In this document: in pieces, positions 1-64,000 of the stretch
How the letters are laid out: the number at the start of each line of letters is the position of its first letter
How positions within the stretch are numbered: the first letter of the stretch is position 1
DNA from: a virus
Lineage: Duplodnaviria; Heunggongvirae; Uroviricota; Caudoviricetes
Length of the DNA: 64,000 bases
IMG/VR virus record: IMGVR_UViG_3300028888_000051
Location: 163,384 to 227,383 of that record
Reading direction: 5' to 3' (one strand)
Program-made: the position numbers and the translations under genes
Notes under the pieces: generated by a model
Database searches by the model: none
The model's input: the letters and a program-made list of their open reading frames with translations, nothing else
What the model was told of the DNA's origin: nothing

Positions 1-14
1 ATAGTATAAATAAA

Positions 15-2039
15 ATGAGTCGTGAACAAGAAAAAGATGCACGTAGAATGAATGATATTAAATTAGTTAAAAATATTTTTGGTGATGGACCTAATATGGT
101 ATATAATGATTTACATTCTTATATGGGTCAATTTGCTAATAATGAAAAAGCATATAAAGATGCTATTGAACAATTAAAACAAAATAAAGCTGAAAAAAAT
201 AAGGAAAATACAGATAAAGAACAAACAAAAACAGAAGCTTTTGATGATAATCAATTAGATAATGATGAAGTATGGTATTTAGAATATCAAACTAATATTC
301 CGGGAGAAACTTCTTATCTAAATAAAGCTTGGAGAGAAGCTGATTTACTTTCTGATAATTTAGATCAAGCTGCTAAATTTATTTCTCGTGATAATGCAAT
401 GACTGAATTACAAGAATTATATGCATCTAAACAAACTTCTTTTCCATTTAAACCGATAATTGGAGGAGCTTTTGAAGAATGTGGAGCATGTGCTACAACA
501 AATGCGAGTTTAGGTTCAGCTGTACAATATGTTAGTAATAAGAAAAAAGAAGAAAGTTTCGATGAAGAAAAATTAACTGAAGATCAAAGACTTGATGTAA
601 AAGATCGCTCAAAATTAAACAAAGAACTAATTAAAATAGCTAATATTAAAGATTTTGCTGGTAACGTTATTGGCAAAGCAGGTAAAACATTCCAAGAATA
701 TGCTGATAATAATGAATTAGGCTTTAATTATGATGAAAACGGTAATATAATATTTAACCAAAATGATAAAACATTAAGAGTTGCGGATGAATTGGCTAAT
801 CGTAGAATAGCTTTAGATTATGTTACTAATCAACCAATAGGTATGATTGACACTATTGGTAAAGTAAGAGATTTACATGGTAAACAAATTGGCTATTCAG
901 ATACTCGTGAAGCTGCAAAAAATCGTGGTATAGATTTAGATAAGCTTGACATAATATCTACTCATGATGATAATTGGCAATATACACAAAAAGCAGGTTC
1001 ACATTGGCGTAATGATGCAAATGCTATAAAATTTATGGATAAAGAAGGTAACATTAGAGATAAATATGCAGATGCTTGGCAAACTATAGCGAAAGATAAT
1101 AAAAAATTAAGAGATAATCCAGAATTATTACAAACAATGTTTGGTGGTTATTTCGAAAAAGGACAAATCTTAGATCCAAAATCATTTAAACAGCGTGTAT
1201 TAGAAATAAATGATACTTTTGGATTAGAATTAAATCCTGATGAACCAATGATTCCAAGTCAAATGAAAGCAGGTGGAAAACAACAGCAGGAATTTTATAA
1301 ATGGCGTGATAATTACTATAAACCTTTATTTAATGCTTCTCGTAGAAAAAATAAAGCTGCTGATAAAATTAATGCTGATAGAGAAAATTTTAGTAAAGAA
1401 CAAGATGAGTGGAGAGCTTCAGCTAATGATCGTGCTGAACAAGAACAAAGTATTCAGTATTTTATAAATGATATGCAAGATGCTAATAAACAATTTATGG
1501 ATGGTAAAATAAGTGGAAAAGATTTAAAAAATAAATTTATGTCCATTGCCTCAAATGATGCTATTCCAACATATATTAAAAGTAAATTAGCTAAAGATAC
1601 TTATAATGCATTCGCTTCTTATGATGAAGATATGGCTGATATGTGGAAAGAATTGAATAATCAATATTTTACTCAACAAGAATCTGTATTAACTGAAGAT
1701 GATTCTCCTGCTGATTTTGCAGATGGTCCTATATCATCAAATATGACTGGAACTATATCAACTACAGATCAAACAATAGATCAAACAGATACAATTTCAG
1801 ATGGAATAGATGATTATGGATTAGAAGAACCTAATATGAGTGGAGGAGCCAGTTTCGGTGATATAAATATTAATGCTGGGCCAGGAGAAAATGATGAAGC
1901 TCCTATTCAATCTACTGAAAACAAAAGAATTATAGATGTATTAGTAAATGAAAATGATCCATCTCAAATTAAATTAAAAATAAAAGATATGGATACAAAT
2001 AAAATTGAATTAAAAGATTTATCTGAAATTGATGTTTAA
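15..2039 (+). CDS. hypothetical protein (674 aa), Asn/Asp/Glu/Lys-rich with acidic Thr/Asp-rich C-terminal part; possible virion or internal protein
   Basis: Long uninterrupted ORF with ATG at 15; ends 4 nt inside convergent ORF 2036..2410; no catalytic motif recognised by eye. Confidence 0.6.
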   Translation: MSREQEKDARRMNDIKLVKNIFGDGPNMVYNDLHSYMGQFANNEKAYKDAIEQLKQNKAEKNKENTDKEQTKTEAFDDNQLDNDEVWYLEYQTNIPGETSYLNKAWREADLLSDNLDQAAKFISRDNAMTELQELYASKQTSFPFKPIIGGAFEECGACATTNASLGSAVQYVSNKKKEESFDEEKLTEDQRLDVKDRSKLNKELIKIANIKDFAGNVIGKAGKTFQEYADNNELGFNYDENGNIIFNQNDKTLRVADELANRRIALDYVTNQPIGMIDTIGKVRDLHGKQIGYSDTREAAKNRGIDLDKLDIISTHDDNWQYTQKAGSHWRNDANAIKFMDKEGNIRDKYADAWQTIAKDNKKLRDNPELLQTMFGGYFEKGQILDPKSFKQRVLEINDTFGLELNPDEPMIPSQMKAGGKQQQEFYKWRDNYYKPLFNASRRKNKAADKINADRENFSKEQDEWRASANDRAEQEQSIQYFINDMQDANKQFMDGKISGKDLKNKFMSIASNDAIPTYIKSKLAKDTYNAFASYDEDMADMWKELNNQYFTQQESVLTEDDSPADFADGPISSNMTGTISTTDQTIDQTDTISDGIDDYGLEEPNMSGGASFGDININAGPGENDEAPIQSTENKRIIDVLVNENDPSQIKLKIKDMDTNKIELKDLSEIDV

Positions 2040-2410
2040 TCTTTTTTAGCTAATTTTTTATTTTCAATCATTTTAGTAAAAATAAATTTACCTATGTCTG
2101 CTGATAATCGGCAGACATATTCTTTCTGTAAACCAATCGTACTATTTGTTTTTAAATTTTTTATATAAAAATATCTAGAATTATAACTTAAATTAAACAC
2201 ATCTTTTTTATCATTTTTAATAAAATTAAATTCTAAAAGATCTTTTAACTTTTTATGTAAAATTAATAAATTTGTATAATTACCTATATGAAGTGTATAG
2301 TCTTTTTTACGTAAAGCGTAAGTATCGAATTTAACTATACTGTGTTTAGATTTATCAGCTTTAGTTTCAACTATACTAATATCATAATCTTTAGCTGCAG
2401 CCATTGTCAT
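2036..2410 (-). CDS. hypothetical protein (124 aa)
   Basis: ORF with AAAGGAG Shine-Dalgarno sequence (reverse strand of 2415-2425) and a TTCTATAT box about 30 nt upstream. Confidence 0.5.
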   Translation of the reverse strand: MTMAAAKDYDISIVETKADKSKHSIVKFDTYALRKKDYTLHIGNYTNLLILHKKLKDLLEFNFIKNDKKDVFNLSYNSRYFYIKNLKTNSTIGLQKEYVCRLSADIGKFIFTKMIENKKLAKKD

Positions 2411-2437
2411 ATTAAAATCTCCTTTTTAATTTCATCA

Positions 2438-2445
2438 TATAGAAT
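2438..2445 (-). promoter_or_regulatory. GTTCTA-type box (ATTCTATA on minus strand) upstream of 2036..2410
   Basis: Member of the recurrent TTCTA(T/A)A intergenic motif, about 30 nt from the start codon; coordinates by eye. Confidence 0.35.
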
Positions 2446-2587
2446 ATAAGTTTTAATAAAAAAGTAAATAATAATTTTTCCAAAGTTAAGAAATCGCCTA
2501 ACTACAAAGAATTTAGCTCGGCTAATCTTAGCTATACATTTTTTATTTTTAACAAAACAAAAAATATAATATAATAATATATAATTA

Positions 2588-2612
2588 ATAATATAATATA
2601 ATATAATATAAT
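2588..2612. repeat. (ATAAT)5 pentanucleotide microsatellite followed by an A8 run
   Basis: Five perfect tandem ATAAT units read directly in the 330-bp ORF-free divergent intergenic region 2411..2740. Confidence 0.8.
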
Positions 2613-2713
2613 AAAAAAAAACAAAAAATTATTTTAACTTTTGCATTAACACTAACTTTGGCTTTTTATTTTTAAAATTTTTTAAATTTAAATATTTATG
2701 TTTTTTTGAAATA

Positions 2714-2730
2714 AGTTCTAAATTCTAAAA
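2714..2730 (+). promoter_or_regulatory. tandem AGTTCTAAATTCTAAAA box immediately upstream of the RBS of 2741..3298
   Basis: Two overlapping TTCTAAA copies followed by GGAGA and ATG at 2741. Confidence 0.35.
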
Positions 2731-2740
2731 GGAGAAAATT

Positions 2741-3298
2741 ATGCAAATTTATGGTAATCCTAATTTATCTGATAAATTTTTTGTTTATTTAGAAGATAAT
2801 AGTATTAATTATGTAAGAGATTTTGAAACAGCTAAGGGTTATATTCAAAATCCAAATTATAAAAAATGGTTTGGAAAAACTTTATATTGTACAAATGAAG
2901 ATATAGTAAAAGCTTATGATGGTAAATTGTACTTAAAAAGCAAAGTTCCAGAAAATCCAAATGAAATAAAAATATATGATAATAAATCTTTTTTTATTAA
3001 TAATTGTAAAAAATATATTGAAAATACATTAAATGATTTGAGTATTGAATATGGTTATGTATCTTTTTATCAATTAATATCTTGGAAAGATTCAAAAATA
3101 TTAAAAAACAAACAATTAGCTGAAAAAATGTTAAATTATCGTGATAAATTATATAATTTCTATTCAAAAATATACAATAAACATAAAAAACAACTAGAAA
3201 ATACATCAGAATTATTAGATTTATCAAATATTTACACAGAATTTTTAGAAAATATTCCAAAATTTAAAAAAGTTAAAGAAAATGAAACAAACAATTAG
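2741..3298 (+). CDS. hypothetical protein (185 aa)
   Basis: ORF with strong AAAGGAGA RBS; overlaps the next gene by 17 nt. Confidence 0.55.
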   Translation: MQIYGNPNLSDKFFVYLEDNSINYVRDFETAKGYIQNPNYKKWFGKTLYCTNEDIVKAYDGKLYLKSKVPENPNEIKIYDNKSFFINNCKKYIENTLNDLSIEYGYVSFYQLISWKDSKILKNKQLAEKMLNYRDKLYNFYSKIYNKHKKQLENTSELLDLSNIYTEFLENIPKFKKVKENETNN

Positions 3299-4184
3299 AT
3301 TATATATAATACCTACTTATAAAAATCCTTATGTAGATGAATATTATCTATTTGATCAAAATAATAAAAATACACTAGATGTAGTATGGTTAGATAATGC
3401 TTTAATTGAATTAAAAAATAATTATAATATTTTACAAACAGAAATTTGTGGGGGAGAAATAACAGTATTATCTGATTTTTATTTTAATATTTTGTTTCAA
3501 TTAATAAAAATGAATTGTAATAAAATTATTGTATCTACAAATTTTATAGATTTTAATAAATCTATAATAAATCTTTGTGATATAATTAATGTAAAATATA
3601 ATTTTAATGGTTATAGTAAATATAAAACTATTGTTTATAACAATATAAAGGCAGCAATAGCTGAAAATAAAATTATTAATTTAAAATCACTAGATATATC
3701 TTGTAAAAACAATCATAAATTAATTATTGAAGACTTAAATAGATTAAAAATAAAATCTTGGGAAATTATTCCATATCATCAATCTATTTATTCAAAAGCT
3801 ATTCCATTAAATTATACTGAATATGAAGAATTAATAAGAAAATATTTATTTTCAGCAAAAGATATGAAGTTTGCTTTTCAAAATAAACTTCAATTAGATG
3901 AAATCTTACCAATAGATAACTATAATATTAAAAATATTTATATTACACCGAATAATAAATTTGCCATAACAGAATTTAACAAAAACAATAAATTTAAATT
4001 CGTTGAATATGATAATTTATCTAATTTACAGAAAAAAATAGAAGAAATGGAAAATTTACGTGATAATTTTTGTTATAATTGTGATTCTAAATTACGATGT
4101 CTAGCAAATAGATTAATAAATTTAAATTATACTGGTAAAAGTTGTAGTGGTTTTAAAGATTTAATAAAATATTATAACAAATAA
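3282..4184 (+). CDS. radical-SAM-like paralogue lacking the Cys triad (possible pseudo-enzyme)
   Basis: GGE motif (EICGGEIT) and the following STNF segment sit at the same distance from the N-terminus as in the four rSAM paralogues at 21.7-25.5 kb. CxxxCxxC is replaced by YKNPYVDE. Cys-rich C-terminus CYNCDSKLRC..SC. Confidence 0.35.
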   Translation: MKQTIRLYIIPTYKNPYVDEYYLFDQNNKNTLDVVWLDNALIELKNNYNILQTEICGGEITVLSDFYFNILFQLIKMNCNKIIVSTNFIDFNKSIINLCDIINVKYNFNGYSKYKTIVYNNIKAAIAENKIINLKSLDISCKNNHKLIIEDLNRLKIKSWEIIPYHQSIYSKAIPLNYTEYEELIRKYLFSAKDMKFAFQNKLQLDEILPIDNYNIKNIYITPNNKFAITEFNKNNKFKFVEYDNLSNLQKKIEEMENLRDNFCYNCDSKLRCLANRLINLNYTGKSCSGFKDLIKYYNK

Positions 4185-4205
4185 ATATCCTTATGGAGTA
4201 GATAG

Positions 4206-4772
4206 ATGAATTTTATGTCAGTAATTTTAGAAGAGCGGAAATTAACAGCAAAAGATACTAAAAAGTTTGGTTCAACTATAGAAAATTTAAAAAACATAAT
4301 AAAAAAAGAAAAAGTTAAAATTAGCAAAAATATTAAAAAAGTAGGTAATTCAATGTATTGTGTAAATGCTTTACCTTATATTGCAAGTACTAGAGATGTA
4401 TTAAAAAAACCAGATATTGTATGTTCTATACGTGTAAATTGGAAACAAAAATCATATATTGGTATGTCTACAAATGATATTATTAATGAATTAAAAGAAC
4501 AATGGTGTTGGTATACTTCTATTGTTGATGAAGAGCATAGTCGTAATAAATTTAAAAATAAAGATATTATTTGTGTTGTATTTGATTCAAAAGAACAAGC
4601 TGAAAAAAATATGGAAATTTTTAAAAAATTGTTTATGACAGCTATTGAACAAGATTGTGTAGAAGAATACAAAAAGTTTAAACAAAATCCAGATAAAAGA
4701 GTTCTTAGTTTTGATAAACTTGTAGATAATGCATATGAATTATACGAAAAAGTTGATAAAGGTGAATTATAA
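4206..4772 (+). CDS. hypothetical protein (188 aa)
   Basis: ORF preceded by GGAG; no motif recognised. Confidence 0.5.
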   Translation: MNFMSVILEERKLTAKDTKKFGSTIENLKNIIKKEKVKISKNIKKVGNSMYCVNALPYIASTRDVLKKPDIVCSIRVNWKQKSYIGMSTNDIINELKEQWCWYTSIVDEEHSRNKFKNKDIICVVFDSKEQAEKNMEIFKKLFMTAIEQDCVEEYKKFKQNPDKRVLSFDKLVDNAYELYEKVDKGEL

Positions 4773-4793
4773 TTTTAATTCAAGGAGATACTA

Positions 4794-5114
4794 ATGACAA
4801 AAGAAATTAAAATTTTAGTTAAAGGTAAATATGGTATTGGTAAAACTACATTTATAAATACTATACGAGATATTTTAAAAAAGAATAAAAAATTTAAAGA
4901 ATTATTTGAAGGTTATGAATTTGATGTTTATGAATTTACTACAGATGAAGAAAAAGAAAGTCAAGCGGCTACAAGTAAAAAATGGACCATTACAGAAGGT
5001 AAATTTGAAGAACAAGAATTTATGGTTGTAGCTTATAAAAAATCTTTTTTCAAAGGAATTTGGTTAGCTATAATTAAGATGTTTAAAGCAATTTTTAAAC
5101 TATTTATAAGATAA
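4794..5114 (+). CDS. small P-loop protein (106 aa) with hydrophobic C-terminus
   Basis: N-terminal Walker-A-like VKGKYGIGKTT; AAGGAGA RBS; C-terminal GIWLAIIKMFKAIFKLFI amphipathic/hydrophobic tail. Confidence 0.5.
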   Translation: MTKEIKILVKGKYGIGKTTFINTIRDILKKNKKFKELFEGYEFDVYEFTTDEEKESQAATSKKWTITEGKFEEQEFMVVAYKKSFFKGIWLAIIKMFKAIFKLFIR

Positions 5115-5115
5115 A

Positions 5116-5160
5116 TTGGAAATTTAAATAATATTTTTTGTTTATTTTAAGACTTCTATA
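5116..5160 (+). promoter_or_regulatory. bipartite TTGGAAA-N31-TTCTATA element upstream of the Rad50-like gene
   Basis: TGGAAA at 5117 and TTCTATA at 5154, the same 37-nt offset as at 8102/8139 and 20250/20287. Confidence 0.4.
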
Positions 5161-5195
5161 TTTGTGATAGTACAATTTAGAGGTCTTTTTATATT

Positions 5196-7061
5196 ATGAA
5201 ATTTAATATACGCCGGATAGAAATTGAAAATTTTAGAAGTATACAATCTAAGGTTACAATTAATATTAAACCTGGTCTATATTCTATTGAAGGTATAAAT
5301 AATGATGAAAAAACCAGTACGAATGGAGCGGGAAAATCTTCATTAATTTCAGCTTTATATTGGTGTTTAACTGGCAATGCTTTAACAAATGAAGCATTAG
5401 CCGATGATGTCATAAACGCTAAGGTTGGTAAGAATTGTAAAGTAAGTGTTTTTATTGAATCATTACAAGGTGATATAAAAATCACTAGGACAAGAGGAGA
5501 TTCTGAATTTGGTAATAATTTATTTCTTGAAATAGCAGATCAAGATTTAACTTGTCATAAAGTTGCGGATACTCAAACAAGAATTAATCAATTGTTTAAG
5601 ATTCCGTTTGATTTATTACATAGTACTATCATGATGACTCACGACATTAAGTCTGCTTTTTCTGAACTTACTCCACAACAACGTGTACAAACTTTAGAAA
5701 GTATACGTGATTATTCTATTTGGGATAAAGTTAGAGATGAAGCAAATAAAGATATCAAAATATATAACAAAGAAATACAGGAGCTTAATTTGAAATTAAG
5801 TAACATGAATGGTAGTAAGCAAACATATGAAAAAATGATTGCTGCTGCGGGAGAAAACTATAAAGTAGTTGTTAAATCTTTTGATAAAATCGAAATTGAT
5901 AATAAAATTAATAGTCTAATAGAAGAAAATAAAAACTATGCTATTGAAATAGCAAATTTAGAATCTGATATTAAGGAATTTAATAATTTTATTGAAAAAA
6001 ATACAGATAATTCTTTACAAAAAAGACTTAATGAGATTACTGATACTGCTAGCAATATTAAACTTTCACTTCAGAGTGCGGAATACGAACGGAAAGAGAA
6101 AGTAAAGGATATTGATATTATCAATGCTTGGTTTAAAAATGATAAATGTCCTACCTGCGGTCATTTATTGGATAGAACAGAAGAAGAAAAAGCTGTAAAA
6201 TCTAGCCATCGTGATGAATTAAATAAACAGCTCAATCTAATTGATGAAAAAGTAAAAAAATTAAATAATGATATTGCTTTAAAGCGAGAAGAGTGGGCAC
6301 AAGTAAATACTCAATTGAAGGTTAGTGAAAAAACTTTAACAGATTTTAGAGCTAAATTGAGTGAAAGTAATAATAAGATAAATATTCTTAAGAGTAAAGA
6401 GCTTGCAAATACGCGAGAGTTAGCTAAGCTTGAGTTAGAAAAAAATACTCACTCTTCTCAAGTAGATAAGTTAGACAAAGATATTATCTCTTATAAAAAA
6501 GAAATAGAGTCAATCTCAGCTGGCGAAGCTATCATCAATGAACAACTTAAGTTACTTGAAAATAAAAAAGAGTTATCTGATTACTTTTTTAAGTTACTTG
6601 GTAGTAAAGGTGAGTTAAGGCCTTATCTTTTAAAACAAGATATTTGTTATTTAAATAACTGTATGCAAACATATATACATCAATTTTTTGAAAATACTGA
6701 AGTTGAATTACGTTTAGAAGGTCCAAATATAGAGATTTTAATAAATAGTAATGGTATTAAGAAAAAAGTAACAAGCTTATCGGGTGGTGAAAAAAAGCGC
6801 CTTAATATTGCTATTCAACTTGGTCTATATGATTTAATACAAGCTACTTCACAAGTATGTTTTAATGTACTTTGGTTAGATGAAATTGAATCAGAATTAG
6901 ATCAAGCAGGTGTAAATCAATTAATTAATATAATTGAAGATAAATCTAATGATGCTGAAACTGTATTTTGGATTACAAATCATCCAAACGTTAAGGAAAG
7001 TATTACAAATAAAATTATATGTACTAAATCTTTAGGTGTAACAACTATTGAGGAGAGATAA
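5196..7061 (+). CDS. Rad50/SbcC-type recombination ATPase (T4 gp46-like)
   Basis: Walker A NGAGKSS; long coiled coil with central zinc hook CPTCGH; ABC signature LSGGEKKR; Walker B LWLDEIE. Confidence 0.9.
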   Translation: MKFNIRRIEIENFRSIQSKVTINIKPGLYSIEGINNDEKTSTNGAGKSSLISALYWCLTGNALTNEALADDVINAKVGKNCKVSVFIESLQGDIKITRTRGDSEFGNNLFLEIADQDLTCHKVADTQTRINQLFKIPFDLLHSTIMMTHDIKSAFSELTPQQRVQTLESIRDYSIWDKVRDEANKDIKIYNKEIQELNLKLSNMNGSKQTYEKMIAAAGENYKVVVKSFDKIEIDNKINSLIEENKNYAIEIANLESDIKEFNNFIEKNTDNSLQKRLNEITDTASNIKLSLQSAEYERKEKVKDIDIINAWFKNDKCPTCGHLLDRTEEEKAVKSSHRDELNKQLNLIDEKVKKLNNDIALKREEWAQVNTQLKVSEKTLTDFRAKLSESNNKINILKSKELANTRELAKLELEKNTHSSQVDKLDKDIISYKKEIESISAGEAIINEQLKLLENKKELSDYFFKLLGSKGELRPYLLKQDICYLNNCMQTYIHQFFENTEVELRLEGPNIEILINSNGIKKKVTSLSGGEKKRLNIAIQLGLYDLIQATSQVCFNVLWLDEIESELDQAGVNQLINIIEDKSNDAETVFWITNHPNVKESITNKIICTKSLGVTTIEER

Positions 7062-7064
7062 TTA

Positions 7065-8099
7065 ATGAAAATAATGGTTTTTGGAGATATACATTTTCAT
7101 AATTCACATCGTTTTTCAAATATTGAACCTCAAGGATATACAACTAGAGAAATTGAACAATATAATTGTGCAAATACATTAATTAAAATAGCCAAAGAAG
7201 AAAATATTGATAAAGTTGTATTTTTAGGTGATGCTTGGCAAGCTGTTGGAGATACAATTTCTGCTGAAACGCAATCAATTATGATTGAATTTTTTGCTCA
7301 ATTGAGAAGATATTTACCAAATTTAGCAGTAATTCTTGGTAATCATGATTTAATTAATAATGATCCAACTATAAATAAACTTAATTTTCTTAAATATATG
7401 CCTCCAATTGAATTTTTTTCAAAACCTGAGGTAAAAAATGAGTTTGTTTATATGCCTTATTGTTTAAATGACGATGAAGCTATTCGTTTTTTAGAAAATA
7501 TTTCAGAAAAACAAAATAAAATAGTTTTTTCACATTTAGAATTAGGAGGAATAAATTTGGGTAATGGTATTTTTACTCAAAAAGGCGTTCCATTAGATTT
7601 ACTTAAACAATTTAAAATGACTTTACAAGGACACTATCATTCAGGTGGAAGTTATGGTCATAAAATTCAAATAGCTGGTTCTACACAAAGGCTTTCTTTT
7701 AAAGATAAAGGTATTTCACGTAATAATATTATTATTTATAATACTGATACTGATAAAATTATTAGAAAAAGTTTTGAAAGTCCAGATTGGTTAGTATTTG
7801 ATGATGATAACATAGAGAATATTCTTAAAATAGACAATAATAATTACGTTAAGGTTGATTTAACCAGTGATATTTTATTAACATCTGAAATAAAAACTAA
7901 ATTAGAACAAGTAAAAAATAAAACAGTACATATAGATTTAACACGTATATCTATAAATAAACAAATTACAGAAGAAATATCAGAAAAAGAAGATAATTTA
8001 GATGTAATAAGAAAATTTATTATTAAATCTAATAATACAGATGATAAAAAAGAACAATTAATACAAGAAGGAGTAAGATTATTAAATAAAATTAGTTAA
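7065..8099 (+). CDS. Mre11/SbcD-type nuclease (T4 gp47-like)
   Basis: Calcineurin-like phosphoesterase motifs GDIH, LGDAW, GNHD, SHLE, GHYH; directly follows the Rad50-like gene. Confidence 0.9.
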   Translation: MKIMVFGDIHFHNSHRFSNIEPQGYTTREIEQYNCANTLIKIAKEENIDKVVFLGDAWQAVGDTISAETQSIMIEFFAQLRRYLPNLAVILGNHDLINNDPTINKLNFLKYMPPIEFFSKPEVKNEFVYMPYCLNDDEAIRFLENISEKQNKIVFSHLELGGINLGNGIFTQKGVPLDLLKQFKMTLQGHYHSGGSYGHKIQIAGSTQRLSFKDKGISRNNIIIYNTDTDKIIRKSFESPDWLVFDDDNIENILKIDNNNYVKVDLTSDILLTSEIKTKLEQVKNKTVHIDLTRISINKQITEEISEKEDNLDVIRKFIIKSNNTDDKKEQLIQEGVRLLNKIS

Positions 8100-8100
8100 A

Positions 8101-8145
8101 TTGGAAAATTTATTTAAATATTTTATGGATTATTTAACTTCTATA
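8101..8145 (+). promoter_or_regulatory. bipartite TTGGAAAA-N31-TTCTATA element upstream of the gp32-like gene
   Basis: Same spacing and sequence classes as 5116..5160. Confidence 0.4.
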
Positions 8146-8202
8146 AAATGTAAAGTTTAATTTTTTGAATATAAACATGTTTATTTAAAAGGAAAATGTA
8201 AA

Positions 8203-9027
8203 ATGGAAAAAAGTTATAATGAAGAATGGATGAAAGATATTTTAAGTAGGAGTAAAGAAGCAATGGATGATTCATCTGGTTCATATCCTTCAACTGAATG
8301 GGTACAATATAAAAAAGGTTTCAAAAAGAGTATTACTTTTAAATTGATGCCTGCAAATAGTAAAGAAAACAATGTTTTTAGTCATATAGTTGCTCAACAT
8401 TGGATTCAAACATCAGATGGTAAAACAAAAAGATTCGTTTGTCCAGAAGAAACTGTACATTTGAAAGGTCAACATGTAAAATGCCCAGTTTGTGAAGCTA
8501 AACGTAAATTAAAAGCATTAGGTTTTACTGATGAGCAATTGAGTGTTGAAGGTAAATTTGGTTTAGTACCTGTATTTGATCCTAAATTTACTTCTAATGC
8601 AAAAGTTGTAGTTCTTCAGTCTGATGAAAAACAAGATTGGGATAGAGCTCATATTTCTGTATTACAACAGAATGGTACTTTCATGACTGTTTGGTTAGCT
8701 CAAAAATATGCTAGTAACGAAATTCCTAATTTTACTGAATTAGCATCTAGTAATCCTATTAAATTTTCTCGTCCAACAGATTCAGGTAAATGGGAACGTG
8801 AATTTAGTTTTAATGTATTTAATCCTTCTAGTGATGTTTTAGCAAAATTAAAAGAAGAAAATGAAGCATTAACTTTACCTGATTTGTGGAAAATGCCTTC
8901 AGATCAAGAGTTTATTGAAATTAGTCAATTGATGGAAGATATGCAAAAAAATTATCTTGCTGCTAGAGATACAATGACTAATACTTCTACTGATACTTCT
9001 ACTGTAGAGGATGACATTCCATTCTAA
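8203..9027 (+). CDS. gp32-like single-stranded DNA-binding protein with bacterial-SSB-like DDIPF C-terminal tip
   Basis: Collinear with T4 gp32 by eye (ITFKLMPANSKEN..; zinc site H..C..CPVCEA). Acidic Thr/Ser/Asp tail ends in VEDDIPF. Confidence 0.8.
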   Translation: MEKSYNEEWMKDILSRSKEAMDDSSGSYPSTEWVQYKKGFKKSITFKLMPANSKENNVFSHIVAQHWIQTSDGKTKRFVCPEETVHLKGQHVKCPVCEAKRKLKALGFTDEQLSVEGKFGLVPVFDPKFTSNAKVVVLQSDEKQDWDRAHISVLQQNGTFMTVWLAQKYASNEIPNFTELASSNPIKFSRPTDSGKWEREFSFNVFNPSSDVLAKLKEENEALTLPDLWKMPSDQEFIEISQLMEDMQKNYLAARDTMTNTSTDTSTVEDDIPF

Positions 9028-9044
9028 GTCATCCTAATTGTGGT

Positions 9045-9088
9045 GGTGTGGCTGGTTTTTTACATGAGAGTTTCCTTCCAGCCACACC
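9045..9088 (+). promoter_or_regulatory. G+C-rich perfect 11-bp inverted repeat (GGTGTGGCTGG / CCAGCCACACC, 22-nt loop) abutting the RBS of the HNH gene
   Basis: Read directly; the 3' arm is followed immediately by AGAGGAA and ATG 9101; composition is atypical for this genome. Confidence 0.5.
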
Positions 9089-9100
9089 AGAGGAATTTAA

Positions 9101-9538
9101 ATGTTAAAAAAAGTACCTTTAAAAAATAAAAATAATCAATTGAAAAAAACACCTTTAAAATCTAATTCAAAAGGATTAAAGGTGAATTCTTTTTTAAAGA
9201 AAAATAAGGAAACAACACTTAATAATAATTCAGAATTAAATAAACAAAACGAAAAAGCAAAAAAGAAATGGGAAAAGGTTCGCAATCAAGTATTAGAACG
9301 AGATAATTATAAATGTGTGGTTTGTGGAAAACCTGCAACTCAAGTACATCATATTCATCTTAGAAGTAAACGTAAAGATTTATTATATGAAATGAATAAT
9401 TTAATAAGTTTATGTGATAGACATCATTTTCATAAAAGTAATGAAAAATATGAAGAACAAAATGAAGTTATTGCTAAAGCTAAACATATAACTATTGAAG
9501 AATTGTTAAAATTTGCAGAAACAAGAAGTGAGGAATAA
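9101..9538 (+). CDS. free-standing HNH endonuclease
   Basis: CVVCGKPATQVHHIHLRS...NNLISLCDRHH = CxxC + HNH core; basic Lys/Asn-rich N-terminus. Confidence 0.8.
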   Translation: MLKKVPLKNKNNQLKKTPLKSNSKGLKVNSFLKKNKETTLNNNSELNKQNEKAKKKWEKVRNQVLERDNYKCVVCGKPATQVHHIHLRSKRKDLLYEMNNLISLCDRHHFHKSNEKYEEQNEVIAKAKHITIEELLKFAETRSEE

Positions 9539-9541
9539 GTT

Positions 9542-9952
9542 ATGAAAGAAGTGATTGTTTGGAAAGATTTTCAAGAAAATCATAAATGTCAATTGAGATT
9601 GGTAGACAGTCATTATGGTTTAGGTACTTATTTCAAAACTTGGAAAGAAGGATATTACAGTACAATTAAAGGTATAAATGTAGATTTTATAGTCTATGTA
9701 TATACTGGATATCCTTGTGGAGCTTCAGAAAAACATTATTGTAAAGAAAAAGAAACTTATGAAAAATATTTAGGTAAATGTTACAGTATTGAAGAATTGT
9801 ATGAAGATGCTGAATCTTTCGGATTCAATAGAGAACAAGTAGATGCTTTTATAAGTCAAGAAGAAAAAAGATGGGTTTATGATGATAATGGTCGTTTAAT
9901 AGAATTTAATGATGGCTGGAGTTGGAATGCTAATCAATTAGAAAAGGAATAG
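9542..9952 (+). CDS. hypothetical protein (136 aa)
   Basis: Tightly packed ORF (3-nt spacer on both sides). Confidence 0.5.
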   Translation: MKEVIVWKDFQENHKCQLRLVDSHYGLGTYFKTWKEGYYSTIKGINVDFIVYVYTGYPCGASEKHYCKEKETYEKYLGKCYSIEELYEDAESFGFNREQVDAFISQEEKRWVYDDNGRLIEFNDGWSWNANQLEKE

Positions 9953-9955
9953 ATT

Positions 9956-10408
9956 ATGGAAGAGTTTGATATTGAAAAGGTAGAAGCTTTAGATTATGAA
10001 GCCATTAAACAACAATTATATCTTATTTTTAAAGAAGAGAAGGATGTAGTTGCTTTTGTAAATTTTTTACAAAATGTTCAAAAATTTGCTAGTTTATCTA
10101 CAGATAAGCGTCATATGAATCTTGTTAATCTTGCATATTTTCGTTCTCAAATTCAACTTTATGAAAAAAAGATTCAGTCTCTGATAGATAAAAAAAAGAA
10201 TGAACAAACACGAGCTGCTATTAAAAAAGCTAAAGGTATTGGTGAAAAATTAACAGAAAGTGTTATTTTATATCATACTGAAGAAAATGAAATATTAGAT
10301 AGTTTAAATGAATTACATAATCTTGTATATGCTTGGTCTTTATATATGAGTGATTTATACTTTATTTGTGGTCAAACTAATAAAAATTTGGGAGATTTAA
10401 ATATATAA
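9956..10408 (+). CDS. hypothetical protein (150 aa)
   Basis: Tightly packed ORF. Confidence 0.5.
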   Translation: MEEFDIEKVEALDYEAIKQQLYLIFKEEKDVVAFVNFLQNVQKFASLSTDKRHMNLVNLAYFRSQIQLYEKKIQSLIDKKKNEQTRAAIKKAKGIGEKLTESVILYHTEENEILDSLNELHNLVYAWSLYMSDLYFICGQTNKNLGDLNI

Positions 10409-10516
10409 GATTATTTACTATTTGGAAATTTAATTTCTCAATGATTTTACAAATTAAAGTTTTTAAATTAATTTATTATTCATAAGTGTATTTTAATAAA
10501 AAGGGAATTATCATAG

Positions 10517-11551
10517 ATGCTAAATGGAATTAAAAAAGCTAAAATTTCTAAGCGCACAAATAGAAAGCAAAATTTTAAAAAGTTTATAGAATCTAATTAT
10601 ACTGATATTCAAGCTTTTTTAAATGCATGTCATAATGATGAAGATTTGCTTATTTATACATGTCTTAAGCCAAATGAATTACAAGAAATTATTGAAAAAA
10701 TTAAACCATTAAAAACATTAGAAGAAAAGATAGATTATTTAGTTAATAATCAGCCAATTATGAATTCTGATCCAGAACGATTTGATAGATGTGTACAATC
10801 ACTTGTAATGTATCTTAAAGGATATATTGAATATAATGGATATAAATTAGCTAATTCTAATGGTAATTATGAAGACCAGGCAGCTGAATTTTATCTTAAA
10901 TATGTAAAAATTTGTAATTTTTATCGTACTCGTTGGTTTTATCCAGAAACATTAAAAAAAGCATCAACTGTACAATATAATCCAATGCTTTATAAAGAGT
11001 TTTTATATATTATAAGACTTTCTATTTCTGGTGATAGAAAGCATAAAGCTTTTTTAGCAACACAAGATGAAAATGCTTCAATTTTTAAATTATCACTTGA
11101 TTCTAAGATAGATGATGGTAAAGGTGAAAAAAGATTAGGAGATGTTGTTCCAGATACACAGCATAGTATTGAATATACTCAAAATATAACAGAAGTGAAT
11201 AATATTTTAACAAAAGCATTAAGATTAATTAAAGAATATCCAGATGCTGTAAAAAACTATAGTAAAATAAAAGAGTTTTACGAAAAACAAGATCCAATAG
11301 GATTTGATAAAAAAACAGTATTACTCGGAAAAATATTTTTATATAAAGCTGGTTTAGTCAGTCCAAAAATTTTACAATTTATAAAATCATTATCTTCAAC
11401 ATATAAATTAAGATATAATATTTCACAAGCACGTATTAATGCACAGATTCAAGAACAAAAGAAGATAATGACAGGAAAACCAATAAAAAAAGTAAAGACT
11501 GAAGATTTGACTTATAAAGAATTAATTTTTAAGAAAAGAGGAGAGCTATAA
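10517..11551 (+). CDS. hypothetical protein with sigma-70-like features (candidate phage sigma factor)
   Basis: YEDQAAEFYLKYVKICNFY resembles region 2.1/2.2. FKLSLDSKIDDGKGEKRLGDVVPD resembles the SLD..(acidic)..LGD..D linker before region 4. By-eye match only. Confidence 0.35.
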   Translation: MLNGIKKAKISKRTNRKQNFKKFIESNYTDIQAFLNACHNDEDLLIYTCLKPNELQEIIEKIKPLKTLEEKIDYLVNNQPIMNSDPERFDRCVQSLVMYLKGYIEYNGYKLANSNGNYEDQAAEFYLKYVKICNFYRTRWFYPETLKKASTVQYNPMLYKEFLYIIRLSISGDRKHKAFLATQDENASIFKLSLDSKIDDGKGEKRLGDVVPDTQHSIEYTQNITEVNNILTKALRLIKEYPDAVKNYSKIKEFYEKQDPIGFDKKTVLLGKIFLYKAGLVSPKILQFIKSLSSTYKLRYNISQARINAQIQEQKKIMTGKPIKKVKTEDLTYKELIFKKRGEL

Positions 11552-11552
11552 T

Positions 11553-12092
11553 ATGACTAAAGTAAATATGATTGTTGCTATTGGTCCAGATAATATAATT
11601 GGATATAGTAATAAATTAGCTTGGCATTCAAAAAAAGATCTTGAGCATTTTAAAAATATAACTTTAAATAGACCAGTAATATTTGGAACAACAACTTTTT
11701 TTGGTTTACCTAAATATCCATTACCAAATAGATTAAATATTGTATTAGATAATAGTGAATATAAAGTATTTAATATCAATGCCATAAATGATAATAAAGG
11801 TGGTTGGATTGAAGCAACTTCAGTTGAAAGTGCCTTAGAATTTTGTAAAAATTTTGATAATATATTTATTTGTGGAGGAGCATCTATTTATAAATATTGT
11901 TTAGAAAAAAATTTAATAGATTGTGCATATATAACAAAAGTGAATTGTAAATTAGAAAATAGAGATGATTATATAAAATTTCCATTTGATATTAATAGAT
12001 ATTTAAATTATGAAAAATGGGATGCTAAATTAGAAGAAACAGTTTTTGATGAAGAAATTCAATTAGAATTCTGGAAATATATTAAAAAATAA
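11553..12092 (+). CDS. folA: dihydrofolate reductase
   Basis: MIVAIGPDNIIGYSNKLAWHSKKDLEHFKNIT, IFGTTTF and ICGGASIYKY match DHFR signature regions. Confidence 0.85.
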   Translation: MTKVNMIVAIGPDNIIGYSNKLAWHSKKDLEHFKNITLNRPVIFGTTTFFGLPKYPLPNRLNIVLDNSEYKVFNINAINDNKGGWIEATSVESALEFCKNFDNIFICGGASIYKYCLEKNLIDCAYITKVNCKLENRDDYIKFPFDINRYLNYEKWDAKLEETVFDEEIQLEFWKYIKK

Positions 12093-12096
12093 TCTA

Positions 12097-12110
12097 TAAG
12101 TTCTAAATAA
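12097..12110 (+). promoter_or_regulatory. TAAGTTCTAAATAA box, copy 1
   Basis: 14-nt string identical to 12251..12264; lies just after the folA stop. Confidence 0.3.
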
Positions 12111-12132
12111 TGTCAATTGTTTTATAATTGAT

Positions 12133-12184
12133 AGAAGAGTAATTAAGGTTTCCCCCTCCTTTCCCTGATTACTCTTCTTTTTTA
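12133..12184 (+). terminator. rho-independent-type terminator after folA
   Basis: 11-bp perfect stem AGAAGAGTAAT/ATTACTCTTCT with a C-rich 24-nt loop, followed by a T-run. Confidence 0.6.
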
Positions 12185-12250
12185 TATTATTATAGTCTTA
12201 TATACAGTTATTTTTGCATAGTTTTCTTATTTAATCTAAAAATAATCTTC

Positions 12251-12264
12251 TAAGTTCTAAATAA
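12251..12264 (+). promoter_or_regulatory. TAAGTTCTAAATAA box, copy 2, upstream of 12300..13250
   Basis: Identical 14-mer, about 40 nt upstream of ATG 12300. Confidence 0.4.
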
Positions 12265-12299
12265 ACAAGTAACATTTATAAAATTTTAAGTATGTTAAA

Positions 12300-13250
12300 A
12301 TGATAGTTGGACAAAAAAGAATAATACATCGTTTTATACGACCAATAGCTGATTATGAAGAAGGTGGAATTTATTATAATCAAGTTATACCTATTGATAC
12401 ACAAGCTTATGCACATTATCCTAAAGAATATGGTAGAGATTATAATTTATGGTATGTATTTGGCGATGGTGTTCATACCTATACTGAAATTAGAGACGGT
12501 AAAGGTCTTGTTGATACAGCTAAAGAATATCCAATCTTTACACAAGAATATATAGAATCATTTGTTACGTTTGATAAATTATATGAAATACTAGATGAAG
12601 AACTCGTTGCCGAAAATATAAAATATCAAAATGAATATGATGATTATAAAAACGTTAAAGAAGGTTTAGATGCACTTCTTTATAAAGAGCCTATTGTTAC
12701 ATTATCTGGTGGTAACATATATGAAAAAGGAACTGTAGTAGATACAGTTAATTTAACTTGGGAAATAACAAAACCAGTTCGTTCACAAATATTGTTACCA
12801 GATATTGGAGATATAGATAGTAATTTAAGAGAATATACAATTGAAAATGCAAATATTTCTGAAGATACAACATTTAGTTTAATCGTAAACGATGGACAAA
12901 CAGCAACAATTGGTGAAACATCAATTATTTTTAAAAAATATATTTATTATGGTAGTTCAGCTACATTAAATTTAACGAATGAAGAAATATTAACTTTTTC
13001 AAAAAGTTTTGAAACAATTACAGAAAATTTAATAACTTTTGATTGTTCTGGTGGAAAGTATTTATATATAGTTATTCCAACAGAATATTTGAATAATATT
13101 ATACTTAAAATAAATGGATTTATTTTCAATGATGTTACAAAATCTGAAATAAATCTTATAAATGAAAGTGGATATGAATCAAGCTATGTGATTTTAAAAT
13201 CGAATAATATTCAAACATATAGTAATCTTAAAATGGAGTATTGTATATGA
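12300..13250 (+). CDS. putative tail/baseplate-associated structural protein (316 aa)
   Basis: Heads an operon ending in a tail fibre gene; overlaps the next ORF by 10 nt; no specific motif. Confidence 0.45.
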   Translation: MIVGQKRIIHRFIRPIADYEEGGIYYNQVIPIDTQAYAHYPKEYGRDYNLWYVFGDGVHTYTEIRDGKGLVDTAKEYPIFTQEYIESFVTFDKLYEILDEELVAENIKYQNEYDDYKNVKEGLDALLYKEPIVTLSGGNIYEKGTVVDTVNLTWEITKPVRSQILLPDIGDIDSNLREYTIENANISEDTTFSLIVNDGQTATIGETSIIFKKYIYYGSSATLNLTNEEILTFSKSFETITENLITFDCSGGKYLYIVIPTEYLNNIILKINGFIFNDVTKSEINLINESGYESSYVILKSNNIQTYSNLKMEYCI

Positions 13251-13696
13251 GTGATCTTTTGGGAACAAATATAGCAACCGGCATAGTTCCTTTTACTACA
13301 GAAGATGTATACCCTACACATTACTCTGAATATGGAAAAGGTGGCTGGAAACAAGTAGCTACAATAGTAGAACGAGATGCAATTTCATTAGAAAGACGTG
13401 AACTTGGAATGGTAGTATATGTTTTAGAGGAAAATAAAACTTATACACTAAAAGAAGGTCTATCAAATGAATATTGGGTTTTAATGATGCCAGTAAACAG
13501 CGGTGGTACATATATTCATACACAAGGTATTGCTTCTGCAACATGGGTTATTGAACACAATCTAGAAAAGTATCCTAGTATTACAGTAGTTACATCTTCT
13601 GGAACAATTGTTGAAGGAGATGTAGCATATAATAGTAAAAATGTTATCACCGTAACATTTAATGGAGCTTTTAAAGGAAAAGCCTACTTAAACTAA
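13241..13696 (+). CDS. putative tail-associated protein (151 aa)
   Basis: C-terminal W.IEHNL..YPSITVV...G..V.GDV.Y...N.ITV.F pattern common in phage fibre-adjacent beta-sandwich proteins (from memory). Confidence 0.45.
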   Translation: MYMSDLLGTNIATGIVPFTTEDVYPTHYSEYGKGGWKQVATIVERDAISLERRELGMVVYVLEENKTYTLKEGLSNEYWVLMMPVNSGGTYIHTQGIASATWVIEHNLEKYPSITVVTSSGTIVEGDVAYNSKNVITVTFNGAFKGKAYLN

Positions 13697-13755
13697 TTTA
13701 TTAATATTGTATGTGCAATATTAATTAAACTTAAACAAAATGGAGAAAAAGACAA

Positions 13756-15501
13756 ATGTCTAAAAAGTTTTTAGTTGATATTGACCTTAACGGTAATGAA
13801 TTGCAAAATGCCGTAATACAAAATCTGGCTTCTGCTCCTGAAAATCCAAAAGAAGGTCAACATTATTTTAATACTGTAGATGAGGTAGAATATTATTGGA
13901 ATGGCACACAGTGGATTAATGTTGCTGGTGATTATACATTTAAAAATGGTATTGAACAAGTTTCTGGCACACGTGATGTTCAGATTAAAGTAGCCACTGG
14001 TAATGCTGCTGGTAATATTGCAATTACTGCTAATACAGATGGTTTAGCGGCAACAGTTGCAGATGCTTCAACTACTACAAAGGGTATTATTGAAATAGCA
14101 ACTGATCAAGAAGCTGCTACAGGTACTAGTGAAGTTTTAGCAGTTAATCCAAAACAATTGGCAACAAAAGTTGATAAATTGACTTCTGGACCAACTGCCG
14201 GTACATATACTAAAGTAACAGTTAATAGTGAAGGTCAGGTTACTGCTGGTACAACTATTACCTTATCTGATGTTACTGATATCACTGCAACTGCTGCTGA
14301 AGTTAATATTTTAGATGGTATTACAGCAAATACATCTGAATTAAATATTTTAGATGGGGCCACTTTAACTACAACTGAATTAAACTATGTTGATGGTGTT
14401 ACTTCATCAATTCAAGATCAATTAGATAGCAAAGTTGCAAAAAATGCTGATATTACAGCTTCTACGACTGGTAAAACAATAATTACATATGATGCAAAAG
14501 GTCTTGTTACTGGTGGATCAGAAATTAGTATTGATAGCAATTCAACAAATTATTTAGAATTTGATACAATAAATCATAATATTAAAGCTAAAGTTGATAC
14601 TACAGTTACAGATCAATCAACCAAATTAGTAACATCTGGAGCAGTTTATACGGCTATTACAAATGCTTTAGTCGGTGGTGTTATTTATCAAGGTACTTGG
14701 GATATTACATCAGCTACTGATTTTTCTGGTATTACTCTTCCTGTTAAAAAAGGATATTTATATTATGTAATTGGTACAGGTCCTAAAACTATTGGTGGAA
14801 TCGAATGGAATGCTGGTGACTATTTATTAGTTAATGATGATGTTGATGTAGGTGGATCATTAAGTGGAAAAATTGAAAAAATTGATAACTCTGAAGCCGC
14901 TGATATTGTAAGATTAAATGCCATTCAAACTTTAACTAATAAAACAATTGATGCTGATGATAATATAATTTCTGATTTAACGACTACTAATTTAAAATCT
15001 GGTGTATTACAAACAAGTATTCGTGATGCTTTGACTGCAACTGATACTTCTTTGGCTTCAGAAAAAGCAATTCGCACAGAATTGGATACAAAACAAGATA
15101 AAGTTACTACAGCTGTTGAAAATAATTTAGCCATATGGAATGCTTCGGGTAATACAAAAGATTCAGGTAAAGCATTTGTAACAAGTATTGGTCCTTCTAG
15201 TGGAACTGGAGCAGCTACTGATAATCAAATTCCAACAGCTTTAGCTACTAGATCTGCAGTTGATACAGCGATAAGTAATAGTAAAACAACAATTAGTTGT
15301 CCAACATTAACTGCTTCTTCTGGTGTTGCTACATGGTCAATAACAGGTTTAGCAAGTGATCCTTATGCAATTACTATATTAGATTCATTAAATAATGAAG
15401 TTATTGCAGATATAACTTATGGAACTAAAGCAGCTACTATTATGTTTAATACAACAACAAATATTGAAGCTGATAGTTTTGTTGCAAAAATACTCATGTA
15501 A
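13756..15501 (+). CDS. tail fibre protein (581 aa)
   Basis: TTKGIIEIATDQEAATGTSEVLAVNPKQL fibre motif; triple (S/A)ELN(I/Y)(L/V)DG repeats; Thr/Ser/Gly/Ala-rich. Confidence 0.75.
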   Translation: MSKKFLVDIDLNGNELQNAVIQNLASAPENPKEGQHYFNTVDEVEYYWNGTQWINVAGDYTFKNGIEQVSGTRDVQIKVATGNAAGNIAITANTDGLAATVADASTTTKGIIEIATDQEAATGTSEVLAVNPKQLATKVDKLTSGPTAGTYTKVTVNSEGQVTAGTTITLSDVTDITATAAEVNILDGITANTSELNILDGATLTTTELNYVDGVTSSIQDQLDSKVAKNADITASTTGKTIITYDAKGLVTGGSEISIDSNSTNYLEFDTINHNIKAKVDTTVTDQSTKLVTSGAVYTAITNALVGGVIYQGTWDITSATDFSGITLPVKKGYLYYVIGTGPKTIGGIEWNAGDYLLVNDDVDVGGSLSGKIEKIDNSEAADIVRLNAIQTLTNKTIDADDNIISDLTTTNLKSGVLQTSIRDALTATDTSLASEKAIRTELDTKQDKVTTAVENNLAIWNASGNTKDSGKAFVTSIGPSSGTGAATDNQIPTALATRSAVDTAISNSKTTISCPTLTASSGVATWSITGLASDPYAITILDSLNNEVIADITYGTKAATIMFNTTTNIEADSFVAKILM

Positions 15502-15526
15502 GAGTAATCTTTGTTTTTGTTATTTC

Positions 15527-15556
15527 AAGAGAGTCATATTTCAGACTCTCTTTTTA
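15527..15556 (+). terminator. rho-independent-type terminator after the tail fibre gene
   Basis: Stem AAGAGAGTC/GACTCTCTT, 8-nt loop, T-run. Confidence 0.65.
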
Positions 15557-15567
15557 TTATAATATAA

Positions 15568-15586
15568 AAGTTCTATAAAATAAATA
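15568..15586 (+). promoter_or_regulatory. AAGTTCTATAAAATAAATA box upstream of the prohead protease gene
   Basis: GTTCTA box fused to a TATAAATA-like string; about 45 nt upstream of ATG 15627. Confidence 0.45.
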
Positions 15587-15626
15587 TGTTTAAACAGTTT
15601 TTAATTAATAAAATTAGGATCCTATA

Positions 15627-18611
15627 ATGTCAGAAAAACAATTACTTATCGAATCTTCTGATTTTAATCTTACTTGTAATTTATCAGAAAAAGACAGAGA
15701 AAATTTAACTGAATCTTTAAAAATTTCTGCAGGTAAACATGGTAATTTGATTGTCAAAAATATTCCATGTACAATACTTGATAGACGTAATCAAAATGGA
15801 CGTATATATCCTACAGCTTTAATGCAAAAAGCAATTAATGAAGCTATGCCAAAAATGAAAGCTAAAATGTTAGTGTGTTCTGCTTCTGAGCATCCTTCTG
15901 GAAGTTTTTGTGAACCAGCTAATATTTCACACGCTGTTATTAATGCATATATAAAAAATGTTGAAATTGAAGTTGAAGGTAAAAAAGAAAGACATAATGT
16001 ACTTTTTAATGATTGGGAAGTATTAAATGAAAAAAGTCAAGTTGCAGCTCATGTTCAGCAATTAATTTTATCTGGATTTGGTATAGGTACATCTATTCGT
16101 TCACTAGGTTCTTGTGATCCAGATGGTACAGTAACAGAATTAGAATATTTAGGAACTGATATTGTAGGACAACCTTCATCTTCTACTTATGTTAATATGC
16201 CAATTAATGAATCAGTAGAAGTAACAACAATTCCTTTAACAGAAACTTATGTTGTATCAGCTTCTGCTACAAATGTTGTAAGAGATTTAGATTCTGCATT
16301 AGCATTATCTCAACAAATTGATTCTGCTAATTTTGGTACTGTAAAAAAGACTTCTACAAAACTTGATTCTGAGGTTGATCCTAAAACGGGTGCAGAAACA
16401 ACAATGGTTACATTAGAAACTGAAACAGAAGATGAAGTATCAGAATTAGATCAAGCATTAATGATGGCTAAACAAGCCATGTTAAATGGAAAAGCTGATA
16501 TTGATTCTGTTACAATAGAAAATATTAAAGAAGAACAACCAAAAGAATCTGTTGAAAACAAAGATGATGAAAAAGCATTAAATGAAGAGAATAAAATAAC
16601 AGAAAATCATTTTGCTCCTTTACCTCATATTACTTCAATTACAAATCATATTTTATTGAATTATCCAAAAGAAAGCGAAGCTTATAAAGTAGCTTTACAT
16701 ATTCAAAATGATTTAATTACTAATAGATTAAAAGATAGACAAGCAGCTTTAGAAGAATTAAAAAAATATGTAGATATAACTAAAGACGAATATGTACCTG
16801 AATCTGTTATGAATGAAGTAGGTGTTGATAAGTTAATGGATGAAATTCGTAACATTATGTATAATGAAGGTTTGTCTCTTGAACAGGCTTGTCGTAAATA
16901 TTGTGAACATCATGAAAATATTCCATATGAATATGTATTGGAATATATGAGAACAAATCCAGTTACTGAATCAATTACAGAAGCTAAAGAAGAAAAGCAA
17001 GAAGATCCAAATGAAGGTAAGCAATATGTTTTGAAAACTTCTCAGGGTTTTGTTGCTATGGATGGTAATGCTATTTCATTTGTAGATAATCCTAAAGAAG
17101 CTATTCATTTTATTAAGGGTAAAGAAGAATCAGGAGTTGTTCATTTATCTGGAATTAATAAAATTCTTGAAACAATGGGTATATATGATGTACAAAAATA
17201 TTTTAAAAAAGGTACAACAGATATTTCCGCACCAAATGATATAAATATACAAAATGCCAAAAATGCAGGCATCGAAGTTAAAGAGTGTGGTAATATAGAT
17301 ATGCCAATGACTGAAGATAATGGCTCAAATACACGTTTTAAAGCTACTGTAAAAATTACTGATGAAAATGGAGAGTCTTCTGAAGATATTCCTGTTTCAG
17401 CAATTGATATGGAAGGTATTAATGCTGAAATTTCTAATCTTTATGATATGAAAAAACAAAAAGGTAATCCAGTTATCACTGTTACAGATACTACTTCTGG
17501 TCAACAATTTACATATAATCCAGAGTCTCGTCAAATTGAATTAATGAATATACAAACTGAAGCGAGTGGTGATTTAGAGCAAGATGGAAATAAACTTTCT
17601 ATGGAAATTGATGATAACAATAAAGTAGAAAAAGAATTTAATTCACCGGTACAAGCCGCAGTTGCAAAAGCAGGTATTGAAGCAGGCAAACTTGGTGGTG
17701 ATGTTCTTTTGAGTGAAGATGATGAAGATTCAGATACAGCTAAATGTGCATGGTGTGGTGAAGAATTTGAAAAATCTGCATTACGTAAAGAGAAAGATTT
17801 AGGTTATCTTTGTAACACTTGTGCAAAAGGAATTCAATCAAGAGAAGGTTCATTAACATTTGAAGAAGATTTAGCAAATGATCCACATATTTATAATCAA
17901 GGAAAAGATGAAATAGATAATGGTCAAGAACCTAATATGAATAAAATTGCGGATTCTATTCGCTATATTGCTAAAAAAACTGATTGCTCACTAAAAGATG
18001 CAATGGATATCTATGAAAAGATTACAGGTTTTAAATTTGATGAAAAAGATTCTATTTCAGAAGAAGTTCATAGACCAAATTATGAAGATATAGAACCAGG
18101 ATGGTATGCAGGAGCTCAAAATATTGGTGTTACTGGACCTTATGAATCAAAAGAAACATTGCTTGCAGATTTAGGTGAAGTAGCAGATAAAATTGATATT
18201 GAATATATTTCACCAGAAGATTTAGGGCTTGCTGCTGAATCATCTAAAATAGATGAAGTATTATATAATAAACCTAGTAAGGCTTCTGATCCATTAATTA
18301 AAACACCATTAGAAGAAGATGATGATGAATCTCCAGCGGTAAATATTTTATTTAAAAATATTGATTGGAATACTAAAGACTTTATGAATTCTATGATGGC
18401 TAATATGGAAAATGATGATCCTGTTAATATAGAAGATATAAAGTCAAAAGTAAAAGATTTACCAGATGAAGCAACTATTACTGTTAAAGTTAATGAAATA
18501 CCTTTATCTGATGATAGTTTACTTGAAAAATTTTTATTTGATAAACTTGGTAAAAAGTATGCCATGAAAGTAAATAATGCAGAAATGGCAAATATAAGTT
18601 GGGCAGTATAA
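15627..18611 (+). CDS. T4 gp21-like prohead core protease fused to a roughly 800-aa acidic extension
   Basis: N-terminus aligns by eye with T4 gp21 (MSEKQLLIES; NQNGRIYP; SASEHP; GTSIRSLGS). The remainder is Glu/Asp-rich with an internal CAWCG..CNTC zinc ribbon. Confidence 0.75.
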   Translation: MSEKQLLIESSDFNLTCNLSEKDRENLTESLKISAGKHGNLIVKNIPCTILDRRNQNGRIYPTALMQKAINEAMPKMKAKMLVCSASEHPSGSFCEPANISHAVINAYIKNVEIEVEGKKERHNVLFNDWEVLNEKSQVAAHVQQLILSGFGIGTSIRSLGSCDPDGTVTELEYLGTDIVGQPSSSTYVNMPINESVEVTTIPLTETYVVSASATNVVRDLDSALALSQQIDSANFGTVKKTSTKLDSEVDPKTGAETTMVTLETETEDEVSELDQALMMAKQAMLNGKADIDSVTIENIKEEQPKESVENKDDEKALNEENKITENHFAPLPHITSITNHILLNYPKESEAYKVALHIQNDLITNRLKDRQAALEELKKYVDITKDEYVPESVMNEVGVDKLMDEIRNIMYNEGLSLEQACRKYCEHHENIPYEYVLEYMRTNPVTESITEAKEEKQEDPNEGKQYVLKTSQGFVAMDGNAISFVDNPKEAIHFIKGKEESGVVHLSGINKILETMGIYDVQKYFKKGTTDISAPNDINIQNAKNAGIEVKECGNIDMPMTEDNGSNTRFKATVKITDENGESSEDIPVSAIDMEGINAEISNLYDMKKQKGNPVITVTDTTSGQQFTYNPESRQIELMNIQTEASGDLEQDGNKLSMEIDDNNKVEKEFNSPVQAAVAKAGIEAGKLGGDVLLSEDDEDSDTAKCAWCGEEFEKSALRKEKDLGYLCNTCAKGIQSREGSLTFEEDLANDPHIYNQGKDEIDNGQEPNMNKIADSIRYIAKKTDCSLKDAMDIYEKITGFKFDEKDSISEEVHRPNYEDIEPGWYAGAQNIGVTGPYESKETLLADLGEVADKIDIEYISPEDLGLAAESSKIDEVLYNKPSKASDPLIKTPLEEDDDESPAVNILFKNIDWNTKDFMNSMMANMENDDPVNIEDIKSKVKDLPDEATITVKVNEIPLSDDSLLEKFLFDKLGKKYAMKVNNAEMANISWAV

Positions 18612-18614
18612 AAC

Positions 18615-18625
18615 AGTTCTAATTT
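18615..18625 (+). promoter_or_regulatory. AGTTCTAATTT box upstream of the scaffold-like gene
   Basis: GTTCTA box about 50 nt upstream of ATG 18673. Confidence 0.35.
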
Positions 18626-18672
18626 AATAGTAAATAATTTTTATTAATCTAGATTTTAAGGAAAAACATATT

Positions 18673-19386
18673 ATGACAAAAGAAGAATTTTTACGTCTTT
18701 TAAGTGAATCTGAAGTTAAAAATGCTGAAGATACGCTTTCTAATATTGAAACAAAAGAAGTTAAAGATGTTGAGCCTGCTGAAGGTATTAAAGGTTTAGA
18801 TTCTGAATTACCTACACAGAAAGATATCGAAAAAGAAGTAGCAAAAGATGAGGGTCCGGTTGTTCCAGCTGATAAAGATGGTGTTTCTAAAAACGGTGGT
18901 GAATGTGACTGTTTAGAAGCTGGTAAAATTGAAGCAGAACGCAAAAAAGAAGATAATAGCATGAAAGATGTTATTAACGTTTCTAGTCGTAAAGTTGAAG
19001 AAAATAGTGAAGTAAGTAATGAATTGTTAGCTCAACTGAAAGAAGCTGCTGCTCGTGAAGAAGCTATGAAAAATCAAATTACTGAAATGAAAAAACTTTG
19101 TGAAGAAGCTTTATTAGCTCAAGAAGCAGACTTAGTAAAGACTCACGCAAAAGAAATGAAAAAAGTATTTGAAGCAGTAATTGCTGAAGGCGAAAAATTT
19201 GAAAAAACTTTAACTGAATCTTCTGCTAAAAATGAAAAATTATATAAGAAAGCTCAAAAGATGTATGAAAGCTCTGCAAAATTAAATAAAATTTTGTTAG
19301 AAGCAGTAAAGAAATCTCAACCTGAACAAAAAATGGTTCGTTATCAATCTGCTACTGCAAGAGCTATGGCTTCTTTGCGTAAGTAA
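18673..19386 (+). CDS. prohead scaffold-like protein (gp22-like, 237 aa)
   Basis: Highly charged Glu/Lys/Ala-rich predicted coiled coil directly after the prohead protease gene. Confidence 0.55.
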   Translation: MTKEEFLRLLSESEVKNAEDTLSNIETKEVKDVEPAEGIKGLDSELPTQKDIEKEVAKDEGPVVPADKDGVSKNGGECDCLEAGKIEAERKKEDNSMKDVINVSSRKVEENSEVSNELLAQLKEAAAREEAMKNQITEMKKLCEEALLAQEADLVKTHAKEMKKVFEAVIAEGEKFEKTLTESSAKNEKLYKKAQKMYESSAKLNKILLEAVKKSQPEQKMVRYQSATARAMASLRK

Positions 19387-19416
19387 TATATTAAATATAT
19401 TGCATTTTATTTTCTT

Positions 19417-19450
19417 AAAAAAGGATCGGTTATTTTATCGATCCTTTTTT
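19417..19450 (+). terminator. rho-independent terminator
   Basis: Stem AAAAAAGGATCG/CGATCCTTTTTT with a 10-nt loop; T-run. Confidence 0.75.
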
Positions 19451-19472
19451 AAACTAATTTAAGGTATAATGT

Positions 19473-20246
19473 ATGTTTATAAAAATAATTAAATTCATGT
19501 TTAGTTGGTTTAATAAAAAAGAAAAGATCGAAGAATCAAAACCTGTTGAAGTACAAGAAAAACAGGAATCAAAACCAATTACAGTATCAATTGAAAAAGA
19601 AAATGAAAAAATTAAATTAACATGGTTATTTTTACGTGAAACATTATATAAAGTTAATAATAATCTTAATAAGAATGATTGTGATTATTATTATGAAGCT
19701 TTAAATAAAATACTTCCTCAATATGAAATTAATACTAAACTCAGAGTTTGTCATTTTTTGGCACAAATTTTACATGAAAGTGGGCATTTAAAATATAAAT
19801 CTGAAAATTTAAATTATTCTGCGAAAGCTTTACGTTCTGTTTTTGGCAAATATTTTAAAACAGATGAAATCGCAAAAGCATATGAAAGAAAGCCAGAAAA
19901 AATTGCTAATAGAGTATATGCTAATCGCATGGGTAATCGTAATGAAGCGAGTGGTGATGGGTATAAATTTCGTGGGCGTGGACTTATTCAACTCACTGGA
20001 GCTAACAATTATAAGATTTGTGGACAAGATTTAGGTTTAGACTTAGTAAAAAATCCAGATTTAATTATATCTGATCCAGAAATTTGTGTAAAAACAGCTT
20101 GTTGGTTCTGGAATAAGAACAAATTAAATGAATTAGCAGATAAAGATGATATAAATGCTATAACAAAATGTATTAATGGTGGCTTAAATGGAATCGATGA
20201 TCGCCGTAAAATATTAAATTTAGCTAAAGATAAAATAAATATATAA
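19473..20246 (+). CDS. endolysin, glycoside hydrolase family 19 (chitinase-like lysozyme)
   Basis: FLAQILHESGHLKYKSENLNYS and YKFRGRGLIQLTGANNY are GH19/COG3179-type signatures. About 60-aa Lys/Glu-rich N-terminal extension. Confidence 0.8.
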   Translation: MFIKIIKFMFSWFNKKEKIEESKPVEVQEKQESKPITVSIEKENEKIKLTWLFLRETLYKVNNNLNKNDCDYYYEALNKILPQYEINTKLRVCHFLAQILHESGHLKYKSENLNYSAKALRSVFGKYFKTDEIAKAYERKPEKIANRVYANRMGNRNEASGDGYKFRGRGLIQLTGANNYKICGQDLGLDLVKNPDLIISDPEICVKTACWFWNKNKLNELADKDDINAITKCINGGLNGIDDRRKILNLAKDKINI

Positions 20247-20249
20247 AAA

Positions 20250-20294
20250 TGGAAAAATTTTGAGCTATTTTTTTAAAATATATAAATTCTAATA
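20250..20294 (+). promoter_or_regulatory. bipartite TGGAAAAA-N31-TTCTAAT element
   Basis: Same 37-nt offset as at 5117/5154 and 8102/8139. Confidence 0.35.
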
Positions 20295-20336
20295 TAGAGA
20301 AATAGTTTATGTATAATAAAGGAAATAATTATAACT

Positions 20337-20813
20337 ATGGCGAATAGATTTATACCAGATGATTATGATCATAATTTAGAAAACGAACTATTTGATGAAG
20401 AATGGTACACTAAAGTTTCTAATGCTATAAATTATACTTTTGACATATTAGAAAATAATAATAAAAGAATTGTTATCAATAAAGAAACTATTGCAAAAGC
20501 TATTATTGATTATAATATAGAAAAAAAACTCAGTGAAAATATTGATAATTTACCAATTCCTACTTTATTAGATTGGTCTAAAGCAAATAGTGTACAAATA
20601 TTTGATGAATTTGCTTCTATAGTATGTCTTTGTAATAAAAATGATAAATTTAAAAGACATGTTGTTAAAATAATATGTAATAATAATAAATCAGCTATCG
20701 AACAATTTAAATTTTGGGAAAAAGTTAATAATGAAGAAAAAAATAATACAATAATTTTAGATAAAATTCAAAAAAATAATACAATAATTTGTATTATCAA
20801 AAGAAGGACTTAA
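20337..20813 (+). CDS. hypothetical protein (158 aa)
   Basis: ORF downstream of the bipartite element. Confidence 0.5.
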   Translation: MANRFIPDDYDHNLENELFDEEWYTKVSNAINYTFDILENNNKRIVINKETIAKAIIDYNIEKKLSENIDNLPIPTLLDWSKANSVQIFDEFASIVCLCNKNDKFKRHVVKIICNNNKSAIEQFKFWEKVNNEEKNNTIILDKIQKNNTIICIIKRRT

Positions 20814-20818
20814 ATTTT

Positions 20819-21715
20819 ATGTCAAATGAATTAGTATTAAATTCAGAATGGACGCCTTTTTTAATAGAAAACAGAGCTTCTATTACATTTGATAAATTTT
20901 TAGATTTAATTAAACAATTAGATAACAATAGTTCACCAAATTTATGGACAAAATGGAAAAATTATGCTAATCAAGTAGTTATAGAAACACCAAATTACTA
21001 TTTTAAGTTATATGAAGATGATTATTTATGTGGTTCATTTTGGTCATTAATTCGCTCTACTTTAGGAGAGATATATACAAAATATTTTAATATTTTGTGG
21101 GATGTTAATATTATAAAGCAAAATAGTAAAATATATACACTCGAAAGACGTCAAAAATTAAATGTATGTATACCGAATTCAATTTTATATACTGATTTAC
21201 TTCTTAATTGGTCAAATACACTTAAAAAACTAGAAAATGAACTTTTATTATCAGAAATATGTCAACAACTTAAACCATATATTCCAGAATTAGCAGAACT
21301 TAAGTTGATACGTAATTGTATAAATAAATATGCAGATTATGCTATTACTGAAGATAATAATATTGTACTTTTAGATGATTCCGATTGGTTTATAGCTATG
21401 GTTGATAAAAACGGTAAATGGTTAAATTCAAAATTTAAAGGTTATAATATAATTTCTAGTTTAGGAGAAACAATTTTTGCTCCAGAGGGTTATTTTGATA
21501 AAGGAAATATAACTAAACATGAAGAATTTACAAATAAATGGCAAATTTATATGGAAAATATTAAAACTACAGAAATAGAAGGAATTTTATTTGATCAACG
21601 TGAACAAATGCTCAAAGATAATATATCTTTGATATTTAATCAAAAACTTTTGCCTAATCAAAATATAAAATCTTTTGATTCAGTAGGTGATTTACTTAAA
21701 ATTGGTTTTGAATAA
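20819..21715 (+). CDS. hypothetical protein (298 aa from the internal ATG)
   Basis: Track ORF starts at 20789 inside the upstream gene. ATG at 20819 (MSNELVL) follows the upstream stop and is the more likely start. The 3' end overlaps the convergent rSAM gene by 20 nt. Confidence 0.5.
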   Translation: MSNELVLNSEWTPFLIENRASITFDKFLDLIKQLDNNSSPNLWTKWKNYANQVVIETPNYYFKLYEDDYLCGSFWSLIRSTLGEIYTKYFNILWDVNIIKQNSKIYTLERRQKLNVCIPNSILYTDLLLNWSNTLKKLENELLLSEICQQLKPYIPELAELKLIRNCINKYADYAITEDNNIVLLDDSDWFIAMVDKNGKWLNSKFKGYNIISSLGETIFAPEGYFDKGNITKHEEFTNKWQIYMENIKTTEIEGILFDQREQMLKDNISLIFNQKLLPNQNIKSFDSVGDLLKIGFE

Positions 21716-22742
21716 ATTCTCTATCACAGATAACACATTCATCAGAATCTATATAGGCGCAATAATTTAGTTGATGTCCACATTTAGCTGTAAGAAATTC
21801 TAAGCAATTACCTTCTTTTTCATTTAATTCATTTCGTGTATGTTTATTTCTATGATTTAATTGCATACGATGATTATCATCTGATTCATTGAAATTTCTA
21901 TACAAATCATCTGCACGATAAATTATATTAAAAAGTTTATCATATAAACCTGGGCAATCTTCTTTAAATTTAATTAAAAATTTTAAAAAATCTTCTCTTT
22001 TTGGAAAAAAACCCGGTAATCTTTTTTCCATTAATTGTTTAGCTTCCATGTATTGTTCAATTTTTGATAAGTTTTCATGAATAGGTTTAATTCCACCTGG
22101 AGAAGGTTGTTTAAAAAACATAGAAGTATGATATTTATTCATAAAATCATTAAAAGAAAATTCACCATTCAGATATTTGGTAATTATATCTTGAGTTAAA
22201 ATGGTACAAGTGTTAAAATTTAATGTTGGATATTTTTCATGTAAATTTAACATGTTATTTGACCAATTTTCTTGCATTTTTGGTAAATGAAAACGACCGA
22301 TCGTATCATAAGATGTAACAAGCCATACTTGATTTATTAATTCTGGTTTTCCGGCTTGAATATACATTTTTTTCATAATATCCAAAGAAGTATATAAATC
22401 TTTTTGTGAACCTATTGTAAGGGTACACATAATCCATACTTCACGTATTTTACCTGAAATTTGTAATTCTGCAGTTTTTTGCATAAGATTAAAAAATTTA
22501 TTTTTGACTTCATCTACATCAAGTTGACCTTGAAAAAATTCTCCACCTATATAAGATACTGTGTTATATGGAATCATTTTTTTGTTATCAGATAAAAAAT
22601 TATAAGCATCATCAAGTGCCTTAATTTTTAATTCTGTTGGTGTAAAGCTATTACTGTTTGCATTATAACAAAATACACATTTTTGATTACATTGATGCCA
22701 TAATTCAAACTGTAAACTCTTTTTTTCATTTATATCCATCAT
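21696..22742 (-). CDS. radical SAM enzyme, paralogue D (348 aa)
   Basis: CNQKCVFC (CxxxCxxC) at residues 18-25; YIGGEFF; C-terminal CGHQLNYCAYIDSDECVICD. Confidence 0.8.
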   Translation of the reverse strand: MMDINEKKSLQFELWHQCNQKCVFCYNANSNSFTPTELKIKALDDAYNFLSDNKKMIPYNTVSYIGGEFFQGQLDVDEVKNKFFNLMQKTAELQISGKIREVWIMCTLTIGSQKDLYTSLDIMKKMYIQAGKPELINQVWLVTSYDTIGRFHLPKMQENWSNNMLNLHEKYPTLNFNTCTILTQDIITKYLNGEFSFNDFMNKYHTSMFFKQPSPGGIKPIHENLSKIEQYMEAKQLMEKRLPGFFPKREDFLKFLIKFKEDCPGLYDKLFNIIYRADDLYRNFNESDDNHRMQLNHRNKHTRNELNEKEGNCLEFLTAKCGHQLNYCAYIDSDECVICDREFIQNQF

Positions 22743-23659
22743 TAGTCTCCTATCATTTCTAAAAAGTTTTCAACATCACTTCTTGGATGTATGTTAGAAT
22801 CAAAATATCCATAATTGTTTTCATCACAATAGGTATTCTTTTTATTTTCTGAATTATGTCTATCATTCATAATATAAAAATCTTTATCGTCAAATGAAGA
22901 ATAACATGTATCACTATGATTTACAATATTTATAAAATTTTCTAAATCATCTTTTGTAAACATTTTTGTTTCATAAGTATATTGTAAAAATTTAAGAAAG
23001 GTTTCTCTTCTCGGAAAAAAATTAGATAAAATTTTATTTTCGAAATCTTCAACATTTTTACATAGATGACCATAACCAGTCATTGGTAGCATATAATTTG
23101 TAAAGCAATTATAATTTTCATTGAATTCTTTTAAATTTAAACGATTAGACAACACTGCTTCTAACATAGCTTGAGTAACAATCATTTCAACATGAAGTTT
23201 TAAATTTGGATAATTTTTATGTAAAAATAACATATTATTTTGCCAATTTTTTAAAGTGTTATTATTAAATCTACCAATTATATCCCAAGAAGTACAAATC
23301 ATAAATTGATTCTGAAAGTTCTTTATATATTCACAAAATTCTAATAATTCAGAATTATCATCAAACATTAAAGCTGTTGTAATAAGACAGCGTTTAGCTA
23401 TTCCCATTTTAATTTTATTTATAAAACAGTCTATAATTTTATAAAAGTATTTTTTAACTTCAGCTGTATCTATTTCACCATTAAAAAATTCTCCACCGAT
23501 TATACCAAAATCAGAATATTTATCAGCTTCTTTTGTATTAAGAATATCTAAAACTTTTTTCATACATTTAACTTTATCTCTATGTCTAGGTATACCGTTA
23601 TTATAGCAAAATTTACATCCAAATGAACATTGTTTCCATAATTCAAATTGTAAAAACAT
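22742..23659 (-). CDS. radical SAM enzyme, paralogue C (305 aa), C-terminal Cys module degenerate
   Basis: CSFGCKFC; IIGGEFF; C-terminus YCDENNYGYFDSN lacks the EC..CD part. Confidence 0.8.
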   Translation of the reverse strand: MFLQFELWKQCSFGCKFCYNNGIPRHRDKVKCMKKVLDILNTKEADKYSDFGIIGGEFFNGEIDTAEVKKYFYKIIDCFINKIKMGIAKRCLITTALMFDDNSELLEFCEYIKNFQNQFMICTSWDIIGRFNNNTLKNWQNNMLFLHKNYPNLKLHVEMIVTQAMLEAVLSNRLNLKEFNENYNCFTNYMLPMTGYGHLCKNVEDFENKILSNFFPRRETFLKFLQYTYETKMFTKDDLENFINIVNHSDTCYSSFDDKDFYIMNDRHNSENKKNTYCDENNYGYFDSNIHPRSDVENFLEMIGD

Positions 23660-23660
23660 A

Positions 23661-24584
23661 TTACTCTCCTAGTATAAGTAAATCACAAAGCATACATTCA
23701 TCTGAATCTGCATAACATCTATATAATTCACTATGACCACATTCGGTAATATTTTCTTTACCATCAGATAAAATTGGTTGTTGAGTTATATCATTATTTT
23801 TATTACGTAAACCAGTATATTTATAAATCGCCGAAGCGTTAGTTGAACTATACATATTAGTATATATCTGTGGAAAGTTTTCTTTCAAATATATACAAAA
23901 ATTAAGAAAATCTTCACGTTTGAAGAAAAAGTCATTTAATTTAAAACCAGAATGTATTGGATGAGGATATAAAAAACAAAAATTACATCCTTTTAGTTCT
24001 TCTTCTAAAAAATATTTAAAATCAAATTTGTTAGACATAATATCATCAATAAGATATTGAGTTAAAATCATTTGAACTCCAACTGCATAATTATATCTAT
24101 CTCTAAATTTTTTGATATTTTCTAAAGCTAATAATCTTTTTTCTTCTGAAGGATATCTATATTTTATATCATAAGAAAAATTTACATCTATAAATCGCAT
24201 GTCTCCTGTTTTTTCTTTGATTCTGTCTATAACACGAAATAAAAATGCTGGATCATACATTCCATTAGTTACAGTTGAATAGCGACATCTATAAGAAGTA
24301 CTAACTAATAATATTTTATTTATGATGTCATCTATTAAAAGCATAAATTCATCTTGTATATCTTTATCGGTTATAAAATACAATTCACCACCTAAAAGAG
24401 ATATACCATCAGCAAATTTATCTTTCCAATCAATATAATCCAAATTTTTTCTTATTTTATGTATTTCTTCAATAAGTCTAGATTTATCCCAAACTTCACG
24501 ATTTTTTCGTAAACAGAATTTACAGTTATTGTTACAATTTGGCCAAAGTGAATATTGATTCATATAATGTTTAATTTCTAACAT
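23661..24584 (-). CDS. radical SAM enzyme, paralogue B (307 aa)
   Basis: CNNNCKFC; LLGGELY; C-terminal CGHSELYRCYADSDECMLCD. Confidence 0.8.
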   Translation of the reverse strand: MLEIKHYMNQYSLWPNCNNNCKFCLRKNREVWDKSRLIEEIHKIRKNLDYIDWKDKFADGISLLGGELYFITDKDIQDEFMLLIDDIINKILLVSTSYRCRYSTVTNGMYDPAFLFRVIDRIKEKTGDMRFIDVNFSYDIKYRYPSEEKRLLALENIKKFRDRYNYAVGVQMILTQYLIDDIMSNKFDFKYFLEEELKGCNFCFLYPHPIHSGFKLNDFFFKREDFLNFCIYLKENFPQIYTNMYSSTNASAIYKYTGLRNKNNDITQQPILSDGKENITECGHSELYRCYADSDECMLCDLLILGE

Positions 24585-25451
24585 TTACATTTTCTCCATT
24601 ATTTCTTTTAGCACTTTACAATCACAAACAAAACATTCATTTGAATCAGAATAACATTTTTTAAAATTTTCTGAATGACCACATTTACTTTTATTTGATG
24701 AGATATCAACTAGTTTTCCATTTTCAGATTTTTGTAAAATAATATTTTGATTTAAAAGAAAATTATTACAATATTCTGTACCATAACCTGGAAGTTGTTC
24801 ATTAAGTTTTAGAATAGTTTTAAAAACAGTTTCTCTTGTTGGAGCTTTTATGTCTTTTCCAAATTTTATATAGGGTATTGTATTTACTTTAACGTTATAG
24901 TTATTTTCATACTCAGCTATGTTAAATTTTTCAGATAATACATCATTACAAAAACTTCTGGTTAAAATAATATTGACATATATAAGTAACTCAGGAAATA
25001 AATTTCTAATTTCAGTGAGATTAAAATAAAATTGTTTCATAGAAAAAGAATTAGAAAATCTTCCATCTCCATCACCAGAAGTAGTAAAATGTATTCTATT
25101 TTCTAATTTATAATCTTTTATCATATTTAATATTGGTAAAAGAAGTTCATGAATATCATATAAAATATTTGTATTAATATAACATAATTCAATTTCATTT
25201 TTTAACATTTTTTCACAAGTTAATTTGAATAATTTAAATAATTGTGAATTTATTATTGTATTTTTTTCTGCAAATATTTCACCACCAACGAATAGTATAT
25301 GTGTATCAGTTAAGTCTTTTACTGCATTATATATTAATTTTATCGATTCAAGTTGTTCTTCATGAGTTTGTTGTTTTTCTCTTTTTTGCCAGCAAAATTT
25401 ACAATTATTTGGACAATTATTCCAAAGAATGAATTCATGTATAGGTAACAT
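24585..25451 (-). CDS. radical SAM enzyme, paralogue A (288 aa)
   Basis: CPNNCKFC; FVGGEIF; C-terminal CGHSENFKKCYSDSNECFVCDC; first gene of the four-gene operon. Confidence 0.8.
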   Translation of the reverse strand: MLPIHEFILWNNCPNNCKFCWQKREKQQTHEEQLESIKLIYNAVKDLTDTHILFVGGEIFAEKNTIINSQLFKLFKLTCEKMLKNEIELCYINTNILYDIHELLLPILNMIKDYKLENRIHFTTSGDGDGRFSNSFSMKQFYFNLTEIRNLFPELLIYVNIILTRSFCNDVLSEKFNIAEYENNYNVKVNTIPYIKFGKDIKAPTRETVFKTILKLNEQLPGYGTEYCNNFLLNQNIILQKSENGKLVDISSNKSKCGHSENFKKCYSDSNECFVCDCKVLKEIMEKM

Positions 25452-25474
25452 TTTAACTCCTCTTTAATTTATAT

Positions 25475-25500
25475 TTTAGAACTGAAATGAGTTCTATATA
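25475..25500. promoter_or_regulatory. divergent pair of GTTCTA boxes (TTTTAGAAC ... GAGTTCTATATA)
   Basis: The minus-strand copy faces the rSAM operon (start 25451). The plus-strand copy lies about 30 nt before ATG 25526. Confidence 0.45.
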
Positions 25501-25525
25501 TCATATAAAAAATAAAGGAGAAGTT

Positions 25526-26029
25526 ATGGAAAATATTAAACAATTAACTAAAGATGAAAAAATAGAAAAATTACGTGCTTATATGAAAGGTGAAATTTTA
25601 GATAATGATTTAGCCTTTAATGTATTTTTATTATTGTGTCCACCAAAAAATTTTGGTCAAGATTTTTTTGAACATGAAAAAGTAATGTATTCATCTATTA
25701 TTGAAATATGCTCTATAACAGGTTTATTAAAACAAGATATGATTGATTTTTGTAGTCAATTATTAGGTATATATGAAGCTTGTTTTAGATATTGTGTACC
25801 AATTAAAACAGAAAAACAAGAAACTAATGTACCAGAACAATATTTAAAAATTTTTGCATTATTAGATTTTCAAAGAATAGCCAAATTGTATGAAAAATAT
25901 GAGGCAGCTAATATAAATTGTAAGTATGGAGATGCTTATAAAGTAATTTATCCGTTTATGAGACAGTTTAATTTCTATGAAGATTTAATGTGTGAAAACG
26001 GATTTGAATTTGGAGATAATTGTGACTAA
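25526..26029 (+). CDS. hypothetical protein (167 aa from the revised start)
   Basis: Track start 25487 lies inside the promoter-like box. ATG 25526 (MENIKQL) has an AAAGGAG RBS at the right distance. Confidence 0.55.
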   Translation: MENIKQLTKDEKIEKLRAYMKGEILDNDLAFNVFLLLCPPKNFGQDFFEHEKVMYSSIIEICSITGLLKQDMIDFCSQLLGIYEACFRYCVPIKTEKQETNVPEQYLKIFALLDFQRIAKLYEKYEAANINCKYGDAYKVIYPFMRQFNFYEDLMCENGFEFGDNCD

Positions 26030-26816
26030 TAGTACAACAAATATTGATTCTAATGAAAAAATAACTTATGCTGTATTAACAACAAAATTTTTAGAATGGT
26101 TAAAAGCAAGTTGTAAAAATATAGGTACAGCATATGCATCAGATGTACCAGATGCAATGAAAAGTACAACATATCATAAAGATTATACCGGTACTATATC
26201 TGTTCCAGCTGATTGTAAGCCAAAATCAGCAAGTAGAAACACAAATTATAAAATGAGTATGAATATAAATAATACTTCATTACCAAATAGTTTTCCATTA
26301 GTTACTATCTCTGATATTGAAACAGATTTCAATAATTTTATGCAAGCTAGAGGTATATATACTAAATCAGATACTCCAGTTATAGCAACTGGTTTATTGG
26401 CTTTTTGGAATAATGTTGCATCATTTTGTTCAGCACGTATATATAATGTAGCTGGATTAAATGCTACAAAGGCATTACGTATGTATAAAAAATTAGGAAA
26501 AACAGTAGCTGAAATACAAGCTGCAGATAGTGGAAATAATCCATATTATAAAAAAGTTTCTACTATGACTCAAGGGTTTGTTCCAAATTCTTCACAAGGT
26601 AATTGTTTTAATAAAAATGATGTTACAAAATTATTAGATGAATTAGAAACAATTATTGGAGAGACAAATAGATTATATACTGTCACGTATGTTTTTTCAA
26701 ATAGTTTATGGTCATCATCTTGCTGTTCAAGTTCTTGTTCTTCTAGTTCATCATCTAGCTCAAGTAGTAGTTCATCATCTAGTTCAATGTTTATAGGATA
26801 TATGAAATTATATTAA
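26022..26816 (+). CDS. hypothetical protein with Ser/Cys-rich C-terminal tail; paralogue of 27969..28670
   Basis: GTG at 26022 follows GGAGA and aligns its N-terminus with the paralogue. Shared blocks IETDFNNF and GLLAFWNNV. Tail WSSSCCSSSCS(16)MFIGYMKLY. Confidence 0.6.
   Translation: MTNSTTNIDSNEKITYAVLTTKFLEWLKASCKNIGTAYASDVPDAMKSTTYHKDYTGTISVPADCKPKSASRNTNYKMSMNINNTSLPNSFPLVTISDIETDFNNFMQARGIYTKSDTPVIATGLLAFWNNVASFCSARIYNVAGLNATKALRMYKKLGKTVAEIQAADSGNNPYYKKVSTMTQGFVPNSSQGNCFNKNDVTKLLDELETIIGETNRLYTVTYVFSNSLWSSSCCSSSCSSSSSSSSSSSSSSSSMFIGYMKLY
26744..26781 (+). repeat. two 15-nt direct repeats (TAGTTCATCATCTAG) within the poly-Ser coding tract
   Basis: Copies at about 26744-26758 and 26767-26781, read directly. 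Confidence 0.6.
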
Positions 26817-26879
26817 AAATATTCTTTAATTGCTATATATAAATTAAGTTCAATAATATAAATCATTGGAGTTTATATT

Positions 26880-27920
26880 ATGAAAGACAAAAATTTAATA
26901 ATTAAAGAATGGTTTGATATAGATGGTTTTTCAGTTAATGAATTACAAATATTAAAAGCTCATCGTCCAGAAGTAATAAAAAATTATAATATCGATTTAG
27001 AAAAATCAATGATAGATAGATTTTCTAAATTATTACCTTATAGTCATATAAATTATGGCACACATGAAATTTCTTTTTTTGAACATGCTACAGATATAAT
27101 AAATTGTTTATTTTCACAAAAAGTTGATGATAATACTTTAGTTATTGTATCTAATAATGAGCATGAAAATGTAATAAAAAATTATACACAATGCAAGAAT
27201 ATTTATGTTTTAGATTTTGATACTGAAATAATACCATGTAAATTAGATAATTTATATGCAGAATGCAGTAAATATAGAAAAGTATTTGTATATATAATAG
27301 GCACACAAGTTTCAAATGGAATAATTACACCACAATTATTTTTTGAAACATTAAAAACTTGGCTAGTATCAAATCAAAAAGAGCATGTAATGATAATTGA
27401 TGATGTGCATGGCTTATTTATAGTACCTAGAGATTATACTATATTTGATTACATCATTTATACATGTCATGCTTTAATTACACAATTTGATATGGGAATT
27501 TTAATTGCAAAGAGACCTTCTGAATTAGTAGGATATCATTATTTAAATTGGGGAATGGCTTATTTAGATGCTATAGAAATAATATTTAATCATTTAATAA
27601 AATTTTATAATTTCAAAAATATAATGTGCCAATATTTTGAAGAAGAAATTGCTGAAAAAAAGTTGACATTAAATTCTAATACAGCTCCACATATTTTTGC
27701 ACCAGAAATTCATAGACTTAGATTAAATAAAAATGATTTTGATGAGATATTTTATGAATTAAAAAAGTATGATATGCGTATTGAGGGAGGATTTGATGAA
27801 AATGGTAAATGTAATTCTAGATTATATCTTCGAATAAGAGAAGGGCAATACTTTACACATCCAGAAAGATTAATTCCAGGTTTAGAAATAGCTAAGTCAA
27901 TTTTTAGTACAATAGAATAA
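26880..27920 (+). CDS. class-V aminotransferase / cysteine-desulfurase-like fold protein, canonical PLP lysine apparently absent
   Basis: Ordered by-eye matches to NifS/IscS-type blocks: HRPEV, SNNEHENV, GTQVSNGIITP, IIDDVHG, YTCHA...GILIAKR (HA where HK is expected). Confidence 0.35.
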   Translation: MKDKNLIIKEWFDIDGFSVNELQILKAHRPEVIKNYNIDLEKSMIDRFSKLLPYSHINYGTHEISFFEHATDIINCLFSQKVDDNTLVIVSNNEHENVIKNYTQCKNIYVLDFDTEIIPCKLDNLYAECSKYRKVFVYIIGTQVSNGIITPQLFFETLKTWLVSNQKEHVMIIDDVHGLFIVPRDYTIFDYIIYTCHALITQFDMGILIAKRPSELVGYHYLNWGMAYLDAIEIIFNHLIKFYNFKNIMCQYFEEEIAEKKLTLNSNTAPHIFAPEIHRLRLNKNDFDEIFYELKKYDMRIEGGFDENGKCNSRLYLRIREGQYFTHPERLIPGLEIAKSIFSTIE

Positions 27921-27933
27921 AGTTCTAAATTTA
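27921..27933 (+). promoter_or_regulatory. AGTTCTAAATTTA box upstream of 27969..28670
   Basis: Starts right after the upstream stop codon, about 40 nt before the ATG. Confidence 0.4.
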
Positions 27934-27968
27934 TATTAATATAAACAAATAATTTTAATGGTAATATT

Positions 27969-28670
27969 ATGGCAATTGATCCTACAAATACACTTACATA
28001 TAATGAATTAAAAACTGATACTTTAAATTGGATAAAAACTATTCCACAAAATGTTGGTTCATATAAAAGTACTGTACATGCATCTTTAAGAGATCCAAAT
28101 TGGAGTAAAACATTAACTCAATATAATTATAATTGGGAATATAGATATACATATAATAAACAAGGAAATCCAACAAAAGCTGATAGATATCGTACACATA
28201 TTGATTTGATTGCCAAAATAAATACAGCTACAATTATTCCAGTAGTAACAGCAACACAAATTGAAACAGATTTTAATAATTTTTTAACTACAGCTAATAT
28301 TAATTCACGTTTAAATGGAATAGTTACAACATCTGGACTTTTAAATTTTTGGGATAATGTAGTATGTTTTTTATATAAACATTTGGTTAGTGTTTCTAGT
28401 AATGATGCACCAAATGGTGTTTTAATGTATTGGTCAACTTCAACATATAATTATAAATATGTTACTAAATTATCAGATAACTATACTACAGTACCAAGTG
28501 AAACAAAAATTACAGCACAAGATATGTTAGATATGTTAACCACATTAGAAGAAACTTATAATTTTGCACATCGAACACATATTGTTACTTATTCGATAAC
28601 AAAAACGACAACTGTTACAAAATTAGCTACTGGTGTTGCACCTGGTACTTATGAATCACCTGAATCATAA
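27969..28670 (+). CDS. hypothetical protein with Thr-rich C-terminal tail; paralogue of 26022..26816
   Basis: Shares IETDFNNF, GLLNFWDNV and the ..L..LE(E)T.....H/Y.VTY.. blocks; ends TKTTTVTKLATGVAPGTYESPES. Confidence 0.6.
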   Translation: MAIDPTNTLTYNELKTDTLNWIKTIPQNVGSYKSTVHASLRDPNWSKTLTQYNYNWEYRYTYNKQGNPTKADRYRTHIDLIAKINTATIIPVVTATQIETDFNNFLTTANINSRLNGIVTTSGLLNFWDNVVCFLYKHLVSVSSNDAPNGVLMYWSTSTYNYKYVTKLSDNYTTVPSETKITAQDMLDMLTTLEETYNFAHRTHIVTYSITKTTTVTKLATGVAPGTYESPES

Positions 28671-28674
28671 AATT

Positions 28675-29259
28675 TTAAAATTCTTTTGTTTGTAACCAGT
28701 GTTTTCTACAAACAGATTTATACACTATATTATCTTTTTCGATTCCTATAACTTTATTTGAAGTATCTGGTTTTCTATTTACATAACGTAAATGATGTGT
28801 TGCTTTATTTGTACAATCTGGTTTTTCACATAACATTTCTATTTCTTGTATTTCATCTGCAAATTCAATAAAAGCTTTTGTACCTTCAAAAAGATTTCCA
28901 TTAATATCATTTTTTAGACCATATGCAATAATATTTATATTTTGTTGTTCAATTAACTTTGAAATAAAAATTACATCATCACGAGTAAAAAATTGTGCTT
29001 CATCAATAATAATTATTTTATCATAATTTATATTGTTTAATTCATTTTCAAAATTTTCAATATAATAAGCAGGTATTTTTTCTTTAATCAGTCTAGAAGT
29101 AGTATATCCCCAACCTTTTTGATTTCCATCTCGTGTATCTATAACTGGTTTTATTATAATAGGATTCATGTTTTTATATTTGTACATTTGATATGTTTTT
29201 ATTGCATTTACTGATTTACCTGCATTCATACATCCATAATAAAACTTTAATTTTGTCAT
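28675..29259 (-). CDS. tdk: thymidine kinase
   Basis: P-loop YGCMNAGKS; IIIDEAQFF; C-terminal zinc-site pattern C..C...H / C..H typical of type II TK. Confidence 0.85.
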   Translation of the reverse strand: MTKLKFYYGCMNAGKSVNAIKTYQMYKYKNMNPIIIKPVIDTRDGNQKGWGYTTSRLIKEKIPAYYIENFENELNNINYDKIIIIDEAQFFTRDDVIFISKLIEQQNINIIAYGLKNDINGNLFEGTKAFIEFADEIQEIEMLCEKPDCTNKATHHLRYVNRKPDTSNKVIGIEKDNIVYKSVCRKHWLQTKEF

Positions 29260-29280
29260 TTTAAAATTATCCTAATAAAA

Positions 29281-29324
29281 AATAAACACGCATATATAGA
29301 ATTCCTATAATACACGTGTTTATT
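29281..29324 (-). terminator. 10-bp perfect inverted repeat (AATAAACACG/CGTGTTTATT) with U-run on the minus strand; the loop carries an ATTCTATAT box
   Basis: Lies between the end of 29363..30163 and the start of tdk. The loop contains the TTCTATA motif about 35-43 nt from the tdk ATG. Confidence 0.5.
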
Positions 29325-29362
29325 AAAAAATTAAAAGTCAAGAGACAAGTTTTGTTTAACAC

Positions 29363-30163
29363 CTAAGAAAATAACTTTACAAGCTTTTGCCAGAATGTAT
29401 CTGGATTTTTAACTTTTGCAACTATTACCTCTTCTTTTTTATTTTTAATAATAGATTGGCCAGAGAGTAAATAGTTTTTAAGATCATCATACTCAGCATT
29501 ATACCTCGCTTTATATTCTGGATACTTGATCTTTCTATATGTATATAATTTTTCTAAAAATTTTTCTTTCGTAAGAATATTTTTATTAAAACATATACTT
29601 TGGAAGATTTTATAAGCACCACCTTGTCCATGTTGTATAATAGTAGACTTAACTGCTGCTTGAATAGCATTATCTTCAGAAGCCCAAGATGTTAATTTAT
29701 TAAAATTACTATTGCCGTTTTTATCCATACGAATATAAACAGGAATTATTTCTTTTTTTAATAAAAAATTATCATATGAATTTCTAAAAGATTTTTCAGT
29801 AGCTATTTTCTTCCATATATTTATAAAATTTTTATTACCAGCATATGCAGCTCTATAACCACCTGCTTGTATTAATATATCATAATACTTATAATTATTA
29901 TCTTTTAAATATGTTAAAAAGAAATCAAAAGTAGATGGTAAATTGTTCTTTCTCCAAGTAGATATTTGCCACTTTCCATAAGAATAACCACCATATCCAT
30001 CCTTACTTATTGCTTGATACCCTAATTTACCACATTCATATTTTGCTACAATATCATGCTTTGTATGAAGAGCATCATAATTTGTTTTGGCTTGAACTGT
30101 TACTATATTTCCAAAAATAACTAAAGTTATATAATAACTTAACCAAAAGATTTGTTTAATCAT
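29363..30163 (-). CDS. secreted protein, possibly lysozyme-like glycoside hydrolase
   Basis: N-terminal signal peptide (hydrophobic core, VQA cleavage-like site). DGYGGYSYGKWQIS resembles muramidase/VgrG3-type motifs (weak, from memory). Confidence 0.35.
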   Translation of the reverse strand: MIKQIFWLSYYITLVIFGNIVTVQAKTNYDALHTKHDIVAKYECGKLGYQAISKDGYGGYSYGKWQISTWRKNNLPSTFDFFLTYLKDNNYKYYDILIQAGGYRAAYAGNKNFINIWKKIATEKSFRNSYDNFLLKKEIIPVYIRMDKNGNSNFNKLTSWASEDNAIQAAVKSTIIQHGQGGAYKIFQSICFNKNILTKEKFLEKLYTYRKIKYPEYKARYNAEYDDLKNYLLSGQSIIKNKKEEVIVAKVKNPDTFWQKLVKLFS

Positions 30164-30233
30164 ATCTTAAATCCTAGTATCACTTGCCTCTTAGTTTGCT
30201 TGTTCAACTATTTTCATCAATAAAGATTAACTT

Positions 30234-30246
30234 TATATAGAACTAT
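30234..30246 (-). promoter_or_regulatory. AAATAGTTCTATA box (minus strand) upstream of 29363..30163
   Basis: GTTCTA box about 75 nt from the start codon. Confidence 0.3.
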
Positions 30247-30336
30247 TTAAAATTAATGTAAAGCCTTAAGTTAAAAAAACTATATTTTGTAAATAGTTAT
30301 CTAGAAACAAACTCTTATATATTTCTAAATAAAAAT

Positions 30337-30348
30337 AAGTTCTATAAA
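30337..30348 (+). promoter_or_regulatory. AAGTTCTATAAA box (preceded by TTTCTAAAT) upstream of the fibre cassette
   Basis: Two adjacent TTCTA motifs at about 30322 and 30340; 105-130 nt before ATG 30454. Confidence 0.3.
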
Positions 30349-30453
30349 TCAATGATTAATTTATTTAATTTCAATTTATTCATAGCTAAAAATTTATTTA
30401 TTATAAAATAATTAGTTAAATATAACTTTAACTTAAAGGATAAAATAATTACC

Positions 30454-31914
30454 ATGAGTACTACTGATACAGATGTTCAAAATTTAGTTGTTAATAAACT
30501 TACTCTTTCAAAATATACAGAATTAAAAAAAGCGGGTACAGTAAGTGCAACTGAATCTTATGAAATTACAGATATTGATTCAAAGATTTTAGATTTTTAT
30601 GGTACGTGTACTACAGCCGCAGGAACACAAGCTAAGGTAGTTACTTGTCCCGGATTTATTTTACAAGAAGGTATATCAATAAGAGTTAAATTTACAAATA
30701 ATCAAGATTATAATGGTGTACCTACTTTAAACGTTAATGGAACAGGAGCAAAAAATATTGTATCAAAGTCTGGTACAAATGCATTTAGATATTGTTGGAT
30801 GGCAGGTGAAGTTGTTGCTTTTACTTATGATGGTACAAATTGGATTATGCAAGATGGTGGAATTGCAACAACTACATATTATGGTACAACAAGATTACAA
30901 ACTTCTACAACTTCTACTAGTACAAGTTTAGCAGCAACTCCAGCTTCAATAAACAATTTAGTTCAAAATATGATTGAACCATATGATATTTATTCTACTT
31001 CAAGTACTTATGCTATTGGTGATAGAGTAAGATATAATAACAATGCTTGGGAATGTAATACAGCTATTAGTACAGCAGAAGCCTGGACTCAAGCTCATTG
31101 GACAATGTTAGATCCTATCCAAATACAATTGGATGATAAACAAGAAACACTTACTTCTGGTACAAATATAAAAACAATTAATGGTAATTCAATATTAGGT
31201 TCTGGAAATTTAATTATTGAAGGAACTGGAGGTAATGCTACTTGGGGTAGTATTAATGGTACTATTTCTAATCAAACGGACTTAGTTCATTCTGTTGCTG
31301 GAGCAATAAATAGTTATTGTGCAACAAATGGATCAACAAATGATAAACCATACAAAAAAATTGCTGAATGGATATTAACTGGAACATATCAATCAGTTAT
31401 TGTACCTTTTTTATATTGTTTTACAAATGTCGATGCAGCAAGTGCTTTATATTTAGGAAAAATAAATTCAAGGGTTGATGCAACTGCTGGTACTTCAAGT
31501 CAAGCAACTTCGAATATTGTATTGGAAACTTTTCCAATTGATATTCAAAATGAAAAAATTACTTTTTATTTATTATCTAAAAATAATACACCAAGTGCAG
31601 ATAGTGTTACCTATCAATTATGGATTTACATTAATAATACATATAGAGGTGTAGCAATTTTACCATTACGACAAGGAACAGGAGGATCAGGATATAATAT
31701 TTCTAATATTACATGGGGTAATAATTTAGTAGAAGCTAGTGCTTTACCTAGTGAATATGTTGCAAAAAGTCAAACATTAGCTTCTTTACATGCTTTAACT
31801 CCTACCACCAGTGATAATTCTACTAACGTGGCAACAACAGCTTTTGTAAAAAATCAAGGGTATTTATCTACGATGACATATGATTCATCTACAGAAACTT
31901 TAGCTTGGAGTTAA
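30454..31914 (+). CDS. tail fibre protein (486 aa)
   Basis: Thr/Ser/Gly/Asn-rich; conserved TSDNSTNVATTAFV motif near the C-terminus. Confidence 0.7.
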   Translation: MSTTDTDVQNLVVNKLTLSKYTELKKAGTVSATESYEITDIDSKILDFYGTCTTAAGTQAKVVTCPGFILQEGISIRVKFTNNQDYNGVPTLNVNGTGAKNIVSKSGTNAFRYCWMAGEVVAFTYDGTNWIMQDGGIATTTYYGTTRLQTSTTSTSTSLAATPASINNLVQNMIEPYDIYSTSSTYAIGDRVRYNNNAWECNTAISTAEAWTQAHWTMLDPIQIQLDDKQETLTSGTNIKTINGNSILGSGNLIIEGTGGNATWGSINGTISNQTDLVHSVAGAINSYCATNGSTNDKPYKKIAEWILTGTYQSVIVPFLYCFTNVDAASALYLGKINSRVDATAGTSSQATSNIVLETFPIDIQNEKITFYLLSKNNTPSADSVTYQLWIYINNTYRGVAILPLRQGTGGSGYNISNITWGNNLVEASALPSEYVAKSQTLASLHALTPTTSDNSTNVATTAFVKNQGYLSTMTYDSSTETLAWS

Positions 31915-31921
31915 AATATGA

Positions 31922-33181
31922 ATGTATAAATCAAGTTTTATTGGTATTTTAAGAAATTTACCACAGAATTTTACTCCAAATATCATTTGTGAATCTGCTA
32001 GTACAGAAGTACCTTATATTTTTGATTATACTGCAAATTATACAGATAATAATTGTTGGGATATTACATTAAATGTAAGACAAGATACTACTAATGCTAT
32101 TAATACCTCAACACCAATCTGGGGGCCGTTTACATTTATTATTACTGCAACAAATTATGCTCCCGCAATTTTAACTAGTTCAACGTATGAAGGAGTTTTT
32201 GATATTAAAATGGAACAATATGTTACAAGAATTTTAAATGAAAAAACTAATACTGGATATGTAATAAAAGACACAGAAGCTAGAAATAATATTACTACAT
32301 TAGATAGTAATGCAGTACATAAAACTGGTAATGAAACCATTAGTGGGACTAAGACATTTACCGATTCTATAGCGTCCCACAGTGGAGTTGATGAAACAAG
32401 CAGTTCTGCACAAGAAAAAGACTTTATTAAATTATACGATAATCAAACCAATACCGGATTTATTAGACAATATTGGTCGACAACACAAAACCAATTAAGA
32501 ATTAGAAATTTAGCAAGACACGGTGAAGCTGCAGGGGCTTGGGGAGATATACAGCAGATAATTGATGCTAACGGGAATTATAGAGTAAATATTGATTGTG
32601 CCGGAACATTAACCAATATGGCTCTCACAAGTGCTACAGGTAGCTCAACCGCCACTGATGTACCTACAAAAGGATGGGTAAATAACCCTGCTACAAGTAC
32701 GAATGTCGTGCATAGAACTGGTAATGAAACTATTGGCGGACAAAAAACTTTTACAGCTCAAGTTACTAAAACAAATAGCTCGACTGGAGCAGATACAATT
32801 TTTGTAAATAAAAATACAGCAATAACAAAAGGAACAGCTCCTAGTACAAATGTTGAATCAAGATGGAGATTAACAGATTCTTCTTCTGGAGATAGTAATT
32901 CTGCTTTGATAGCAGGTGTAGATTTTCAATATGATACAAGTAATAGAACATCTGCTTTTTTACAAGTAGGTAAACCAGAAGCAGGTTCAACAAGTACTGC
33001 CCGTATGGGTATTTTTTATCCAGCTACAGGTAATCCATATACAGAAGCTCCAACTCCTGCAACTTCTGATAACTCAACAAAAATAGCAACAACAGCATTT
33101 GTAAATAGTCACATACAGCAAGTAAGTGCACTTCCTGCTTCTCCGCTTTCTAATGTTTTATATGTAATACCAGAGGAATAG
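31922..33181 (+). CDS. tail fibre protein (419 aa)
   Basis: Two copies of (A/V)VH(K/R)TGNETI(S/G)G.KTFT; PTPATSDNSTKIATTAFVNS near the C-terminus. Confidence 0.7.
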   Translation: MYKSSFIGILRNLPQNFTPNIICESASTEVPYIFDYTANYTDNNCWDITLNVRQDTTNAINTSTPIWGPFTFIITATNYAPAILTSSTYEGVFDIKMEQYVTRILNEKTNTGYVIKDTEARNNITTLDSNAVHKTGNETISGTKTFTDSIASHSGVDETSSSAQEKDFIKLYDNQTNTGFIRQYWSTTQNQLRIRNLARHGEAAGAWGDIQQIIDANGNYRVNIDCAGTLTNMALTSATGSSTATDVPTKGWVNNPATSTNVVHRTGNETIGGQKTFTAQVTKTNSSTGADTIFVNKNTAITKGTAPSTNVESRWRLTDSSSGDSNSALIAGVDFQYDTSNRTSAFLQVGKPEAGSTSTARMGIFYPATGNPYTEAPTPATSDNSTKIATTAFVNSHIQQVSALPASPLSNVLYVIPEE

Positions 33182-33184
33182 AAG

Positions 33185-33847
33185 ATGCCAGTATATTTCG
33201 GAAACAGTAATAAAATAAAAGAAATGTATTATGGAAGGACTAAGATAAAAGAAGCTTATTATGGTTCTACGTTAGTTTATAAGAGTACACATTATAAACC
33301 AAATGAGGTAATCTATGAATCATCAACAGCTGGAAGCACTACACTTAATTTATTAGATAATGGTAAATATGAAGTCATTTGTATTGCAGGCGGAGGTGGT
33401 GGTAAGCAATTTAAATATGGTTCTGATATTACTGATCCAATAATTAATTACGGTGGTGGTTCAGGTTCTGGATTTGATTGTATTTTACAATTAACAAGTG
33501 GAAGTTATACAGTGACTGTAGGTGCAGCAGGTGTTAGAAATACGGATCACTCAACAACTTCATCTGGTTCTGGTGGCAATTCACGATTTGGAACATCTTA
33601 TGCTTATGGTGGAGGTGGTGGTAAATATAATGCAGTTGGACCAAAAGGAGAGGCTCCAAGTATAACTTACACAATAATATCTACTACTTTTAATAAAGCC
33701 GGTAATAACGGAACTAGAGATGTTGGTTCGACTGCCGCAGGTGGTGCTTCTGTTTATGATAATACAGCAACCGGCTATGGTGCAGGTGGTAGAAGCAATC
33801 AAAATGGCCATGCAGGTTATGTAAAAGTTATTTATAAAGGAAGTTAA
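33185..33847 (+). CDS. glycine-rich fibre-associated protein (220 aa)
   Basis: GGGGGK, GGGSGSG and GGGGGK runs ending in GHAGYVKVIYKG, a pattern seen in phage glycine-rich tail proteins. Confidence 0.55.
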   Translation: MPVYFGNSNKIKEMYYGRTKIKEAYYGSTLVYKSTHYKPNEVIYESSTAGSTTLNLLDNGKYEVICIAGGGGGKQFKYGSDITDPIINYGGGSGSGFDCILQLTSGSYTVTVGAAGVRNTDHSTTSSGSGGNSRFGTSYAYGGGGGKYNAVGPKGEAPSITYTIISTTFNKAGNNGTRDVGSTAAGGASVYDNTATGYGAGGRSNQNGHAGYVKVIYKGS

Positions 33848-33936
33848 ACAATTGTAAAAAAGTATATCAAAAGATTGTGTTTAATATACAAAAAACAGTG
33901 GATAGAAAACTAAAAAGTTTTAAGGATTTTTAATAA

Positions 33937-34911
33937 ATGGCCAATTATGTTAGTAAATTTTTAAATAATGATATAGAATATACATTAAAAGATTCGAACG
34001 CCGTTCATAAAACAGGTGATGAAAGTATTGCAGGTGATAAAACTTTTACTGGGTATATTAAAGGTCAAGCAGCTAATTATACAAACCATGCGATGAAACT
34101 CGGCACTAATGGTGTCGATTATATGGATTTCTATGAGTATGGCGGTTTATGGAATTTCTACAAGTCGAGAAGCGGAACTAATACCCTAGTGGCTAAGATT
34201 GCAGAATTGACAACTTCTACAAATGATGAAACGCTTGCTACCACAAATTGGGTTAATAGTAAAGGCTATGCATTAGATAGCGATGTTGTTAAAACTAGTG
34301 GTAGTCAGACCGTTGACGGGATTAAGAATTTTACAAGTGGTATTAATATAGGTGATTCAACAGAATACAGAGCACAACTTTACAAATTATCTGGAGGTTC
34401 TGGCAACCTTGCACTTGCAATTAATAAACAAGATAATTCTGGTTGGTTATCAAGCATAGTGTTGAATAAAGATGGAACAATCAATATCAATCCAAGCACT
34501 AGCGTAACCGCTCCAACACCTGCAACAAGCGACAACTCTACTAAAATTGCAACAACAGCATTTGTAAATAGTAGAGTACAAAATCTTTCTTGTGATTTTT
34601 CCTCTACTGGAAAAACGACACTATCTTTAGCTCTTAATACCCCATACGCCTTTGCTGTAAGTGGTTATCTAGTTATTACCATAAACGTAAAAGGGCAAAC
34701 AGACCCTACTGTTACTGTGTTAATGTCAAACACCAGTAATGCTTCTTCATCTTCATTTAAAGTGTGTAGTATAAGTAGTAATGGTGGAACGGCAGAACAC
34801 AATAATATACCGTTTTCAATATATGTAGAAAAAGGGCAGAGTATATATCTACATAAAACTGGTGGTGGTTCTGCTACTGTGGAAGACGCTTTTATTTTCG
34901 CAACAAGATAG
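33937..34911 (+). CDS. tail fibre protein (324 aa), G+C-richer module
   Basis: AVHKTGDESIAGDKTFTG and APTPATSDNSTKIATTAFVNS motifs followed by a distinct roughly 115-aa C-terminal domain. Confidence 0.7.
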   Translation: MANYVSKFLNNDIEYTLKDSNAVHKTGDESIAGDKTFTGYIKGQAANYTNHAMKLGTNGVDYMDFYEYGGLWNFYKSRSGTNTLVAKIAELTTSTNDETLATTNWVNSKGYALDSDVVKTSGSQTVDGIKNFTSGINIGDSTEYRAQLYKLSGGSGNLALAINKQDNSGWLSSIVLNKDGTININPSTSVTAPTPATSDNSTKIATTAFVNSRVQNLSCDFSSTGKTTLSLALNTPYAFAVSGYLVITINVKGQTDPTVTVLMSNTSNASSSSFKVCSISSNGGTAEHNNIPFSIYVEKGQSIYLHKTGGGSATVEDAFIFATR

Positions 34912-34921
34912 GAGATTTTAA

Positions 34922-35536
34922 ATGATAGAAGAAATTTTAGAAGAAAAATCACCAAAAGAGCAAGGGGAAGAAAAGCTTGCTAAAATGCTTGAACAACACC
35001 CCGAACTTAAAAACTATGCAAAGTTTATGGTGAATGATGAAGGCGAAATTGTATATAAAGTAATCATAGAGCCTAGTAAATTTGACATCGCCTTTGATGA
35101 TTATTTCTTTTTGAAAAATCACCCAGAAGATGAAAATGCTAAGTTTATTGATGACTTTTATGAATACGTTTACAACCTTGTATCTAAGTGGTGTGAAGAG
35201 AATAAGGATTATACTATTGACTGTTGGCAAAACCACTACACTGTTCGCAAGAGTGATGAGGTTGAAAAAATCCATTATGAGTCTATGAGTGAAGATGAGA
35301 AAAAATCATATGATGAAAGAAAACTACAAGAAAAGATAGATTCTAAACGTGCTGAACGTGATAATTTACTCACTATGGTTGTTGACCCAATTGTTACAAA
35401 TCCACTACGTTGGGAAGAACTTTCAGACGCTGAGAAGTCAAAATATCGTGCTTATCGGTTGTATTTATTAGATATTCCACAGCAAGAGGAATTTCCTGAT
35501 ATTGAGATTAAGTCTTTCGAGGAGTTTAACGCATGA
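34922..35536 (+). CDS. tail fibre assembly chaperone (Tfa-like)
   Basis: C-terminal RDNLLTMVVDPIVTNPLRWEELSDAEKSKYRAYRLYLLDIPQQEEFPD matches the lambda/P2/Mu Tfa pattern; immediately follows a fibre gene. Confidence 0.6.
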   Translation: MIEEILEEKSPKEQGEEKLAKMLEQHPELKNYAKFMVNDEGEIVYKVIIEPSKFDIAFDDYFFLKNHPEDENAKFIDDFYEYVYNLVSKWCEENKDYTIDCWQNHYTVRKSDEVEKIHYESMSEDEKKSYDERKLQEKIDSKRAERDNLLTMVVDPIVTNPLRWEELSDAEKSKYRAYRLYLLDIPQQEEFPDIEIKSFEEFNA

Positions 35537-36171
35537 TTTGGTTATACAGTATTATAAGTGCACTTACTTTTAGAATAAGAGGCGGGTTAAGAATACTATT
35601 TACAGATAAGAAATTTCCTCTATGCAAATGGTGGTTTGCAACAGCTTTTGCTACATTAGCTTGGTTTTTGAAATATAATAATTTTACTTTTGAAAGTTTT
35701 AATTATTGGTTAGTGTTATTAATAGCAAGTAGATTATCTACACAAATGGCTGGTTGGGGTGAATATTGTGGTTGTGTACTTGGTATAGGCAAACCTAATC
35801 CAGAAAGAAAAGACTTCCCTAAAGTAGATGATTTTCTAGACAATCTTAAATGGGATGCTCATGATATTAAAATATGGAAATGGACAATTCATATTCCAGC
35901 TTTTAATTTATTAGATCATCCTATTTTATTCGGATGGTTAGGCTTATCAGCTAGAGGTTTATATTTATCATTTATTATTGGATTAGCCTTAAATTCTGTA
36001 ATATTTATGCTTTGTGGAATTATGATGGGTACAATTTATTGGTTATGTGGATTATTTGCACGCAAAGTACTAAAGAAAATGGATAAAACAGGATGGAATA
36101 TTTCTGAATGGGTATTTGGAGGTTATCTTGGCTTATTCTTATATATTTGTATTAAAATAACTATATTTTAA
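35533..36171 (+). CDS. polytopic membrane protein (212 aa)
   Basis: Five or six hydrophobic segments; 4-nt overlap with the tfa-like gene. Confidence 0.55.
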   Translation: MIWLYSIISALTFRIRGGLRILFTDKKFPLCKWWFATAFATLAWFLKYNNFTFESFNYWLVLLIASRLSTQMAGWGEYCGCVLGIGKPNPERKDFPKVDDFLDNLKWDAHDIKIWKWTIHIPAFNLLDHPILFGWLGLSARGLYLSFIIGLALNSVIFMLCGIMMGTIYWLCGLFARKVLKKMDKTGWNISEWVFGGYLGLFLYICIKITIF

Positions 36172-36199
36172 ATCTGTTAGTATTAATTATATATAAAAT

Positions 36200-36226
36200 A
36201 AAAGGTACTCATAGTAAGTACCTTTT
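36200..36226. terminator. bidirectional terminator between convergent operons
   Basis: Stem AAAAGGTACT/AGTACCTTTT, 7-nt loop, A-run before and T-run after. Confidence 0.75.
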
Positions 36227-36250
36227 ATTATTTTTATCTATTAAAATTTT

Positions 36251-37018
36251 TTATTTTACACTGTTTATAAATGGAATTGGAGCTGAGCCATAAATATTTA
36301 CTGGTAATTTTCCATCCCATTTTTGTACAGCTTCATAAGCAACTAAATTTTGATTTTTACTTAGGGCTTCAGAACGAATAGCCATTGACTTAGCCTCTGC
36401 TTCAGCAGCAAGAACTTTTTGTTTAGCTTCTTCTTGGACTTCAGCTGTTCTATTCCTTGCTTCTTCAGCCTTTTGTGTTGCTACAACTTTAGCTTCAATT
36501 GCTCTTTCAAAAGCATCTGTATATTCAATATTATTTAAAGAAACTGAACTTATTTTTATATAAAAAGCTGTCAAAGTTGTATTTAAATCTCTTTTAATTT
36601 CATCTGTAGCTTTTTCACGATTAGCAACAAGATTTGCAGCATCCCATTTACCAATCACATCTTTAACAACAGCCTCAGCATTAGGACGTAATACTTTTTC
36701 TTCATAATTTTTACCAATTTCACGATGTAAATTAATAATATTATCTAAATCAAGACGATAATTGAGAGTAATTTTCATATTAGCCGTTTGAATATCTTTT
36801 GTATAGGTCTCTATTTCCATTGTATATTTTTGAGTTTTACCTTCATATTCAATTACATTACCACCAAATGGCATATAAAAATATAAACCTTCTTCTAATG
36901 GCTTTTCTGAAGTAATTTCACCCCACATTGTCTTCAAACCACGATTACCTGTATCAATTTGCTCACCACATCCAGTTAATGAGCAAACAATAAATAAAAC
37001 AGTAAAAATTTTTTTCAT
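36251..37018 (-). CDS. SPFH/band-7 (prohibitin-like) lipoprotein
   Basis: Lipobox SLTGC after a signal peptide; SPFH core; Ala/Glu-rich coiled coil QKAEEARNRTAEVQEEAKQKVLAAEAEAK; WDGKLP ending typical of the prohibitin/HflKC class. Confidence 0.8.
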   Translation of the reverse strand: MKKIFTVLFIVCSLTGCGEQIDTGNRGLKTMWGEITSEKPLEEGLYFYMPFGGNVIEYEGKTQKYTMEIETYTKDIQTANMKITLNYRLDLDNIINLHREIGKNYEEKVLRPNAEAVVKDVIGKWDAANLVANREKATDEIKRDLNTTLTAFYIKISSVSLNNIEYTDAFERAIEAKVVATQKAEEARNRTAEVQEEAKQKVLAAEAEAKSMAIRSEALSKNQNLVAYEAVQKWDGKLPVNIYGSAPIPFINSVK

Positions 37019-37034
37019 TTGTATCCCCTTTAAT

Positions 37035-37229
37035 TTATTTATCTTTTTGTGAATAAAGTTTATTTATTATCTTTTTTCTACCATTACTAGTTAAAAATAA
37101 TATTGGTGAAAAAAGAATAATAAGTAATTTTGTTTTTGGTTTAAACATTCGATTAAATTGCATAATAATTATAAATGCCCATATTGTAATAAAATAAGCA
37201 CATAAAATACGTAAAATTAAAATACTCAT
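37035..37229 (-). CDS. small membrane protein (64 aa, two hydrophobic segments)
   Basis: Sits directly upstream of the SPFH gene in the same operon. Confidence 0.5.
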   Translation of the reverse strand: MSILILRILCAYFITIWAFIIIMQFNRMFKPKTKLLIILFSPILFLTSNGRKKIINKLYSQKDK

Positions 37230-37244
37230 TTATTATTTTCTCCT

Positions 37245-37871
37245 TTAAAATCCAGTAGCAACTAAAACTAAAGCATTTTCTTTAACTTCAACTGGTATTT
37301 CACCAATTGTATGATATTTAAGTGTATGTAATTCATAATAAGCATTAAATTTTCTTTCAGCAATTACATGATAACCGTTAATTGTTTCAAATGTTGCTTT
37401 ATAATATTTATCACAAAGATTAATAACTTTATCTAATAAAGCTTTACTTTTACTATCTATATCAAATAACCAATATCTACTCTTTTTATCAGAAGAAGTA
37501 TCTTTCATACAATTACTTGTTAATAATTTTGCATAATTTTTTGCTGAAAATTCAATTCTTTGATTACATAAAGCTGGATCTAATAATTTAGTTATATCAT
37601 CACGTAAAGTAACCATAGATTTAATATATGATTTTCTATCAGTACACATATAAAGTCTACATTTATTATCTTCTATTACTTTTTTCATTTCAGGTATGTA
37701 CCAATATAAATCTTTAATACTAGATATTACCCAAGTTTGTATGATTTTACTTTCTTTTTCTAAATAAATTTTTGGATCATCTTTTCTACGCTTTAAAGCA
37801 ATAAAAAAGTAATAAGAATGACCAATATTGTATTTCATTATGAAATCTAATTTATCAAAGTTATTAATCAT
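37245..37871 (-). CDS. hypothetical protein (208 aa) with DxD and G-Y-H motifs
   Basis: YWLFDIDSK ... TINGYHVIA is reminiscent of AEP primase-polymerase motifs I/II; unverified. Confidence 0.45.
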   Translation of the reverse strand: MINNFDKLDFIMKYNIGHSYYFFIALKRRKDDPKIYLEKESKIIQTWVISSIKDLYWYIPEMKKVIEDNKCRLYMCTDRKSYIKSMVTLRDDITKLLDPALCNQRIEFSAKNYAKLLTSNCMKDTSSDKKSRYWLFDIDSKSKALLDKVINLCDKYYKATFETINGYHVIAERKFNAYYELHTLKYHTIGEIPVEVKENALVLVATGF

Positions 37872-37882
37872 TAAAGGTCTCT

Positions 37883-38470
37883 TTATTGATGGTTTTTAAC
37901 TATTTCATCAGTAACACCATAATCAATTGCTTCTTCTGCTGACATCCAAAAATCACGTTCACAATCTTTTTTAACTTGATTAATATCTTTATTTGTAGCA
38001 TTAGCGATCATTTGCATTAACATATCTTGTAATCTGCTAACTTCTTCTAATGTAATTTTCATATCATGAACATTTGCTTGCATACCACTACTAACAGAAT
38101 GAAGCATATATCTAGCATGAGGCATTATTTTACGCATACCTTTTGTACCAGATAATGCAATCATAGCATCCATAGAGGCAACTTCACCTGATACAATAGT
38201 TGATACAGGACATGAAATCATATTCATAGTATCAATAATCTGTAAACCAGCTGTTACACTTCCACCTGGTCCACTAACAATCATTGTAATAGGTTTATCT
38301 TTATCTTCTGCTTCTAAATATAAAAGTTGAGCAACAACACTTTCGGCTAATTCATCATCAACTTTACCACAACATAAAATTAATCTATCACGAATTAATC
38401 TTGAAGTAATATCAACTTGACGTTCGTTACCATTAGAATCTTTATAAATAACTGATGGAATTCCTATCAT
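37883..38470 (-). CDS. clpP: ATP-dependent Clp protease proteolytic subunit
   Basis: GPGGSVTAGLQIIDTM, GEVASMDAM (catalytic Ser context), MLHSVSSG (His) and WMSAEEAIDYGVTDEI are collinear with ClpP. Confidence 0.85.
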   Translation of the reverse strand: MIGIPSVIYKDSNGNERQVDITSRLIRDRLILCCGKVDDELAESVVAQLLYLEAEDKDKPITMIVSGPGGSVTAGLQIIDTMNMISCPVSTIVSGEVASMDAMIALSGTKGMRKIMPHARYMLHSVSSGMQANVHDMKITLEEVSRLQDMLMQMIANATNKDINQVKKDCERDFWMSAEEAIDYGVTDEIVKNHQ

Positions 38471-38491
38471 TTTATATATTTTCCTTTCTTT

Positions 38492-39310
38492 TTAATTTGC
38501 TTTGAAACATCTTTTATTAAAACCTTTAGGCATAAGACCTTTATAAAAATTTTCACCTATGTGAGTTTTTTTACCATGTTTTACTATAGAATCAATTGTA
38601 CCATTTGATATATAATATTCACAAGGTGTTTGTTCATGTGTAACATACATCTTAACTAATTTATGAGTTAAAAATTGCATAGTACTCCAAAGAGATACAC
38701 ATTTATAAACACTTCCGCCGCCTTTACCGGCTTCACGACGAGCTCTGTTTTTAACTCCTCCTGATTCACAAAAGTATTGTACTTTAATTTTCCATTCGCC
38801 TTTTTCATTTAAACTAAATACTTCACCGTCTTCTCGTATTACATATTTAGTTTTTTTACCAACATAGGCTAAAATCGTGTGTTTTAAACCATTTATTGTA
38901 AAGCAATCCACTACACTAATATTATTATATTTTGTAGTTTGATGTCCAGTATATTTATTCAATTTAACGGTTTCTATTTCACCTGTTTCTTTATCAGTTA
39001 TTTTTTTGTTAATAACATATTTAATATCTAATGTATCATGTTCAGTGTTATTAATATCTTTTTTATCTTTTTGATAAATAAGACATGCATATACACCGTT
39101 ATCTATTTCTATATATGAAAAATTAATACGTTTATCCCAAGATGTAATAATTTTTCTTAAATCTTCTAAAAATTGTTCTCGCTCAATCTGAGAAAAAGTT
39201 ATAAAAGATATACCAGGAACTAACCAATCTTTGGAATTAATTTTAATTTCATGAGCAAAAGTATCTTTACCTAAATTAGTTAAAATTAAGTCTCTCAAAT
39301 CTCGTTGCAT
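38492..39310 (-). CDS. hypothetical protein (272 aa); C-terminal part weakly HNH_3/AP2-like
   Basis: SVYKCVSLWSTMQFLTHKLVKMYV resembles the Y..V.L....F.VH.LV pattern of homing-endonuclease DNA-binding modules (weak). Confidence 0.45.
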   Translation of the reverse strand: MQRDLRDLILTNLGKDTFAHEIKINSKDWLVPGISFITFSQIEREQFLEDLRKIITSWDKRINFSYIEIDNGVYACLIYQKDKKDINNTEHDTLDIKYVINKKITDKETGEIETVKLNKYTGHQTTKYNNISVVDCFTINGLKHTILAYVGKKTKYVIREDGEVFSLNEKGEWKIKVQYFCESGGVKNRARREAGKGGGSVYKCVSLWSTMQFLTHKLVKMYVTHEQTPCEYYISNGTIDSIVKHGKKTHIGENFYKGLMPKGFNKRCFKAN

Positions 39311-39365
39311 TTAAAATTCCTTTCTTAATTAAATTAAACTATGTATTTAATATAGTATTTAATTT

Positions 39366-39782
39366 TTATTTTGTAAAGCCGTTAAATGTTATTTTATCAT
39401 TTTTATATAGCATTAAATATTGTTGTTTAGCTAATAAAAGATTTTCATTGTCTTCTTCAGTTGCTTGTTTAGTAGAAAGATTAATATTTAATAATTTTTT
39501 AATATTTCTAATATATCTATCTTCTTCCAATCGTAAATTTATCCATCTTTCTTCATCTGTAGAAAAAATACAAACAATTTCATTATCTGTCTTATTATTA
39601 AATCTAACATTTTTTATAAAGCTTAAAGCTCTTTTTATACCAAATATATGTCCTTCAGATTCTTCCGTATTTACTACTCTAAAAGCTGATTGAAAACATA
39701 TTTCATTATTTTCATTAAGCATTACTATACCAACATCATTACTCGTATAATGTTTATTTATTGCTGTATATATTTTTAACAT
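39366..39782 (-). CDS. hypothetical protein (138 aa), possibly a degenerate RNase H-like fold
   Basis: MLKIYTAIN..VGIVM..EESEGHIFGIKRAL loosely follows the RNase HI order, but the first catalytic Asp position is Ala. Confidence 0.4.
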   Translation of the reverse strand: MLKIYTAINKHYTSNDVGIVMLNENNEICFQSAFRVVNTEESEGHIFGIKRALSFIKNVRFNNKTDNEIVCIFSTDEERWINLRLEEDRYIRNIKKLLNINLSTKQATEEDNENLLLAKQQYLMLYKNDKITFNGFTK

Positions 39783-39849
39783 ATGATTAATTCCTATAAT
39801 TAATTGATATAATTAATATAAATATATACTTTAGATAGTAAAGCCATTT

Positions 39850-40407
39850 TTAAATATTATTTTCTTGTAATTTAAATAATGTGTAATATTCTATTGGATT
39901 ATCATGACCATAAAAATATAATATATTAAAAGATTTATCTTTTCTTATTCCTTTTAGTCCTTCGTATTTATAGCCATAATAATCTGTTAACTTTTTATCT
40001 ATTTCAGAGGTCATAAGATCATCAGTTAAAACTAAAAAATTTTTTATTATTTTGGCATCAGATAAGTATTCTTTATCTTTAACATAAGAGCTTAAACATA
40101 TCATATAAGCTTCTACTGGAATTTGCATTTGTTGTATTTCTTTTATAATTATTGGATCATTGATTATAAAACTATCAAAATTAACAAATTCTATAGATTC
40201 TTTTAATTTTTTATATGAAGAAGATTCTGCGAGGGCAGTGTCTATCCATGGTTCAGTATCTCCTTTCACACAATTAAACATTTGAAAAGCTACAGAATTT
40301 TTGTAATAACCAACGTCAATCCATTCATAGTCTTTTTGTAAAGGAAAATGTTCTTTTAACCATTTAATGCCATTTAAACCAAAAGTTTTTTCATTTAGAG
40401 AATACAT
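39850..40407 (-). CDS. hypothetical protein (185 aa)
   Basis: ORF in the minus-strand operon; overlaps the upstream gene by 17 nt. Confidence 0.5.
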   Translation of the reverse strand: MYSLNEKTFGLNGIKWLKEHFPLQKDYEWIDVGYYKNSVAFQMFNCVKGDTEPWIDTALAESSSYKKLKESIEFVNFDSFIINDPIIIKEIQQMQIPVEAYMICLSSYVKDKEYLSDAKIIKNFLVLTDDLMTSEIDKKLTDYYGYKYEGLKGIRKDKSFNILYFYGHDNPIEYYTLFKLQENNI

Positions 40408-40981
40408 CTATTTCTCCAGCTAATTTGAGATAAGTATATATTTCTTTAGCGTTATCTGTAAAATTGAAATGAGTATATTTTGAATTTTTTGTAAAACTTA
40501 TACCTGCTTTTGATAATTTATCAATTATAATATCATTTAAAATATTATTTTTAATACAAATTTTTTTAAATGCTACTTGTGGAAGTTTTAAATTACCTAT
40601 TTTATTATCAGGTGTTTTATATGTATAAATTAAATATACTATATAATTAAGTATAATATGTTTATAAGTGTCTGTATCTATTTTACGTTTTCTAAAATAA
40701 TTTATTAAAGAAGGTTTAAATTCATAATATTGTTCATTTATATTACTAAAAGTTTCAATTTTTAGTTGTTTATAATACTTTTTATTTATTGTTTGAAATA
40801 ATTTTTCATTAAAAATTCTAAAATAAAATCTATTATACTTATTATCTATTGTTTCAAATGATGATATTTCAAAAAATTCATTTTTCTGTAATAAATATTT
40901 ATATTTTCGCTCTAAATATTTCAGAGCTAATACATATATATTTGATATTTCTAAATTTACGTGTAACATTTTTACTCTCAT
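40391..40981 (-). CDS. hypothetical protein (196 aa)
   Basis: ORF in the minus-strand operon downstream of glyA. Confidence 0.5.
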   Translation of the reverse strand: MRVKMLHVNLEISNIYVLALKYLERKYKYLLQKNEFFEISSFETIDNKYNRFYFRIFNEKLFQTINKKYYKQLKIETFSNINEQYYEFKPSLINYFRKRKIDTDTYKHIILNYIVYLIYTYKTPDNKIGNLKLPQVAFKKICIKNNILNDIIIDKLSKAGISFTKNSKYTHFNFTDNAKEIYTYLKLAGEIDVFSK

Positions 40982-41027
40982 TAATTAAATGTATTATAAC
41001 AAAATAATCAATGAGAGTAAAACCTTT

Positions 41028-42377
41028 TTAAGCTATAATATTATCTGGTCCATTATTAATTGATAAATCATATTTTTGTTTATAAAAAGGACCTACTTTA
41101 TTTAGCATTTTTTTAACCGTAGAGTGAATACTTTCATTTTCTAAATCAATTATGCCTTCAGGAACCTCTTGCTTACCACGAAGTAAAATACGAGCAATAA
41201 GTTGACCTAATTCAAAGCACATAGATTCATCAAAACCCCGAGTTGTAATCGCTGGAGTACCAATTCTAATTGCAGAAGATTCAGATGGTTTAGTATCACC
41301 CGGCATCATGTTTTTATTACAAATAATATGATATGATGTTAATAAGTCTTCAGCCTGTTTACCATTTATACCAGAATTTCTAAGGTCTACTAATACCATA
41401 TGATTTTCTGAGCCATTACTAATGAATCCTATTTTATTTTCTTTATCGAAATCTCTTATACCATTGATAAGTGCTTGCATATTACAATATACTTGTTCTA
41501 TATAATCTTTAAATTCTGGTTTGAGAGCTTCAATAAAACATTGTGCTTTAGCAGCAACAAGTGCTTCATTTGGACCACCTTGAATTTTTGGAAAACACCC
41601 ACTGTTAATTTTACTACAAAGTTTTTGGTCATTCCAAAGAATTATACCACCACGAGGTCCTCTTAAAGTTTTGTGTGTTGTAGAAGTGATCACATCACAC
41701 CATTTAGTTGGATCATATTTATCTTTCCATAAATGAGCAGCAATAAATCCCATTACATGAGCTGAATCAGACATAAGATAACATTTTGTTTCTTCATCCC
41801 TACCAAGATTATATACATCTACCAATTTCCTTATATATTCATAATTAATTCGTTTAGAATAAGCTGAAGCTCCAACAACTAACATTCTTGGATGATATTG
41901 AAGTAATTTTTGTTTAATTTCTTCATAATTCAATTCACCATTTTCATCAAGACCATAATATACAGGATTATATATATGACCTGTTAATGAAGCTTTAGAG
42001 TAGTGTGTCAAATGTCCGCCATATTCTATGCCCATTCCAAGTACTGTATCACCTGGTTTTAAAAGACCTGCATATACAGCTTGATTAGCCTGAGAGCCAG
42101 AATGAGGTTGAACACAAGCAAAATTTACATTAAATAATTCTTTAGCTTTTTCTATAGCATAATTTTCTACTTCATTTATTACTTCACATCCAGCATAATG
42201 ACGTCCCTGTTTAGAAACTTCATTTGGAAATCCTTCTGCATACTTTACAGATAAATGACTTCCCAAAAGATCAAGAATATCTTGACTTGGATAGTTTTCT
42301 GAAGCTATTAATTCAATACCATCATTAAGACGATTTGTCTCTTTGCTTTCTAATTGTTGTAATTTTTGATCAATCAT
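41028..42377 (-). CDS. glyA: serine hydroxymethyltransferase
   Basis: LIASENY, YAEGFP, VQPHSGSQAN, GGHLTH and TTHKTLRGPRGG (PLP-Lys context) are all present in order. Confidence 0.95.
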   Translation of the reverse strand: MIDQKLQQLESKETNRLNDGIELIASENYPSQDILDLLGSHLSVKYAEGFPNEVSKQGRHYAGCEVINEVENYAIEKAKELFNVNFACVQPHSGSQANQAVYAGLLKPGDTVLGMGIEYGGHLTHYSKASLTGHIYNPVYYGLDENGELNYEEIKQKLLQYHPRMLVVGASAYSKRINYEYIRKLVDVYNLGRDEETKCYLMSDSAHVMGFIAAHLWKDKYDPTKWCDVITSTTHKTLRGPRGGIILWNDQKLCSKINSGCFPKIQGGPNEALVAAKAQCFIEALKPEFKDYIEQVYCNMQALINGIRDFDKENKIGFISNGSENHMVLVDLRNSGINGKQAEDLLTSYHIICNKNMMPGDTKPSESSAIRIGTPAITTRGFDESMCFELGQLIARILLRGKQEVPEGIIDLENESIHSTVKKMLNKVGPFYKQKYDLSINNGPDNIIA

Positions 42378-42391
42378 TTATATCTCCTTTT

Positions 42392-42493
42392 CTATTTTCT
42401 TAAATACGTATACCATAACAATAATCCACAAGCACATGATAAACATAATGCTAGAACAAATATTCCTAAGTTATTTGTTATATCTTCTATCAT
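42392..42493 (-). CDS. small membrane peptide (33 aa), not in the ORF track
   Basis: Hand translation MIEDITNNLGIFVLALCLSCACGLLLWYTYLRK. ATGA start/stop overlap with the upstream small ORF; ends 15 nt before glyA. Confidence 0.35.
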   Translation of the reverse strand: MIEDITNNLGIFVLALCLSCACGLLLWYTYLRK

Positions 42494-42618
42494 TCTTCTT
42501 TTATATTTAAATCAATATCATCATTTTCAATTAACTCTTTAATACGTCTGGCAATAGTATATCTACCATATCCTAATACTCTATCTATAATAATATTTAT
42601 GTTATATCTTTTAGTCAT
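42490..42618 (-). CDS. small protein (42 aa), possible helix-turn-helix, not in the ORF track
   Basis: Hand translation MTKRYNINIIIDRVLGYGRYTIARRIKELIENDDIDLNIKEE; 8-nt overlap with 42611..42826. Confidence 0.35.
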   Translation of the reverse strand: MTKRYNINIIIDRVLGYGRYTIARRIKELIENDDIDLNIKEE

Positions 42619-42826
42619 TTAGAACTCTATCTTCTATTAGAGTATTTTTTAATTTATTAAGCTCTTGTTTTAGTTCATCTAAAGTCAAATTTTTATCATT
42701 AGTCATATTAATTCTACCAAGATGCTTATACCAAGTGATTAACAAACCTGTTTCAGTGTCTAAAATGTAAAAATCATCCTCATATCTAGTTAAAATAAAC
42801 TCATAACTATTATACCCAGATGTCAA
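42611..42826 (-). CDS. hypothetical protein (71 aa), TTG start
   Basis: The TTG start overlaps the TGA stop of the upstream 34-aa ORF (TTGA), consistent with translational coupling. Confidence 0.45.
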   Translation of the reverse strand: MTSGYNSYEFILTRYEDDFYILDTETGLLITWYKHLGRINMTNDKNLTLDELKQELNKLKNTLIEDRVLND

Positions 42827-42927
42827 TAAATCAAAAGTTTACCATATTGTTCATTTGTAAATACTTCATTAAAAGTATTACAAAAATCTTCTCTTTCAAA
42901 ATGATACTGTTCCATGCTATCAAACAT
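42823..42927 (-). CDS. small protein (34 aa), not in the ORF track
   Basis: Hand translation MFDSMEQYHFEREDFCNTFNEVFTNEQYGKLLIY; AAGGAAG RBS right after the stop of the QueC-like gene. Confidence 0.35.
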   Translation of the reverse strand: MFDSMEQYHFEREDFCNTFNEVFTNEQYGKLLIY

Positions 42928-42943
42928 TATTTTCTTCCTTTCA

Positions 42944-43663
42944 TCATAAAGCGAAAAATTCCCACTTCTTCTTTTTACAATACTCTAATGCACTATTATG
43001 TAAATTGCAAGAAGAACAATTGTTACATGGTTTTTTATCAACACAACCTGGAGATTGACAATATGAACAATATTTTAATATTTTATGCTCATGTAAATAC
43101 CACAAAATATATTTCTTTTCAACCCACTCAAATGGTAAATATAAACTAGCATTAGCTTTACTCATTGAGTTTATAGTTTCAAAAAGATTATTAAATTTAT
43201 CTATAAAGTGCCATATATCATCATTTTTTATATATCCACATGAGATTAAACGGTTATTACCCCTAATTAAATTCGATATCATACTTAAAAACAATTGTGG
43301 CTGACTAATACCTCCTCCATTACAATAATCATCACAATCACCATTTTCTTTAATTTCAAATGTAATGTGATTAACTAATATTTTTTGCTTTTTAAATATC
43401 TTAAGTAATTGTTTTTGAGCAATTATATCAGCAGGATAACTTCCGAATCGGTCATAATTTATAGAAACAAGATTGATAGTTTTATGGAACTTTTCCCACA
43501 AATATAATACTAAAGCTGTAGAATCACATCCACCACTCCATAAAACAAAAATGTCTGAAATATTTTCTGGTATTTTTATATAATTACTATACAAATCATT
43601 TACCCAATTAAAAAATTCTGAACCGATTATATCTTCTCGTATATCCATGACTTTCCTATTCAA
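42944..43663 (-). CDS. QueC-like PP-loop ATP pyrophosphatase (7-cyano-7-deazaguanine synthase family, divergent)
   Basis: SGGCDS PP-loop motif near the N-terminus. C-terminal Cys cluster CSYCQSPGC...CNNCSSCNLH sits where QueC has its zinc site. Length 239 aa. Confidence 0.5.
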   Translation of the reverse strand: MNRKVMDIREDIIGSEFFNWVNDLYSNYIKIPENISDIFVLWSGGCDSTALVLYLWEKFHKTINLVSINYDRFGSYPADIIAQKQLLKIFKKQKILVNHITFEIKENGDCDDYCNGGGISQPQLFLSMISNLIRGNNRLISCGYIKNDDIWHFIDKFNNLFETINSMSKANASLYLPFEWVEKKYILWYLHEHKILKYCSYCQSPGCVDKKPCNNCSSCNLHNSALEYCKKKKWEFFAL

Positions 43664-43750
43664 TATTAATCTTTTTCTTTTGTTTCAAATCAACCGTGTT
43701 TTAAAGCAAATTTACTAAAAGTAATTAGAATATTTTGTGTTAGTATTTCT

Positions 43751-43996
43751 TCATTCTCTATCTTTATGGACTGCTTTTATTGCTTGGTTATATAACCACT
43801 CTTTATAGCCATCTATACTCATCGAATAAAAGTTTCCTAGACGAGTATTTATAGAGTATTGTTTATTGTTATACTTAAAAGATACATCTATTCCTTTATT
43901 TAAATCTTCCCAAGTTGCATTATCAGGAATAGCATCCCAAAAACTATCAATGATGTTGTAGATTTGAAAGTGTTCATCTTCGTAGTCTTTAGTCAT
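43751..43996 (-). CDS. hypothetical protein (81 aa)
   Basis: Member of the minus-strand chain of small ORFs; 4-nt overlap with the upstream ORF. Confidence 0.45.
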   Translation of the reverse strand: MTKDYEDEHFQIYNIIDSFWDAIPDNATWEDLNKGIDVSFKYNNKQYSINTRLGNFYSMSIDGYKEWLYNQAIKAVHKDRE

Positions 43997-44199
43997 TTCA
44001 ATACCTCATCTATTTTGGTTAAAAGTTCTGCTTTGTTTTTAAAAATATCTACATACCAACAAACTGGTCTTCTACACTCTTTCAGAAGTTCTTTGAGCTG
44101 TTTGTTTTCTAAAATAATTTTATCAATATCCTTTATAATAATAGTTCGTTTAAGTTGTGATTCTTTAAGTATTGCCATATAATCATCTACATCAGTCAT
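43993..44199 (-). CDS. hypothetical protein (68 aa)
   Basis: Member of the small-ORF chain. Confidence 0.45.
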   Translation of the reverse strand: MTDVDDYMAILKESQLKRTIIIKDIDKIILENKQLKELLKECRRPVCWYVDIFKNKAELLTKIDEVLK

Positions 44200-44230
44200 T
44201 CTTCATTCTCCAAACGTGCTTTTAAAATAT

Positions 44231-44533
44231 TTAATCCTTATCTAAAAATTTCTTTTCTGTTTGCATTCTTTCTGGAATTATTTTCCATAATTTATTAATC
44301 GCATACGAAGTAAATGCATCAATAACTTTAGCAGTTTGCTTTTTAGTATCAATGACATAAATATCATCTTTTATTTTTACGTATAAAATATTTTCATTAG
44401 TCATTTCATATATAAAGTATCCTTTTTTAAGATATCCTAAAGCTTCTTCAAAATTTACGGTAAAATTAAAATCTATTTTTAGATCATTACCCCAAATAAG
44501 AACTTTAAATAACCACCAAAATAATTTAATCAT
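44231..44533 (-). CDS. hypothetical protein (100 aa)
   Basis: Member of the small-ORF chain; 8-nt overlap with the upstream ORF. Confidence 0.45.
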   Translation of the reverse strand: MIKLFWWLFKVLIWGNDLKIDFNFTVNFEEALGYLKKGYFIYEMTNENILYVKIKDDIYVIDTKKQTAKVIDAFTSYAINKLWKIIPERMQTEKKFLDKD

Positions 44534-44951
44534 CTTGTTTGTCCTTTATATGTGTGATTGATATGCTCCAACCTTTATTTTCTAATTCGACATGATAACT
44601 TTCCCAATATTCTCTATCTGTTTCACGAGTCGATTTATCAGTAATTTTTCCTTTTAATACATTATCATTAATAAGTATTTCTATATTATCATTCAGATTC
44701 ATTTGTTTTAACTCCAACATTACTTCATTTTGAATATTATTAACATCAGTCTCGTTTTCAAAGATTTCGGTAGATTGATTTATTTTTTCTTTTAACTCAT
44801 TATTTTCTTCTTTTAATTCTTTTATTTCATTTTTCTCTTTTGTACAAGAACAATTACTATGACCAATTGTATATCCTAAAAGGAAACCTGCATTTGCATT
44901 AAAAGAAATTGTCATCAAAACTGTTAAAGTTATTAATAGTTTAATCATCAT
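44526..44951 (-). CDS. secreted coiled-coil protein (141 aa)
   Basis: Signal peptide MMIKLLITLTVLMTISFNANA followed by a Glu/Lys/Asn-rich helix. Confidence 0.5.
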   Translation of the reverse strand: MMIKLLITLTVLMTISFNANAGFLLGYTIGHSNCSCTKEKNEIKELKEENNELKEKINQSTEIFENETDVNNIQNEVMLELKQMNLNDNIEILINDNVLKGKITDKSTRETDREYWESYHVELENKGWSISITHIKDKQDD

Positions 44952-45325
44952 CTATTTCTTTCAATCCTATTAGCTAGCTTCTTGATTTCTTTGCATACAT
45001 CATCATAATTTATACTTTTACTTTTTAAACACAAAATCAAGTAGTCTTGATTTCTATTAATATTGTTTTCTATTTCGAAACGCCAATTATAAAAGGGATT
45101 TAAGTAATTAAAACAAAAATCACGTATAATATCTAAATTCTTAACAGCCATATAGATTTCACATGGTGTTTTTCCATGTCCACAACAACACGAAAGTGTT
45201 TTTATACCACTCAATGTATTTAAAATAAAAATTAAATTATGTAATTCTTTATCTATTTCTTTATAAGGAATATTTATATTATCTATTTTATCAAATTCTA
45301 TTTTTTGCATAATATTAATCCTCAA
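44948..45325 (-). CDS. hypothetical Cys-cluster protein (125 aa)
   Basis: LSCCCGHGKTPC motif; 4-nt overlap with the downstream ORF. Confidence 0.45.
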   Translation of the reverse strand: MRINIMQKIEFDKIDNINIPYKEIDKELHNLIFILNTLSGIKTLSCCCGHGKTPCEIYMAVKNLDIIRDFCFNYLNPFYNWRFEIENNINRNQDYLILCLKSKSINYDDVCKEIKKLANRIERNR

Positions 45326-45551
45326 ACCAACAACCTGTTTCTTCAGCTAATTCTAAAAATCTTTTTGTTATTTTTAAAGCTTTTTTCACTTCTAATACAT
45401 CATATTCATTAGCTAGAATTTCCTCAGGATGTAAGGATTCTTCTGTTTGATATATCATTTGCTCAACACTACAAACTTTAAATGGAATAATTTGGCCAAG
45501 CTCTTCATTATATCCAATATTTTCTTTTAACTTATATTCATCTTCTAACAT
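45315..45551 (-). CDS. small acidic protein (78 aa)
   Basis: Glu-rich; 1-nt overlap with the upstream ORF. Confidence 0.45.
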   Translation of the reverse strand: MLEDEYKLKENIGYNEELGQIIPFKVCSVEQMIYQTEESLHPEEILANEYDVLEVKKALKITKRFLELAEETGCWFED

Positions 45552-45832
45552 TATTTCACCTCACAAGAAATCGGTTTGCCATTAAAATCCAAATTATTCG
45601 CTAATCTTGAAGCCCCTTCTATATATTCTTTTCCATCAATACAAACTATTTTATATTGATACATAGAATTTGTTTTAAGATATTCTATTTTTTCTTGACA
45701 TTTAGAATCATTTGTATGAGCACATGGATTATCACAACCTGTTATCAATAAACATATAAATAATATTCCGATAAAAATATTATCGAACCATCCATATTTT
45801 AGTCTTTTTCTTAAATATTCTTCATTGAACAT
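45551..45832 (-). CDS. putative lipoprotein (93 aa)
   Basis: Hydrophobic segment ending in lipobox LITGC. Confidence 0.5.
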   Translation of the reverse strand: MFNEEYLRKRLKYGWFDNIFIGILFICLLITGCDNPCAHTNDSKCQEKIEYLKTNSMYQYKIVCIDGKEYIEGASRLANNLDFNGKPISCEVK

Positions 45833-46049
45833 TTTCTAATTCCTTTTCAATAAATTCGTCACAAGCTCTTTTCATATGAAACTGACTTCTTTTATTAGTT
45901 GGTAAATATACAATTTCATCGTCTTTTATAACAAACATTATTGTTTTATTTATACCTATATCTAATTTATGCTTAGGAATAGTATAGTATATCTTATAAC
46001 CTTCTTTTTCACTTAATAGATCAAATATTAGCTTTTGTTGAAGATTCAT
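45822..46049 (-). CDS. hypothetical protein (75 aa)
   Basis: Member of the small-ORF chain; abuts the upstream ORF. Confidence 0.45.
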   Translation of the reverse strand: MNLQQKLIFDLLSEKEGYKIYYTIPKHKLDIGINKTIMFVIKDDEIVYLPTNKRSQFHMKRACDEFIEKELENVQ

Positions 46050-46262
46050 TTATTCATCCCTATATCTTAAACGGTTATAATCAATCCATTTACTGTTTTC
46101 TTGTTTAACCATACAGCCTTGAATCGGTCCATATGACCATTCCATTTCTTGCATAATAGCTTTAGATTTACATTTATAGGCATTAAACCCTACGGTAAAA
46201 GCAGAAAATATTATTAAACATATTATTGTAACAATTACTACTATCCATTCATCTTTATCCAT
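46050..46262 (-). CDS. small membrane protein (70 aa)
   Basis: One N-terminal transmembrane segment WIVVIVTIICLIIFSAFTVGF. Confidence 0.5.
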   Translation of the reverse strand: MDKDEWIVVIVTIICLIIFSAFTVGFNAYKCKSKAIMQEMEWSYGPIQGCMVKQENSKWIDYNRLRYRDE

Positions 46263-46272
46263 TTTATTTCTC

Positions 46273-46800
46273 CTAAGTTATATTTAAGTGATCTATAAAT
46301 GGCCAATCTTCATTATCGTATGTGATAACAAATGGCCAATTTAAAAGCATACCAATACGTTTTATTGGAAATTCTTTTTGTAATTCATCAAAAATTAATT
46401 GATTCTTTTTGTGTACTTTATTTAAATAATACCACCATTCTTGTGGCAACCACATTCTAGCATTAGGCATTGTAACTCTTGTATCATCTTCAAACAAATA
46501 ATGATCTCTATCAAAATACAAACCCATTTTATCATAGGATGTATGTCCTTTAGTATCTGTATAAGGTAAATGTATACAAAGTTCTGGTCTAATATTAGAA
46601 TATTCTTTTATAATAACAATATGACCTTTTACTTTTAAATTATCTAAAAATCTTTTTATTTGTTCGATTAAAAGATGACAAGCTATTTTACGAGCATCTA
46701 TAATATGATGTTCTTCCCAGTCCCAATCTTTTTGTTTACCAGCATATTTTAAAGCATTTTCATATATTTCTTTTGCTGCTATTTCATTATATTGACTCAT
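46273..46800 (-). CDS. hypothetical protein (175 aa)
   Basis: Member of the minus-strand chain. Confidence 0.5.
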   Translation of the reverse strand: MSQYNEIAAKEIYENALKYAGKQKDWDWEEHHIIDARKIACHLLIEQIKRFLDNLKVKGHIVIIKEYSNIRPELCIHLPYTDTKGHTSYDKMGLYFDRDHYLFEDDTRVTMPNARMWLPQEWWYYLNKVHKKNQLIFDELQKEFPIKRIGMLLNWPFVITYDNEDWPFIDHLNIT

Positions 46801-46803
46801 ATC

Positions 46804-47268
46804 TTAAAATCCTCTTTCATTAAAATATGTTATCAGCTTTTCCCACACTTCATCAGATTCCGTATTGTCATCATTTAAATCAAATGTTATTTTTCTTATT
46901 TCCTCTATATCCAAAGCGTTTATATCACAAGGATTATATGAACAAATACCATAATTGATTTCTTCTTTTCTTGTATATGCTTGTCTTATTGGTTTAAATT
47001 CTTCATAAGTAAGAAATTTTAATTTAAATCCATTTCTATCTACAAAACAATCCTTTTCAGCACTCCACTCAGCTTTCTTTGTTTCATACCTTGTAAACCA
47101 ACTTTCACTTCTAAATCCATTCCATTTATGAGAAAAATCAAATGTTTCATAATATTCATGATCTATTAATAGACTTTTAGGCATAACTGGAATTACAAAA
47201 CATTCTTCTTTAGTAATATGATTTTTCTTTTTATATTCAATATATTTGTTTTTTAACCATTTAAACAT
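46804..47268 (-). CDS. hypothetical protein (154 aa)
   Basis: Member of the minus-strand chain; 1-nt overlap with the upstream ORF. Confidence 0.5.
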   Translation of the reverse strand: MFKWLKNKYIEYKKKNHITKEECFVIPVMPKSLLIDHEYYETFDFSHKWNGFRSESWFTRYETKKAEWSAEKDCFVDRNGFKLKFLTYEEFKPIRQAYTRKEEINYGICSYNPCDINALDIEEIRKITFDLNDDNTESDEVWEKLITYFNERGF

Positions 47269-47684
47269 TATTCTTTATCCTTGTTTTCTTTAATGTTCAT
47301 GTCTTTTTCGGTTAAAATGATCATTTTTCCATTTTCTGGACTAATTTGCAATACAGCTTGTCTGATGATACAATCGTTACCTAAACTTTGCGGAATATTA
47401 TACCACCAGTCAATAACGCTTTGACAATCTTCTTCATCAAAATCTCTCAAATCACCAAATAAAGCAATAGTTCGCATATAATCAGAAGCGTCATCATCAG
47501 CTCTATCTATGAACTCTATATCAATACTTCCTTCTGATCCTGTTGGTAAATTACCATTATCATTTGGATGATACCAAGTATTTCTCACAAAGATTTTAGA
47601 GAAATCAGTTTTGCTGTTTGGTTGTAAAATCATTTTCATATCGTCTACTCTGATACAGCCTGTAATATGTGTCCAAATGCTCAT
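47268..47684 (-). CDS. hypothetical protein (138 aa)
   Basis: Member of the minus-strand chain; 1-nt overlap with the upstream ORF. Confidence 0.5.
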   Translation of the reverse strand: MSIWTHITGCIRVDDMKMILQPNSKTDFSKIFVRNTWYHPNDNGNLPTGSEGSIDIEFIDRADDDASDYMRTIALFGDLRDFDEEDCQSVIDWWYNIPQSLGNDCIIRQAVLQISPENGKMIILTEKDMNIKENKDKE

Positions 47685-48028
47685 TATTTTGTTTCCTTAT
47701 ATCCTTCAAAATTCCAAAAATCTATCATATTTTCACCATGTAAATATTCAATAGCAAATTTAGGAAAGTGACACCAAGTATTGTCATCAAGCATAATGGC
47801 TATGTCATTCTCATCACTTCTTTTTCTTGCAAACAATTTTGAAGATTCACACCAACCAATTATTTTGCTCTTTATAAATTCCTTGTTTTCGTACATATCA
47901 TAAAAATTTGTACAAAATTCACGATTCCAATTTTCAAAAAGAAATTTATTACTTGATAATTTCGGAATACTATTACTCATACTTTTACTTTCAAATGTGA
48001 TAAAATATACATAACATGTATAATTCAA
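47684..48028 (-). CDS. hypothetical protein (114 aa), first gene of the minus-strand chain
   Basis: Faces the 350-bp divergent intergenic region 48029..48380. Confidence 0.5.
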   Translation of the reverse strand: MNYTCYVYFITFESKSMSNSIPKLSSNKFLFENWNREFCTNFYDMYENKEFIKSKIIGWCESSKLFARKRSDENDIAIMLDDNTWCHFPKFAIEYLHGENMIDFWNFEGYKETK

Positions 48029-48302
48029 ACATACTTTCTATAAGTCCAGCCATACATAAAGCTCCTGAATCTTTTATGATTTCTTTAAATCCAAAAGATT
48101 TTAGCCATAAATTTACCATTAAAACTAAAAATCCAATCATTAAAAACCTTACAAATGTGAATAATTTACTTTTAAATACAAAATATAATAAACATTTTGA
48201 ATTGTAAAACCATATTTTAATAAAAGTTTTATTTATGATATGAATATATTAAGAGGTCAAAAATAATACTTAAAATTTTTTAAAATATTATTATAATTAA
48301 CT

Positions 48303-48312
48303 GGTTCTAATT
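48303..48312 (+). promoter_or_regulatory. GGTTCTAATT box upstream of 48381..48791
   Basis: GTTCTA box about 70 nt upstream of the ATG. Confidence 0.3.
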
Positions 48313-48380
48313 AATAGTTATCAAGTTCCACTAATTTAATATTTCTATTTTATTTAACATTTAACTATTAAGATATAAAA

Positions 48381-48791
48381 ATGGATATAACAAATAAACC
48401 AAAATTAGATCCAGAGATAAAAGTAGAATTATTAATAAAATTAGCTTTTGGTATATCAATGGATGAATTAGCAAAAGAATATGATTTAACTCGTGCTAAA
48501 ATAATAAATTTACGTAAAAACAATTATTTAATGTATAATGATTTTTTAGAGCATTGGAAAATTGATAAAGAGGTAGCAGTATTAGGTCTAGTGCCAAAAT
48601 ATGAAAGAGCTTTATCTATTGTCAAAAAATTTTATAAAAATAAAATAAAAATAATATCTATTAATGATATTCTATATAATAATAAACCTTGTACTATGAA
48701 TAATATTATAGATATGGCTGATGAAATTCTTAAAAAAGATGATATTAATAATTTTAAATCAATGTCTATAAATTTAAAAAACAATTATTAA
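48381..48791 (+). CDS. putative helix-turn-helix DNA-binding protein (136 aa)
   Basis: N-terminal LIKLAFGISMDELAKEYDLTRAKIINLRKN resembles an HTH (sigma region 4 / small-terminase-like). Confidence 0.45.
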   Translation: MDITNKPKLDPEIKVELLIKLAFGISMDELAKEYDLTRAKIINLRKNNYLMYNDFLEHWKIDKEVAVLGLVPKYERALSIVKKFYKNKIKIISINDILYNNKPCTMNNIIDMADEILKKDDINNFKSMSINLKNNY

Positions 48792-48815
48792 AAATTAAAA
48801 AAGGAGAAAACTATA

Positions 48816-49232
48816 ATGTCTATTTCAGTAAAAAATGTAGACTTAACAGAAACAGAATATAATTCAGAATTAGACTGGGCAGCAGATAAAGGATATTGGA
48901 TGAATATGCTTGGTGGTATTCGTTATGATTATATTAGACACAAATATATCATGGCACCAATTAAATATTCTGATGTATCTCTTGAAGGAGAATCTATTAA
49001 ATTTGCTTCTGGACAGGAATTTCAAGTAATTTATGCATGTTTAGCAGCTGAATATAAAAATAAAAAAGAAGTAAGAGATGCTTGGTGGGAAAGGGCTCAA
49101 AAAGTTGTTGAAGATTTTAAAGAACAACAAAAAATTCAATCACATATTGATTCAACTAATACTGATTTGAAAAAATTACGTAAAGAAGGGGCTCTTTTAG
49201 ATAAAGAAGATATAACTGACGGAATGGAATAA
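48816..49232 (+). CDS. hypothetical protein (138 aa)
   Basis: AAGGAGAA RBS; tightly packed operon. Confidence 0.5.
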   Translation: MSISVKNVDLTETEYNSELDWAADKGYWMNMLGGIRYDYIRHKYIMAPIKYSDVSLEGESIKFASGQEFQVIYACLAAEYKNKKEVRDAWWERAQKVVEDFKEQQKIQSHIDSTNTDLKKLRKEGALLDKEDITDGME

Positions 49233-49234
49233 TA

Positions 49235-49522
49235 ATGGTGGCAACAGCAGGTAAAGTAAAATCGATATCAGAAGATACAGGTTTATCAGAAGCCAATGTT
49301 GCTGCTGTATTATATTTATATCTTACATATTGTCTTCAGGAAGCTTTGATTGATGGACAAACAAGAACATTATTTGGTACACTTAAAATTAATCAAAATA
49401 ATCGTTTTGAATTAGAAACCGATAAGCAAGGTCTTATTGATTTAATAGATAAACGAGATATCAAATTAATTTATAAAATAGCTGAAAATGGACCAGATGC
49501 TTCAATATTTGGAAATTTATAA
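49235..49522 (+). CDS. hypothetical protein (95 aa), possibly HU/IHF-like
   Basis: ISEDTGLSEANVAAVL...EALIDGQTRTLFGTLKI follows the HU N-terminal helix-helix-strand pattern, but the Arg/Pro beta-arm is not evident. Confidence 0.3.
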   Translation: MVATAGKVKSISEDTGLSEANVAAVLYLYLTYCLQEALIDGQTRTLFGTLKINQNNRFELETDKQGLIDLIDKRDIKLIYKIAENGPDASIFGNL

Positions 49523-49761
49523 TGCCAAAAGTATATTCAAATAAGCATATTGAAGAAGATATTAAAAATTTAATTGAAGAAACATTTAATACTTGCTTAT
49601 CTAATAGAGAAGAAATATACTGGTTAATTACTTTATTGCGTGGATTTATGAAAGTACCAAACAAAAATACAAAATTAACTCCAGATAATATGCAATTAAA
49701 TAAATGGCAATATGAAATGACTCCAATTATTGAGAGTTTCATGAAAAAGTGGAAGTTGTAA
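49522..49761 (+). CDS. hypothetical protein (79 aa)
   Basis: ATGA-type overlap with the upstream ORF. Confidence 0.45.
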   Translation: MPKVYSNKHIEEDIKNLIEETFNTCLSNREEIYWLITLLRGFMKVPNKNTKLTPDNMQLNKWQYEMTPIIESFMKKWKL

Positions 49762-50253
49762 ATGGCTGAGCATAAAAAAAGAGGCACATATGAATTAACA
49801 TCTGAAGAATTAGCATCATCTGAAATGGTATTTATTGCCTGTACTTTATTAGAAAGTCGTGGTTATCCAGGATTTATGGAAATGCTAAATGTTTTGGACA
49901 ATCCTTCACTTGTAATAAAATTAATTCGTCTTTTTTATGGTATGACTATAAAATTTCCATCGATACAAGAATTTCAAGATTGTCTAAAAGCTTCAGAATA
50001 TATATTTACAGATTTTCATAAAAAAGTAAATGACATGCTTGTTGTAAAACCACTAGATATACGTAATCATATGCATATAACAGAGGAAGAAGAAGATAAA
50101 TTACTAAAATTATTTGATGAATGGGTACTTTATATGCATAAAGCTGGTTATCCAATTGAAAAATTGATGCATATTAATAGAAATATAACAAAAAAACGTA
50201 TTGAATCAGTTGTAACAGGTAAAAGAGCAAAAAAGAGTAAAAAGATTAGCTAG
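49762..50253 (+). CDS. hypothetical protein (163 aa)
   Basis: Abuts the upstream ORF; basic C-terminus. Confidence 0.5.
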   Translation: MAEHKKRGTYELTSEELASSEMVFIACTLLESRGYPGFMEMLNVLDNPSLVIKLIRLFYGMTIKFPSIQEFQDCLKASEYIFTDFHKKVNDMLVVKPLDIRNHMHITEEEEDKLLKLFDEWVLYMHKAGYPIEKLMHINRNITKKRIESVVTGKRAKKSKKIS

Positions 50254-50264
50254 TTCTATAATAT
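50251..50264 (+). promoter_or_regulatory. TAGTTCTATAATAT box overlapping the stop codon of 49762..50253
   Basis: About 30 nt upstream of ATG 50290. Confidence 0.4.
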
Positions 50265-50289
50265 AGTTTAAAATTTAAGGATATATACA

Positions 50290-50967
50290 ATGGATTTTAA
50301 AGATACTCCTAAGATTTGGGTTGAAGATACAAATGAAAATGAAATATATGATAATACAACTCAACTTATGCCAATAGAAGAGACTATTCCTTTGCCCACT
50401 ATTCAAGAACAGCATGATATGTTAGCAGAAAGTACATTATCTGAAGAAGATAAGGGAATTTTAGGTGGTATAATTGAGGTTAATAAAGTTTGTCAATTGT
50501 TAGACCAAATTAAAATGGCTGAAACCGCTGATAAACGTCAAGCAGTATTAAATGTATATGCTGAAAATTTTATAATGTCTCATTTACGTAATAATATAAG
50601 AGCAGAAACACTTAAAGATAAATTATTACAAAGATTAGCAGATCATATTGATGATTTAGATTTAGAATTAACTTCTAGAATTTTCTTAGATCTACAACAA
50701 ACTATGGCTCCAGATGTTGCAATTATGAATGCTCGTTCACAAGGAGACAGTGGTATGAATGCTGCAATGGGTAATGGACCGAGTATTAATTTAACAGTTA
50801 ATAATGCAACTACTGAAGGTGCTAGTATAACTAATAATACATTAGCTGTAAATAATAATCCACAACAATTAAAAGACGTTACATCATTAAATTATGCTAT
50901 GAAAAATATGCAAAAAATTCAAATGCCTAGACAAAAATCTGAGCTTATAATAAATCAAAATGAATAA
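50290..50967 (+). CDS. hypothetical protein (225 aa)
   Basis: AAGGA RBS; acidic N-terminus, Asn-rich C-terminus. Confidence 0.5.
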   Translation: MDFKDTPKIWVEDTNENEIYDNTTQLMPIEETIPLPTIQEQHDMLAESTLSEEDKGILGGIIEVNKVCQLLDQIKMAETADKRQAVLNVYAENFIMSHLRNNIRAETLKDKLLQRLADHIDDLDLELTSRIFLDLQQTMAPDVAIMNARSQGDSGMNAAMGNGPSINLTVNNATTEGASITNNTLAVNNNPQQLKDVTSLNYAMKNMQKIQMPRQKSELIINQNE

Positions 50968-50991
50968 ATTTGTTAACGAAAGGAAAATATT

Positions 50992-51210
50992 ATGTATGAA
51001 AAATTAATAGATCTTAAAGATAATTTTTTATTTTGTATTGCAACTACATTTGTTGGAATTTTAATTATGATAATAGCTAGTGTTATTATAATTATAACAC
51101 TTCCAATGTATTATTTATTTTGGATAAATCCAGTATTTGAAATTTATCAAAATTTAATTTGGAAAATATATGATATATTATTTCAAATTGGATCAGATGA
51201 TGAAATTTAA
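50992..51210 (+). CDS. small membrane protein (72 aa, two hydrophobic segments); holin-like topology
   Basis: FLFCIATTFVGILIMIIASVIIIITLPMYYLFWINPVF; AAAGGAAA RBS. Confidence 0.45.
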   Translation: MYEKLIDLKDNFLFCIATTFVGILIMIIASVIIIITLPMYYLFWINPVFEIYQNLIWKIYDILFQIGSDDEI

Positions 51211-54200
51211 ATTAAGTCTTGCAATTCTTCAGAAGATTGATCTATAAAATTTGAATAATCATTTACTTTTTCTTTTATTTGATTAGAAGAAATATATTCA
51301 TATTGCGGAAAATCTGAATAATTAAGCTGTGCATTATATATAAAACCAACAATTACATCAGCTAAATCTTTTAATTCAGTAGTTCGAGTTACTTTTCCTC
51401 TATCAAAAACAAGAGCCGATAATTCTTTTCTGAGTTTTGGACATATTCCTACTTTTACCTGTCCTAATTCCATTAAAGTAGATGCATTAACATAAGGTTC
51501 AAGTTTTATATCGACTGAAACTTTATTTACTACTTCGAAACATCCCGATTTAGCTAAATTTTGTTGAAAAATTTCTCCATTCCATTGATCGCTTGATACT
51601 GTATGAATTAGCATATTACGTTCAATTACTAAATTTATTAAAAAAGTTTCTATTGCATGTATATCTATTTTATTTCTTGCATTCACAGCTATAAGTAAAT
51701 CAACTACATATATTGTTTCATTTTCTTTTTTATTTTCATTATAACGCCATTCTTTATGACCAATACATATACCAGCATCACATTGTCCAGAATCACCACC
51801 TCCTGCTAAATCTACATGACAATAACGTTTTGCAAAAGGAGCTCTTTTAAATATCCATCTACCATCTGTTAATTGTTCCCATAAATTATATTCATCTAGT
51901 AAAGCTAATATATCATTATTATCACTTATATCAGCTTTAATATTAAATTCTGGAGGCAATTCAGCATCTTCAATTTTTGATATATCTTTAAAGACTGTAC
52001 TGTTATCTACAGTTGTCATTCCTGCAATATCTTGAATAGACTGATCTAATTGTAATTCAAATTTTTCTTTATATACAGTTGGAACATTTATTACTTCACA
52101 TCCAATGGGTGGTATATAATTTCCATCTTCTAAAGCTTTCAATTCACCAGGATCGGTAAATATTTTAGAAGGAATTGAGCCATTACCAACAAGAACAGGA
52201 AATGTAGAGCCATCACCTAAAAACTCAGGATCTTCTTTAACTTCCCAAAGCCGAGGCATAAGAATAAGAATAGATGGATCATTTTTTGGCAATCGACGTA
52301 TGTATTCACCAATAGGACTATTTGTTGTACGAGCTGATGATACAACTGACTGAAATACTAAAGGACTTCCTTGAAAACGTGAACTAAAACGATTATCAAC
52401 TGAATTAAGAAGTGCCAAAGCTTCATCTACACCTTTTTCATTGATCTCATCCATAAAGCTATTTACTATATTCAAACCTATAGTATGAGTTATACCTGAA
52501 CCAGATGTAATAATAATATTGTCTGGAAAATATATCGTGCCTGTCGATTTTTCCACATTAAATGGTATTGGACAATGTGGATCCGATAAATCAAAATTTT
52601 CAAAAGATTGCATTCGCATAACTCTTTGAAAACACGGCATTGTTTCCATAAGTTTAACAAATGGTAATAAATTTGTTTCATAAACTTGTTTTAAAGTCAT
52701 AGAAATAATAACATTTGCTATTGTTGCATCACTATCTATATTAAATACTGCTCTAGGATAACGTAAACATAATATACGATATAAAACATATAAAAAAGCT
52801 TTACGAGCAATTGTTGACTTACCACAATTATGTGCAATTATACCAGCCTTTAAAGCAAAATTATGATTTTTTTCTGTAGTTATATCATAAACTTGTTGTT
52901 TACCTATATATTCTATAGAAATTATTTTATGATTGTATATTTTTTTACGCTTGTAATTTTCTTTAGCCCCTAAAGTAGGATCATACCAAGGCTCTCTTGT
53001 ATGAATAAATGCTAATAATTCAATGTATTTTTGATTTTCTTTTCCATGGAATCTTGCAATAGTAGCTAATACTTGTTTAGCCAATATAATTGCTTTTTCT
53101 TCAGGACTTTTGTTGGCTTTTAAATTACGCATATTTTCAGCCATTTTTTTAGAAATATTTCTAGCCTTTTCTGTTTTATTTCTTTCTATTAAAGTTTTAC
53201 TTGCTCTTTGTCTATATTCTTCACTATGTGGACCATTCCAACCGGCAAGCGAAGCTTTTCTTTGGTGTTCTGAATCTTGATGTAGTTTATTCCATCCAAT
53301 TTTTCTTTTTGCTTCTATCTCTTCATAATCTAAGCGAGCTTTATAGGTAATATGACTTTTTATTCCTTTTTGTCTTCTGTATTCTTTAAATTCATCACCT
53401 CTAATTGAAGCATTATATTCTTTCCATCTTCTACCTCCAACTTTAGCGTGATATTCCCAATGATATTTGTGAGGTATAATAGCTAAATTTTGAGGTCTAT
53501 CATCTAATTTATTAAAATTTTTATGGTGAACAACTTGTCCAGTTTTATATAAAGTTTTCCATTTACCTACTATTTGATATCTTTTTTCCCATTTTTCAGT
53601 AGTATTATTTTTTATTTGAATATATCCTTTATCACTAATTTTTGAATAATAAGGCATCATAGATTCACCAGATTTTAATCCAGTATCTATACTTTTCCAT
53701 TTATTTTTTCTTGTTAAAAATCTATGATCTGATGTACATTTAATTATTTCACCATTGTCTAAAGTTATTTTATACACATCTTTTATACCACTACAAAATA
53801 CATTAATTATCTTATCTGGTTCCCAAGTTTTATTAAATGTATTAAATGATAATACCCATTCATTATTATAATTATTAAGTAATTCATAAATTGTTTTATT
53901 ACCATTTAAAGTAGCTACTATCGTATCACCGGTTAAGCAACCAATACTTCCACCAAATATAGTTTTTCTTACTGGTGAGCCTTCCCTAAACATATATTCA
54001 AGTTGTTGTCGCCAATAAGGATATAATGTAGCATTACTATTATACATATAAAATTTACCAGATAAAAATTCTTCAATATTAGGCATAGGTCGTCTATATA
54101 AAAGATTATCAATTTGATCTGTTAAATCAGAATCCTGATTTGTTAATGTCAAATATAAAGCAATACGTTTTTGTATTTCTTGTTGCTTTTTAAATTCATC

Positions 54201-54344
54201 TGGCATATAATGCTCTTCATAATATGCTAAAATGTCTATAAAATCTTGTGACATAATAACATTTTGAAGTTCATTTGCATTATTAAATGAAACTATTGGA
54301 AGATTTTCTAATTTTTTTGCAATATCAGTAGGAAGTTGTTCCAT
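51207..54344 (-). CDS. terL: terminase large subunit, interrupted by an intein in the Walker A motif
   Basis: The exteins join to FGGSIG|CGKST (P-loop). Walker B-like SFMDEINE. Nuclease-domain pattern CHVDLAGGGD...DAGICIGH. Confidence 0.85.
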   Translation of the reverse strand: MEQLPTDIAKKLENLPIVSFNNANELQNVIMSQDFIDILAYYEEHYMPDEFKKQQEIQKRIALYLTLTNQDSDLTDQIDNLLYRRPMPNIEEFLSGKFYMYNSNATLYPYWRQQLEYMFREGSPVRKTIFGGSIGCLTGDTIVATLNGNKTIYELLNNYNNEWVLSFNTFNKTWEPDKIINVFCSGIKDVYKITLDNGEIIKCTSDHRFLTRKNKWKSIDTGLKSGESMMPYYSKISDKGYIQIKNNTTEKWEKRYQIVGKWKTLYKTGQVVHHKNFNKLDDRPQNLAIIPHKYHWEYHAKVGGRRWKEYNASIRGDEFKEYRRQKGIKSHITYKARLDYEEIEAKRKIGWNKLHQDSEHQRKASLAGWNGPHSEEYRQRASKTLIERNKTEKARNISKKMAENMRNLKANKSPEEKAIILAKQVLATIARFHGKENQKYIELLAFIHTREPWYDPTLGAKENYKRKKIYNHKIISIEYIGKQQVYDITTEKNHNFALKAGIIAHNCGKSTIARKAFLYVLYRILCLRYPRAVFNIDSDATIANVIISMTLKQVYETNLLPFVKLMETMPCFQRVMRMQSFENFDLSDPHCPIPFNVEKSTGTIYFPDNIIITSGSGITHTIGLNIVNSFMDEINEKGVDEALALLNSVDNRFSSRFQGSPLVFQSVVSSARTTNSPIGEYIRRLPKNDPSILILMPRLWEVKEDPEFLGDGSTFPVLVGNGSIPSKIFTDPGELKALEDGNYIPPIGCEVINVPTVYKEKFELQLDQSIQDIAGMTTVDNSTVFKDISKIEDAELPPEFNIKADISDNNDILALLDEYNLWEQLTDGRWIFKRAPFAKRYCHVDLAGGGDSGQCDAGICIGHKEWRYNENKKENETIYVVDLLIAVNARNKIDIHAIETFLINLVIERNMLIHTVSSDQWNGEIFQQNLAKSGCFEVVNKVSVDIKLEPYVNASTLMELGQVKVGICPKLRKELSALVFDRGKVTRTTELKDLADVIVGFIYNAQLNYSDFPQYEYISSNQIKEKVNDYSNFIDQSSEELQDLI
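52827..53939 (-). mobile_element. class-1 intein (371 aa) with HNH endonuclease domain
   Basis: Starts CLTGDTIV; block B CTSDHRF; HNH core VVHHKNFNKLDDRPQNLAIIPHKYHWEYH; ends VYDITTEKNHNFALKAGIIAHN followed by the +1 Cys. Coordinates derived from residues 136-506 of the track ORF. Confidence 0.8.
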
Positions 54345-54380
54345 TAATGTAATTATCCCTCTAAACTTTTTTAGATATTA

Positions 54381-54390
54381 TATAGAACAT
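54381..54390 (-). promoter_or_regulatory. ATGTTCTATA box (minus strand) upstream of terL
   Basis: About 40 nt from the terL start at 54344. Confidence 0.4.
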
Positions 54391-54410
54391 AATCAAAAGT
54401 AAATATATAA

Positions 54411-54476
54411 AGTTCTATTTAAAATAGAAAAGTATTAACAGAAAAAAGAACTTAAAATAGCATTGTTCTAATTTAT
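54411..54476 (+). promoter_or_regulatory. two GTTCTA boxes (AGTTCTATTTAAAATAG and TTGTTCTAATTTATAAAG) upstream of the tail tube gene
   Basis: At about 54411 and 54464; ATG at 54527. Confidence 0.4.
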
Positions 54477-54526
54477 AAAGAATTAATCCCCTATTAAGAC
54501 ATTATATTTATAAGGAATAATAACAC

Positions 54527-55084
54527 ATGTTAAAGCCATTAAGTGCCGTTAGAAATCTTAAAGACCCATTAAAACAATTTGTATGTAACTTTAGTTTAGC
54601 ATTTCCGGCAAATAGCCCATTAAATCAATATATTGATACAGAAGATCTTATTTTACGTGCAACTAGTTATGGTTTACCAGGTTTTAAAGCTGATGAAACA
54701 GTAGTTACTTGGTCTGGTTTTGAAAGACATTATGGTGGTAAACAAACACGTCAAGGTAGTTGGCAATGTACAATTGTTGAAGTATGGGATGCTCGTATTA
54801 CAGAAATATTTAAACAATGGTTTAATGCATACCATCGTTATAAAGAAGGTACAATCGCATTATTAGAATCATATACAGGTACAGTTAATTTAGCATTAGT
54901 TGATCCTGATGTATATGATCCAAAACCAGATGGAATTGGTAAATATGATTTACGTTTATATGACGTATTTCCTGTATCTTGTGATATGCCAACTATTGAC
55001 GCTTCTAGTTCAGAGACTATTAATATTAATATTAATTTGAATTACAACTACTTCTTAGCAGGCAGTGAAATAGATGGTCAATAA
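54527..55084 (+). CDS. tail tube protein (T4 gp19-like)
   Basis: Pattern F.CNFSL..P......L.LRA.S..LPG......V.W.G......G...R.G.W..T..E.WD..I...F..W.N resembles the gp19 family (from memory); size 185 aa. Confidence 0.5.
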   Translation: MLKPLSAVRNLKDPLKQFVCNFSLAFPANSPLNQYIDTEDLILRATSYGLPGFKADETVVTWSGFERHYGGKQTRQGSWQCTIVEVWDARITEIFKQWFNAYHRYKEGTIALLESYTGTVNLALVDPDVYDPKPDGIGKYDLRLYDVFPVSCDMPTIDASSSETINININLNYNYFLAGSEIDGQ

Positions 55085-55114
55085 TTAGACTTTTACATTT
55101 TGTTATTCTTTTTG

Positions 55115-55145
55115 AGGGACTTGAAATATAGTCCCTTATTTATTT
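55115..55145 (+). terminator. rho-independent-type terminator after the tail tube gene
   Basis: Stem AGGGACT/AGTCCCT, 8-nt loop, T-rich tail. Confidence 0.6.
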
Positions 55146-55149
55146 TTAC

Positions 55150-55161
55150 GGTTTTACATTT
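55150..55161 (+). repeat. GGTTTTACATTT direct repeat, left copy
   Basis: Identical 12-mer at 57170..57181; a related CTTTTACATTTT at 55090..55101. Confidence 0.6.
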
Positions 55162-55170
55162 TTTATATTT

Positions 55171-55189
55171 AGTTCTATTATATATAAAG
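55171..55189 (+). promoter_or_regulatory. AGTTCTATTATATATAAAG box upstream of the homing-endonuclease-like gene
   Basis: About 40 nt upstream of ATG 55218. Confidence 0.4.
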
Positions 55190-55217
55190 TTTAAATTAAT
55201 ATTGATAAAGTGAGAAT

Positions 55218-57167
55218 ATGAAAAATATTTGTAAAAATTGCGGCAAAGAATATGAATTTGAACCAAAGCATGGAACCTATAAATTTAAGTATTGTTCTCA
55301 AGAATGTAAACATGCCTTTGCGAAAAAAGATGAAGAACCACAATATAGGATTTGTGAATATTGTGGTAAAGAATATTGGTGGAGTAATTCGTTTAAAAAT
55401 TATAAAGAATATGTACATATAGATACAAAACGTTTTTGTTCTGCTGAGTGTAGTAAAAATTATAAAAAAGAAAAAATTAAACAAACATGTTTAAAAAAAT
55501 ATGGTGTTGAATATATTTCACAAACTGCAGATGTTAAAGAAAAAATGAAAAATGCATGGAAAAATAAATCAGAAAAAGAATTAAAATTGCGTCAAGAAAG
55601 TAGAAAGCAAACTAATTTAAAAAAATATGGTGTTGAACATGTATCTAAATTATCTGAAATTAAAGAAAAAGTAAAGCAAACAAATTTAAAAAAATTTGGT
55701 GCTGAATTTTATACACAAACAGATGAATATAAAGAAAAATATAAACAAACCAATCTTAAAAAGTATGGTGTAGAGCATTGTTCACAAGTACCAAAAATAG
55801 CAGAAAAAATAAAAAATAGTCTATTAAATAAATCTAAAGAAGAATGGGTTAAAATTATAGATAAGAGAAAGCATACTAATTTAGAGAAGTATGGTACAGA
55901 AAGTGCTTCTCAGAATAATGATATAAAACAAAAAGTAAAACAAACTAATTTAAAAAAATTTGGAAACGAAATAGCAATTCAATCAGATATTATACAATCT
56001 AAAATTAAACAAAATAATCTTGAAAAATATGGTGTAAAATATAGTATAGCATCTAATGAAGTACAAGAAAAAATTCGTACTACAAATTTGAAAAGATATA
56101 ATTATGAATATCCATTTCAATCTGAAGAATTAAGAAAAATTATGGAAGAAAATAGAAAAAAGACGAATCTTAAAAAATATGGTACAGAAAACATTAGTCA
56201 AGTTAAAGAATTTAAAGAAAAAGCAAAAAATACATGTTTGAAGAAATATGGTGTACCATATAATTGTATGACTGAAAATTGTTTAGAAGTAGGACATAGT
56301 ACTATATCTAAAATAAATTTGGCTTTTAAAAATAAATTAGATAAATTAAATATTCAAAATAAACTAGAATTTCATATTGATAAATGGAGTTATGATTTTT
56401 TATGTAATGATAAGTTTTTAATTGAAATTAATCCTAGCTATACACATAATTCATCTAATACTAAAAAACGATTGGAATTTATGAAGCCAAAAGATAAATA
56501 CTATCATTTTAACAAAACTAAATTAGCTTATGAAAATGGTTATCAGTGTATTCATATATGGGATTGGGATGATAAAGAAAAAATTTTAAATATACTTGTT
56601 GATAAAAAGAAAATATATGCTAGAAAATTAATATTAAAAAATGTATCAAATGAAGAATGTAATGAGTTTTTAAATTCATATCATTTACAAAATACATGTA
56701 AAGGACAAACTATTAGATTAGGTTTATATAAAGATAATGAATTGATACAATTAATGACATTTGGAAAAGCGAGATATACAAAAAATTATGAATATGAATT
56801 ATTAAGATTATGTACAAAAGCAGAATATAAAGTTATCGGAGGAGCAGAAAAATTATTTAAACATTTTTTAATTATATATAATCCAAAATCTATAATTTCT
56901 TATTGTGATAATTCAAAATTTTCAGGAGAAGTATACAAAAGATTAAATATGAATTTGAAAGATTATGGAACACCAAGAAAGCATTGGTATCATATAGAAA
57001 AAAATAAACATATTACAGAAGCACTTTTACTTCAAAGAGGTTATTCACAATTACACGGTGATAAAGAACATATAAAAGGTGAAAATAATGAAAAACTGAT
57101 GTTAGAAGCAGGATATGTAGAAATATATGATTCTGGTCAAAGTACATATGTTTGGCATAAAAACTAA
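55218..57167 (+). CDS. free-standing homing-endonuclease-like protein (649 aa): two Zn ribbons, ten tandem repeats, nuclease-like core, C-terminal domain
   Basis: CKNCG..CSQEC and CEYCG..CSAEC. Ten copies of K.TNLKKYG.E..SQ...(I/V)KEK.KQ. YDFLCNDKFLIEINPSYTHN resembles the DUF559/Vsr-like PD-(D/E)xK core. ARKL..KNVS..E...FL..YHLQ tail. Confidence 0.55.
   Translation: MKNICKNCGKEYEFEPKHGTYKFKYCSQECKHAFAKKDEEPQYRICEYCGKEYWWSNSFKNYKEYVHIDTKRFCSAECSKNYKKEKIKQTCLKKYGVEYISQTADVKEKMKNAWKNKSEKELKLRQESRKQTNLKKYGVEHVSKLSEIKEKVKQTNLKKFGAEFYTQTDEYKEKYKQTNLKKYGVEHCSQVPKIAEKIKNSLLNKSKEEWVKIIDKRKHTNLEKYGTESASQNNDIKQKVKQTNLKKFGNEIAIQSDIIQSKIKQNNLEKYGVKYSIASNEVQEKIRTTNLKRYNYEYPFQSEELRKIMEENRKKTNLKKYGTENISQVKEFKEKAKNTCLKKYGVPYNCMTENCLEVGHSTISKINLAFKNKLDKLNIQNKLEFHIDKWSYDFLCNDKFLIEINPSYTHNSSNTKKRLEFMKPKDKYYHFNKTKLAYENGYQCIHIWDWDDKEKILNILVDKKKIYARKLILKNVSNEECNEFLNSYHLQNTCKGQTIRLGLYKDNELIQLMTFGKARYTKNYEYELLRLCTKAEYKVIGGAEKLFKHFLIIYNPKSIISYCDNSKFSGEVYKRLNMNLKDYGTPRKHWYHIEKNKHITEALLLQRGYSQLHGDKEHIKGENNEKLMLEAGYVEIYDSGQSTYVWHKN
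55476..56282 (+). repeat. ten tandem coding repeats of about 23-43 codons inside 55218..57167
   Basis: Repeat cores TCLKKYGVEY, TNLKKYGVEH, TNLKKFGAEF, TNLKKYGVEH, TNLEKYGTES, TNLKKFGNEI, NNLEKYGVKY, TNLKRYNYEY, TNLKKYGTEN, TCLKKYGVPY. Confidence 0.8.
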
Positions 57168-57169
57168 AA

Positions 57170-57190
57170 GGTTTTACATTTCTATATAAA
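57170..57190 (+). promoter_or_regulatory. GGTTTTACATTT right repeat copy fused to a TTCTATATAAA box upstream of 57233..57601
   Basis: 12-mer identical to 55150..55161; the box is about 45 nt from ATG 57233. Confidence 0.45.
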
Positions 57191-57232
57191 TGATATATAT
57201 TTAATTAAGTATTAAATAGTGGCAAATATAAT

Positions 57233-57601
57233 ATGAATAGAATATATAATCTTGTACGTGATGATTTTAATTTAAATGATAGTAGTATTTTGTGTAGGCA
57301 AAGTACTTTATTTTGTATCTTAGAAGAAATAGCTACTAATGATTATTTTTCTGCTAAAGAATTTTTTATTAAACCTCAGGATGGTTATTATGGAAGTCGT
57401 GTCACATTAAGAAGAGAATCATGGGGTTATAAAATAGCAATAAAGCATAGTACTTTACCAGAAGATCCAACACAAACGTATAGACTTTATATGACTAGAA
57501 AAGAAATCGTAGAATTATATACATATTTTAAGTTATTTAATTTAAAAGTTATTAATCTTATTAATCATATTCATATTAATACTAGAGAGGCATATTTTTA
57601 A
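57233..57601 (+). CDS. hypothetical protein (122 aa)
   Basis: ORF following the promoter-like box; 1-nt overlap with the next gene. Confidence 0.5.
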   Translation: MNRIYNLVRDDFNLNDSSILCRQSTLFCILEEIATNDYFSAKEFFIKPQDGYYGSRVTLRRESWGYKIAIKHSTLPEDPTQTYRLYMTRKEIVELYTYFKLFNLKVINLINHIHINTREAYF

Positions 57602-58440
57602 TGAAAAATTTAAGAGAAATTGCTAATGATATAGCTGATAATCTAGGCATTTTAAGACCGACAGATAAACTTTTAAACAAAAATAGTTTATGGTATGATG
57701 TTTTATATAATACTTTAAAAACTTTAAATAAAGAATTTTCTGAAGAACTTGAATATTCTGAAACTATTGTTTTTGATAGTGAAACTTTTGAAGAAAAATG
57801 TATATTAGAAAAAGAAACAGATTATCCAGTTTTTGATGAATATTTATGTTTTTTATGTGGAATATATTTTTATTTACGTTATACAGCTCAGCCTTATGCT
57901 AAAGCTTGGGCTGAATATAATAATGAATTAGAAAAAAGAAAAGGTCCAAAAAAGCTTTGCTTGCAAGAAAATCATCTCTATAAGCATGGTACTAAACTTT
58001 ATTATGTTTCAGAATGGACATCTGGTAATGAAAAGGAGCTTGATGTTGAGGTATTTGAACAATGTAAGAAACCAAATGAAAATATTTATGAAGATACATT
58101 GTTTGATGATGATGTACAAATTAAAAGTGTTGAAGATTTTGAAAAATATATTGGAGACAGAAAGCTTGTTGATTTAGGTTTACTTGAAAATACAGTATAT
58201 AAATTCAAAGAGGTTCCAGGATTTGGACGTTGTACAAATAAAGTGCTTGTATATACATGTAGTTATGATAAAGATGATCTATGGAGAGCAAAATTAGAAA
58301 AACAAGAAATGCTTGAAATATTAGAAAAATGTAAACCTTTAATTACATCATATATTCAAGAGCTTTATTCAAAAAATGATGTGAATTATAAAGATTGGGA
58401 AAACGTACTTAAGGAGATAAATAAATGGATAAAAAAATAA
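57601..58440 (+). CDS. hypothetical protein (279 aa)
   Basis: Operon member. Confidence 0.5.
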   Translation: MKNLREIANDIADNLGILRPTDKLLNKNSLWYDVLYNTLKTLNKEFSEELEYSETIVFDSETFEEKCILEKETDYPVFDEYLCFLCGIYFYLRYTAQPYAKAWAEYNNELEKRKGPKKLCLQENHLYKHGTKLYYVSEWTSGNEKELDVEVFEQCKKPNENIYEDTLFDDDVQIKSVEDFEKYIGDRKLVDLGLLENTVYKFKEVPGFGRCTNKVLVYTCSYDKDDLWRAKLEKQEMLEILEKCKPLITSYIQELYSKNDVNYKDWENVLKEINKWIKK

Positions 58441-58856
58441 ATGTATGGATGTCTCCAAAGTGTGGTGAAAATTGTTCAATATCAATTAATAATAGTATAT
58501 TGTTTACATTATATGATCCTAAAGAAATGTTTTTAATTAATTTAGCTAATATAATTGAAATGAAAAATAATAATAAAGAACAAGAAATTAAAGATAATAC
58601 AATAATTACTCTTCAAAATATTAAAGATGATATACAAATAAAATATTGGTTATTAAATGAAGATAACAATATAGCAACAGCTTTTGTTGAAATGGTAATT
58701 AAACAAAAAAATTATAATGAACTTTATGATATGTATAGTTTATTTAAAATGAATAAAAATTATATAAATAAATATATAAATATTATAGAATCTGATAATT
58801 TTAAATATAATGAATTAAGACGGTTATTTCAAAATGGATGTCTTATTTTAAATTGA
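58425..58856 (+). CDS. hypothetical protein (143 aa)
   Basis: Operon member; 16-nt overlap with the upstream gene. Confidence 0.5.
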   Translation: MDKKINVWMSPKCGENCSISINNSILFTLYDPKEMFLINLANIIEMKNNNKEQEIKDNTIITLQNIKDDIQIKYWLLNEDNNIATAFVEMVIKQKNYNELYDMYSLFKMNKNYINKYINIIESDNFKYNELRRLFQNGCLILN

Positions 58857-58866
58857 GTTCTATGAA
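58855..58866 (+). promoter_or_regulatory. GAGTTCTATGAA box overlapping the stop of 58425..58856
   Basis: About 30 nt upstream of ATG 58893. Confidence 0.35.
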
Positions 58867-58892
58867 AAGTTAGTTAAGTTAAGGGTGATAAA

Positions 58893-59129
58893 ATGACAGA
58901 ACAAGAAGAAATTGAAGAAAAAATTAAACAAACAGCTATTAGAAATAATTTTGATTTATCTGATAATTTACATAAAATTGCTAAAGGTAAATTAATGTTT
59001 TTTGGAACAAAAATGTGGATGAAATGTCCATGTGATCCAGATAGTGATAGAGCTTGTATAAGTAAACATTGTAAACAAGATATTGAAAATGATGGTATTT
59101 GTCATTGTCAGTTATATAAAAAAAGATAA
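58893..59129 (+). CDS. small Cys-rich protein resembling the ferredoxin-thioredoxin reductase catalytic subunit
   Basis: CPC-x8-C-x4-C-x9-CHC-x-LY compares with the FTR CPC...CPC...CHC.LF arrangement (from memory). Confidence 0.4.
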   Translation: MTEQEEIEEKIKQTAIRNNFDLSDNLHKIAKGKLMFFGTKMWMKCPCDPDSDRACISKHCKQDIENDGICHCQLYKKR

Positions 59130-59155
59130 CTGATTAGAGTGTTATTTTTTATAAA

Positions 59156-59200
59156 TGGAAAAATAATTCAGTAGAATATTTTTATTACTTTTATTCTATA
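59156..59200 (+). promoter_or_regulatory. TGGAAAAATAATT ... GTAGAATA hairpin ... TTCTATATAAT element upstream of recA
   Basis: Shares ATAAATGGAAAAATAATT and GTAGAAT with the element at 60971..61034. Weak 7-bp stem TAGAATA/TATTCTA. Confidence 0.4.
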
Positions 59201-59231
59201 TAATACTTTTAATTATAAAAAGGAAATTAAA

Positions 59232-60326
59232 ATGGCTAAAAAAATAGAAAAAAAAGTTCAAAAGGAAAATTCTCGTGTAACTTCAGCATTATCATTACTT
59301 CGTAAAAAATTTGGTGATGATGCAGCAATGACTTTTAATGACATAGGTGTTACAAAAGTAGATGTAATTCCTTCTGGTTCTTTAAAATTAGACAAGATAT
59401 TAGGAATTGGTGGATGGCCACGTGGCAGAGTTACGCTTTTATGGGGTGATTATAGTTCTGGTAAATCAACGATATGTTTACAAGCCGTAGCTAATGCACA
59501 AAAAGAAAATTTAGTTTGTGCTTATGTTGATATGGAACATGCTTTAGATCCTATTTATGCTGAAGCACTAGGTTGTGATATGTCTGAATTAATTTTACTT
59601 CAACCAGATGGTGGTGAACAAGCACTAGAAGCTATTAAATTATTAGCACAAGAAAAAGCAGCTGATTTAATTATTCTTGATTCAATTGTTGCATGTGTAC
59701 CAGCAAGTGAATTAGATGGTGAATTATCTGATATGAATATTGGACGTCAAGCAAAGTTATTTAGTTCATTTTTTAAACAAGTTACTCCAGCACTTGAAAT
59801 AGCAAATTGTGCTTTAATTTGTACAAATCAAGTTCGCCAAGCTCCAGGTAAATATGGAGATGCATCTGTTTTACCTTGTGGAGAAGCTCAAAAATTCTTT
59901 GCTTCTATTATTTGCCGTACTCGTAGACAACAATCTCAAAAAGAAGAAAGTAAAGAAGGTGATATTATTGCAAATCAAATTAGTGTAACTACAGAAAAGA
60001 ATAAATTGGCCCCTCCATTCAGAAAAGCAGAATTAATGATTTATTATGGTAAAGGTTTTTCAGCAGATAATGAAATGTTAGATTTAGCTGTAGAATTTGG
60101 TATATTAACAAAAGCTGGAGCATTTTATAAATATAAAGGAGAAACTATTGGACAAGGATCTGCTAAAACTAAAATTTGGTTAGAAGAACATAAAGATATT
60201 AAAAATAATATAATGGAACAAGTTAAAGAAATTCTTATGAAGCCTAATAATGAAAAAATGATTTTAGAAAAAGAAGCAGAGTCAGAGTTAAATTATGATC
60301 CGGATACAGGTGAAATAATAGAATAA
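59232..60326 (+). CDS. recA: RecA recombinase (bacterial type)
   Basis: IPSGSLKLDKILGIGGWPRGRVTLLWGDYSSGKSTICLQ, AYVDMEHALDPIYAEALG, LIILDSIVA and CTNQVRQ are collinear with bacterial RecA. Confidence 0.9.
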   Translation: MAKKIEKKVQKENSRVTSALSLLRKKFGDDAAMTFNDIGVTKVDVIPSGSLKLDKILGIGGWPRGRVTLLWGDYSSGKSTICLQAVANAQKENLVCAYVDMEHALDPIYAEALGCDMSELILLQPDGGEQALEAIKLLAQEKAADLIILDSIVACVPASELDGELSDMNIGRQAKLFSSFFKQVTPALEIANCALICTNQVRQAPGKYGDASVLPCGEAQKFFASIICRTRRQQSQKEESKEGDIIANQISVTTEKNKLAPPFRKAELMIYYGKGFSADNEMLDLAVEFGILTKAGAFYKYKGETIGQGSAKTKIWLEEHKDIKNNIMEQVKEILMKPNNEKMILEKEAESELNYDPDTGEIIE

Positions 60327-60337
60327 GGAGAAATAAA

Positions 60338-60706
60338 ATGCTAGAATTTTTAAAAAAATTGTTAAGAATTGGCGAAAAATGTTATTGTGAAGGTATATGT
60401 CATTGTAAAAAGATTACATGTGATGGTCCAGATTTAGAAGAAGATTTTGATGAAACAATTACACGTAAAGATTATAAAATTACTATACCTTATAGTATAA
60501 ATGCAGAATTAAAAAAAGAAGGTATTTCGATTTCAGCTACAAAATATAATGGAAAACCTTCGTGTGTACAAATGTTTAAAGTAGTTGATGGAAAAGTAAA
60601 ATACATCGGTACATTAAAAACATATATGAACGTTAAATCTTTTAAAGATAACAACGTTTGTAATTTTAGTCGTGAAAACTTAATTTATAAAGAAAAGGAA
60701 AATTAA
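60338..60706 (+). CDS. hypothetical Cys-rich protein (122 aa)
   Basis: N-terminal CYCEGICHCKKITC cluster; lies between recA and the gapR-like gene. Confidence 0.5.
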   Translation: MLEFLKKLLRIGEKCYCEGICHCKKITCDGPDLEEDFDETITRKDYKITIPYSINAELKKEGISISATKYNGKPSCVQMFKVVDGKVKYIGTLKTYMNVKSFKDNNVCNFSRENLIYKEKEN

Positions 60707-60707
60707 A

Positions 60708-60965
60708 ATGACAGAACAAGTAGATGTTGAAGTCGGTGGTTTAAATACTGAAAGATTAAAATCTATTATTGAACGTATAGAAAATGTAGATAATGAGATT
60801 AATGCATTAAAAGAAGATAGAAAAGGTATAATGCTTGAAGCAAAATCTGCAGGTTTTGATACAAAAGCTATTACCCATGTTATTAAACAAAGAAAAAAGA
60901 ATAAAGCACAGCGAGATGAAGAGGAATTAGTTTTCGAAACCTATGAAAGAGCTGTTGGTTTATAA
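60708..60965 (+). CDS. gapR: GapR-like (DUF2312/UPF0335) DNA-binding protein
   Basis: LKSIIERIENVDNEINALKEDRKGIMLEAKSAGFDTKAITHVIKQRKKNKAQRDEEELVFETYERAVG is collinear with Caulobacter GapR as I recall it. Confidence 0.75.
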   Translation: MTEQVDVEVGGLNTERLKSIIERIENVDNEINALKEDRKGIMLEAKSAGFDTKAITHVIKQRKKNKAQRDEEELVFETYERAVGL

Positions 60966-60976
60966 TACATTATAAA

Positions 60977-61030
60977 TGGAAAAATAATTTAAATAATTTA
61001 GTAGAATCCATATAAAGTATGGATTCTATT
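60977..61030 (+). promoter_or_regulatory. TGGAAAAATAATT ... hairpin ... TTCTATTTTTATATTTA element upstream of polB
   Basis: Shares an 18-nt string with 59151..59168. The TTCTA box forms the 3' arm of the hairpin at 61002..61028. Confidence 0.4.
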
Positions 61031-61034
61031 TTTA
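61002..61034 (+). terminator. hairpin with T-run after the gapR-like gene
   Basis: Perfect 11-bp stem TAGAATCCATA/TATGGATTCTA, loop TAAAG, then TTTTT. Confidence 0.55.
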
Positions 61035-61059
61035 TATTTAAGTTAAAGGAGTCAATTTA

Positions 61060-64000
61060 ATGGAAAATATTATAAAGAATAGAAGTAAAGATGAATATAT
61101 TTGTACACTTGGTCCAAAATTATTATTAATTGCACTTAAACCTTTAGATAATGATAAAAAAGAAATATTTGATTCAATACAAGGTATTGAATATTTGAGT
61201 AATTGTTTCAAAAGTAAGTTTAAATCCGCAGAAACTCATGTTACATATTTATTAGATACTGATTCTAATTCTAATTTATTTCAAAATGGTTTTTATGATA
61301 TATTCAATTATTACAATAAAAAAGGTACTTTTGATCCTAAACAATTTATGATAGGATTTATAGGTCAAAAGTCTTTTGATGAATTCAAATATAAGTCTGA
61401 CTCCCTTGTATTTGATGGGGTATATAGTGTAGGGCTTCGTGAAATTACTTCAAGCATAAGAATTTATATATCTGGAATTAATGGAAATAAAGATTTTTAT
61501 GCTCCCTACATTATATTACCTGATGTAACTGAAGATTTTTCTAAAACTAATGTTTTATTAGATAATACAAAAATAGCCCAATCTATAACTACTTCACCAT
61601 ATAGTACAACAAAAGAAGTAATTGATCATTTTAAATTATTAATTGAAAAATATAATGCAGGTGATATAAAAGGGTTTAGATTTAATTCAAAAATAAATTT
61701 TGATTTACCTAAACCGAAAACCGAATATTTCAAAGTATATGATTATGGTACAACACATGAATTAGTTTATTGTCCTTCTGATATTATTTGTGAAAATGAT
61801 ACTTTAGAATTAAAAAATGAATTTAAAAAAAGTTTAATTGAATTATTTAAAACTGTACCAATTTGTGGAGATGATATAGAAAAAACACTTAGTTTATATA
61901 AATTTCCTGGACATGAACAAATAAAAATTGTTGAAGAAAAAGATATTATTCCTGATCCATATGAAATTATATTAGATAGACCTTATTTTAAAATCGTAGG
62001 AAGCAGAAATGGTACTCCTTCTAATTGGTATACTAAATGGAGAAATGAAGTATTCTATGGCTTAAATTTAGACAAAAAAACAATAAAGCGCGAAGGATAT
62101 GACGATAGTTTAAAATATGAATGGATTTATGATATAGAGGTTTTTAAAAATGATTGGCTGTTTGTTGCAAAATCAATAGATGGCGAAAGTAAAGTTGTTT
62201 GCTGGAATGATCCTATAAATTTAGCTAAATGGATTAAAAATAAAATTTTGATTGGTTTTAATAATGCTGGATATGATGATGCTGTTATTCATCATGCATT
62301 AGTTTATCCATATGCTGTAAAGGGTGCTTTAACAGTTAAAGAATTTTCTGATTTAATGATTTATGATGAATTAGATAATGTAAAAAGACGTCCTGAAATA
62401 AGAGAAGAATTTAAAAATCAAAGATTAGTTTTTGATCCTCCATTTTTGTCATGGGATTTAAGTTTTCATATGCCATTTGATATTAGACGTAATTCATTAA
62501 AAAAACTTACAATGTCTATACTCAATAAACGGAATTATGATTCAAATGTACCATTTGATACTCCTAGACCACTAACTAAAGAAGAGCGTAAAGAAGTAGA
62601 AAAGTATTGCGAAATGGACGTTGATAACACTCGTGATTTATTTTTACCAGATCCAGAAGATGTTAAGAAAAAAGAAGAAAATCCAAAATATAAAATGAGA
62701 GAATTTGCAAGAGATTCTTATGATATTAAATGGAATTTGATTGTTGAATATAAAATGACTGCAAAAACTCTTATTACAAAATCTTCATCTTTTGCTGGAA
62801 AAGTGTTATGTGGAGAAGACGCTAAACCAAATCTTCAAAATACCTTTAAGCTAGTAGATGGCAAAAGACAATATTATCTTATTCCAGAAATGGCATATAA
62901 AGAATTAGAAGGAACACCTGTTTTAAATTTTTATATTAAACATCAAAGTAATCCAGATTATATAAAAGAAAAATTTGAATATTATATGGGAGGAAATGAT
63001 GAAAGTCATAAATATCAATTTGGTTTTGGTGGACTTCATCAAGCTTTAGTTAATTTTGGATCTACTAATCTTTGTAATTTTGATGTAGCTAGCTTATATC
63101 CATCATTACTTATTCAATATAATCTAATGTCACGAGGTGCAGAAAAAAATCCAGATTCTTATAAAGAAGTGTATCATACACGTATAGCAGCTAAACATGA
63201 AGGTAAAACATTATTAAATCTTGGTTTAAAATTAGTATTAAATGGTGCTATAGGAGCAATGTTAAGTAACTATAATCCATTATATGATACTTGGTCTAAT
63301 TCGAGCATTTGTGTACATGGACAATTACTTTTATTTATTCTTTGCAAGCGTCTTTATGAAGCAGGATTTAATATTGTTCAAACTAATACAGATGGTATTA
63401 TGGTAGAGCGTAGAGAAGATATAGACTTTATGCCAATTTGTAAAAAATGGGAAGAAGAAACAAGACTTGTTCTCGAATATGATGACATTGCGATTTTACA
63501 ACAAAATAATGTTAACAACTATTATTGTCAATTTACAAATGGAAAGGTTAAGTCTAAAGGTTTTTATTTATCAAATGAAAAATATGGTAAAGCAACAAGT
63601 ATTATTCTTTGTAATATGGTAACAGGTAAACCATTATTAGAAGGAACAGAACCTAGAGACTATGTAATTTATAAACGTCATAGTATTGGTGAAATTTATG
63701 ATGGAAAAACTAATCAAAAATTAGAAGGTCGTAGTTTAGCATTTGTTGTTGGTTATCCAGAAGATTCTAGAACACAATCTTATTATAGTCGTAGTCGTAA
63801 TGAAAGAGAAGTAGTTAAAAAAGATGAAAATGGAAAAGCTATAGTAGATGAAAATGGAAATAATGTAATGGAAACAATAAATAGTATTTCTAAAATTAAT
63901 GGTTTTACTGAACATATGCTTTTGGTAGATGATACAAATACATTAACTTTTGATGAAATTAACACAAAAGAATATATAAATTTTGCTAAAAACTTACTTG
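61060..64000 (+). CDS. polB: family-B DNA polymerase with a roughly 345-aa extra N-terminal region (3'-truncated by the window edge; absent from the ORF track)
   Basis: Hand translation from ATG 61060 (RBS AAAGGAG) stays open to 64000. ExoI YDIEVF (codons 357-362), ExoII GFNNAGYDD, ExoIII YCEMDVDNT, motif A DVASLYPS, motif B KLVLNGAIGAM, motif C QTNTDGIMV. Confidence 0.85.
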   Translation, partial: MENIIKNRSKDEYICTLGPKLLLIALKPLDNDKKEIFDSIQGIEYLSNCFKSKFKSAETHVTYLLDTDSNSNLFQNGFYDIFNYYNKKGTFDPKQFMIGFIGQKSFDEFKYKSDSLVFDGVYSVGLREITSSIRIYISGINGNKDFYAPYIILPDVTEDFSKTNVLLDNTKIAQSITTSPYSTTKEVIDHFKLLIEKYNAGDIKGFRFNSKINFDLPKPKTEYFKVYDYGTTHELVYCPSDIICENDTLELKNEFKKSLIELFKTVPICGDDIEKTLSLYKFPGHEQIKIVEEKDIIPDPYEIILDRPYFKIVGSRNGTPSNWYTKWRNEVFYGLNLDKKTIKREGYDDSLKYEWIYDIEVFKNDWLFVAKSIDGESKVVCWNDPINLAKWIKNKILIGFNNAGYDDAVIHHALVYPYAVKGALTVKEFSDLMIYDELDNVKRRPEIREEFKNQRLVFDPPFLSWDLSFHMPFDIRRNSLKKLTMSILNKRNYDSNVPFDTPRPLTKEERKEVEKYCEMDVDNTRDLFLPDPEDVKKKEENPKYKMREFARDSYDIKWNLIVEYKMTAKTLITKSSSFAGKVLCGEDAKPNLQNTFKLVDGKRQYYLIPEMAYKELEGTPVLNFYIKHQSNPDYIKEKFEYYMGGNDESHKYQFGFGGLHQALVNFGSTNLCNFDVASLYPSLLIQYNLMSRGAEKNPDSYKEVYHTRIAAKHEGKTLLNLGLKLVLNGAIGAMLSNYNPLYDTWSNSSICVHGQLLLFILCKRLYEAGFNIVQTNTDGIMVERREDIDFMPICKKWEEETRLVLEYDDIAILQQNNVNNYYCQFTNGKVKSKGFYLSNEKYGKATSIILCNMVTGKPLLEGTEPRDYVIYKRHSIGEIYDGKTNQKLEGRSLAFVVGYPEDSRTQSYYSRSRNEREVVKKDENGKAIVDENGNNVMETINSISKINGFTEHMLLVDDTNTLTFDEINTKEYINFAKNLL

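Follow-up and report, generated by a model that had tools for sequence, protein, structure and literature searches.

A probable mobile endonuclease cassette at the tail tube locus

Within the window analysed here, a 64,000-nt stretch of a Caudoviricetes genome (IMG/VR record IMGVR_UViG_3300028888_000051), the spacer separating the tail tube gene from the gene that follows it is occupied by what is probably a free-standing Hef-like homing endonuclease cassette. It comprises a promoter and one open reading frame, and lies between the tube-gene terminator and the next promoter. Mobility of the cassette is supported: it is present in some genomes and cleanly absent from others that are nearly identical. 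The preliminary description of this DNA had proposed a free-standing mobile gene of homing-endonuclease type at this place, which is borne out by both family profiles and empty-site alleles, and the open reading frame (55218-57167, 649 aa) lies where it had been drawn. The gene is intergenic, has its own promoter-like site and is not part of an intron or intein. Features of the locus are collected in Table 1. This region of the window holds several selfish genes, of which the cassette is one more.

Table 1. Features of the tail tube locus, in window coordinates.
Feature	Position	Strand	Basis or remark
Tail tube gene (185 aa), adjoining the cassette on its left	54527..55084	+	PHROG 45 'tail tube', E 7.5e-10
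Third, partial 12-mer copy, CTTTTACATTTT	55090..55101	+	Without -10 hexamer; reads TTTTTATGTTTT in empty alleles
Intrinsic-terminator-like hairpin and T-run, 3' of tube gene	55113..55148	+	Scan; 9-pair stem
Segment of 2028 nt in occupied alleles, 11 nt (TTTAATTTTAT) in empty alleles	55136..57163	+	Junction alignment
Left GGTTTTACATTT; most likely -35 region (TTTACA, 55153-55158) of the endonuclease gene's promoter-like site	55150..55161	+	Kept together with the gene in L096-L100
GTTCTA box overlapping the -10 hexamer TATTAT (55176-55181); phage-wide upstream motif	55172..55190	+	
Putative Hef-like homing endonuclease gene	55218..57167	+	ORF, 649 aa; DUF7487, PHROG 3339, AlphaFold2 model
Two Cys4 zinc-ribbon-like units, aa 1-80	55218..55457	+	Cys columns conserved in most of 66 homologues; beta-hairpins in model
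Ten helical 23-aa repeats, some with extensions, aa 81-352	55458..56273	+	Repeat list; helix-loop-helix units in model
Predicted Vsr-like PD-(D/E)xK nuclease domain, aa 353-462	56274..56603	+	Model matches Vsr-like nucleases
Predicted diverged Mom-like GNAT-fold domain, aa 463-649	56604..57164	+	Foldseek, BFVD, profile-profile, Pfam in homologues
Right GGTTTTACATTT; most likely -35 region of the downstream gene's resident promoter	57170..57181	+	Counterpart of the single GGCTTTACATTT of empty alleles
Promoter-like site TTTACA-17-TATATT for gene 57233	57173..57201	+	
Downstream gene, 122 aa	57233..57601	+	ORF; in other haplotypes, a 114-aa gene and a 125-aa version stand here

Homologues of the tail tube protein carry the Pfam domain PF23849 (Phage_TTP_2). 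Downstream of its stop codon (55082-55084), the terminator that had been noted is present as a terminator-like hairpin at 55113-55138 followed by a T-run, and it is kept in both occupied and empty alleles. On the other side, the 122-aa gene was found only on cassette-bearing contigs. A second indel, which involves the 114-aa gene, has its breakpoint exactly after the 12-mer repeated at this locus.

Occupied and empty alleles

We reached close relatives by looking up contigs that encode exactly the same tube protein; an IMG/VR scan for tube relatives and a tblastn search of the tube protein against GenBank phages returned none, and megablast of positions 53500-59000 against GenBank phages gave no match. 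The identical tube protein occurs on 10 metagenomic contigs. Eight carry the cassette gene, at 98-100% identity, and two (L003 and L005), from independent samples, are empty at the same precise junction. The exchanged segment was delimited by aligning the window, L001, L002 and L004 (occupied) with L003 and L005 (empty). Differences between the two kinds of allele lie 22, 29, 39, 40, 46, 61 and 91 nt to the left of the junction, becoming sparse beyond, and 8, 17, 21, 22, 23 and 29 nt to its right. We do not take this cluster to prove a cleavage site or a co-conversion tract, since non-coding DNA diverges faster anyway and the empty haplotypes number only two.

In L013, L014, L015 and L096-L100, tube genes that are 56-80% identical are followed directly on their 3' side by orthologues of the endonuclease gene (protein identity 48-67%). 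All six contigs whose tube gene is 62% identical are occupied as well. A further relative, L107, is empty. Empty-site variants exist, and the gene is not universal at the locus. Alleles of 591, 598 and 701 aa were found at the same site in backgrounds 97-100% identical, with a mosaic gene centre, and L097 differs from L096 in the same pattern.

Since most relatives are occupied, the element is possibly near fixation, without current selection for homing. Near fixation across relatives would suit a decayed or domesticated former homing gene that now acts as a DNA-binding or regulatory protein without nuclease-driven mobility, and a homing-cycle model predicts decay after fixation (PMC1654191). 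The GTTCTA box likewise ties the gene into the phage's own promoter system, given that 17 of 32 copies in the window are intergenic where intergenic DNA makes up 10.5% of it (binomial P 2.6e-10). However, the open reading frame is intact, its candidate catalytic residues D393, E403 and H410 are unchanged across 66 homologues, empty and occupied sites still coexist among the nearest genomes and allele replacement is ongoing, so we regard domestication as quite improbable.

Origin of the repeated 12-mers

The 12-mer GGTTTTACATTT had been reported at 55150 and 57170, and the pair had been read as the scar of a mobile gene that duplicated a 12-nt promoter-proximal target on insertion. Both positions are correct, and the word occurs exactly twice in the window. 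As a duplication would predict, a single copy (GGCTTTACATTT) stands in empty alleles, whereas the occupied alleles of the window lineage contain two. An exact 12-mer common to both short spacers arose in only 0.9-3.2% of Markov simulations, a frequency that makes it only modestly unusual, and other exact 12-14-mers repeat within the AT-rich 2.5 kb around the cassette. The repeat is thus informative only because of the empty-allele comparison and the enrichment of its 9-nt core.

Both of these speak against a scar. The pattern GGYTTTACA-N17-TATWWT, which contains the core, recurs in promoter-like settings across the window: it has six matches where 1.37 would be expected, a number not attained in any of 100 shuffles, and five of the six lie in intergenic spacers upstream of genes. 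L096 has retained both the gene and its cassette promoter, the left copy included (92% over 50 nt), yet L096-L100 have no right-hand copy. The left and right sides of the cassette in L013 and L014 are not repeats of each other. Moreover, the occupied allele becomes homologous to the empty site at CTAAAT, 6 nt ahead of the right copy, which identifies that copy as simply the resident promoter; to the left of the left copy, the occupied allele departs from the empty-site sequence. We found no transposase or integrase domain in the 649-aa protein (Pfam, PHROG and other domain searches), and the only terminal inverted repeats are weak (73% over 22 nt) and unconvincing. Enzymes of this nuclease class are mobilised through break repair, a route that leaves no target duplication (PMC3239194). 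Target duplication is accordingly not supported, and we consider it highly improbable.

Most likely, judging from sequence, each 12-mer is the -35 region of a promoter, and both promoters, the cassette's own and the resident one, belong to a single class used by the phage. The 12-mers would have supplied at most microhomology. The right copy overlaps TTCTATATAAA at 57180-57190, upstream of the gene at 57233, in line with the fusion that had been described there. The related CTTTTACATTTT noted after the tube stop is also present at 55090, probably by chance. We do not count this third TTTTACATTTT as belonging to the element: it has no -10 hexamer and is kept neither in empty alleles nor in L096.

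Family assignment and DNA-recognition modules

Profile searches place the 649-aa protein in a large, already annotated family of Hef-like homing endonucleases, of which it appears to be an ordinary but well-documented new member. It matches PHROG 3339 'homing endonuclease' (E 2.5e-88), PHROG 559 (E 3e-44) and Pfam DUF7487 (E 2.6e-55), and its AlphaFold2 model has a mean pLDDT of 88.6. Sequence searches of PDB, NCBIfam and PADLOC gave no match, and a full-text literature search for 'DUF7487' found nothing. The family has at least 6759 proteins at E <= 1e-10. By tblastn it is present in 405-420 GenBank phage records, many annotated as Hef or Hef-like and some as 'putative nuclease/acetyltransferase'; identity to Hef-annotated genes is 25-37%, and 37% is the highest in any GenBank phage record. 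Some Campylobacter phages have 9-11 family copies per genome, and a search of the 64-kb window found no paralogue. Such multi-copy, widespread occurrence points to selfish-element behaviour of the family in other phages.

The two zinc-ribbon-type cysteine units that had been recognised at the N-terminus, with CxxC...CxxxC spacing (C5/C8/C26/C30 and C46/C49/C74/C78), recur in most homologues and take the form of beta-hairpins in the model; one of 66 homologues matches Pfam zf-FCS_1 (E 0.0025). They are followed by ten K.TNLKKYG repeats, confirming the count given previously, which start at aa 88, 130, 153, 176, 218, 241, 264, 287, 314 and 337 and have a period of 69 or 126 nt at the DNA level. 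The array is the presumed DNA-recognition module of the modelled protein. Its region is swapped between alleles in relatives; because entire arrays are exchanged, it is conceivable that the 23-aa repeats read DNA modularly, and they may do so one repeat after another. No NUMOD motif was matched at E <= 1 in the 649-aa protein, whose N-terminus consists of zinc ribbons and DUF7487 repeats.

Nuclease and Mom-like domains

The model predicts a nuclease fold of the Vsr-like variant of PD-(D/E)xK. The segment YDFLCNDKFLIEINPSYTHN, previously likened to a DUF559/Vsr-type core, falls within the domain whose model matches Vsr-like nucleases, so that a nuclease fold is indeed detected. Residues D393, E403, H410, Y429, H430, K433, D449 and W450 are invariant in this domain, and position 405 is N in 48 sequences and D in 18.

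The extra C-terminal domain that had been noticed exists as a separate domain in the model. Its best PDB match by Foldseek is phage Mu Mom (8bv8_A, E 2.4e-7, 203 columns), ahead of generic GNATs, and in BFVD it matches 'Mom' of phage FSL SP-031 (E 1.7e-9, target TM 0.69). Scores from sequence and profiles are weaker: hhalign against the lone Mu Mom sequence gave E 0.17, below significance; profile-profile comparison with a 31-sequence Mom alignment was marginal (E 0.0012, probability 19%); and Pfam Mom (PF25680) is matched by 10 of 66 homologues (best E 1.1e-6), with no match at E <= 1 for the 649-aa protein itself. The Mom relationship therefore depends chiefly on the fold match.

Mu Mom is a tRNA-dependent DNA adenine-modifying GNAT enzyme, for the activity of which R111, S124, D149 and R151 are essential, alanine mutants of S124 and R151 being dead (PMC13219725). 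The Mom-like domain keeps equivalents of Mom H58, R111, D149, Y159 and W181. Of these, R111 and D149 correspond in the alignment to R530 and D564, which are conserved. Mom S124 and R151 are invariant in 31 true Mom proteins; opposite the former stands A543 or E544, and opposite the latter S566 or a gap. By alignment, then, the domain lacks two Mom-essential residues. It is the most conserved part of the protein, with a mean identity to homologues of about 62% as against about 50% for the nuclease part, and may serve nucleic-acid binding or recognition rather than Mom-type catalysis.

These observations bear on a different function, in which the protein is a single-chain weapon resembling restriction-modification: the Mom-like domain modifies the phage's own DNA, the nuclease degrades DNA that lacks the modification, whether from the host or from a competing phage, and patchiness reflects accessory-gene turnover. 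Iyer, Anantharaman, Krishnan, Burroughs and Aravind 2021 predict this role for jumbo-phage fusions of Mom with a restriction-endonuclease fold (PMC7824862), and both the strong conservation of the domain and the retained Mom equivalents would agree with it. Against it stand the substitutions at S124 and R151, the missing Pfam Mom and PADLOC matches of the 649-aa protein, and the 9-11 copies in Campylobacter phage genomes, which are typical of selfish genes. Site-specific homing also accounts better for the DNA-binding array, which is long and variable, and for the fixed site beside a conserved gene. We judge the weapon reading unlikely, although it and homing are not mutually exclusive.

Proposed mode of mobility

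Under the homing endonuclease reading that we prefer, the protein would act in mixed infections by binding a long site in relatives without the cassette, through its two zinc ribbons and ten helical repeats. The Vsr-like domain (D393, E403, N405 and H410) would then cut near the junction of tube gene and intergenic spacer, and recombinational repair from a cassette-bearing genome would copy the 2028-nt cassette together with nearby markers.

The conserved Mom-like domain plays no part in this simple homing model. A distinctly unlikely extension is that the domain is an active, diverged module for DNA modification or modification sensing, which marks the cassette genome so that the fused nuclease spares its carrier. 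If true, this would be a homing endonuclease with built-in modification-based self-immunity, and one polypeptide would be both a selfish element and a minimal restriction-modification system. The missing S124 and R151 equivalents narrow the question of the domain's role.

Comparison with known systems

To our knowledge, a single experimental study of the Hef-like family exists, from 2005. That work concerns Hef of the T-even-type phage U5 (Sandegren, Nord and Sjoberg 2005, cited in PMC2988022). The window gene would be linked to the studied U5 protein by annotation chains only. It belongs to the same sequence family as the Hef-like genes and shares with them a free-standing, intergenic position beside a conserved structural gene and a nuclease followed by a GNAT-like C-terminus. 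Its N-terminal module is longer than in most Hef-like matches, whose alignments begin only at about aa 150. Hef-like annotations are found in Campylobacter phages CP220/CPt10, LIMEstone1, PA5oct, RaK2/K64-1 and others; the neighbour of F-LimVIII, the Hef-like gene of LIMEstone1, is 'Tail tube protein' (PMC3296691).

'Hef type homing endonucleases' have been placed in the Vsr-like 'EDxHD' family of I-Bth0305I (PDB 3r3p), the composite active site of which comprises E170, D196, N208, H213 and D222 (PMC3239194). Compared by sequence spacing, which covers D196, N208 and H213, D393, N405 and H410 of the window protein stand at the same intervals, 12 and 5 residues. In contrast to the window gene, I-Bth0305I is intron-encoded, uses NUMOD-type DNA-binding motifs and has no GNAT domain. 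Mu Mom and the C-terminal domain share LGhF..LVG, ELxR, SaxD, VY, WYH and (E/H)IT, of which WYH and (E/H)IT lie within residues ~175-209, the HTH-like insertion of Mom. However, Mom is a stand-alone enzyme, and the equivalents of its S124, R151 and Y59 are not conserved in the window protein.

In T4-type phages, promoter/stem-loop (PeSL) cassettes offer a further parallel. Both are intergenic cassettes that bring their own promoter and are set between a hairpin terminator and the promoter that follows; both have recombination joints at repeated regulatory elements, although shuffling at promoter repeats is inferred for the window locus. The seg and mob genes of T4 are likewise free-standing endonuclease genes (PMC2988022), of a different nuclease class, GIY-YIG and HNH.

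For the phage itself, the finding is ordinary. Its value is that occupied and empty alleles, matched by nature and differing at a junction defined to the base, are available at this locus as a substrate for testing cleavage and homing in a family carried by hundreds of sequenced phages. The fusions of Iyer et al. 2021 (PMC7824862) have the same two-domain core and also come from large phages, and they and the window protein very probably belong to the same protein family. Those authors read the fusion as restriction-modification-like, whereas the population data for the window locus, with empty and occupied alleles and allele replacement, point to homing-type mobility. The searchable literature did not link the 'Hef-like homing endonuclease' and 'restriction-fold plus Mom fusion' readings, and these two readings of one architecture are brought together here.

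Occupied and empty alleles at the tail tube locus

The window (26% G+C) looks like a phage genome. We found no close relative among GenBank phages, and all four of the window proteins that we looked up were identical to those of a 227-kb metagenomic contig (ERZ27257205 k141_5434835). Every feature listed for the locus in the preliminary description was located in the window (Table). The closest contigs were found by exact look-up of the tail tube protein, which returned ten. Eight carried the Hef-like endonuclease gene at 98-100% identity, while in L003 and L005, which came from separate samples, the tube gene was followed directly by the next genes. After the terminator stem ending in GTCCC, these empty alleles continue with TTTAATTTTAT and then CTAAATGGCTTTACATTT, the resident promoter of the downstream gene. 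The junction is precise: 11 nt of the empty alleles are replaced by 2028 nt in the occupied ones (window 55136..57163), and the shared CTAAAT contains the stop codon of the endonuclease gene. Eight occupied and two empty sites behind genes for the identical tube protein thus support the original suggestion that the gene is mobile. Differences between occupied and empty alleles are concentrated around the junction, in the nearest ~90 nt of the left flank and ~30 nt of the right, which is weak evidence for homing because this DNA is non-coding and there are only two empty haplotypes.

In more distant relatives (L013-L015, L096-L100), tube genes of 56-80% identity are followed immediately by orthologues of 48-67% identity. 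All six contigs whose tube gene is 62% identical were occupied at this site, and L107, a more distant relative, was empty. Of the other 75 family members retrieved from IMG/VR, none had a clear tube gene nearby, with one weak match (L072).

Alleles of 591 and 701 aa share one site within a single background, with flanks 97-100% identical. The two proteins have highly similar zinc ribbons and agree at every one of the last ~270 residues (100% identity), whereas they diverge far more in the repeat array and the first half of the nuclease domain and have unequal numbers of repeats. This mosaic indicates recombination within the endonuclease gene, and the pattern fits a site-specific selfish gene with turnover of its DNA-recognition module. 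We consider it likely that this is a free-standing homing endonuclease cassette, active or recently active, and quite improbable that it is a domesticated remnant. By analogy with its family, the protein would bind and cut DNA, and repair would copy the cassette.

Table. Features of the endonuclease locus and its alleles
Feature	Position	Remark
Tail tube gene	54527..55084	PHROG 45
Partial copy of 12-mer	55090	
Terminator-like hairpin	55113-55138	
GGTTTTACATTT 12-mer, left and right copies	55150 and 57170	no further copy in window
Endonuclease ORF	55218..57167	649 aa
K.TNLKKYG repeats (ten)	aa 88 to 337	DNA period 69 or 126 nt
CxxC...CxxxC units (two)		in 649-aa protein
Zinc-ribbon hairpins	aa 1-80	AlphaFold2 model
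Helical repeat array	aa 81-352	AlphaFold2 model
Small alpha/beta domain	aa 353-462	AlphaFold2 model
Larger alpha/beta domain	aa 463-649	AlphaFold2 model
Mosaic alleles	L101 4199..5974; L102 4206..6311; also L106	591 aa (L101) versus 701 aa (L102)
Second indel	window 57181..57250; L002 6312..6700; L003 4236..4620	
(A)AGTTCTAWAWW examples	2715, 12100, 12254, 15570, 18616, 25482(-), 25491, 27922, 30243(-), 30339, 50253, 54388(-), 54412, 54465, 55172, 58857	

Flanking 12-mers and promoter boxes

The two 12-mers had been read as a target duplicated upon insertion. Empty alleles carry one copy (GGCTTTACATTT) and occupied alleles of the window lineage carry two, and an exact 12-mer common to both spacers arose in 0.9-3.2% of simulations, which taken alone is only mildly unusual. 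However, the word GGYTTTACA recurs in the window (6 observed, 1.37 expected, and 0 of 100 shuffles reaching 6), and five of the six copies are intergenic and upstream of genes, with TATWWT at 17 nt. In L096-L100 the left copy and GTTCTA box are conserved along with the gene (92% over 50 nt) despite the absence of a right copy, the next gene directly following the endonuclease gene. A TTTAC-type box is retained on the left side in L013 and L014, where the two sides are nevertheless not repeats of each other. Moreover, homology with the empty site sets in 6 nt ahead of the right copy, and break-repair homing creates no duplications. Target duplication is therefore very improbable. The 12-mers, which score as TTTACA-17-TATTAT and TTTACA-17-TATATT, are best read from sequence as putative -35 regions of two same-class promoters, one belonging to the cassette and one resident.

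A second indel involves a 114-aa gene that L002, L003, and L005 have and the window lacks. The window diverges from these haplotypes right after GGTTTTACATT, so the left breakpoint is the same promoter box; the window's next gene has another 5' end (122 aa versus 125 aa). We infer that promoter boxes act as recombination joints, and the second indel counts in favor of this. GTTCTA is a genuine upstream motif throughout the phage: 17 of 32 copies fall within the intergenic 10.5% of the window (binomial P = 2.6e-10), 15 of them no more than 120 nt from a same-strand start. The longer (A)AGTTCTAWAWW, which precedes many start codons window-wide by 20-60 nt, is probably a phage-specific promoter element.

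Other genes nearby also vary. Just upstream of the tube gene, a 1045-aa gene (51207..54344, minus strand), putatively that of the large terminase, has an intein-type insert (its Pfam matches being Intein_splicing and MJ0330_N). L003 has a 1018-aa version (359..3415) with a LAGLIDADG_3 endonuclease in place of the window's insert type, and shorter versions occur in L097 (1429..3306, 625 aa) and L107 (1016..3358, 780 aa). This variation among close relatives constitutes a second selfish-element polymorphism less than 1 kb from the cassette. L003 also has an extra 326-aa DUF723 gene (6644..7624) just upstream of recA, at a position corresponding to window ~59130-59231 between a 78-aa gene and recA. 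Absent from the window, it seems to be a further gene of variable presence within this 6-kb stretch, and its pattern is opposite to that of the Hef-like gene.

Protein family and the Mom-like domain

The sole Pfam match of the 649-aa protein was DUF7487 (E = 2.6e-55), covering the repeat array, and PHROGs assigned it to family 3339, 'homing endonuclease' (E = 2.5e-88). With tblastn, 420 phage records matched at ≤ 37% identity, many annotated as Hef, Hef-like homing endonuclease, or 'nuclease/acetyltransferase'. The family reaches 9-11 copies per genome in some Campylobacter phages, and metagenomic membership is very large. Assignment to this known family is well supported, and the gene is an ordinary addition to it. 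The AlphaFold2 model, built with 66 homologues as input (mean pLDDT 88.6), bears out the nuclease fold proposed earlier.

The N-terminal DNA-binding module varies across these homologues (P0065, P0070, P0079, P0091, and others in alignment A1), with C2H2 zinc fingers in 8 of 66, an HTH_28 domain in three, and a zf-FCS_1 match in one; the core of repeats, nuclease, and Mom-like domain is kept in all those with varied N-termini. Parts of the model also matched proteins of giant eukaryotic viruses in BFVD (D2XAY4, W8W1R2, A0A1V0SKN3, A0A481YUV1; Foldseek E = 1e-10 to 1e-16), with sources including Marseillevirus, an iridovirus, and Klosneuvirus and labels of 'zinc-ribbon-containing protein' or nuclease. 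The combination of repeats and nuclease thus seems to exist outside phages as well.

Conservation within the protein is highest in its C-terminal domain, whose nearest solved structure was phage Mu Mom (8bv8, Foldseek E = 2.4e-7), with generic GNAT acetyltransferases ranking behind it. A 'Mom' protein in the viral structure library matched too (E = 1.7e-9). Pfam Mom (PF25680) was matched by 10 of the 66 homologues and not by the window protein itself. Alignments with Mu Mom and with 31 members of the Mom family paired H489, R530, D564, Y573, and W590 with Mom H58, R111, D149, Y159, and W181. Mom S124 aligned with A543 or E544, and R151 with S566 or a gap. Both residues are invariant among Mom proteins, and replacing either with alanine abolishes activity (PMC13219725). 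Since neither is matched, Mom-type catalysis by this domain is doubtful.

In jumbo phages, fusions of Mom domains with restriction-fold nucleases have been interpreted as restriction-modification-like (Iyer et al. 2021, PMC7824862). A weapon of that kind, which would be compatible with homing, is an unlikely account of the present gene. The question of real interest is what role a conserved Mom-like domain and a swappable repeat array play in a homing enzyme; the jumbo phage fusions themselves were described (PMC7824862) before the present case.

Follow-up and report, generated by a model that had tools for sequence, protein, structure and literature searches.

An uncultured, very AT-rich phage encodes a protein of the GapR family (PF10073/DUF2312/UPF0335), whose gene is flanked by those of a RecA-like recombinase and a family-B-type DNA polymerase. 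We found this gene in a stretch of DNA of 64,000 nucleotides (the window), which belongs to a ~227-kb contig (ena:ERZ27257205:k141_5434835). The window has a GC content of 26.4%, in agreement with the extreme AT-richness that an earlier sequence-only reading had ascribed to the phage. We identify the window as phage DNA because it encodes a head maturation protease, BppL-type baseplate domains, a tail chaperone, SbcCD, and a GH19/VgrG3-like lysin domain; ClpP is also present. A megablast search of the 5-kb region 58800-63800 against GenBank phages gave no match at the DNA level, and the phage is therefore one without a close sequenced isolate. We found no tRNAs in the 64-kb window, and the use of genetic code 4 (Mycoplasma-type) was ruled out, as TGA terminates 9 of the 78 ORFs of the window. 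The locus comprises the following features:

59232-60326, plus strand: recA, a divergent phage RecA/UvsX-like recombinase (PF00154, E = 3.7e-77; RecA_C; PHROG 97)
60338-60706, plus strand: Cys-rich ORF of 122 aa between recA and gapR (ORF call), with an N-terminal CxCxxxCxC motif
60695-60699, plus strand: Shine-Dalgarno core AAGGA of gapR, 8 nt before the ATG and within the end of the upstream ORF
60708-60965, plus strand: gapR, 85 aa, with helices predicted at aa 14-47, 52-62, and 66-82
61000-61040, plus strand: terminator-like hairpin with a 14-bp stem and a 3-nt loop, followed by a T-rich run (consensus scan, MFE fold)
61045-61051, plus strand: Shine-Dalgarno sequence AAAGGAG of the polymerase gene
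61060-64000, plus strand: family-B-type DNA polymerase (PHROG 1252), the N-terminal 980 aa of 1235, running off the window

The ORF of gapR is exactly the one given by the sequence-only reading. Its ATG lies one base beyond the TAA (60704-60706) that terminates the 122-aa ORF, and Shine-Dalgarno cores such as the one that precedes it occur upstream of 52 of the 78 ORFs in the window, against a background of 5.7%. Relative to the window gene, three nearly identical copies from metagenomes carry 5, 4, and 2 nucleotide changes, and all 11 of these are synonymous. On this substitution pattern, gapR is a real gene that is expressed as a protein and is under purifying selection.

The assignment to DUF2312/GapR, also made from the letters of the sequence, was borne out by a Pfam profile search, in which the product matched PF10073 (GapR_DNA-bd) with an E-value of 2.1e-23 and a score of 82.1 bits, for a gathering cut-off of 22.6 bits. 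The match is full-length, with aa 14-84 of the product covering positions 2-72 of the 72 in the profile. The product also matched PHROG 4212, a family without assigned function (E = 8e-22), and a search by sequence alone led directly to the GapR structures solved for Caulobacter and Bosea (E = 5e-12 to 5e-11). The predicted model of the monomer has one long N-terminal helix and two short ones, and can be superposed on the solved GapR protomers. Together, the profile matches and the predicted fold confirm that the protein is a member of the GapR family. It is not a GapR orthologue by the standard of NCBIfam, since it scores below the cut-offs of both the GapR equivalog NF052541 (61.9 bits for a cut-off of 140) and the PRK13694 subfamily NF010247 (71.8 bits for a cut-off of 94). 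The name given by NCBI to a close relative is merely "DUF2312 domain-containing protein".

The gene had been placed between recA and polB. These genes do flank it, but the 122-aa ORF lies between recA and gapR. This ORF has no match in Pfam or PHROG; homologues occupy the same position in the loci L101, L102, and L086 to L088, and it is missing in L090, which belongs to a subclade with a GapR of 77 aa. The identification of the polymerase rests on a match to PHROG 1252 "DNA polymerase" (E = 9.5e-92), on tblastn matches to phage polymerases annotated as family B (E down to 9e-24), and on the motifs DIE, DxxSLYPS, and NTDG in its translation. Searches of Pfam and of PDB sequences gave no match for it. 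Its full length of 1235 aa was seen in L001. The spacer between gapR and the polymerase gene measures 94 bp and contains the terminator-like hairpin, one of 3 sites seen in a consensus scan for which 0.5 were expected. Two other subclades have a hairpin of unrelated sequence at the equivalent position of this spacer. Hence, gapR and the polymerase gene are adjacent and yet probably do not form one simple co-transcribed unit.

The phage belongs to a widespread clade. We found 88 protein clusters with 62-100% identity to the query GapR, many of them on contigs of 150-285 kb, and the samples that could be identified came from rumen and pig gut (STEW19, GAIO21). Three subclades can be told apart by the length of GapR (85, 77, and 88 aa). 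In every clade locus that we examined, recA comes first, followed by the small ORF (except in the 77-aa group), gapR, and the polymerase gene. This order is identical in the deep IMG/VR relatives L099 to L102, which have a GC content of 28-31% and whose polymerases and RecA proteins are, respectively, 58-64% and 40-44% identical to those of the window. Since the order is shared down to a polymerase identity of 58%, gapR must have been fixed in this module before the clade diversified.

In relatives, proteins with DUF723/DUF4379 domains are inserted at differing sites around recA and the polymerase gene (6644-7624 in L002, 1137-2207 in L005, and 11985-13109 in L090), and in their behaviour these insertions resemble mobile genes of the homing-endonuclease type. 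The recA genes beside the insertions in L002 and L005 have diverged. In the window, two large proteins are encoded upstream of recA:

51207-54344, minus strand: protein of 1045 aa with an intein (PF14890) with HNH endonuclease, an MJ0330_N domain, and weak similarity to the terminase large subunit
55218-57167, plus strand: DUF7487 protein of 649 aa with repeated "NLKKYG.E" modules

Relatives (L002 and L086) have a LAGLIDADG intein instead, and in L088 the place of the 1045-aa protein is taken by a pair of neighbouring ORFs (371 and 457 aa), of which the first weakly matches MJ0330_N. The intein content thus appears to vary among strains.

The closest characterised relatives of the phage protein are the GapRs of Caulobacter crescentus (CCNA_03428 / CC_3319; PDB 6CG8, 6OZX, 6JYK) and Bosea (6CFX/6CFY), which fall in the same Pfam family. 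The solved chains are 32-39% identical to the phage protein, with which they have a three-helix architecture in common. The Caulobacter protein is slightly larger (about 89 aa against 85) and chromosomally encoded. It acts on a GC-rich chromosome (about 67% GC), whereas the genome that would be the target of the phage protein has 26% GC. The totals of basic and acidic residues are presumably in agreement between the two proteins.

We compared individual residues using a HMMER alignment to 6jyk, whose numbering is identical to that of native GapR, and took the roles of the residues from published work (PMC7498317, PMC7373187, PMC6853979). In Caulobacter, the pairs R26-E47, E28-R65, and E31-K66 form salt bridges between subunits, and Y82 lies in the core of the tetramer (PMC7498317). 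All of these are kept in the phage protein, with E31 as D. The corresponding query residues (R23, E44, E25, R62, D28, K63, and Y79) are conserved across the clade. Most, and indeed nearly all, of the hydrophobic positions of the coiled coil are kept as well. The channel is lined by the lysines K34, K42, K49, K56, K59, and K66, which are needed for DNA binding; their joint mutation abolishes DNA binding by Caulobacter GapR, while K59A alone weakens it in vitro and is tolerated in vivo (PMC6853979, PMC7373187). Four of these six lysines are kept in the phage protein (K42, K49, K56, and K66), together with the DNA contact R63 (as K), and two are replaced, with I in the place of K34 and T in that of K59. 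Further differences are found at K60, which is H in the query, and at the interface positions I41 (R), I64 (Q), and L81 (T). Because of the interface changes, a tetramer is not to be assumed for the phage GapR.

These replacements are a property of the subclade and not of the single sequence. In all 88 clusters of the window's subclade, position 34 is I, V, or M, position 41 is R, position 59 is T, N, or A, and position 64 is Q or L, and in 85 of the 88 position 60 is H or Y. The subclade also has new basic residues at position 41 (R), at 67 (usually K), and often at 38 (K). Seven residues separate position 34 from position 41, and the two therefore occupy the same heptad position; the alignment suggests that a basic side chain may have been shifted by one heptad along helix 1 and not lost. 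In the deep relatives L101 and L102, the canonical K34, I41, Y45, and R59 are all retained, which shows that this rewiring arose within the phage lineage.

Phage-borne GapR is a known kind of protein. We identified homologues in 136 GenBank phage records and in 199 IMG/VR matches, often already annotated as DUF2312 or GapR. Phages Cr30 (Caulobacter), vB_OspM_OC (an Ochrobactrum jumbo phage), phiKX1 (Komagataeibacter), Cd (Azospirillum; gp10), and R34L1 (Erythrobacter) all encode single-domain DUF2312/UPF0335 homologues, and the DUF2312 proteins of alphaproteobacterial phages are 34-50% identical to the query. A paper of 2025, in which R34L1 is reported at 61.6% GC, claims the "first" GapR in a phage (PMC12185513), a claim contradicted by the 136 GenBank phage records that carry the domain. 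Isolates such as Cr30 and vB_OspM_OC have known alphaproteobacterial hosts, whereas the window phage is uncultured and very AT-rich. The named hosts among the GenBank matches listed are alphaproteobacteria, except for those of four Microcystis phages and one Synechococcus phage (for example PP438417, Microcystis phage Mwe-JY25, and KY249644, Synechococcus virus S-ESS1). The view of the family as largely confined to alphaproteobacteria and phages therefore held, bar these five cyanophages, which show that phage GapRs are not strictly bound to alphaproteobacterial hosts. We found no experimental or functional study of any phage GapR in the literature.

What could such a protein do for the phage? 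GapR assembles into tetramers around DNA, with a preference for DNA that is AT-rich and overtwisted, and makes it stiffer (PMC13408042, PMC6853979). It also stimulates the removal of positive supercoils and the progression of forks (PMC6853979, PMC7498317, PMC13408042). From homology and gene order, we favour, with moderate confidence, a role of the phage protein as a DNA clamp that aids the replication and transcription of a large AT-rich genome. The 9.7-kDa product would be made from a recA-orf122-gapR unit within the replication/recombination module, and would fold as Caulobacter GapR does, with a long helix and two short ones. Antiparallel coiled-coil pairing would give a dimer of dimers around double-stranded DNA, with basic side chains gripping the phosphate backbone. 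Its target would be the phage's own genome, which is 74% AT, including the overtwisted DNA ahead of forks and RNA polymerases. A preference for AT would give no site selectivity, because the genome is AT-rich throughout. There, the protein may keep the DNA stiff and overtwisted, may help type II topoisomerases to remove positive supercoils, or both, and the outcome would be the quick replication and transcription of a genome of ~230 kb. No topoisomerase domain was found among 25 of the 26 families listed for the 64-kb window.

A role in replication or topology is strengthened by the synteny across the clade and by two unrelated phages in which the homologue is similarly placed. In Cr30, the gene of a recombination endonuclease subunit lies upstream of the gapR homologue, and those of the sliding clamp and clamp loader lie downstream. 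In vB_OspM_OC, the homologue follows helicase and ligase genes. The topology or replication accessory factor proposed in the sequence-only reading is thus a reasonable inference, but the hairpin sets gapR apart from the polymerase gene. The replacement of two of the six DNA-binding lysines (K34 and K59) speaks against the clamp, as do the changed interface positions, the scores below both NCBIfam cut-offs, and the lack of a topoisomerase domain among the families listed for the window.

The phage invests strongly in nucleotide metabolism and possibly in DNA modification. The window encodes a serine hydroxymethyltransferase (SHMT), a thymidine kinase, a DHFR, a QueC-like protein, and several radical-SAM-like proteins, as well as a ClpP protease and an SPFH/Band-7 domain protein:

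21696-25451, 28675-29259, and 41028-42377, minus strand: ORFs of nucleotide metabolism and possible DNA modification
36251-37018 (probable location), minus strand: SPFH/Band-7 domain protein adjoining clpP, with a match to PHROG 200 "lipoprotein"
37883-38470, minus strand: ClpP protease (E = 9e-62)

Neighbouring loci of the clade encode a dUTPase, a dNMP kinase, a thymidylate-synthase homologue, and a dGTP diphosphohydrolase-like domain. The annotation suggests that the DNA of the phage may contain modified bases (7-deazaguanine and/or a hypermodified pyrimidine). A clamp such as GapR, which binds the backbone, would tolerate them.

The gene had also been thought to hint at the lineage of the host, which our results do not establish. 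The best cellular matches of the query are in alphaproteobacterial MAGs. They are at most 55% identical, many come from gut or rumen, and they have 31-45% GC; the genes around one of these homologues (P0089, 53% identical) are those of an ordinary chromosome. Sequence similarity thus supports an alphaproteobacterial origin of the phage gene. However, because the gene is ancient in the phage clade, an alphaproteobacterial type of gapR does not fix the present host. The canonical GapRs of the clade are ~60% identical to those of high-GC (Roseomonas) and low-GC alphaproteobacteria alike, which led us to reject a host assignment from the nearest cellular GapR. That the query itself is closest to low-GC alphaproteobacterial MAGs may reflect the amino-acid bias of low-GC genomes.

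Contigs of the clade have been deposited in MAGs labelled Bacilli, Clostridia, Acholeplasmatales, and Succinivibrionaceae. Examples are L007 (JBJFGR010000097.1, "Succinivibrionaceae"), whose GapR is 100% identical to that of L102, a 237-kb IMG/VR contig, and NCBI MBR2240094, MBR4618407, and MBR3617997. The four labels are non-alphaproteobacterial and contradict one another, and we rejected them as evidence of the host. These contigs are probably mis-binned phage DNA, and they could mislead surveys of DUF2312 that are based on taxonomy. Two other proteins of the window carried no host signal: outside the clade, the identity of RecA to its nearest representatives does not exceed 45%, and the top 120 matches of SHMT all lie within the phage clade. 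The GH19-type lysin domain argues for a host with a cell wall, and the frequent Shine-Dalgarno sites argue against Bacteroidota, which make little use of them. As a marker of the host, gapR is therefore suggestive, in that isolated phages with GapR nearly always infect alphaproteobacteria, but not decisive. We regard as a tentative possibility, and a rather unlikely one, that the host lies outside alphaproteobacteria (for example a low-GC Firmicute or a member of Succinivibrionaceae of the gut or rumen) and that the rewired GapR (K34I, I41R, K59T) serves the phage as a topology sensor or chromatin protein.

The preferences of GapR would also suit a histone-like protein that coats the AT-rich genome in bulk, organising it, bridging it, or protecting it from host nucleases and silencers, with no role at the fork. 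GapR favours AT-rich DNA and forms very stable complexes with it (PMC13408042), it bridges DNA in vitro (PMC7373187), and the phage has 26% GC throughout, so that its whole genome would be a preferred substrate. One could even speculate that the loss of two phosphate contacts tunes the affinity. However, Caulobacter has ~500 GapR tetramers per cell, which is insufficient to coat its genome (PMC13408042), and the conserved placement in a replication/recombination module favours a role in DNA transactions over packaging. We therefore think this explanation unlikely.

Transcription offers another explanation, which we consider quite unlikely, namely that the protein acts like DsbA of T4, a small dsDNA-binding protein that enhances particular (e.g., late) phage promoters. 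T4 DsbA has been reported as a remote homologue of GapR (Iyer et al. 2021; PMC7824862), and it weakly matches PF10073 (E = 0.026). Like the phage GapR it is a small phage protein encoded in a replication cluster, in this case one of replication and late transcription (genes 32, 59, 33, dsbA, rnh); the dsDNA binding is that of DsbA. The query matches PHROG 639 "transcriptional regulator" weakly (E = 0.0056), several homologues in Rhodobacter phages are annotated as "DsbA-like protein", and GapR bound to AT-rich DNA itself activates transcription (PMC13408042). T4 DsbA nevertheless belongs to a different Pfam family (PF11126, Phage_DsbA). We rejected membership of the query in that family, which is absent from its Pfam matches at E-values up to 1, and BLASTP between the query and T4 DsbA gave nothing (E = 16). 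The closest characterised relatives of the query are instead bona fide GapRs. Finally, it is very improbable that the protein halts host replication by forming mixed oligomers with the host GapR, competing for its sites, or interfering with topoisomerases: the host, if it is an alphaproteobacterium, would depend on a GapR of its own, alphaproteobacteria have the nearest cellular homologues, and diverged copies of host regulators are common in phages, but R at position 41 of the coiled-coil core and a hydrophobic residue at 34 would be expected to disfavour mixing with canonical GapR, and vertical inheritance through a deep phage clade with the DNA-binding residues kept fits a direct function on DNA.

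The novelty lies in the carrier, an uncultured and very AT-rich clade of jumbo phages, in the stable linkage of gapR to recA and the polymerase gene, and in the exchange, specific to this clade, of two mapped DNA contacts. Of the bacterial proteins that sense positive supercoiling by encircling overtwisted DNA, GapR is the best understood. Here, its gene has long been retained beside those of a recombinase and a replicative polymerase in a clade that is widespread in gut and rumen. The GapRs of this clade are natural variants with which one could test how the charge pattern of the clamp relates to its affinity on extremely AT-rich DNA, and the protein is a candidate for the way in which giant phages handle the supercoiling driven by replication. 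The interest would be greater if the host proved not to be an alphaproteobacterium. In that case, a clade of jumbo phages would have moved GapR out of its usual lineage, and the protein would act, independently of any host GapR, on a genome of 230 kb that is 74% AT and possibly base-modified.

Follow-up and report, generated by a model that had tools for sequence, protein, structure and literature searches.

Background

At the downstream edge of a 64,000-nucleotide stretch of Caudoviricetes DNA (hereafter the window; positions 163,384 to 227,383 of IMG/VR record IMGVR_UViG_3300028888_000051), a gene for a family-B DNA polymerase (PolB) starts some 345 codons ahead of its proofreading exonuclease, which raises the question of what this N-terminal extension is, where it came from and what it does for the enzyme. 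A preliminary description, made from the nucleotide sequence, had noted the extension and a TNTDG motif C. It counted about 240 residues as additional in comparison with gp43 of T4/RB69, saw no recognisable motif in them and suggested a search for UDG-like, primase-like or terminal-protein-interaction folds in residues 1-345. Here we describe the gene, its relatives and the probable origin of its N-terminal part. Exchange of polymerases in situ has been documented in Caudoviricetes (PMC11348598), and UDG domains fused to family-A polymerases (PolA) are known from N4-like (cluster #17), SPO1-like and SP15-like (YerA41/phiLo) phages (PMC10201439; bioRxiv 10.1101/2025.03.26.645540; PDB 9qhs, 9qlh).

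Results

The polymerase gene and its boundaries

The ORF that starts at ATG 61060 stays open to the window edge, as had been described, and the features of the locus are collected in Table 1. An in-frame TAA at 61039-61041 lies 18 nt upstream of the ATG, with no in-frame start codon between the two. A better internal start, which would have removed the extension, finds no support, as homologues cover the N-terminus and the ribosome-binding site fits ATG 61060. The hairpin that closes the upstream gene was found once, against 0.1 sites expected in shuffles, and a tRNA scan of the window found none.

Complete homologues of the ORF measure 1213-1280 aa, typically ~1234 aa. They come from rumen and gut metagenomes. 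Clustering at 90% identity sorts them into more than 120 groups, and each of more than 120 independent assemblies encodes them as one ORF. The fusion family is without any Pfam domain, neither the whole ORF nor the full-length homologues matching a Pfam family at E up to 10, and a public record of it (MBO4622265.1) is labelled 'hypothetical protein'. The best explanation of the ORF is that it encodes the polymerase with which an AT-rich jumbo phage of ~245-250 kb replicates its DNA.

Table 1. Features of the polymerase locus (positions in the window)
Feature	Position	Strand	Residues	Remarks
Terminator-like hairpin and T-run	61000..61030	+		14-bp stem; closes GapR-like gene upstream
Ribosome-binding site AAGGAG	61046..61051	+		8 nt before ATG; read off sequence
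Polymerase ORF	61060..64000	+	first 980 codons	frame 1; runs off window edge
UDG-like domain	61087..61584	+	~10-175	family-4-like fold; predicted non-catalytic
Exonuclease-like remnant	61597..61959	+	~180-300	truncated; PolA/RNase-D-type 3'-5' exonuclease-like
Linker	61960..62109	+	301-350	pLDDT 62-79; invariant S321-x-W-Y-x-K-W327 at 62020-62040
PolB proofreading exonuclease domain	62110..62739	+	~351-560	phrog_1252 match, alignments
ExoI	62125..62145	+		intact
ExoII	62254..62280	+		intact
ExoIII	62605..62631	+		intact
PolB polymerase domain	62740..63999	+	~561-980	phrog_1252 match, alignments
Motif A	63082..63111	+		in polymerase domain
Motif B	63229..63261	+		in polymerase domain
Motif C	63373..63402	+		TNTDG; in polymerase domain

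The PolB core

All PolB motifs are present, as stated in the preliminary description. The proofreading domain holds ExoI (IYDIEVF, D358/E360, with YDIE at 357-360), ExoII (GFNNAGYDD, aa 399-407, with NN..YD at 401-406) and ExoIII (YCEMDVDNT, aa 516-524, with Y516...D520), the carboxylates of which do not vary among 22 family members and 4 clade relatives. Motif A of the polymerase domain (DVASLYPSLL, aa 675-684) is the canonical DVASLYPS; motif B (KLVLNGAIGAM, aa 724-734) keeps the Lys and Asn of KxxxNSxYG and has Ile in place of Tyr; motif C (IVQTNTDGIM, aa 772-781) reads NTDG, the first Asp of DTDS being replaced by Asn. The unusual motif C is real but no peculiarity of this ORF, NTDG being invariant in all five aligned clade members (the ORF, crAss-like cr131_1, Leuconostoc LN03, Edwardsiella MSW-3 and Staphylococcus phiST9-C). 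Motif C of the crAss-like group has been noted as divergent before, and PolBs without its first Asp are known as active (PMC7544198).

The profile phrog_1252 ('DNA polymerase') matched aa 354-980 over its positions 54-648 of 663 with an E of 8.1e-91, and the window edge cuts the ORF about 15 profile positions short of the end of this model. Pfam DNA_pol_B did not match the ORF, and a PDB search with the full-length alignment returned E. coli Pol II alone, as a weak match (E 1.1e-3). By these sequence comparisons the core belongs to the crAss-like/phrog_1252 clade and, with exonuclease and polymerase both complete, looks active. Its relatives (cr131_1, Leuconostoc Limdunavirus, MSW-3, phiST9-C; PMC7544198) are ~25-30% identical in the core and share with it the NTDG motif C, a DVASxYPS motif A and the lack of a canonical N-terminal domain. 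Unlike the ORF, they do not have Ile at the motif B Tyr position, and with ~580-705 aa they start 6-50 residues before ExoI and carry neither the UDG/exonuclease extension nor a fused primase. This clade, and not T4/RB69 gp43, is the right comparator; because its members begin so close to ExoI, the extension amounts to ~310-345 aa and not to the ~240 residues counted before.

The extension is genuine and under purifying selection

More than 120 homologues (53-92% identity) cover 99-100% of the query including its N-terminus, where the conserved stretch starts at residue 8. The N-terminus is 30-58% identical among homologues, versus 53-92% for the whole protein, and has many invariant residues, some of them common to PolA relatives; in more than 120 diverged members it is kept at full length and without stops. 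Compared with a locus of 82% identity (L001), dN/dS is 0.10 over aa 1-350, and by part 0.14 in the UDG-like domain, 0.084 in the exonuclease-like remnant, 0.037 in the linker and 0.036 in PolB. The extension is under purifying selection, and together with the homologues and the predicted fold (AF2 model of aa 1-351: pLDDT 90.7, pTM 0.80) this bears out a family-B polymerase with a genuine N-terminal extension of about 345 residues.

The absence of a recognisable motif, stated earlier, held for the sequence libraries. Besides Pfam, PHROGs gave no match to aa 1-345, a PDB sequence-profile search with the N-terminal alignment gave one chance match (a bromoperoxidase, E 2.3), and in tblastn the N-terminus matched none of 50,697 phage records. 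A canonical PolB N-terminal domain before the exonuclease is absent, clade relatives being likewise without any N-domain, and the predicted fold of the extension is that of a UDG followed by a DEDDy exonuclease, which speaks against an ordinary PolB N-terminal domain.

A UDG-like domain without glycosylase residues

The first domain of the predicted structure has the alpha/beta/alpha fold of UDGs, in agreement with the suggestion to look for such a fold here. Catalytic positions were mapped by topology and eye, for motif A by its position after beta-1 and by comparison with IIIVQENPF of SPO1. The motif-A equivalent is IALKPL (aa 24-29), with Leu26 at the position of the catalytic Glu; across 124 family members this column holds Glu in 50, Leu in 37, Asp in 19, Lys in 11 and Asn in 5. 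In the motif-B equivalent YIILPD (aa 150-155; APYIILPD in the window versus FFPMIHPN in SPO1), Leu153 occupies the position of the catalytic His in 124 of 124 members, and Pro154 follows in 123 of 124. The catalytic residues of a glycosylase have been lost. P28 is nearly invariant, and D32, S39, T59 and H60 are invariant polar residues; as the latter are kept and ~40% of members retain the motif-A Glu, the domain may have a different activity or a ligand pocket.

A Pfam scan of 46 N-termini at E up to 10 gave scattered single chance matches and none to UDG (PF03167), which the SPO1 control matched at E 2.4e-22. An hhalign comparison of the N-terminal profile with the SPO1 gp31 N-terminus was not significant (E 0.35), so that the link to canonical UDG-PolAs is one of fold only, and the assignment as UDG-like comes solely from the predicted structure.

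A truncated exonuclease-like domain

A second, exonuclease-like domain, which was out of reach of the preliminary description, as were its apparent family-A origin and the C-terminal primase outside the window, follows the UDG-like domain in the same chain and spans about half a DnaQ fold (aa 180-300). In its ExoI equivalent, GFRFNSKIN, the Asp is changed to N209 and the Glu to K211, and Lys takes the Glu position in 113 of 124 family members; its ExoII equivalent, VPICGDDIE, is without its Asp, and ExoIII is absent. The best explanation is a truncated family-A (DEDDy) exonuclease that has lost its metal-binding carboxylates. The protein has, in one chain, a UDG domain and then a DEDDy (PF01612-type) exonuclease, as UDG-fused PolAs do, and neither active exonuclease carboxylates nor a downstream family-A palm and fingers. 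Because PolB follows instead and the exonuclease residues are gone, the ORF is no member of the PolAs and only its N-terminal module appears to be derived from them.

An AEP primase at the C-terminus of full-length homologues

The full-length homologues (~1234 aa) carry a C-terminal AEP primase domain with the AEP catalytic fold, encoded outside the window. All of 30 members share its motifs FECD (E57, D59), SGxxSYH (S83, G84, H89) and D120, so that all three catalytic motifs are intact and primer synthesis is predicted. The phrog_2597 primase matched the domain with E 5.7e-5, and matches of the CAPP Prim-Pol profile were weak (E 0.03), with motifs II and III aligned. Among the 50,697 phage records, tblastn of the C-terminus matched one protein, and that weakly (E 0.01): an AEP-MCM protein from Bacillus phage phBC6A51. 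In Leuconostoc phage LN03 a separate prim-pol gene adjoins PolB; hhalign of the C-terminal profile against this prim-pol was not significant.

Kinship with UDG-fused family-A polymerases

In a Foldseek search of viral models, UDG-fused family-A polymerases aligned with the extension across ~290-320 columns, with a best E of 1.9e-9. An N-terminal profile, run against 1.84 billion representatives, retrieved only its own family and P0131 (E 9.5e-44), which like P0151 is a family-A polymerase by Pfam (PF01612 and PF00476); the two matched 2,444 phage records, the top matches listed being PolA. Aa 8-266 are 29% identical to P0131 in BLASTP (E 1e-23), FRFNSKIN being aligned to AFDIETN, and hhalign of the N-terminal profile with P0151 gave a probability of 98.1% (E 1e-13). 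The N-terminal module is homologous to PolA N-termini, and among PolAs this sequence homology is confined to the metagenomic P0131/P0151 family.

The kinship extends to gene order. At the PolB locus L001 and a PolA locus, L004, RecA, a small ORF, GapR, the polymerase, a 170-aa ORF, a DNMK-like gene and a ThyA-like gene are collinear, the shared genes being 24-44% identical, and the two polymerases occupy the same RecA-GapR slot. As a side observation, the phage of the window carries SHMT, and the ThyA-like and DNMK-like genes of its relative L001 are likewise of the kind found in T-modifying phages.

Discussion

Taken together, the gene probably encodes a fusion of four modules (a dead UDG-like domain, an exonuclease remnant, PolB and AEP) that arose by an in-situ polymerase swap and in which the N-terminal module handles DNA without catalysis. 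The likeliest history is a replacement of PolA by PolB in place that kept the old N-terminal module. The UDG-like and exonuclease-like modules would be the remains of a UDG-fused family-A polymerase once present at the locus: recombination within the gene would have replaced the exonuclease/polymerase part of PolA by an incoming PolB, which came with, or was followed by, the AEP primase, and the reading frame of the N-terminal module would have been preserved. We infer the direction and the mechanism of this exchange from the homology and the shared slot. The swap would be old, because kinship with the phages that carry PolA is remote (24-44% identity in the shared genes), and no intermediate between PolA-bearing and PolB-bearing forms was found.

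The swaps described in Caudoviricetes/Crassvirales likewise place PolA or PolB in the same neighbourhood, but there whole genes are exchanged, by a mechanism left unexplained (PMC11348598). In the present case the N-terminal module of the old gene seems to have been retained in frame, which would suggest that recombination took place within the polymerase gene and would provide a datable marker for the swap. The words 'UDG', 'uracil', 'fusion' and 'fused' are absent from the text of that study, and we found no UDG-PolB fusion in the literature.

The enzyme can be compared with the UDG-fused PolAs (N4-like, SPO1-like and SP15-like), which have the same order of UDG and DEDDy exonuclease and the same folds; the N4-like enzymes have moreover lost the UDG catalytic residues, as here. 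It differs from them in that the polymerase is of family B, the family-A exonuclease is inactivated and truncated, and a second, PolB-type exonuclease (predicted active) and a C-terminal AEP primase are present. In the proposed working of the enzyme, the AEP domain would lay primers that PolB would extend and proofread, and the dead UDG-like module would be kept for a non-catalytic task, most likely to hold the single-stranded 5' template, or guide it, in front of the active site, and to stabilise the enzyme on DNA. Analogy suggests this role: cryo-EM of SP15-like PolAs shows the 5' template strand bound by the UDG domain, in a location that matches the mpox holoenzyme (bioRxiv 10.1101/2025.03.26.645540). 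In the poxvirus PolB holoenzyme the UDG subunit does the same in trans, and the inactive UDG of N4-like PolA has been proposed to be a processivity module (PMC10201439).

More tentatively, the gene could be read as the record of an intragenic swap from family A to family B in which dead UDG and exonuclease form a template-handling or processivity adaptor that is indifferent to polymerase family and works equally well before PolA or PolB. If so, a UDG fold on the path of the 5' template would be a general solution, which poxviruses reached in trans and phages in cis, on PolA as well as PolB. The module may also still sense uracil or 5hmU ahead of the fork without cutting, in which case it would stand in for the uracil-reading N-domain of archaeal PolBs, which is absent in this PolB clade. 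The PolB holoenzyme of poxviruses (E9-A20-D4, or F8-A22-E4 in mpox; PDB 8q3r) has an active UDG as a subunit of its own, linked through the bridging A20, whereas the UDG-like domain of the ORF is part of the polymerase chain, predicted inactive and apparently derived from a phage PolA; the present gene would link the phage UDG-PolAs with that holoenzyme. A non-catalytic UDG-fold module that is apparently portable from PolA to PolB and under strong purifying selection would also support the view that UDGs, whether fused or associated, have a structural part in the work of polymerases, in template handling or processivity, and not in repair alone.

We regard it as unlikely that, by modular shuffling, a mobile adaptor of dead UDG and exonuclease was fused separately to PolA and to PolB, the exonuclease decaying where PolB brought a proofreader of its own. 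The module is indeed common to two unrelated polymerase families, and UDGs have joined PolAs more than once, in the N4-like, SPO1-like and SP15-like clusters (in the last as type IV or type II UDG). In the PolA relatives, however, the exonuclease that comes after the UDG serves the polymerase itself as its active proofreader (FDIET, NIKFD, YSAMD; PF01612), the locus is collinear in both lineages, as in-situ replacement predicts (PMC11348598), and a free-standing module is absent among the 1.84 billion representatives, which hold fragments only.

An active glycosylase, or a uracil/5hmU reader scanning the template ahead of PolB as in SP15-like UDG-PolAs, is an improbable reading of the UDG-like domain: the motif-B His is Leu in every member, the motif-A Glu is Leu in the window and variable across the family, Pfam finds no UDG, and N4-like phages offer a precedent for inactive fused UDGs. 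These points outweigh the fold and domain order in common with active UDG-PolAs, the Glu kept at the motif-A position by ~40% of members, the nearly invariant P28, and the SHMT, ThyA-like and DNMK-like genes that recall T-modifying phages.

Decay since the swap, with the extension as a functionless relic, would account for the lost catalytic residues of both N-terminal domains, the truncated exonuclease domain and the faster divergence of the N-terminus; it is very improbable in view of the dN/dS of 0.10, the full length without stops in more than 120 diverged members, the many invariant residues, some in common with PolA relatives, and the high-confidence predicted fold. A terminal-protein docking module for protein-primed initiation, as first suggested, is hardly credible: although this PolB clade resembles phi29-type enzymes in having no canonical N-domain, the full-length protein includes an AEP primase whose catalytic motifs are intact, which argues for priming by nucleic acid, the folds found (UDG and DEDDy exonuclease) are not related to terminal proteins, and the genomes measure ~250 kb. 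An ordinary PolB N-terminal domain, a wrong-start artefact or a mis-joined gene has practically no probability, given the upstream in-frame stop, the fitting ribosome-binding site, the single ORF in more than 120 assemblies, the UDG and exonuclease folds and the clade relatives without N-domain. Internal start, ordinary PolB N-domain, terminal-protein docking and active glycosylase were rejected on this evidence.

The union of a divergent PolB with an AEP/PrimPol in one polypeptide has a parallel in the HelPrimPolB enzymes (PMC7544198). In those, helicase and PrimPol are N-terminal, whereas here the AEP domain is C-terminal, a helicase is lacking and the N-terminus is UDG-like and exonuclease-like. 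With primase, proofreading PolB and a possible DNA-holding domain in one chain of 1234 aa, the enzyme is a candidate for use in amplification chemistry as a replicase that primes itself.

Start codon and constraint on the N-terminal extension

As the preliminary description had it, the polymerase ORF starting at ATG 61060 stays open to the edge of the window. Its translation over 61060-64000 has 980 codons and no stop, and it is missing from the gene track only because it runs past the window end. Between an in-frame stop codon and this ATG, which is preceded by a ribosome-binding sequence, there is no start codon. All PolB motif positions proposed earlier were recovered in the translated ORF (see table).

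The long N-terminal extension also proved to be real, being present in homologues and under purifying constraint. A search of 5.8 billion proteins yielded more than 120 clusters with 53-92% identity to the ORF. Their alignments span 99-100% of the query and take in the N-terminus, and almost all measure 1204-1280 aa; the extension is conserved from residue 8 onward. Compared with L001, a syntenic PolB-fusion locus with 82% nucleotide identity to the window, dN/dS is 0.14 for aa 1-175, 0.084 for aa 176-300, 0.037 for aa 301-350 and 0.036 for the PolB part. Together, N-terminal coverage, conservation and low dN/dS rule out both an internal start codon and a leader in decay.

Features of the polymerase gene and related loci (nt, window coordinates unless a locus is named; aa, polymerase residues)
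Feature	Position	Sequence or remark
RecA	nt 59232-60326 (+)	E 3.7e-77
GapR-like DNA-binding protein	nt 60708-60965 (+)	Pfam E 2.1e-23
Terminator-like hairpin	nt 61000-61030	closes GapR-like gene
In-frame stop	nt 61039-61041	TAA
Ribosome-binding sequence	8 nt 5' of ATG 61060	AAGGAG
UDG-like domain (predicted)	aa ~10-175	
Exonuclease-like half-domain (predicted)	aa ~180-300	
Linker	aa 301-350	
Linker motif	aa 321-327, nt 62020-62040	S-x-W-Y-x-K-W
ExoI	aa 357-360	YDIE
ExoII	aa 401-406	NN..YD
ExoIII	Y516...D520	
Motif A	aa 675-682	DVASLYPS
Motif B	aa 724-734	KLVLNGAIGAM
Motif B Tyr position	aa 731, nt 63250-63252	Ile
Motif C	aa 775-779	TNTDG
Split UDG-PolA, locus L002	10001-13962	
Split UDG-PolA, locus L003	7378-11339	
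DNMK-like kinase, ThyA-like enzyme, NrdG/NrdD, locus L001	16480-17271, 21278-22153, 23085-23705	downstream of polymerase
Serine hydroxymethyltransferase (SHMT)	nt 41028-42377 (-)	
Large terminase subunit	nt 51207-54344 (-)	intein-bearing
Terminase segment without counterpart in L001	nt 52825-53939	
Segment without nucleotide match in L001	nt 55148-57595 (+)	
DUF7487/homing-endonuclease-like ORF	nt 55218-57167	649 aa; phrog_3339 E 2.5e-88

Predicted domains of the extension and apparent loss of catalytic residues

The extension (aa 1-345) had no match in Pfam, PHROGs, a PDB sequence search or phage genome records. A Foldseek search of viral models gave alignments of ~290-320 columns with family-A polymerases (PolA) that have a UDG domain at their N-terminus (best E 1.9e-9), which identifies it, as modelled, as a UDG-like domain followed by an exonuclease-like half-domain. 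The lower-confidence linker from the exonuclease remnant to PolB ExoI carries a motif that is invariant in 124/124 members of the PolB-fusion family and is without equivalent among the PolA relatives and the other PolBs of the crAss-like/phrog_1252 clade.

Both domains look catalytically dead, with residues mapped by topology and comparison with the canonical UDG-PolA SPO1 gp31 (Pfam: UDG aa 18-163, PolA exonuclease aa 235-389) rather than by superposed coordinates, and counted over 124 family members. UDG motif A, IIIVQENPF in SPO1, reads LLLIALKPL in the window, the Glu position being Glu in 50, Leu in 37, Asp in 19 and Lys in 11 members; motif B, FFPMIHPN in SPO1, reads APYIILPD, and its His position is Leu in all 124. 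Opposite the SPO1 ExoI DLE stands N209-S-K211 (Lys in 113 of the 124), the Asp of ExoII is gone, and there is no ExoIII.

Probable family-A origin of the module

A profile of the N-terminus searched against 1.84 billion representatives retrieved its own family (mostly fragments) and a sole outsider, the metagenomic protein P0131 (E 9.5e-44). The group around P0131 consists of family-A polymerases, which match Pfam DNA_pol_A_exo1 and DNA_pol_A and have full-length forms of 1150-1153 aa (e.g. the unsplit P0151 and P0154); UDG catalytic residues are already missing in P0131/P0151-type PolAs. In most of these relatives two genes make up the polymerase: one of 803 aa for the N-terminal part (the 800-aa forms) and, downstream, one of 516 aa that holds DNA_pol_A and an intein-like segment. 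BLASTP aligned window aa 8-266 with P0131 aa 17-282 (29% identity, E 1e-23). This alignment passes from the UDG-like domain to the opening strands of the exonuclease and sets FRFNSKIN opposite AFDIETN, the active motif of the PolA; hhalign to full-length P0151 gave 98.1% probability (E 1e-13). With P0151, tblastn matched 2,444 phage records and, among the matches listed, the top ones are annotated as DNA polymerase or DNA polymerase I.

The loci correspond as well. The PolA phage locus L004 reads RecA, 93 aa, GapR, 89 aa, FEN, UDG-PolA, ..., 162 aa, ..., DNMK, NUDIX, ThyA-like, and the window with L001 reads RecA, 117-122 aa, GapR, PolB fusion, ..., 170 aa, DNMK-like, ..., ThyA-like. Common genes are collinear and 24-44% identical by tblastn, and SbcC, SbcD, SHMT and two unknowns of the window also have homologues at PolA loci. 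RecA and the GapR-like gene lie directly upstream of the polymerase, and the order RecA-x-GapR-polymerase is kept in PolB-bearing and PolA-bearing lineages.

The most economical reading, and a reasonably probable one, is that a UDG-PolA once held this slot and that recombination within the gene put a PolB in place of its exonuclease/polymerase part, keeping the N-terminal module in frame. We infer the direction from PolA to PolB because the remnant exonuclease is PolA-type and is dead only where the PolB brings its own proofreader. On this view the gene seems to be a fossil of a swap between polymerase families inside one gene. For tailed phages, polymerase swaps in situ are on record as replacements of whole genes (PMC11348598), in a text where the words 'UDG', 'uracil', 'fusion' and 'fused' do not occur. 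Between the PolA- and PolB-bearing lineages, which are distant, no intermediate was found.

PolB core and C-terminal region

The core matches phrog_1252 ('DNA polymerase') over aa 354-980 (E 8e-91), and tblastn found PolBs with ~25-30% identity in crAss-like phages, Leuconostoc Limdunavirus, Edwardsiella MSW-3 and staphylococcal phages. When four of these PolBs, all of which start 6-50 residues ahead of ExoI, are aligned with the ORF, NTDG is invariant, and motif A as well as the exonuclease motifs have their canonical form. Since the crAss-like group is moreover known to be markedly different in motif C (PMC7544198, Kazlauskas et al.), TNTDG is a clade trait and not a peculiarity of this ORF; of the earlier interpretation, the extension stands and the unusual motif C does not. 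Kazlauskas et al. also note high activity for PolBs that lack the first Asp (piPolB; PMC7544198). The Ile at the motif B Tyr position is invariant in 22 family members and is Thr in the crAss-like phage cr131_1.

Full-length homologues run ~250 aa past the PolB core, beyond the window edge. This region has invariant E and D of FECD, SGxxSYH, a later Asp and RxP..N..T, with weak matches to a PHROG of phage primases (E 5.7e-5) and to CAPP/PrimPol AEP chains in the PDB; by these motifs and matches it is an AEP primase, apparently an active one. As Leuconostoc phage LN03 has a separate prim-pol gene directly upstream of its PolB, the AEP-PolB partnership may be ancestral to the clade and fused in the window family. 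The known PolB-PrimPol fusions, the HelPrimPolB enzymes, differ in domain order.

The architecture is thus very probably UDG*-exo*(PolA-derived)-PolB-AEP, asterisks marking predicted inactive domains, and such a chimeric replicase seems to be an undescribed variant within the searched literature. In a working model, the AEP domain would lay primers, PolB would extend and proofread, and the dead module would be kept for a non-catalytic role. By analogy, best supported with SP15-like UDG-PolAs (cryo-EM), a DNA-handling role of the module can tentatively be suggested; the inactive UDG of N4-like PolA was proposed to be a processivity module (PMC10201439). The motifs FDS, KSKxK, T-H and IPY, conserved in the PolA relatives as well as in the PolB-fusion family, would fit a conserved DNA-contact surface.

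Source and neighbouring features

The N-terminal module is absent from isolated phages in a collection of 50,697 records. The window has ~26% G+C, and family members occur on contigs up to ~250 kb, some of which come from rumen and gut samples and were filed as 'Bacilli bacterium' MAG contigs. Two of these, JAZNQD010000009.1 (249 kb) and JAFZWP010000001.1 (245 kb), in GTDB species-representative MAGs, are likely to be complete genomes of jumbo phages that were binned as bacterial.

PolA-type relatives additionally carry dCMP deaminase, ThyX and NUDIX; with SHMT and the DNMK-like, ThyA-like and NrdG/NrdD genes this gene set resembles that of the thymidine-hypermodifying phages SPO1 and YerA41. 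Inside the large terminase subunit sits a ~363-aa intein that includes an HNH endonuclease (Pfam Intein_splicing E 1.7e-22); the L001 terminase is intein-less (674 aa) and aligns by BLASTP only with aa 1-144 and 508-1045. The segment holding the DUF7487-like ORF lies between the tail-tube gene and the replication genes; unmatched in the otherwise collinear L001, it has the appearance of an inserted mobile element.
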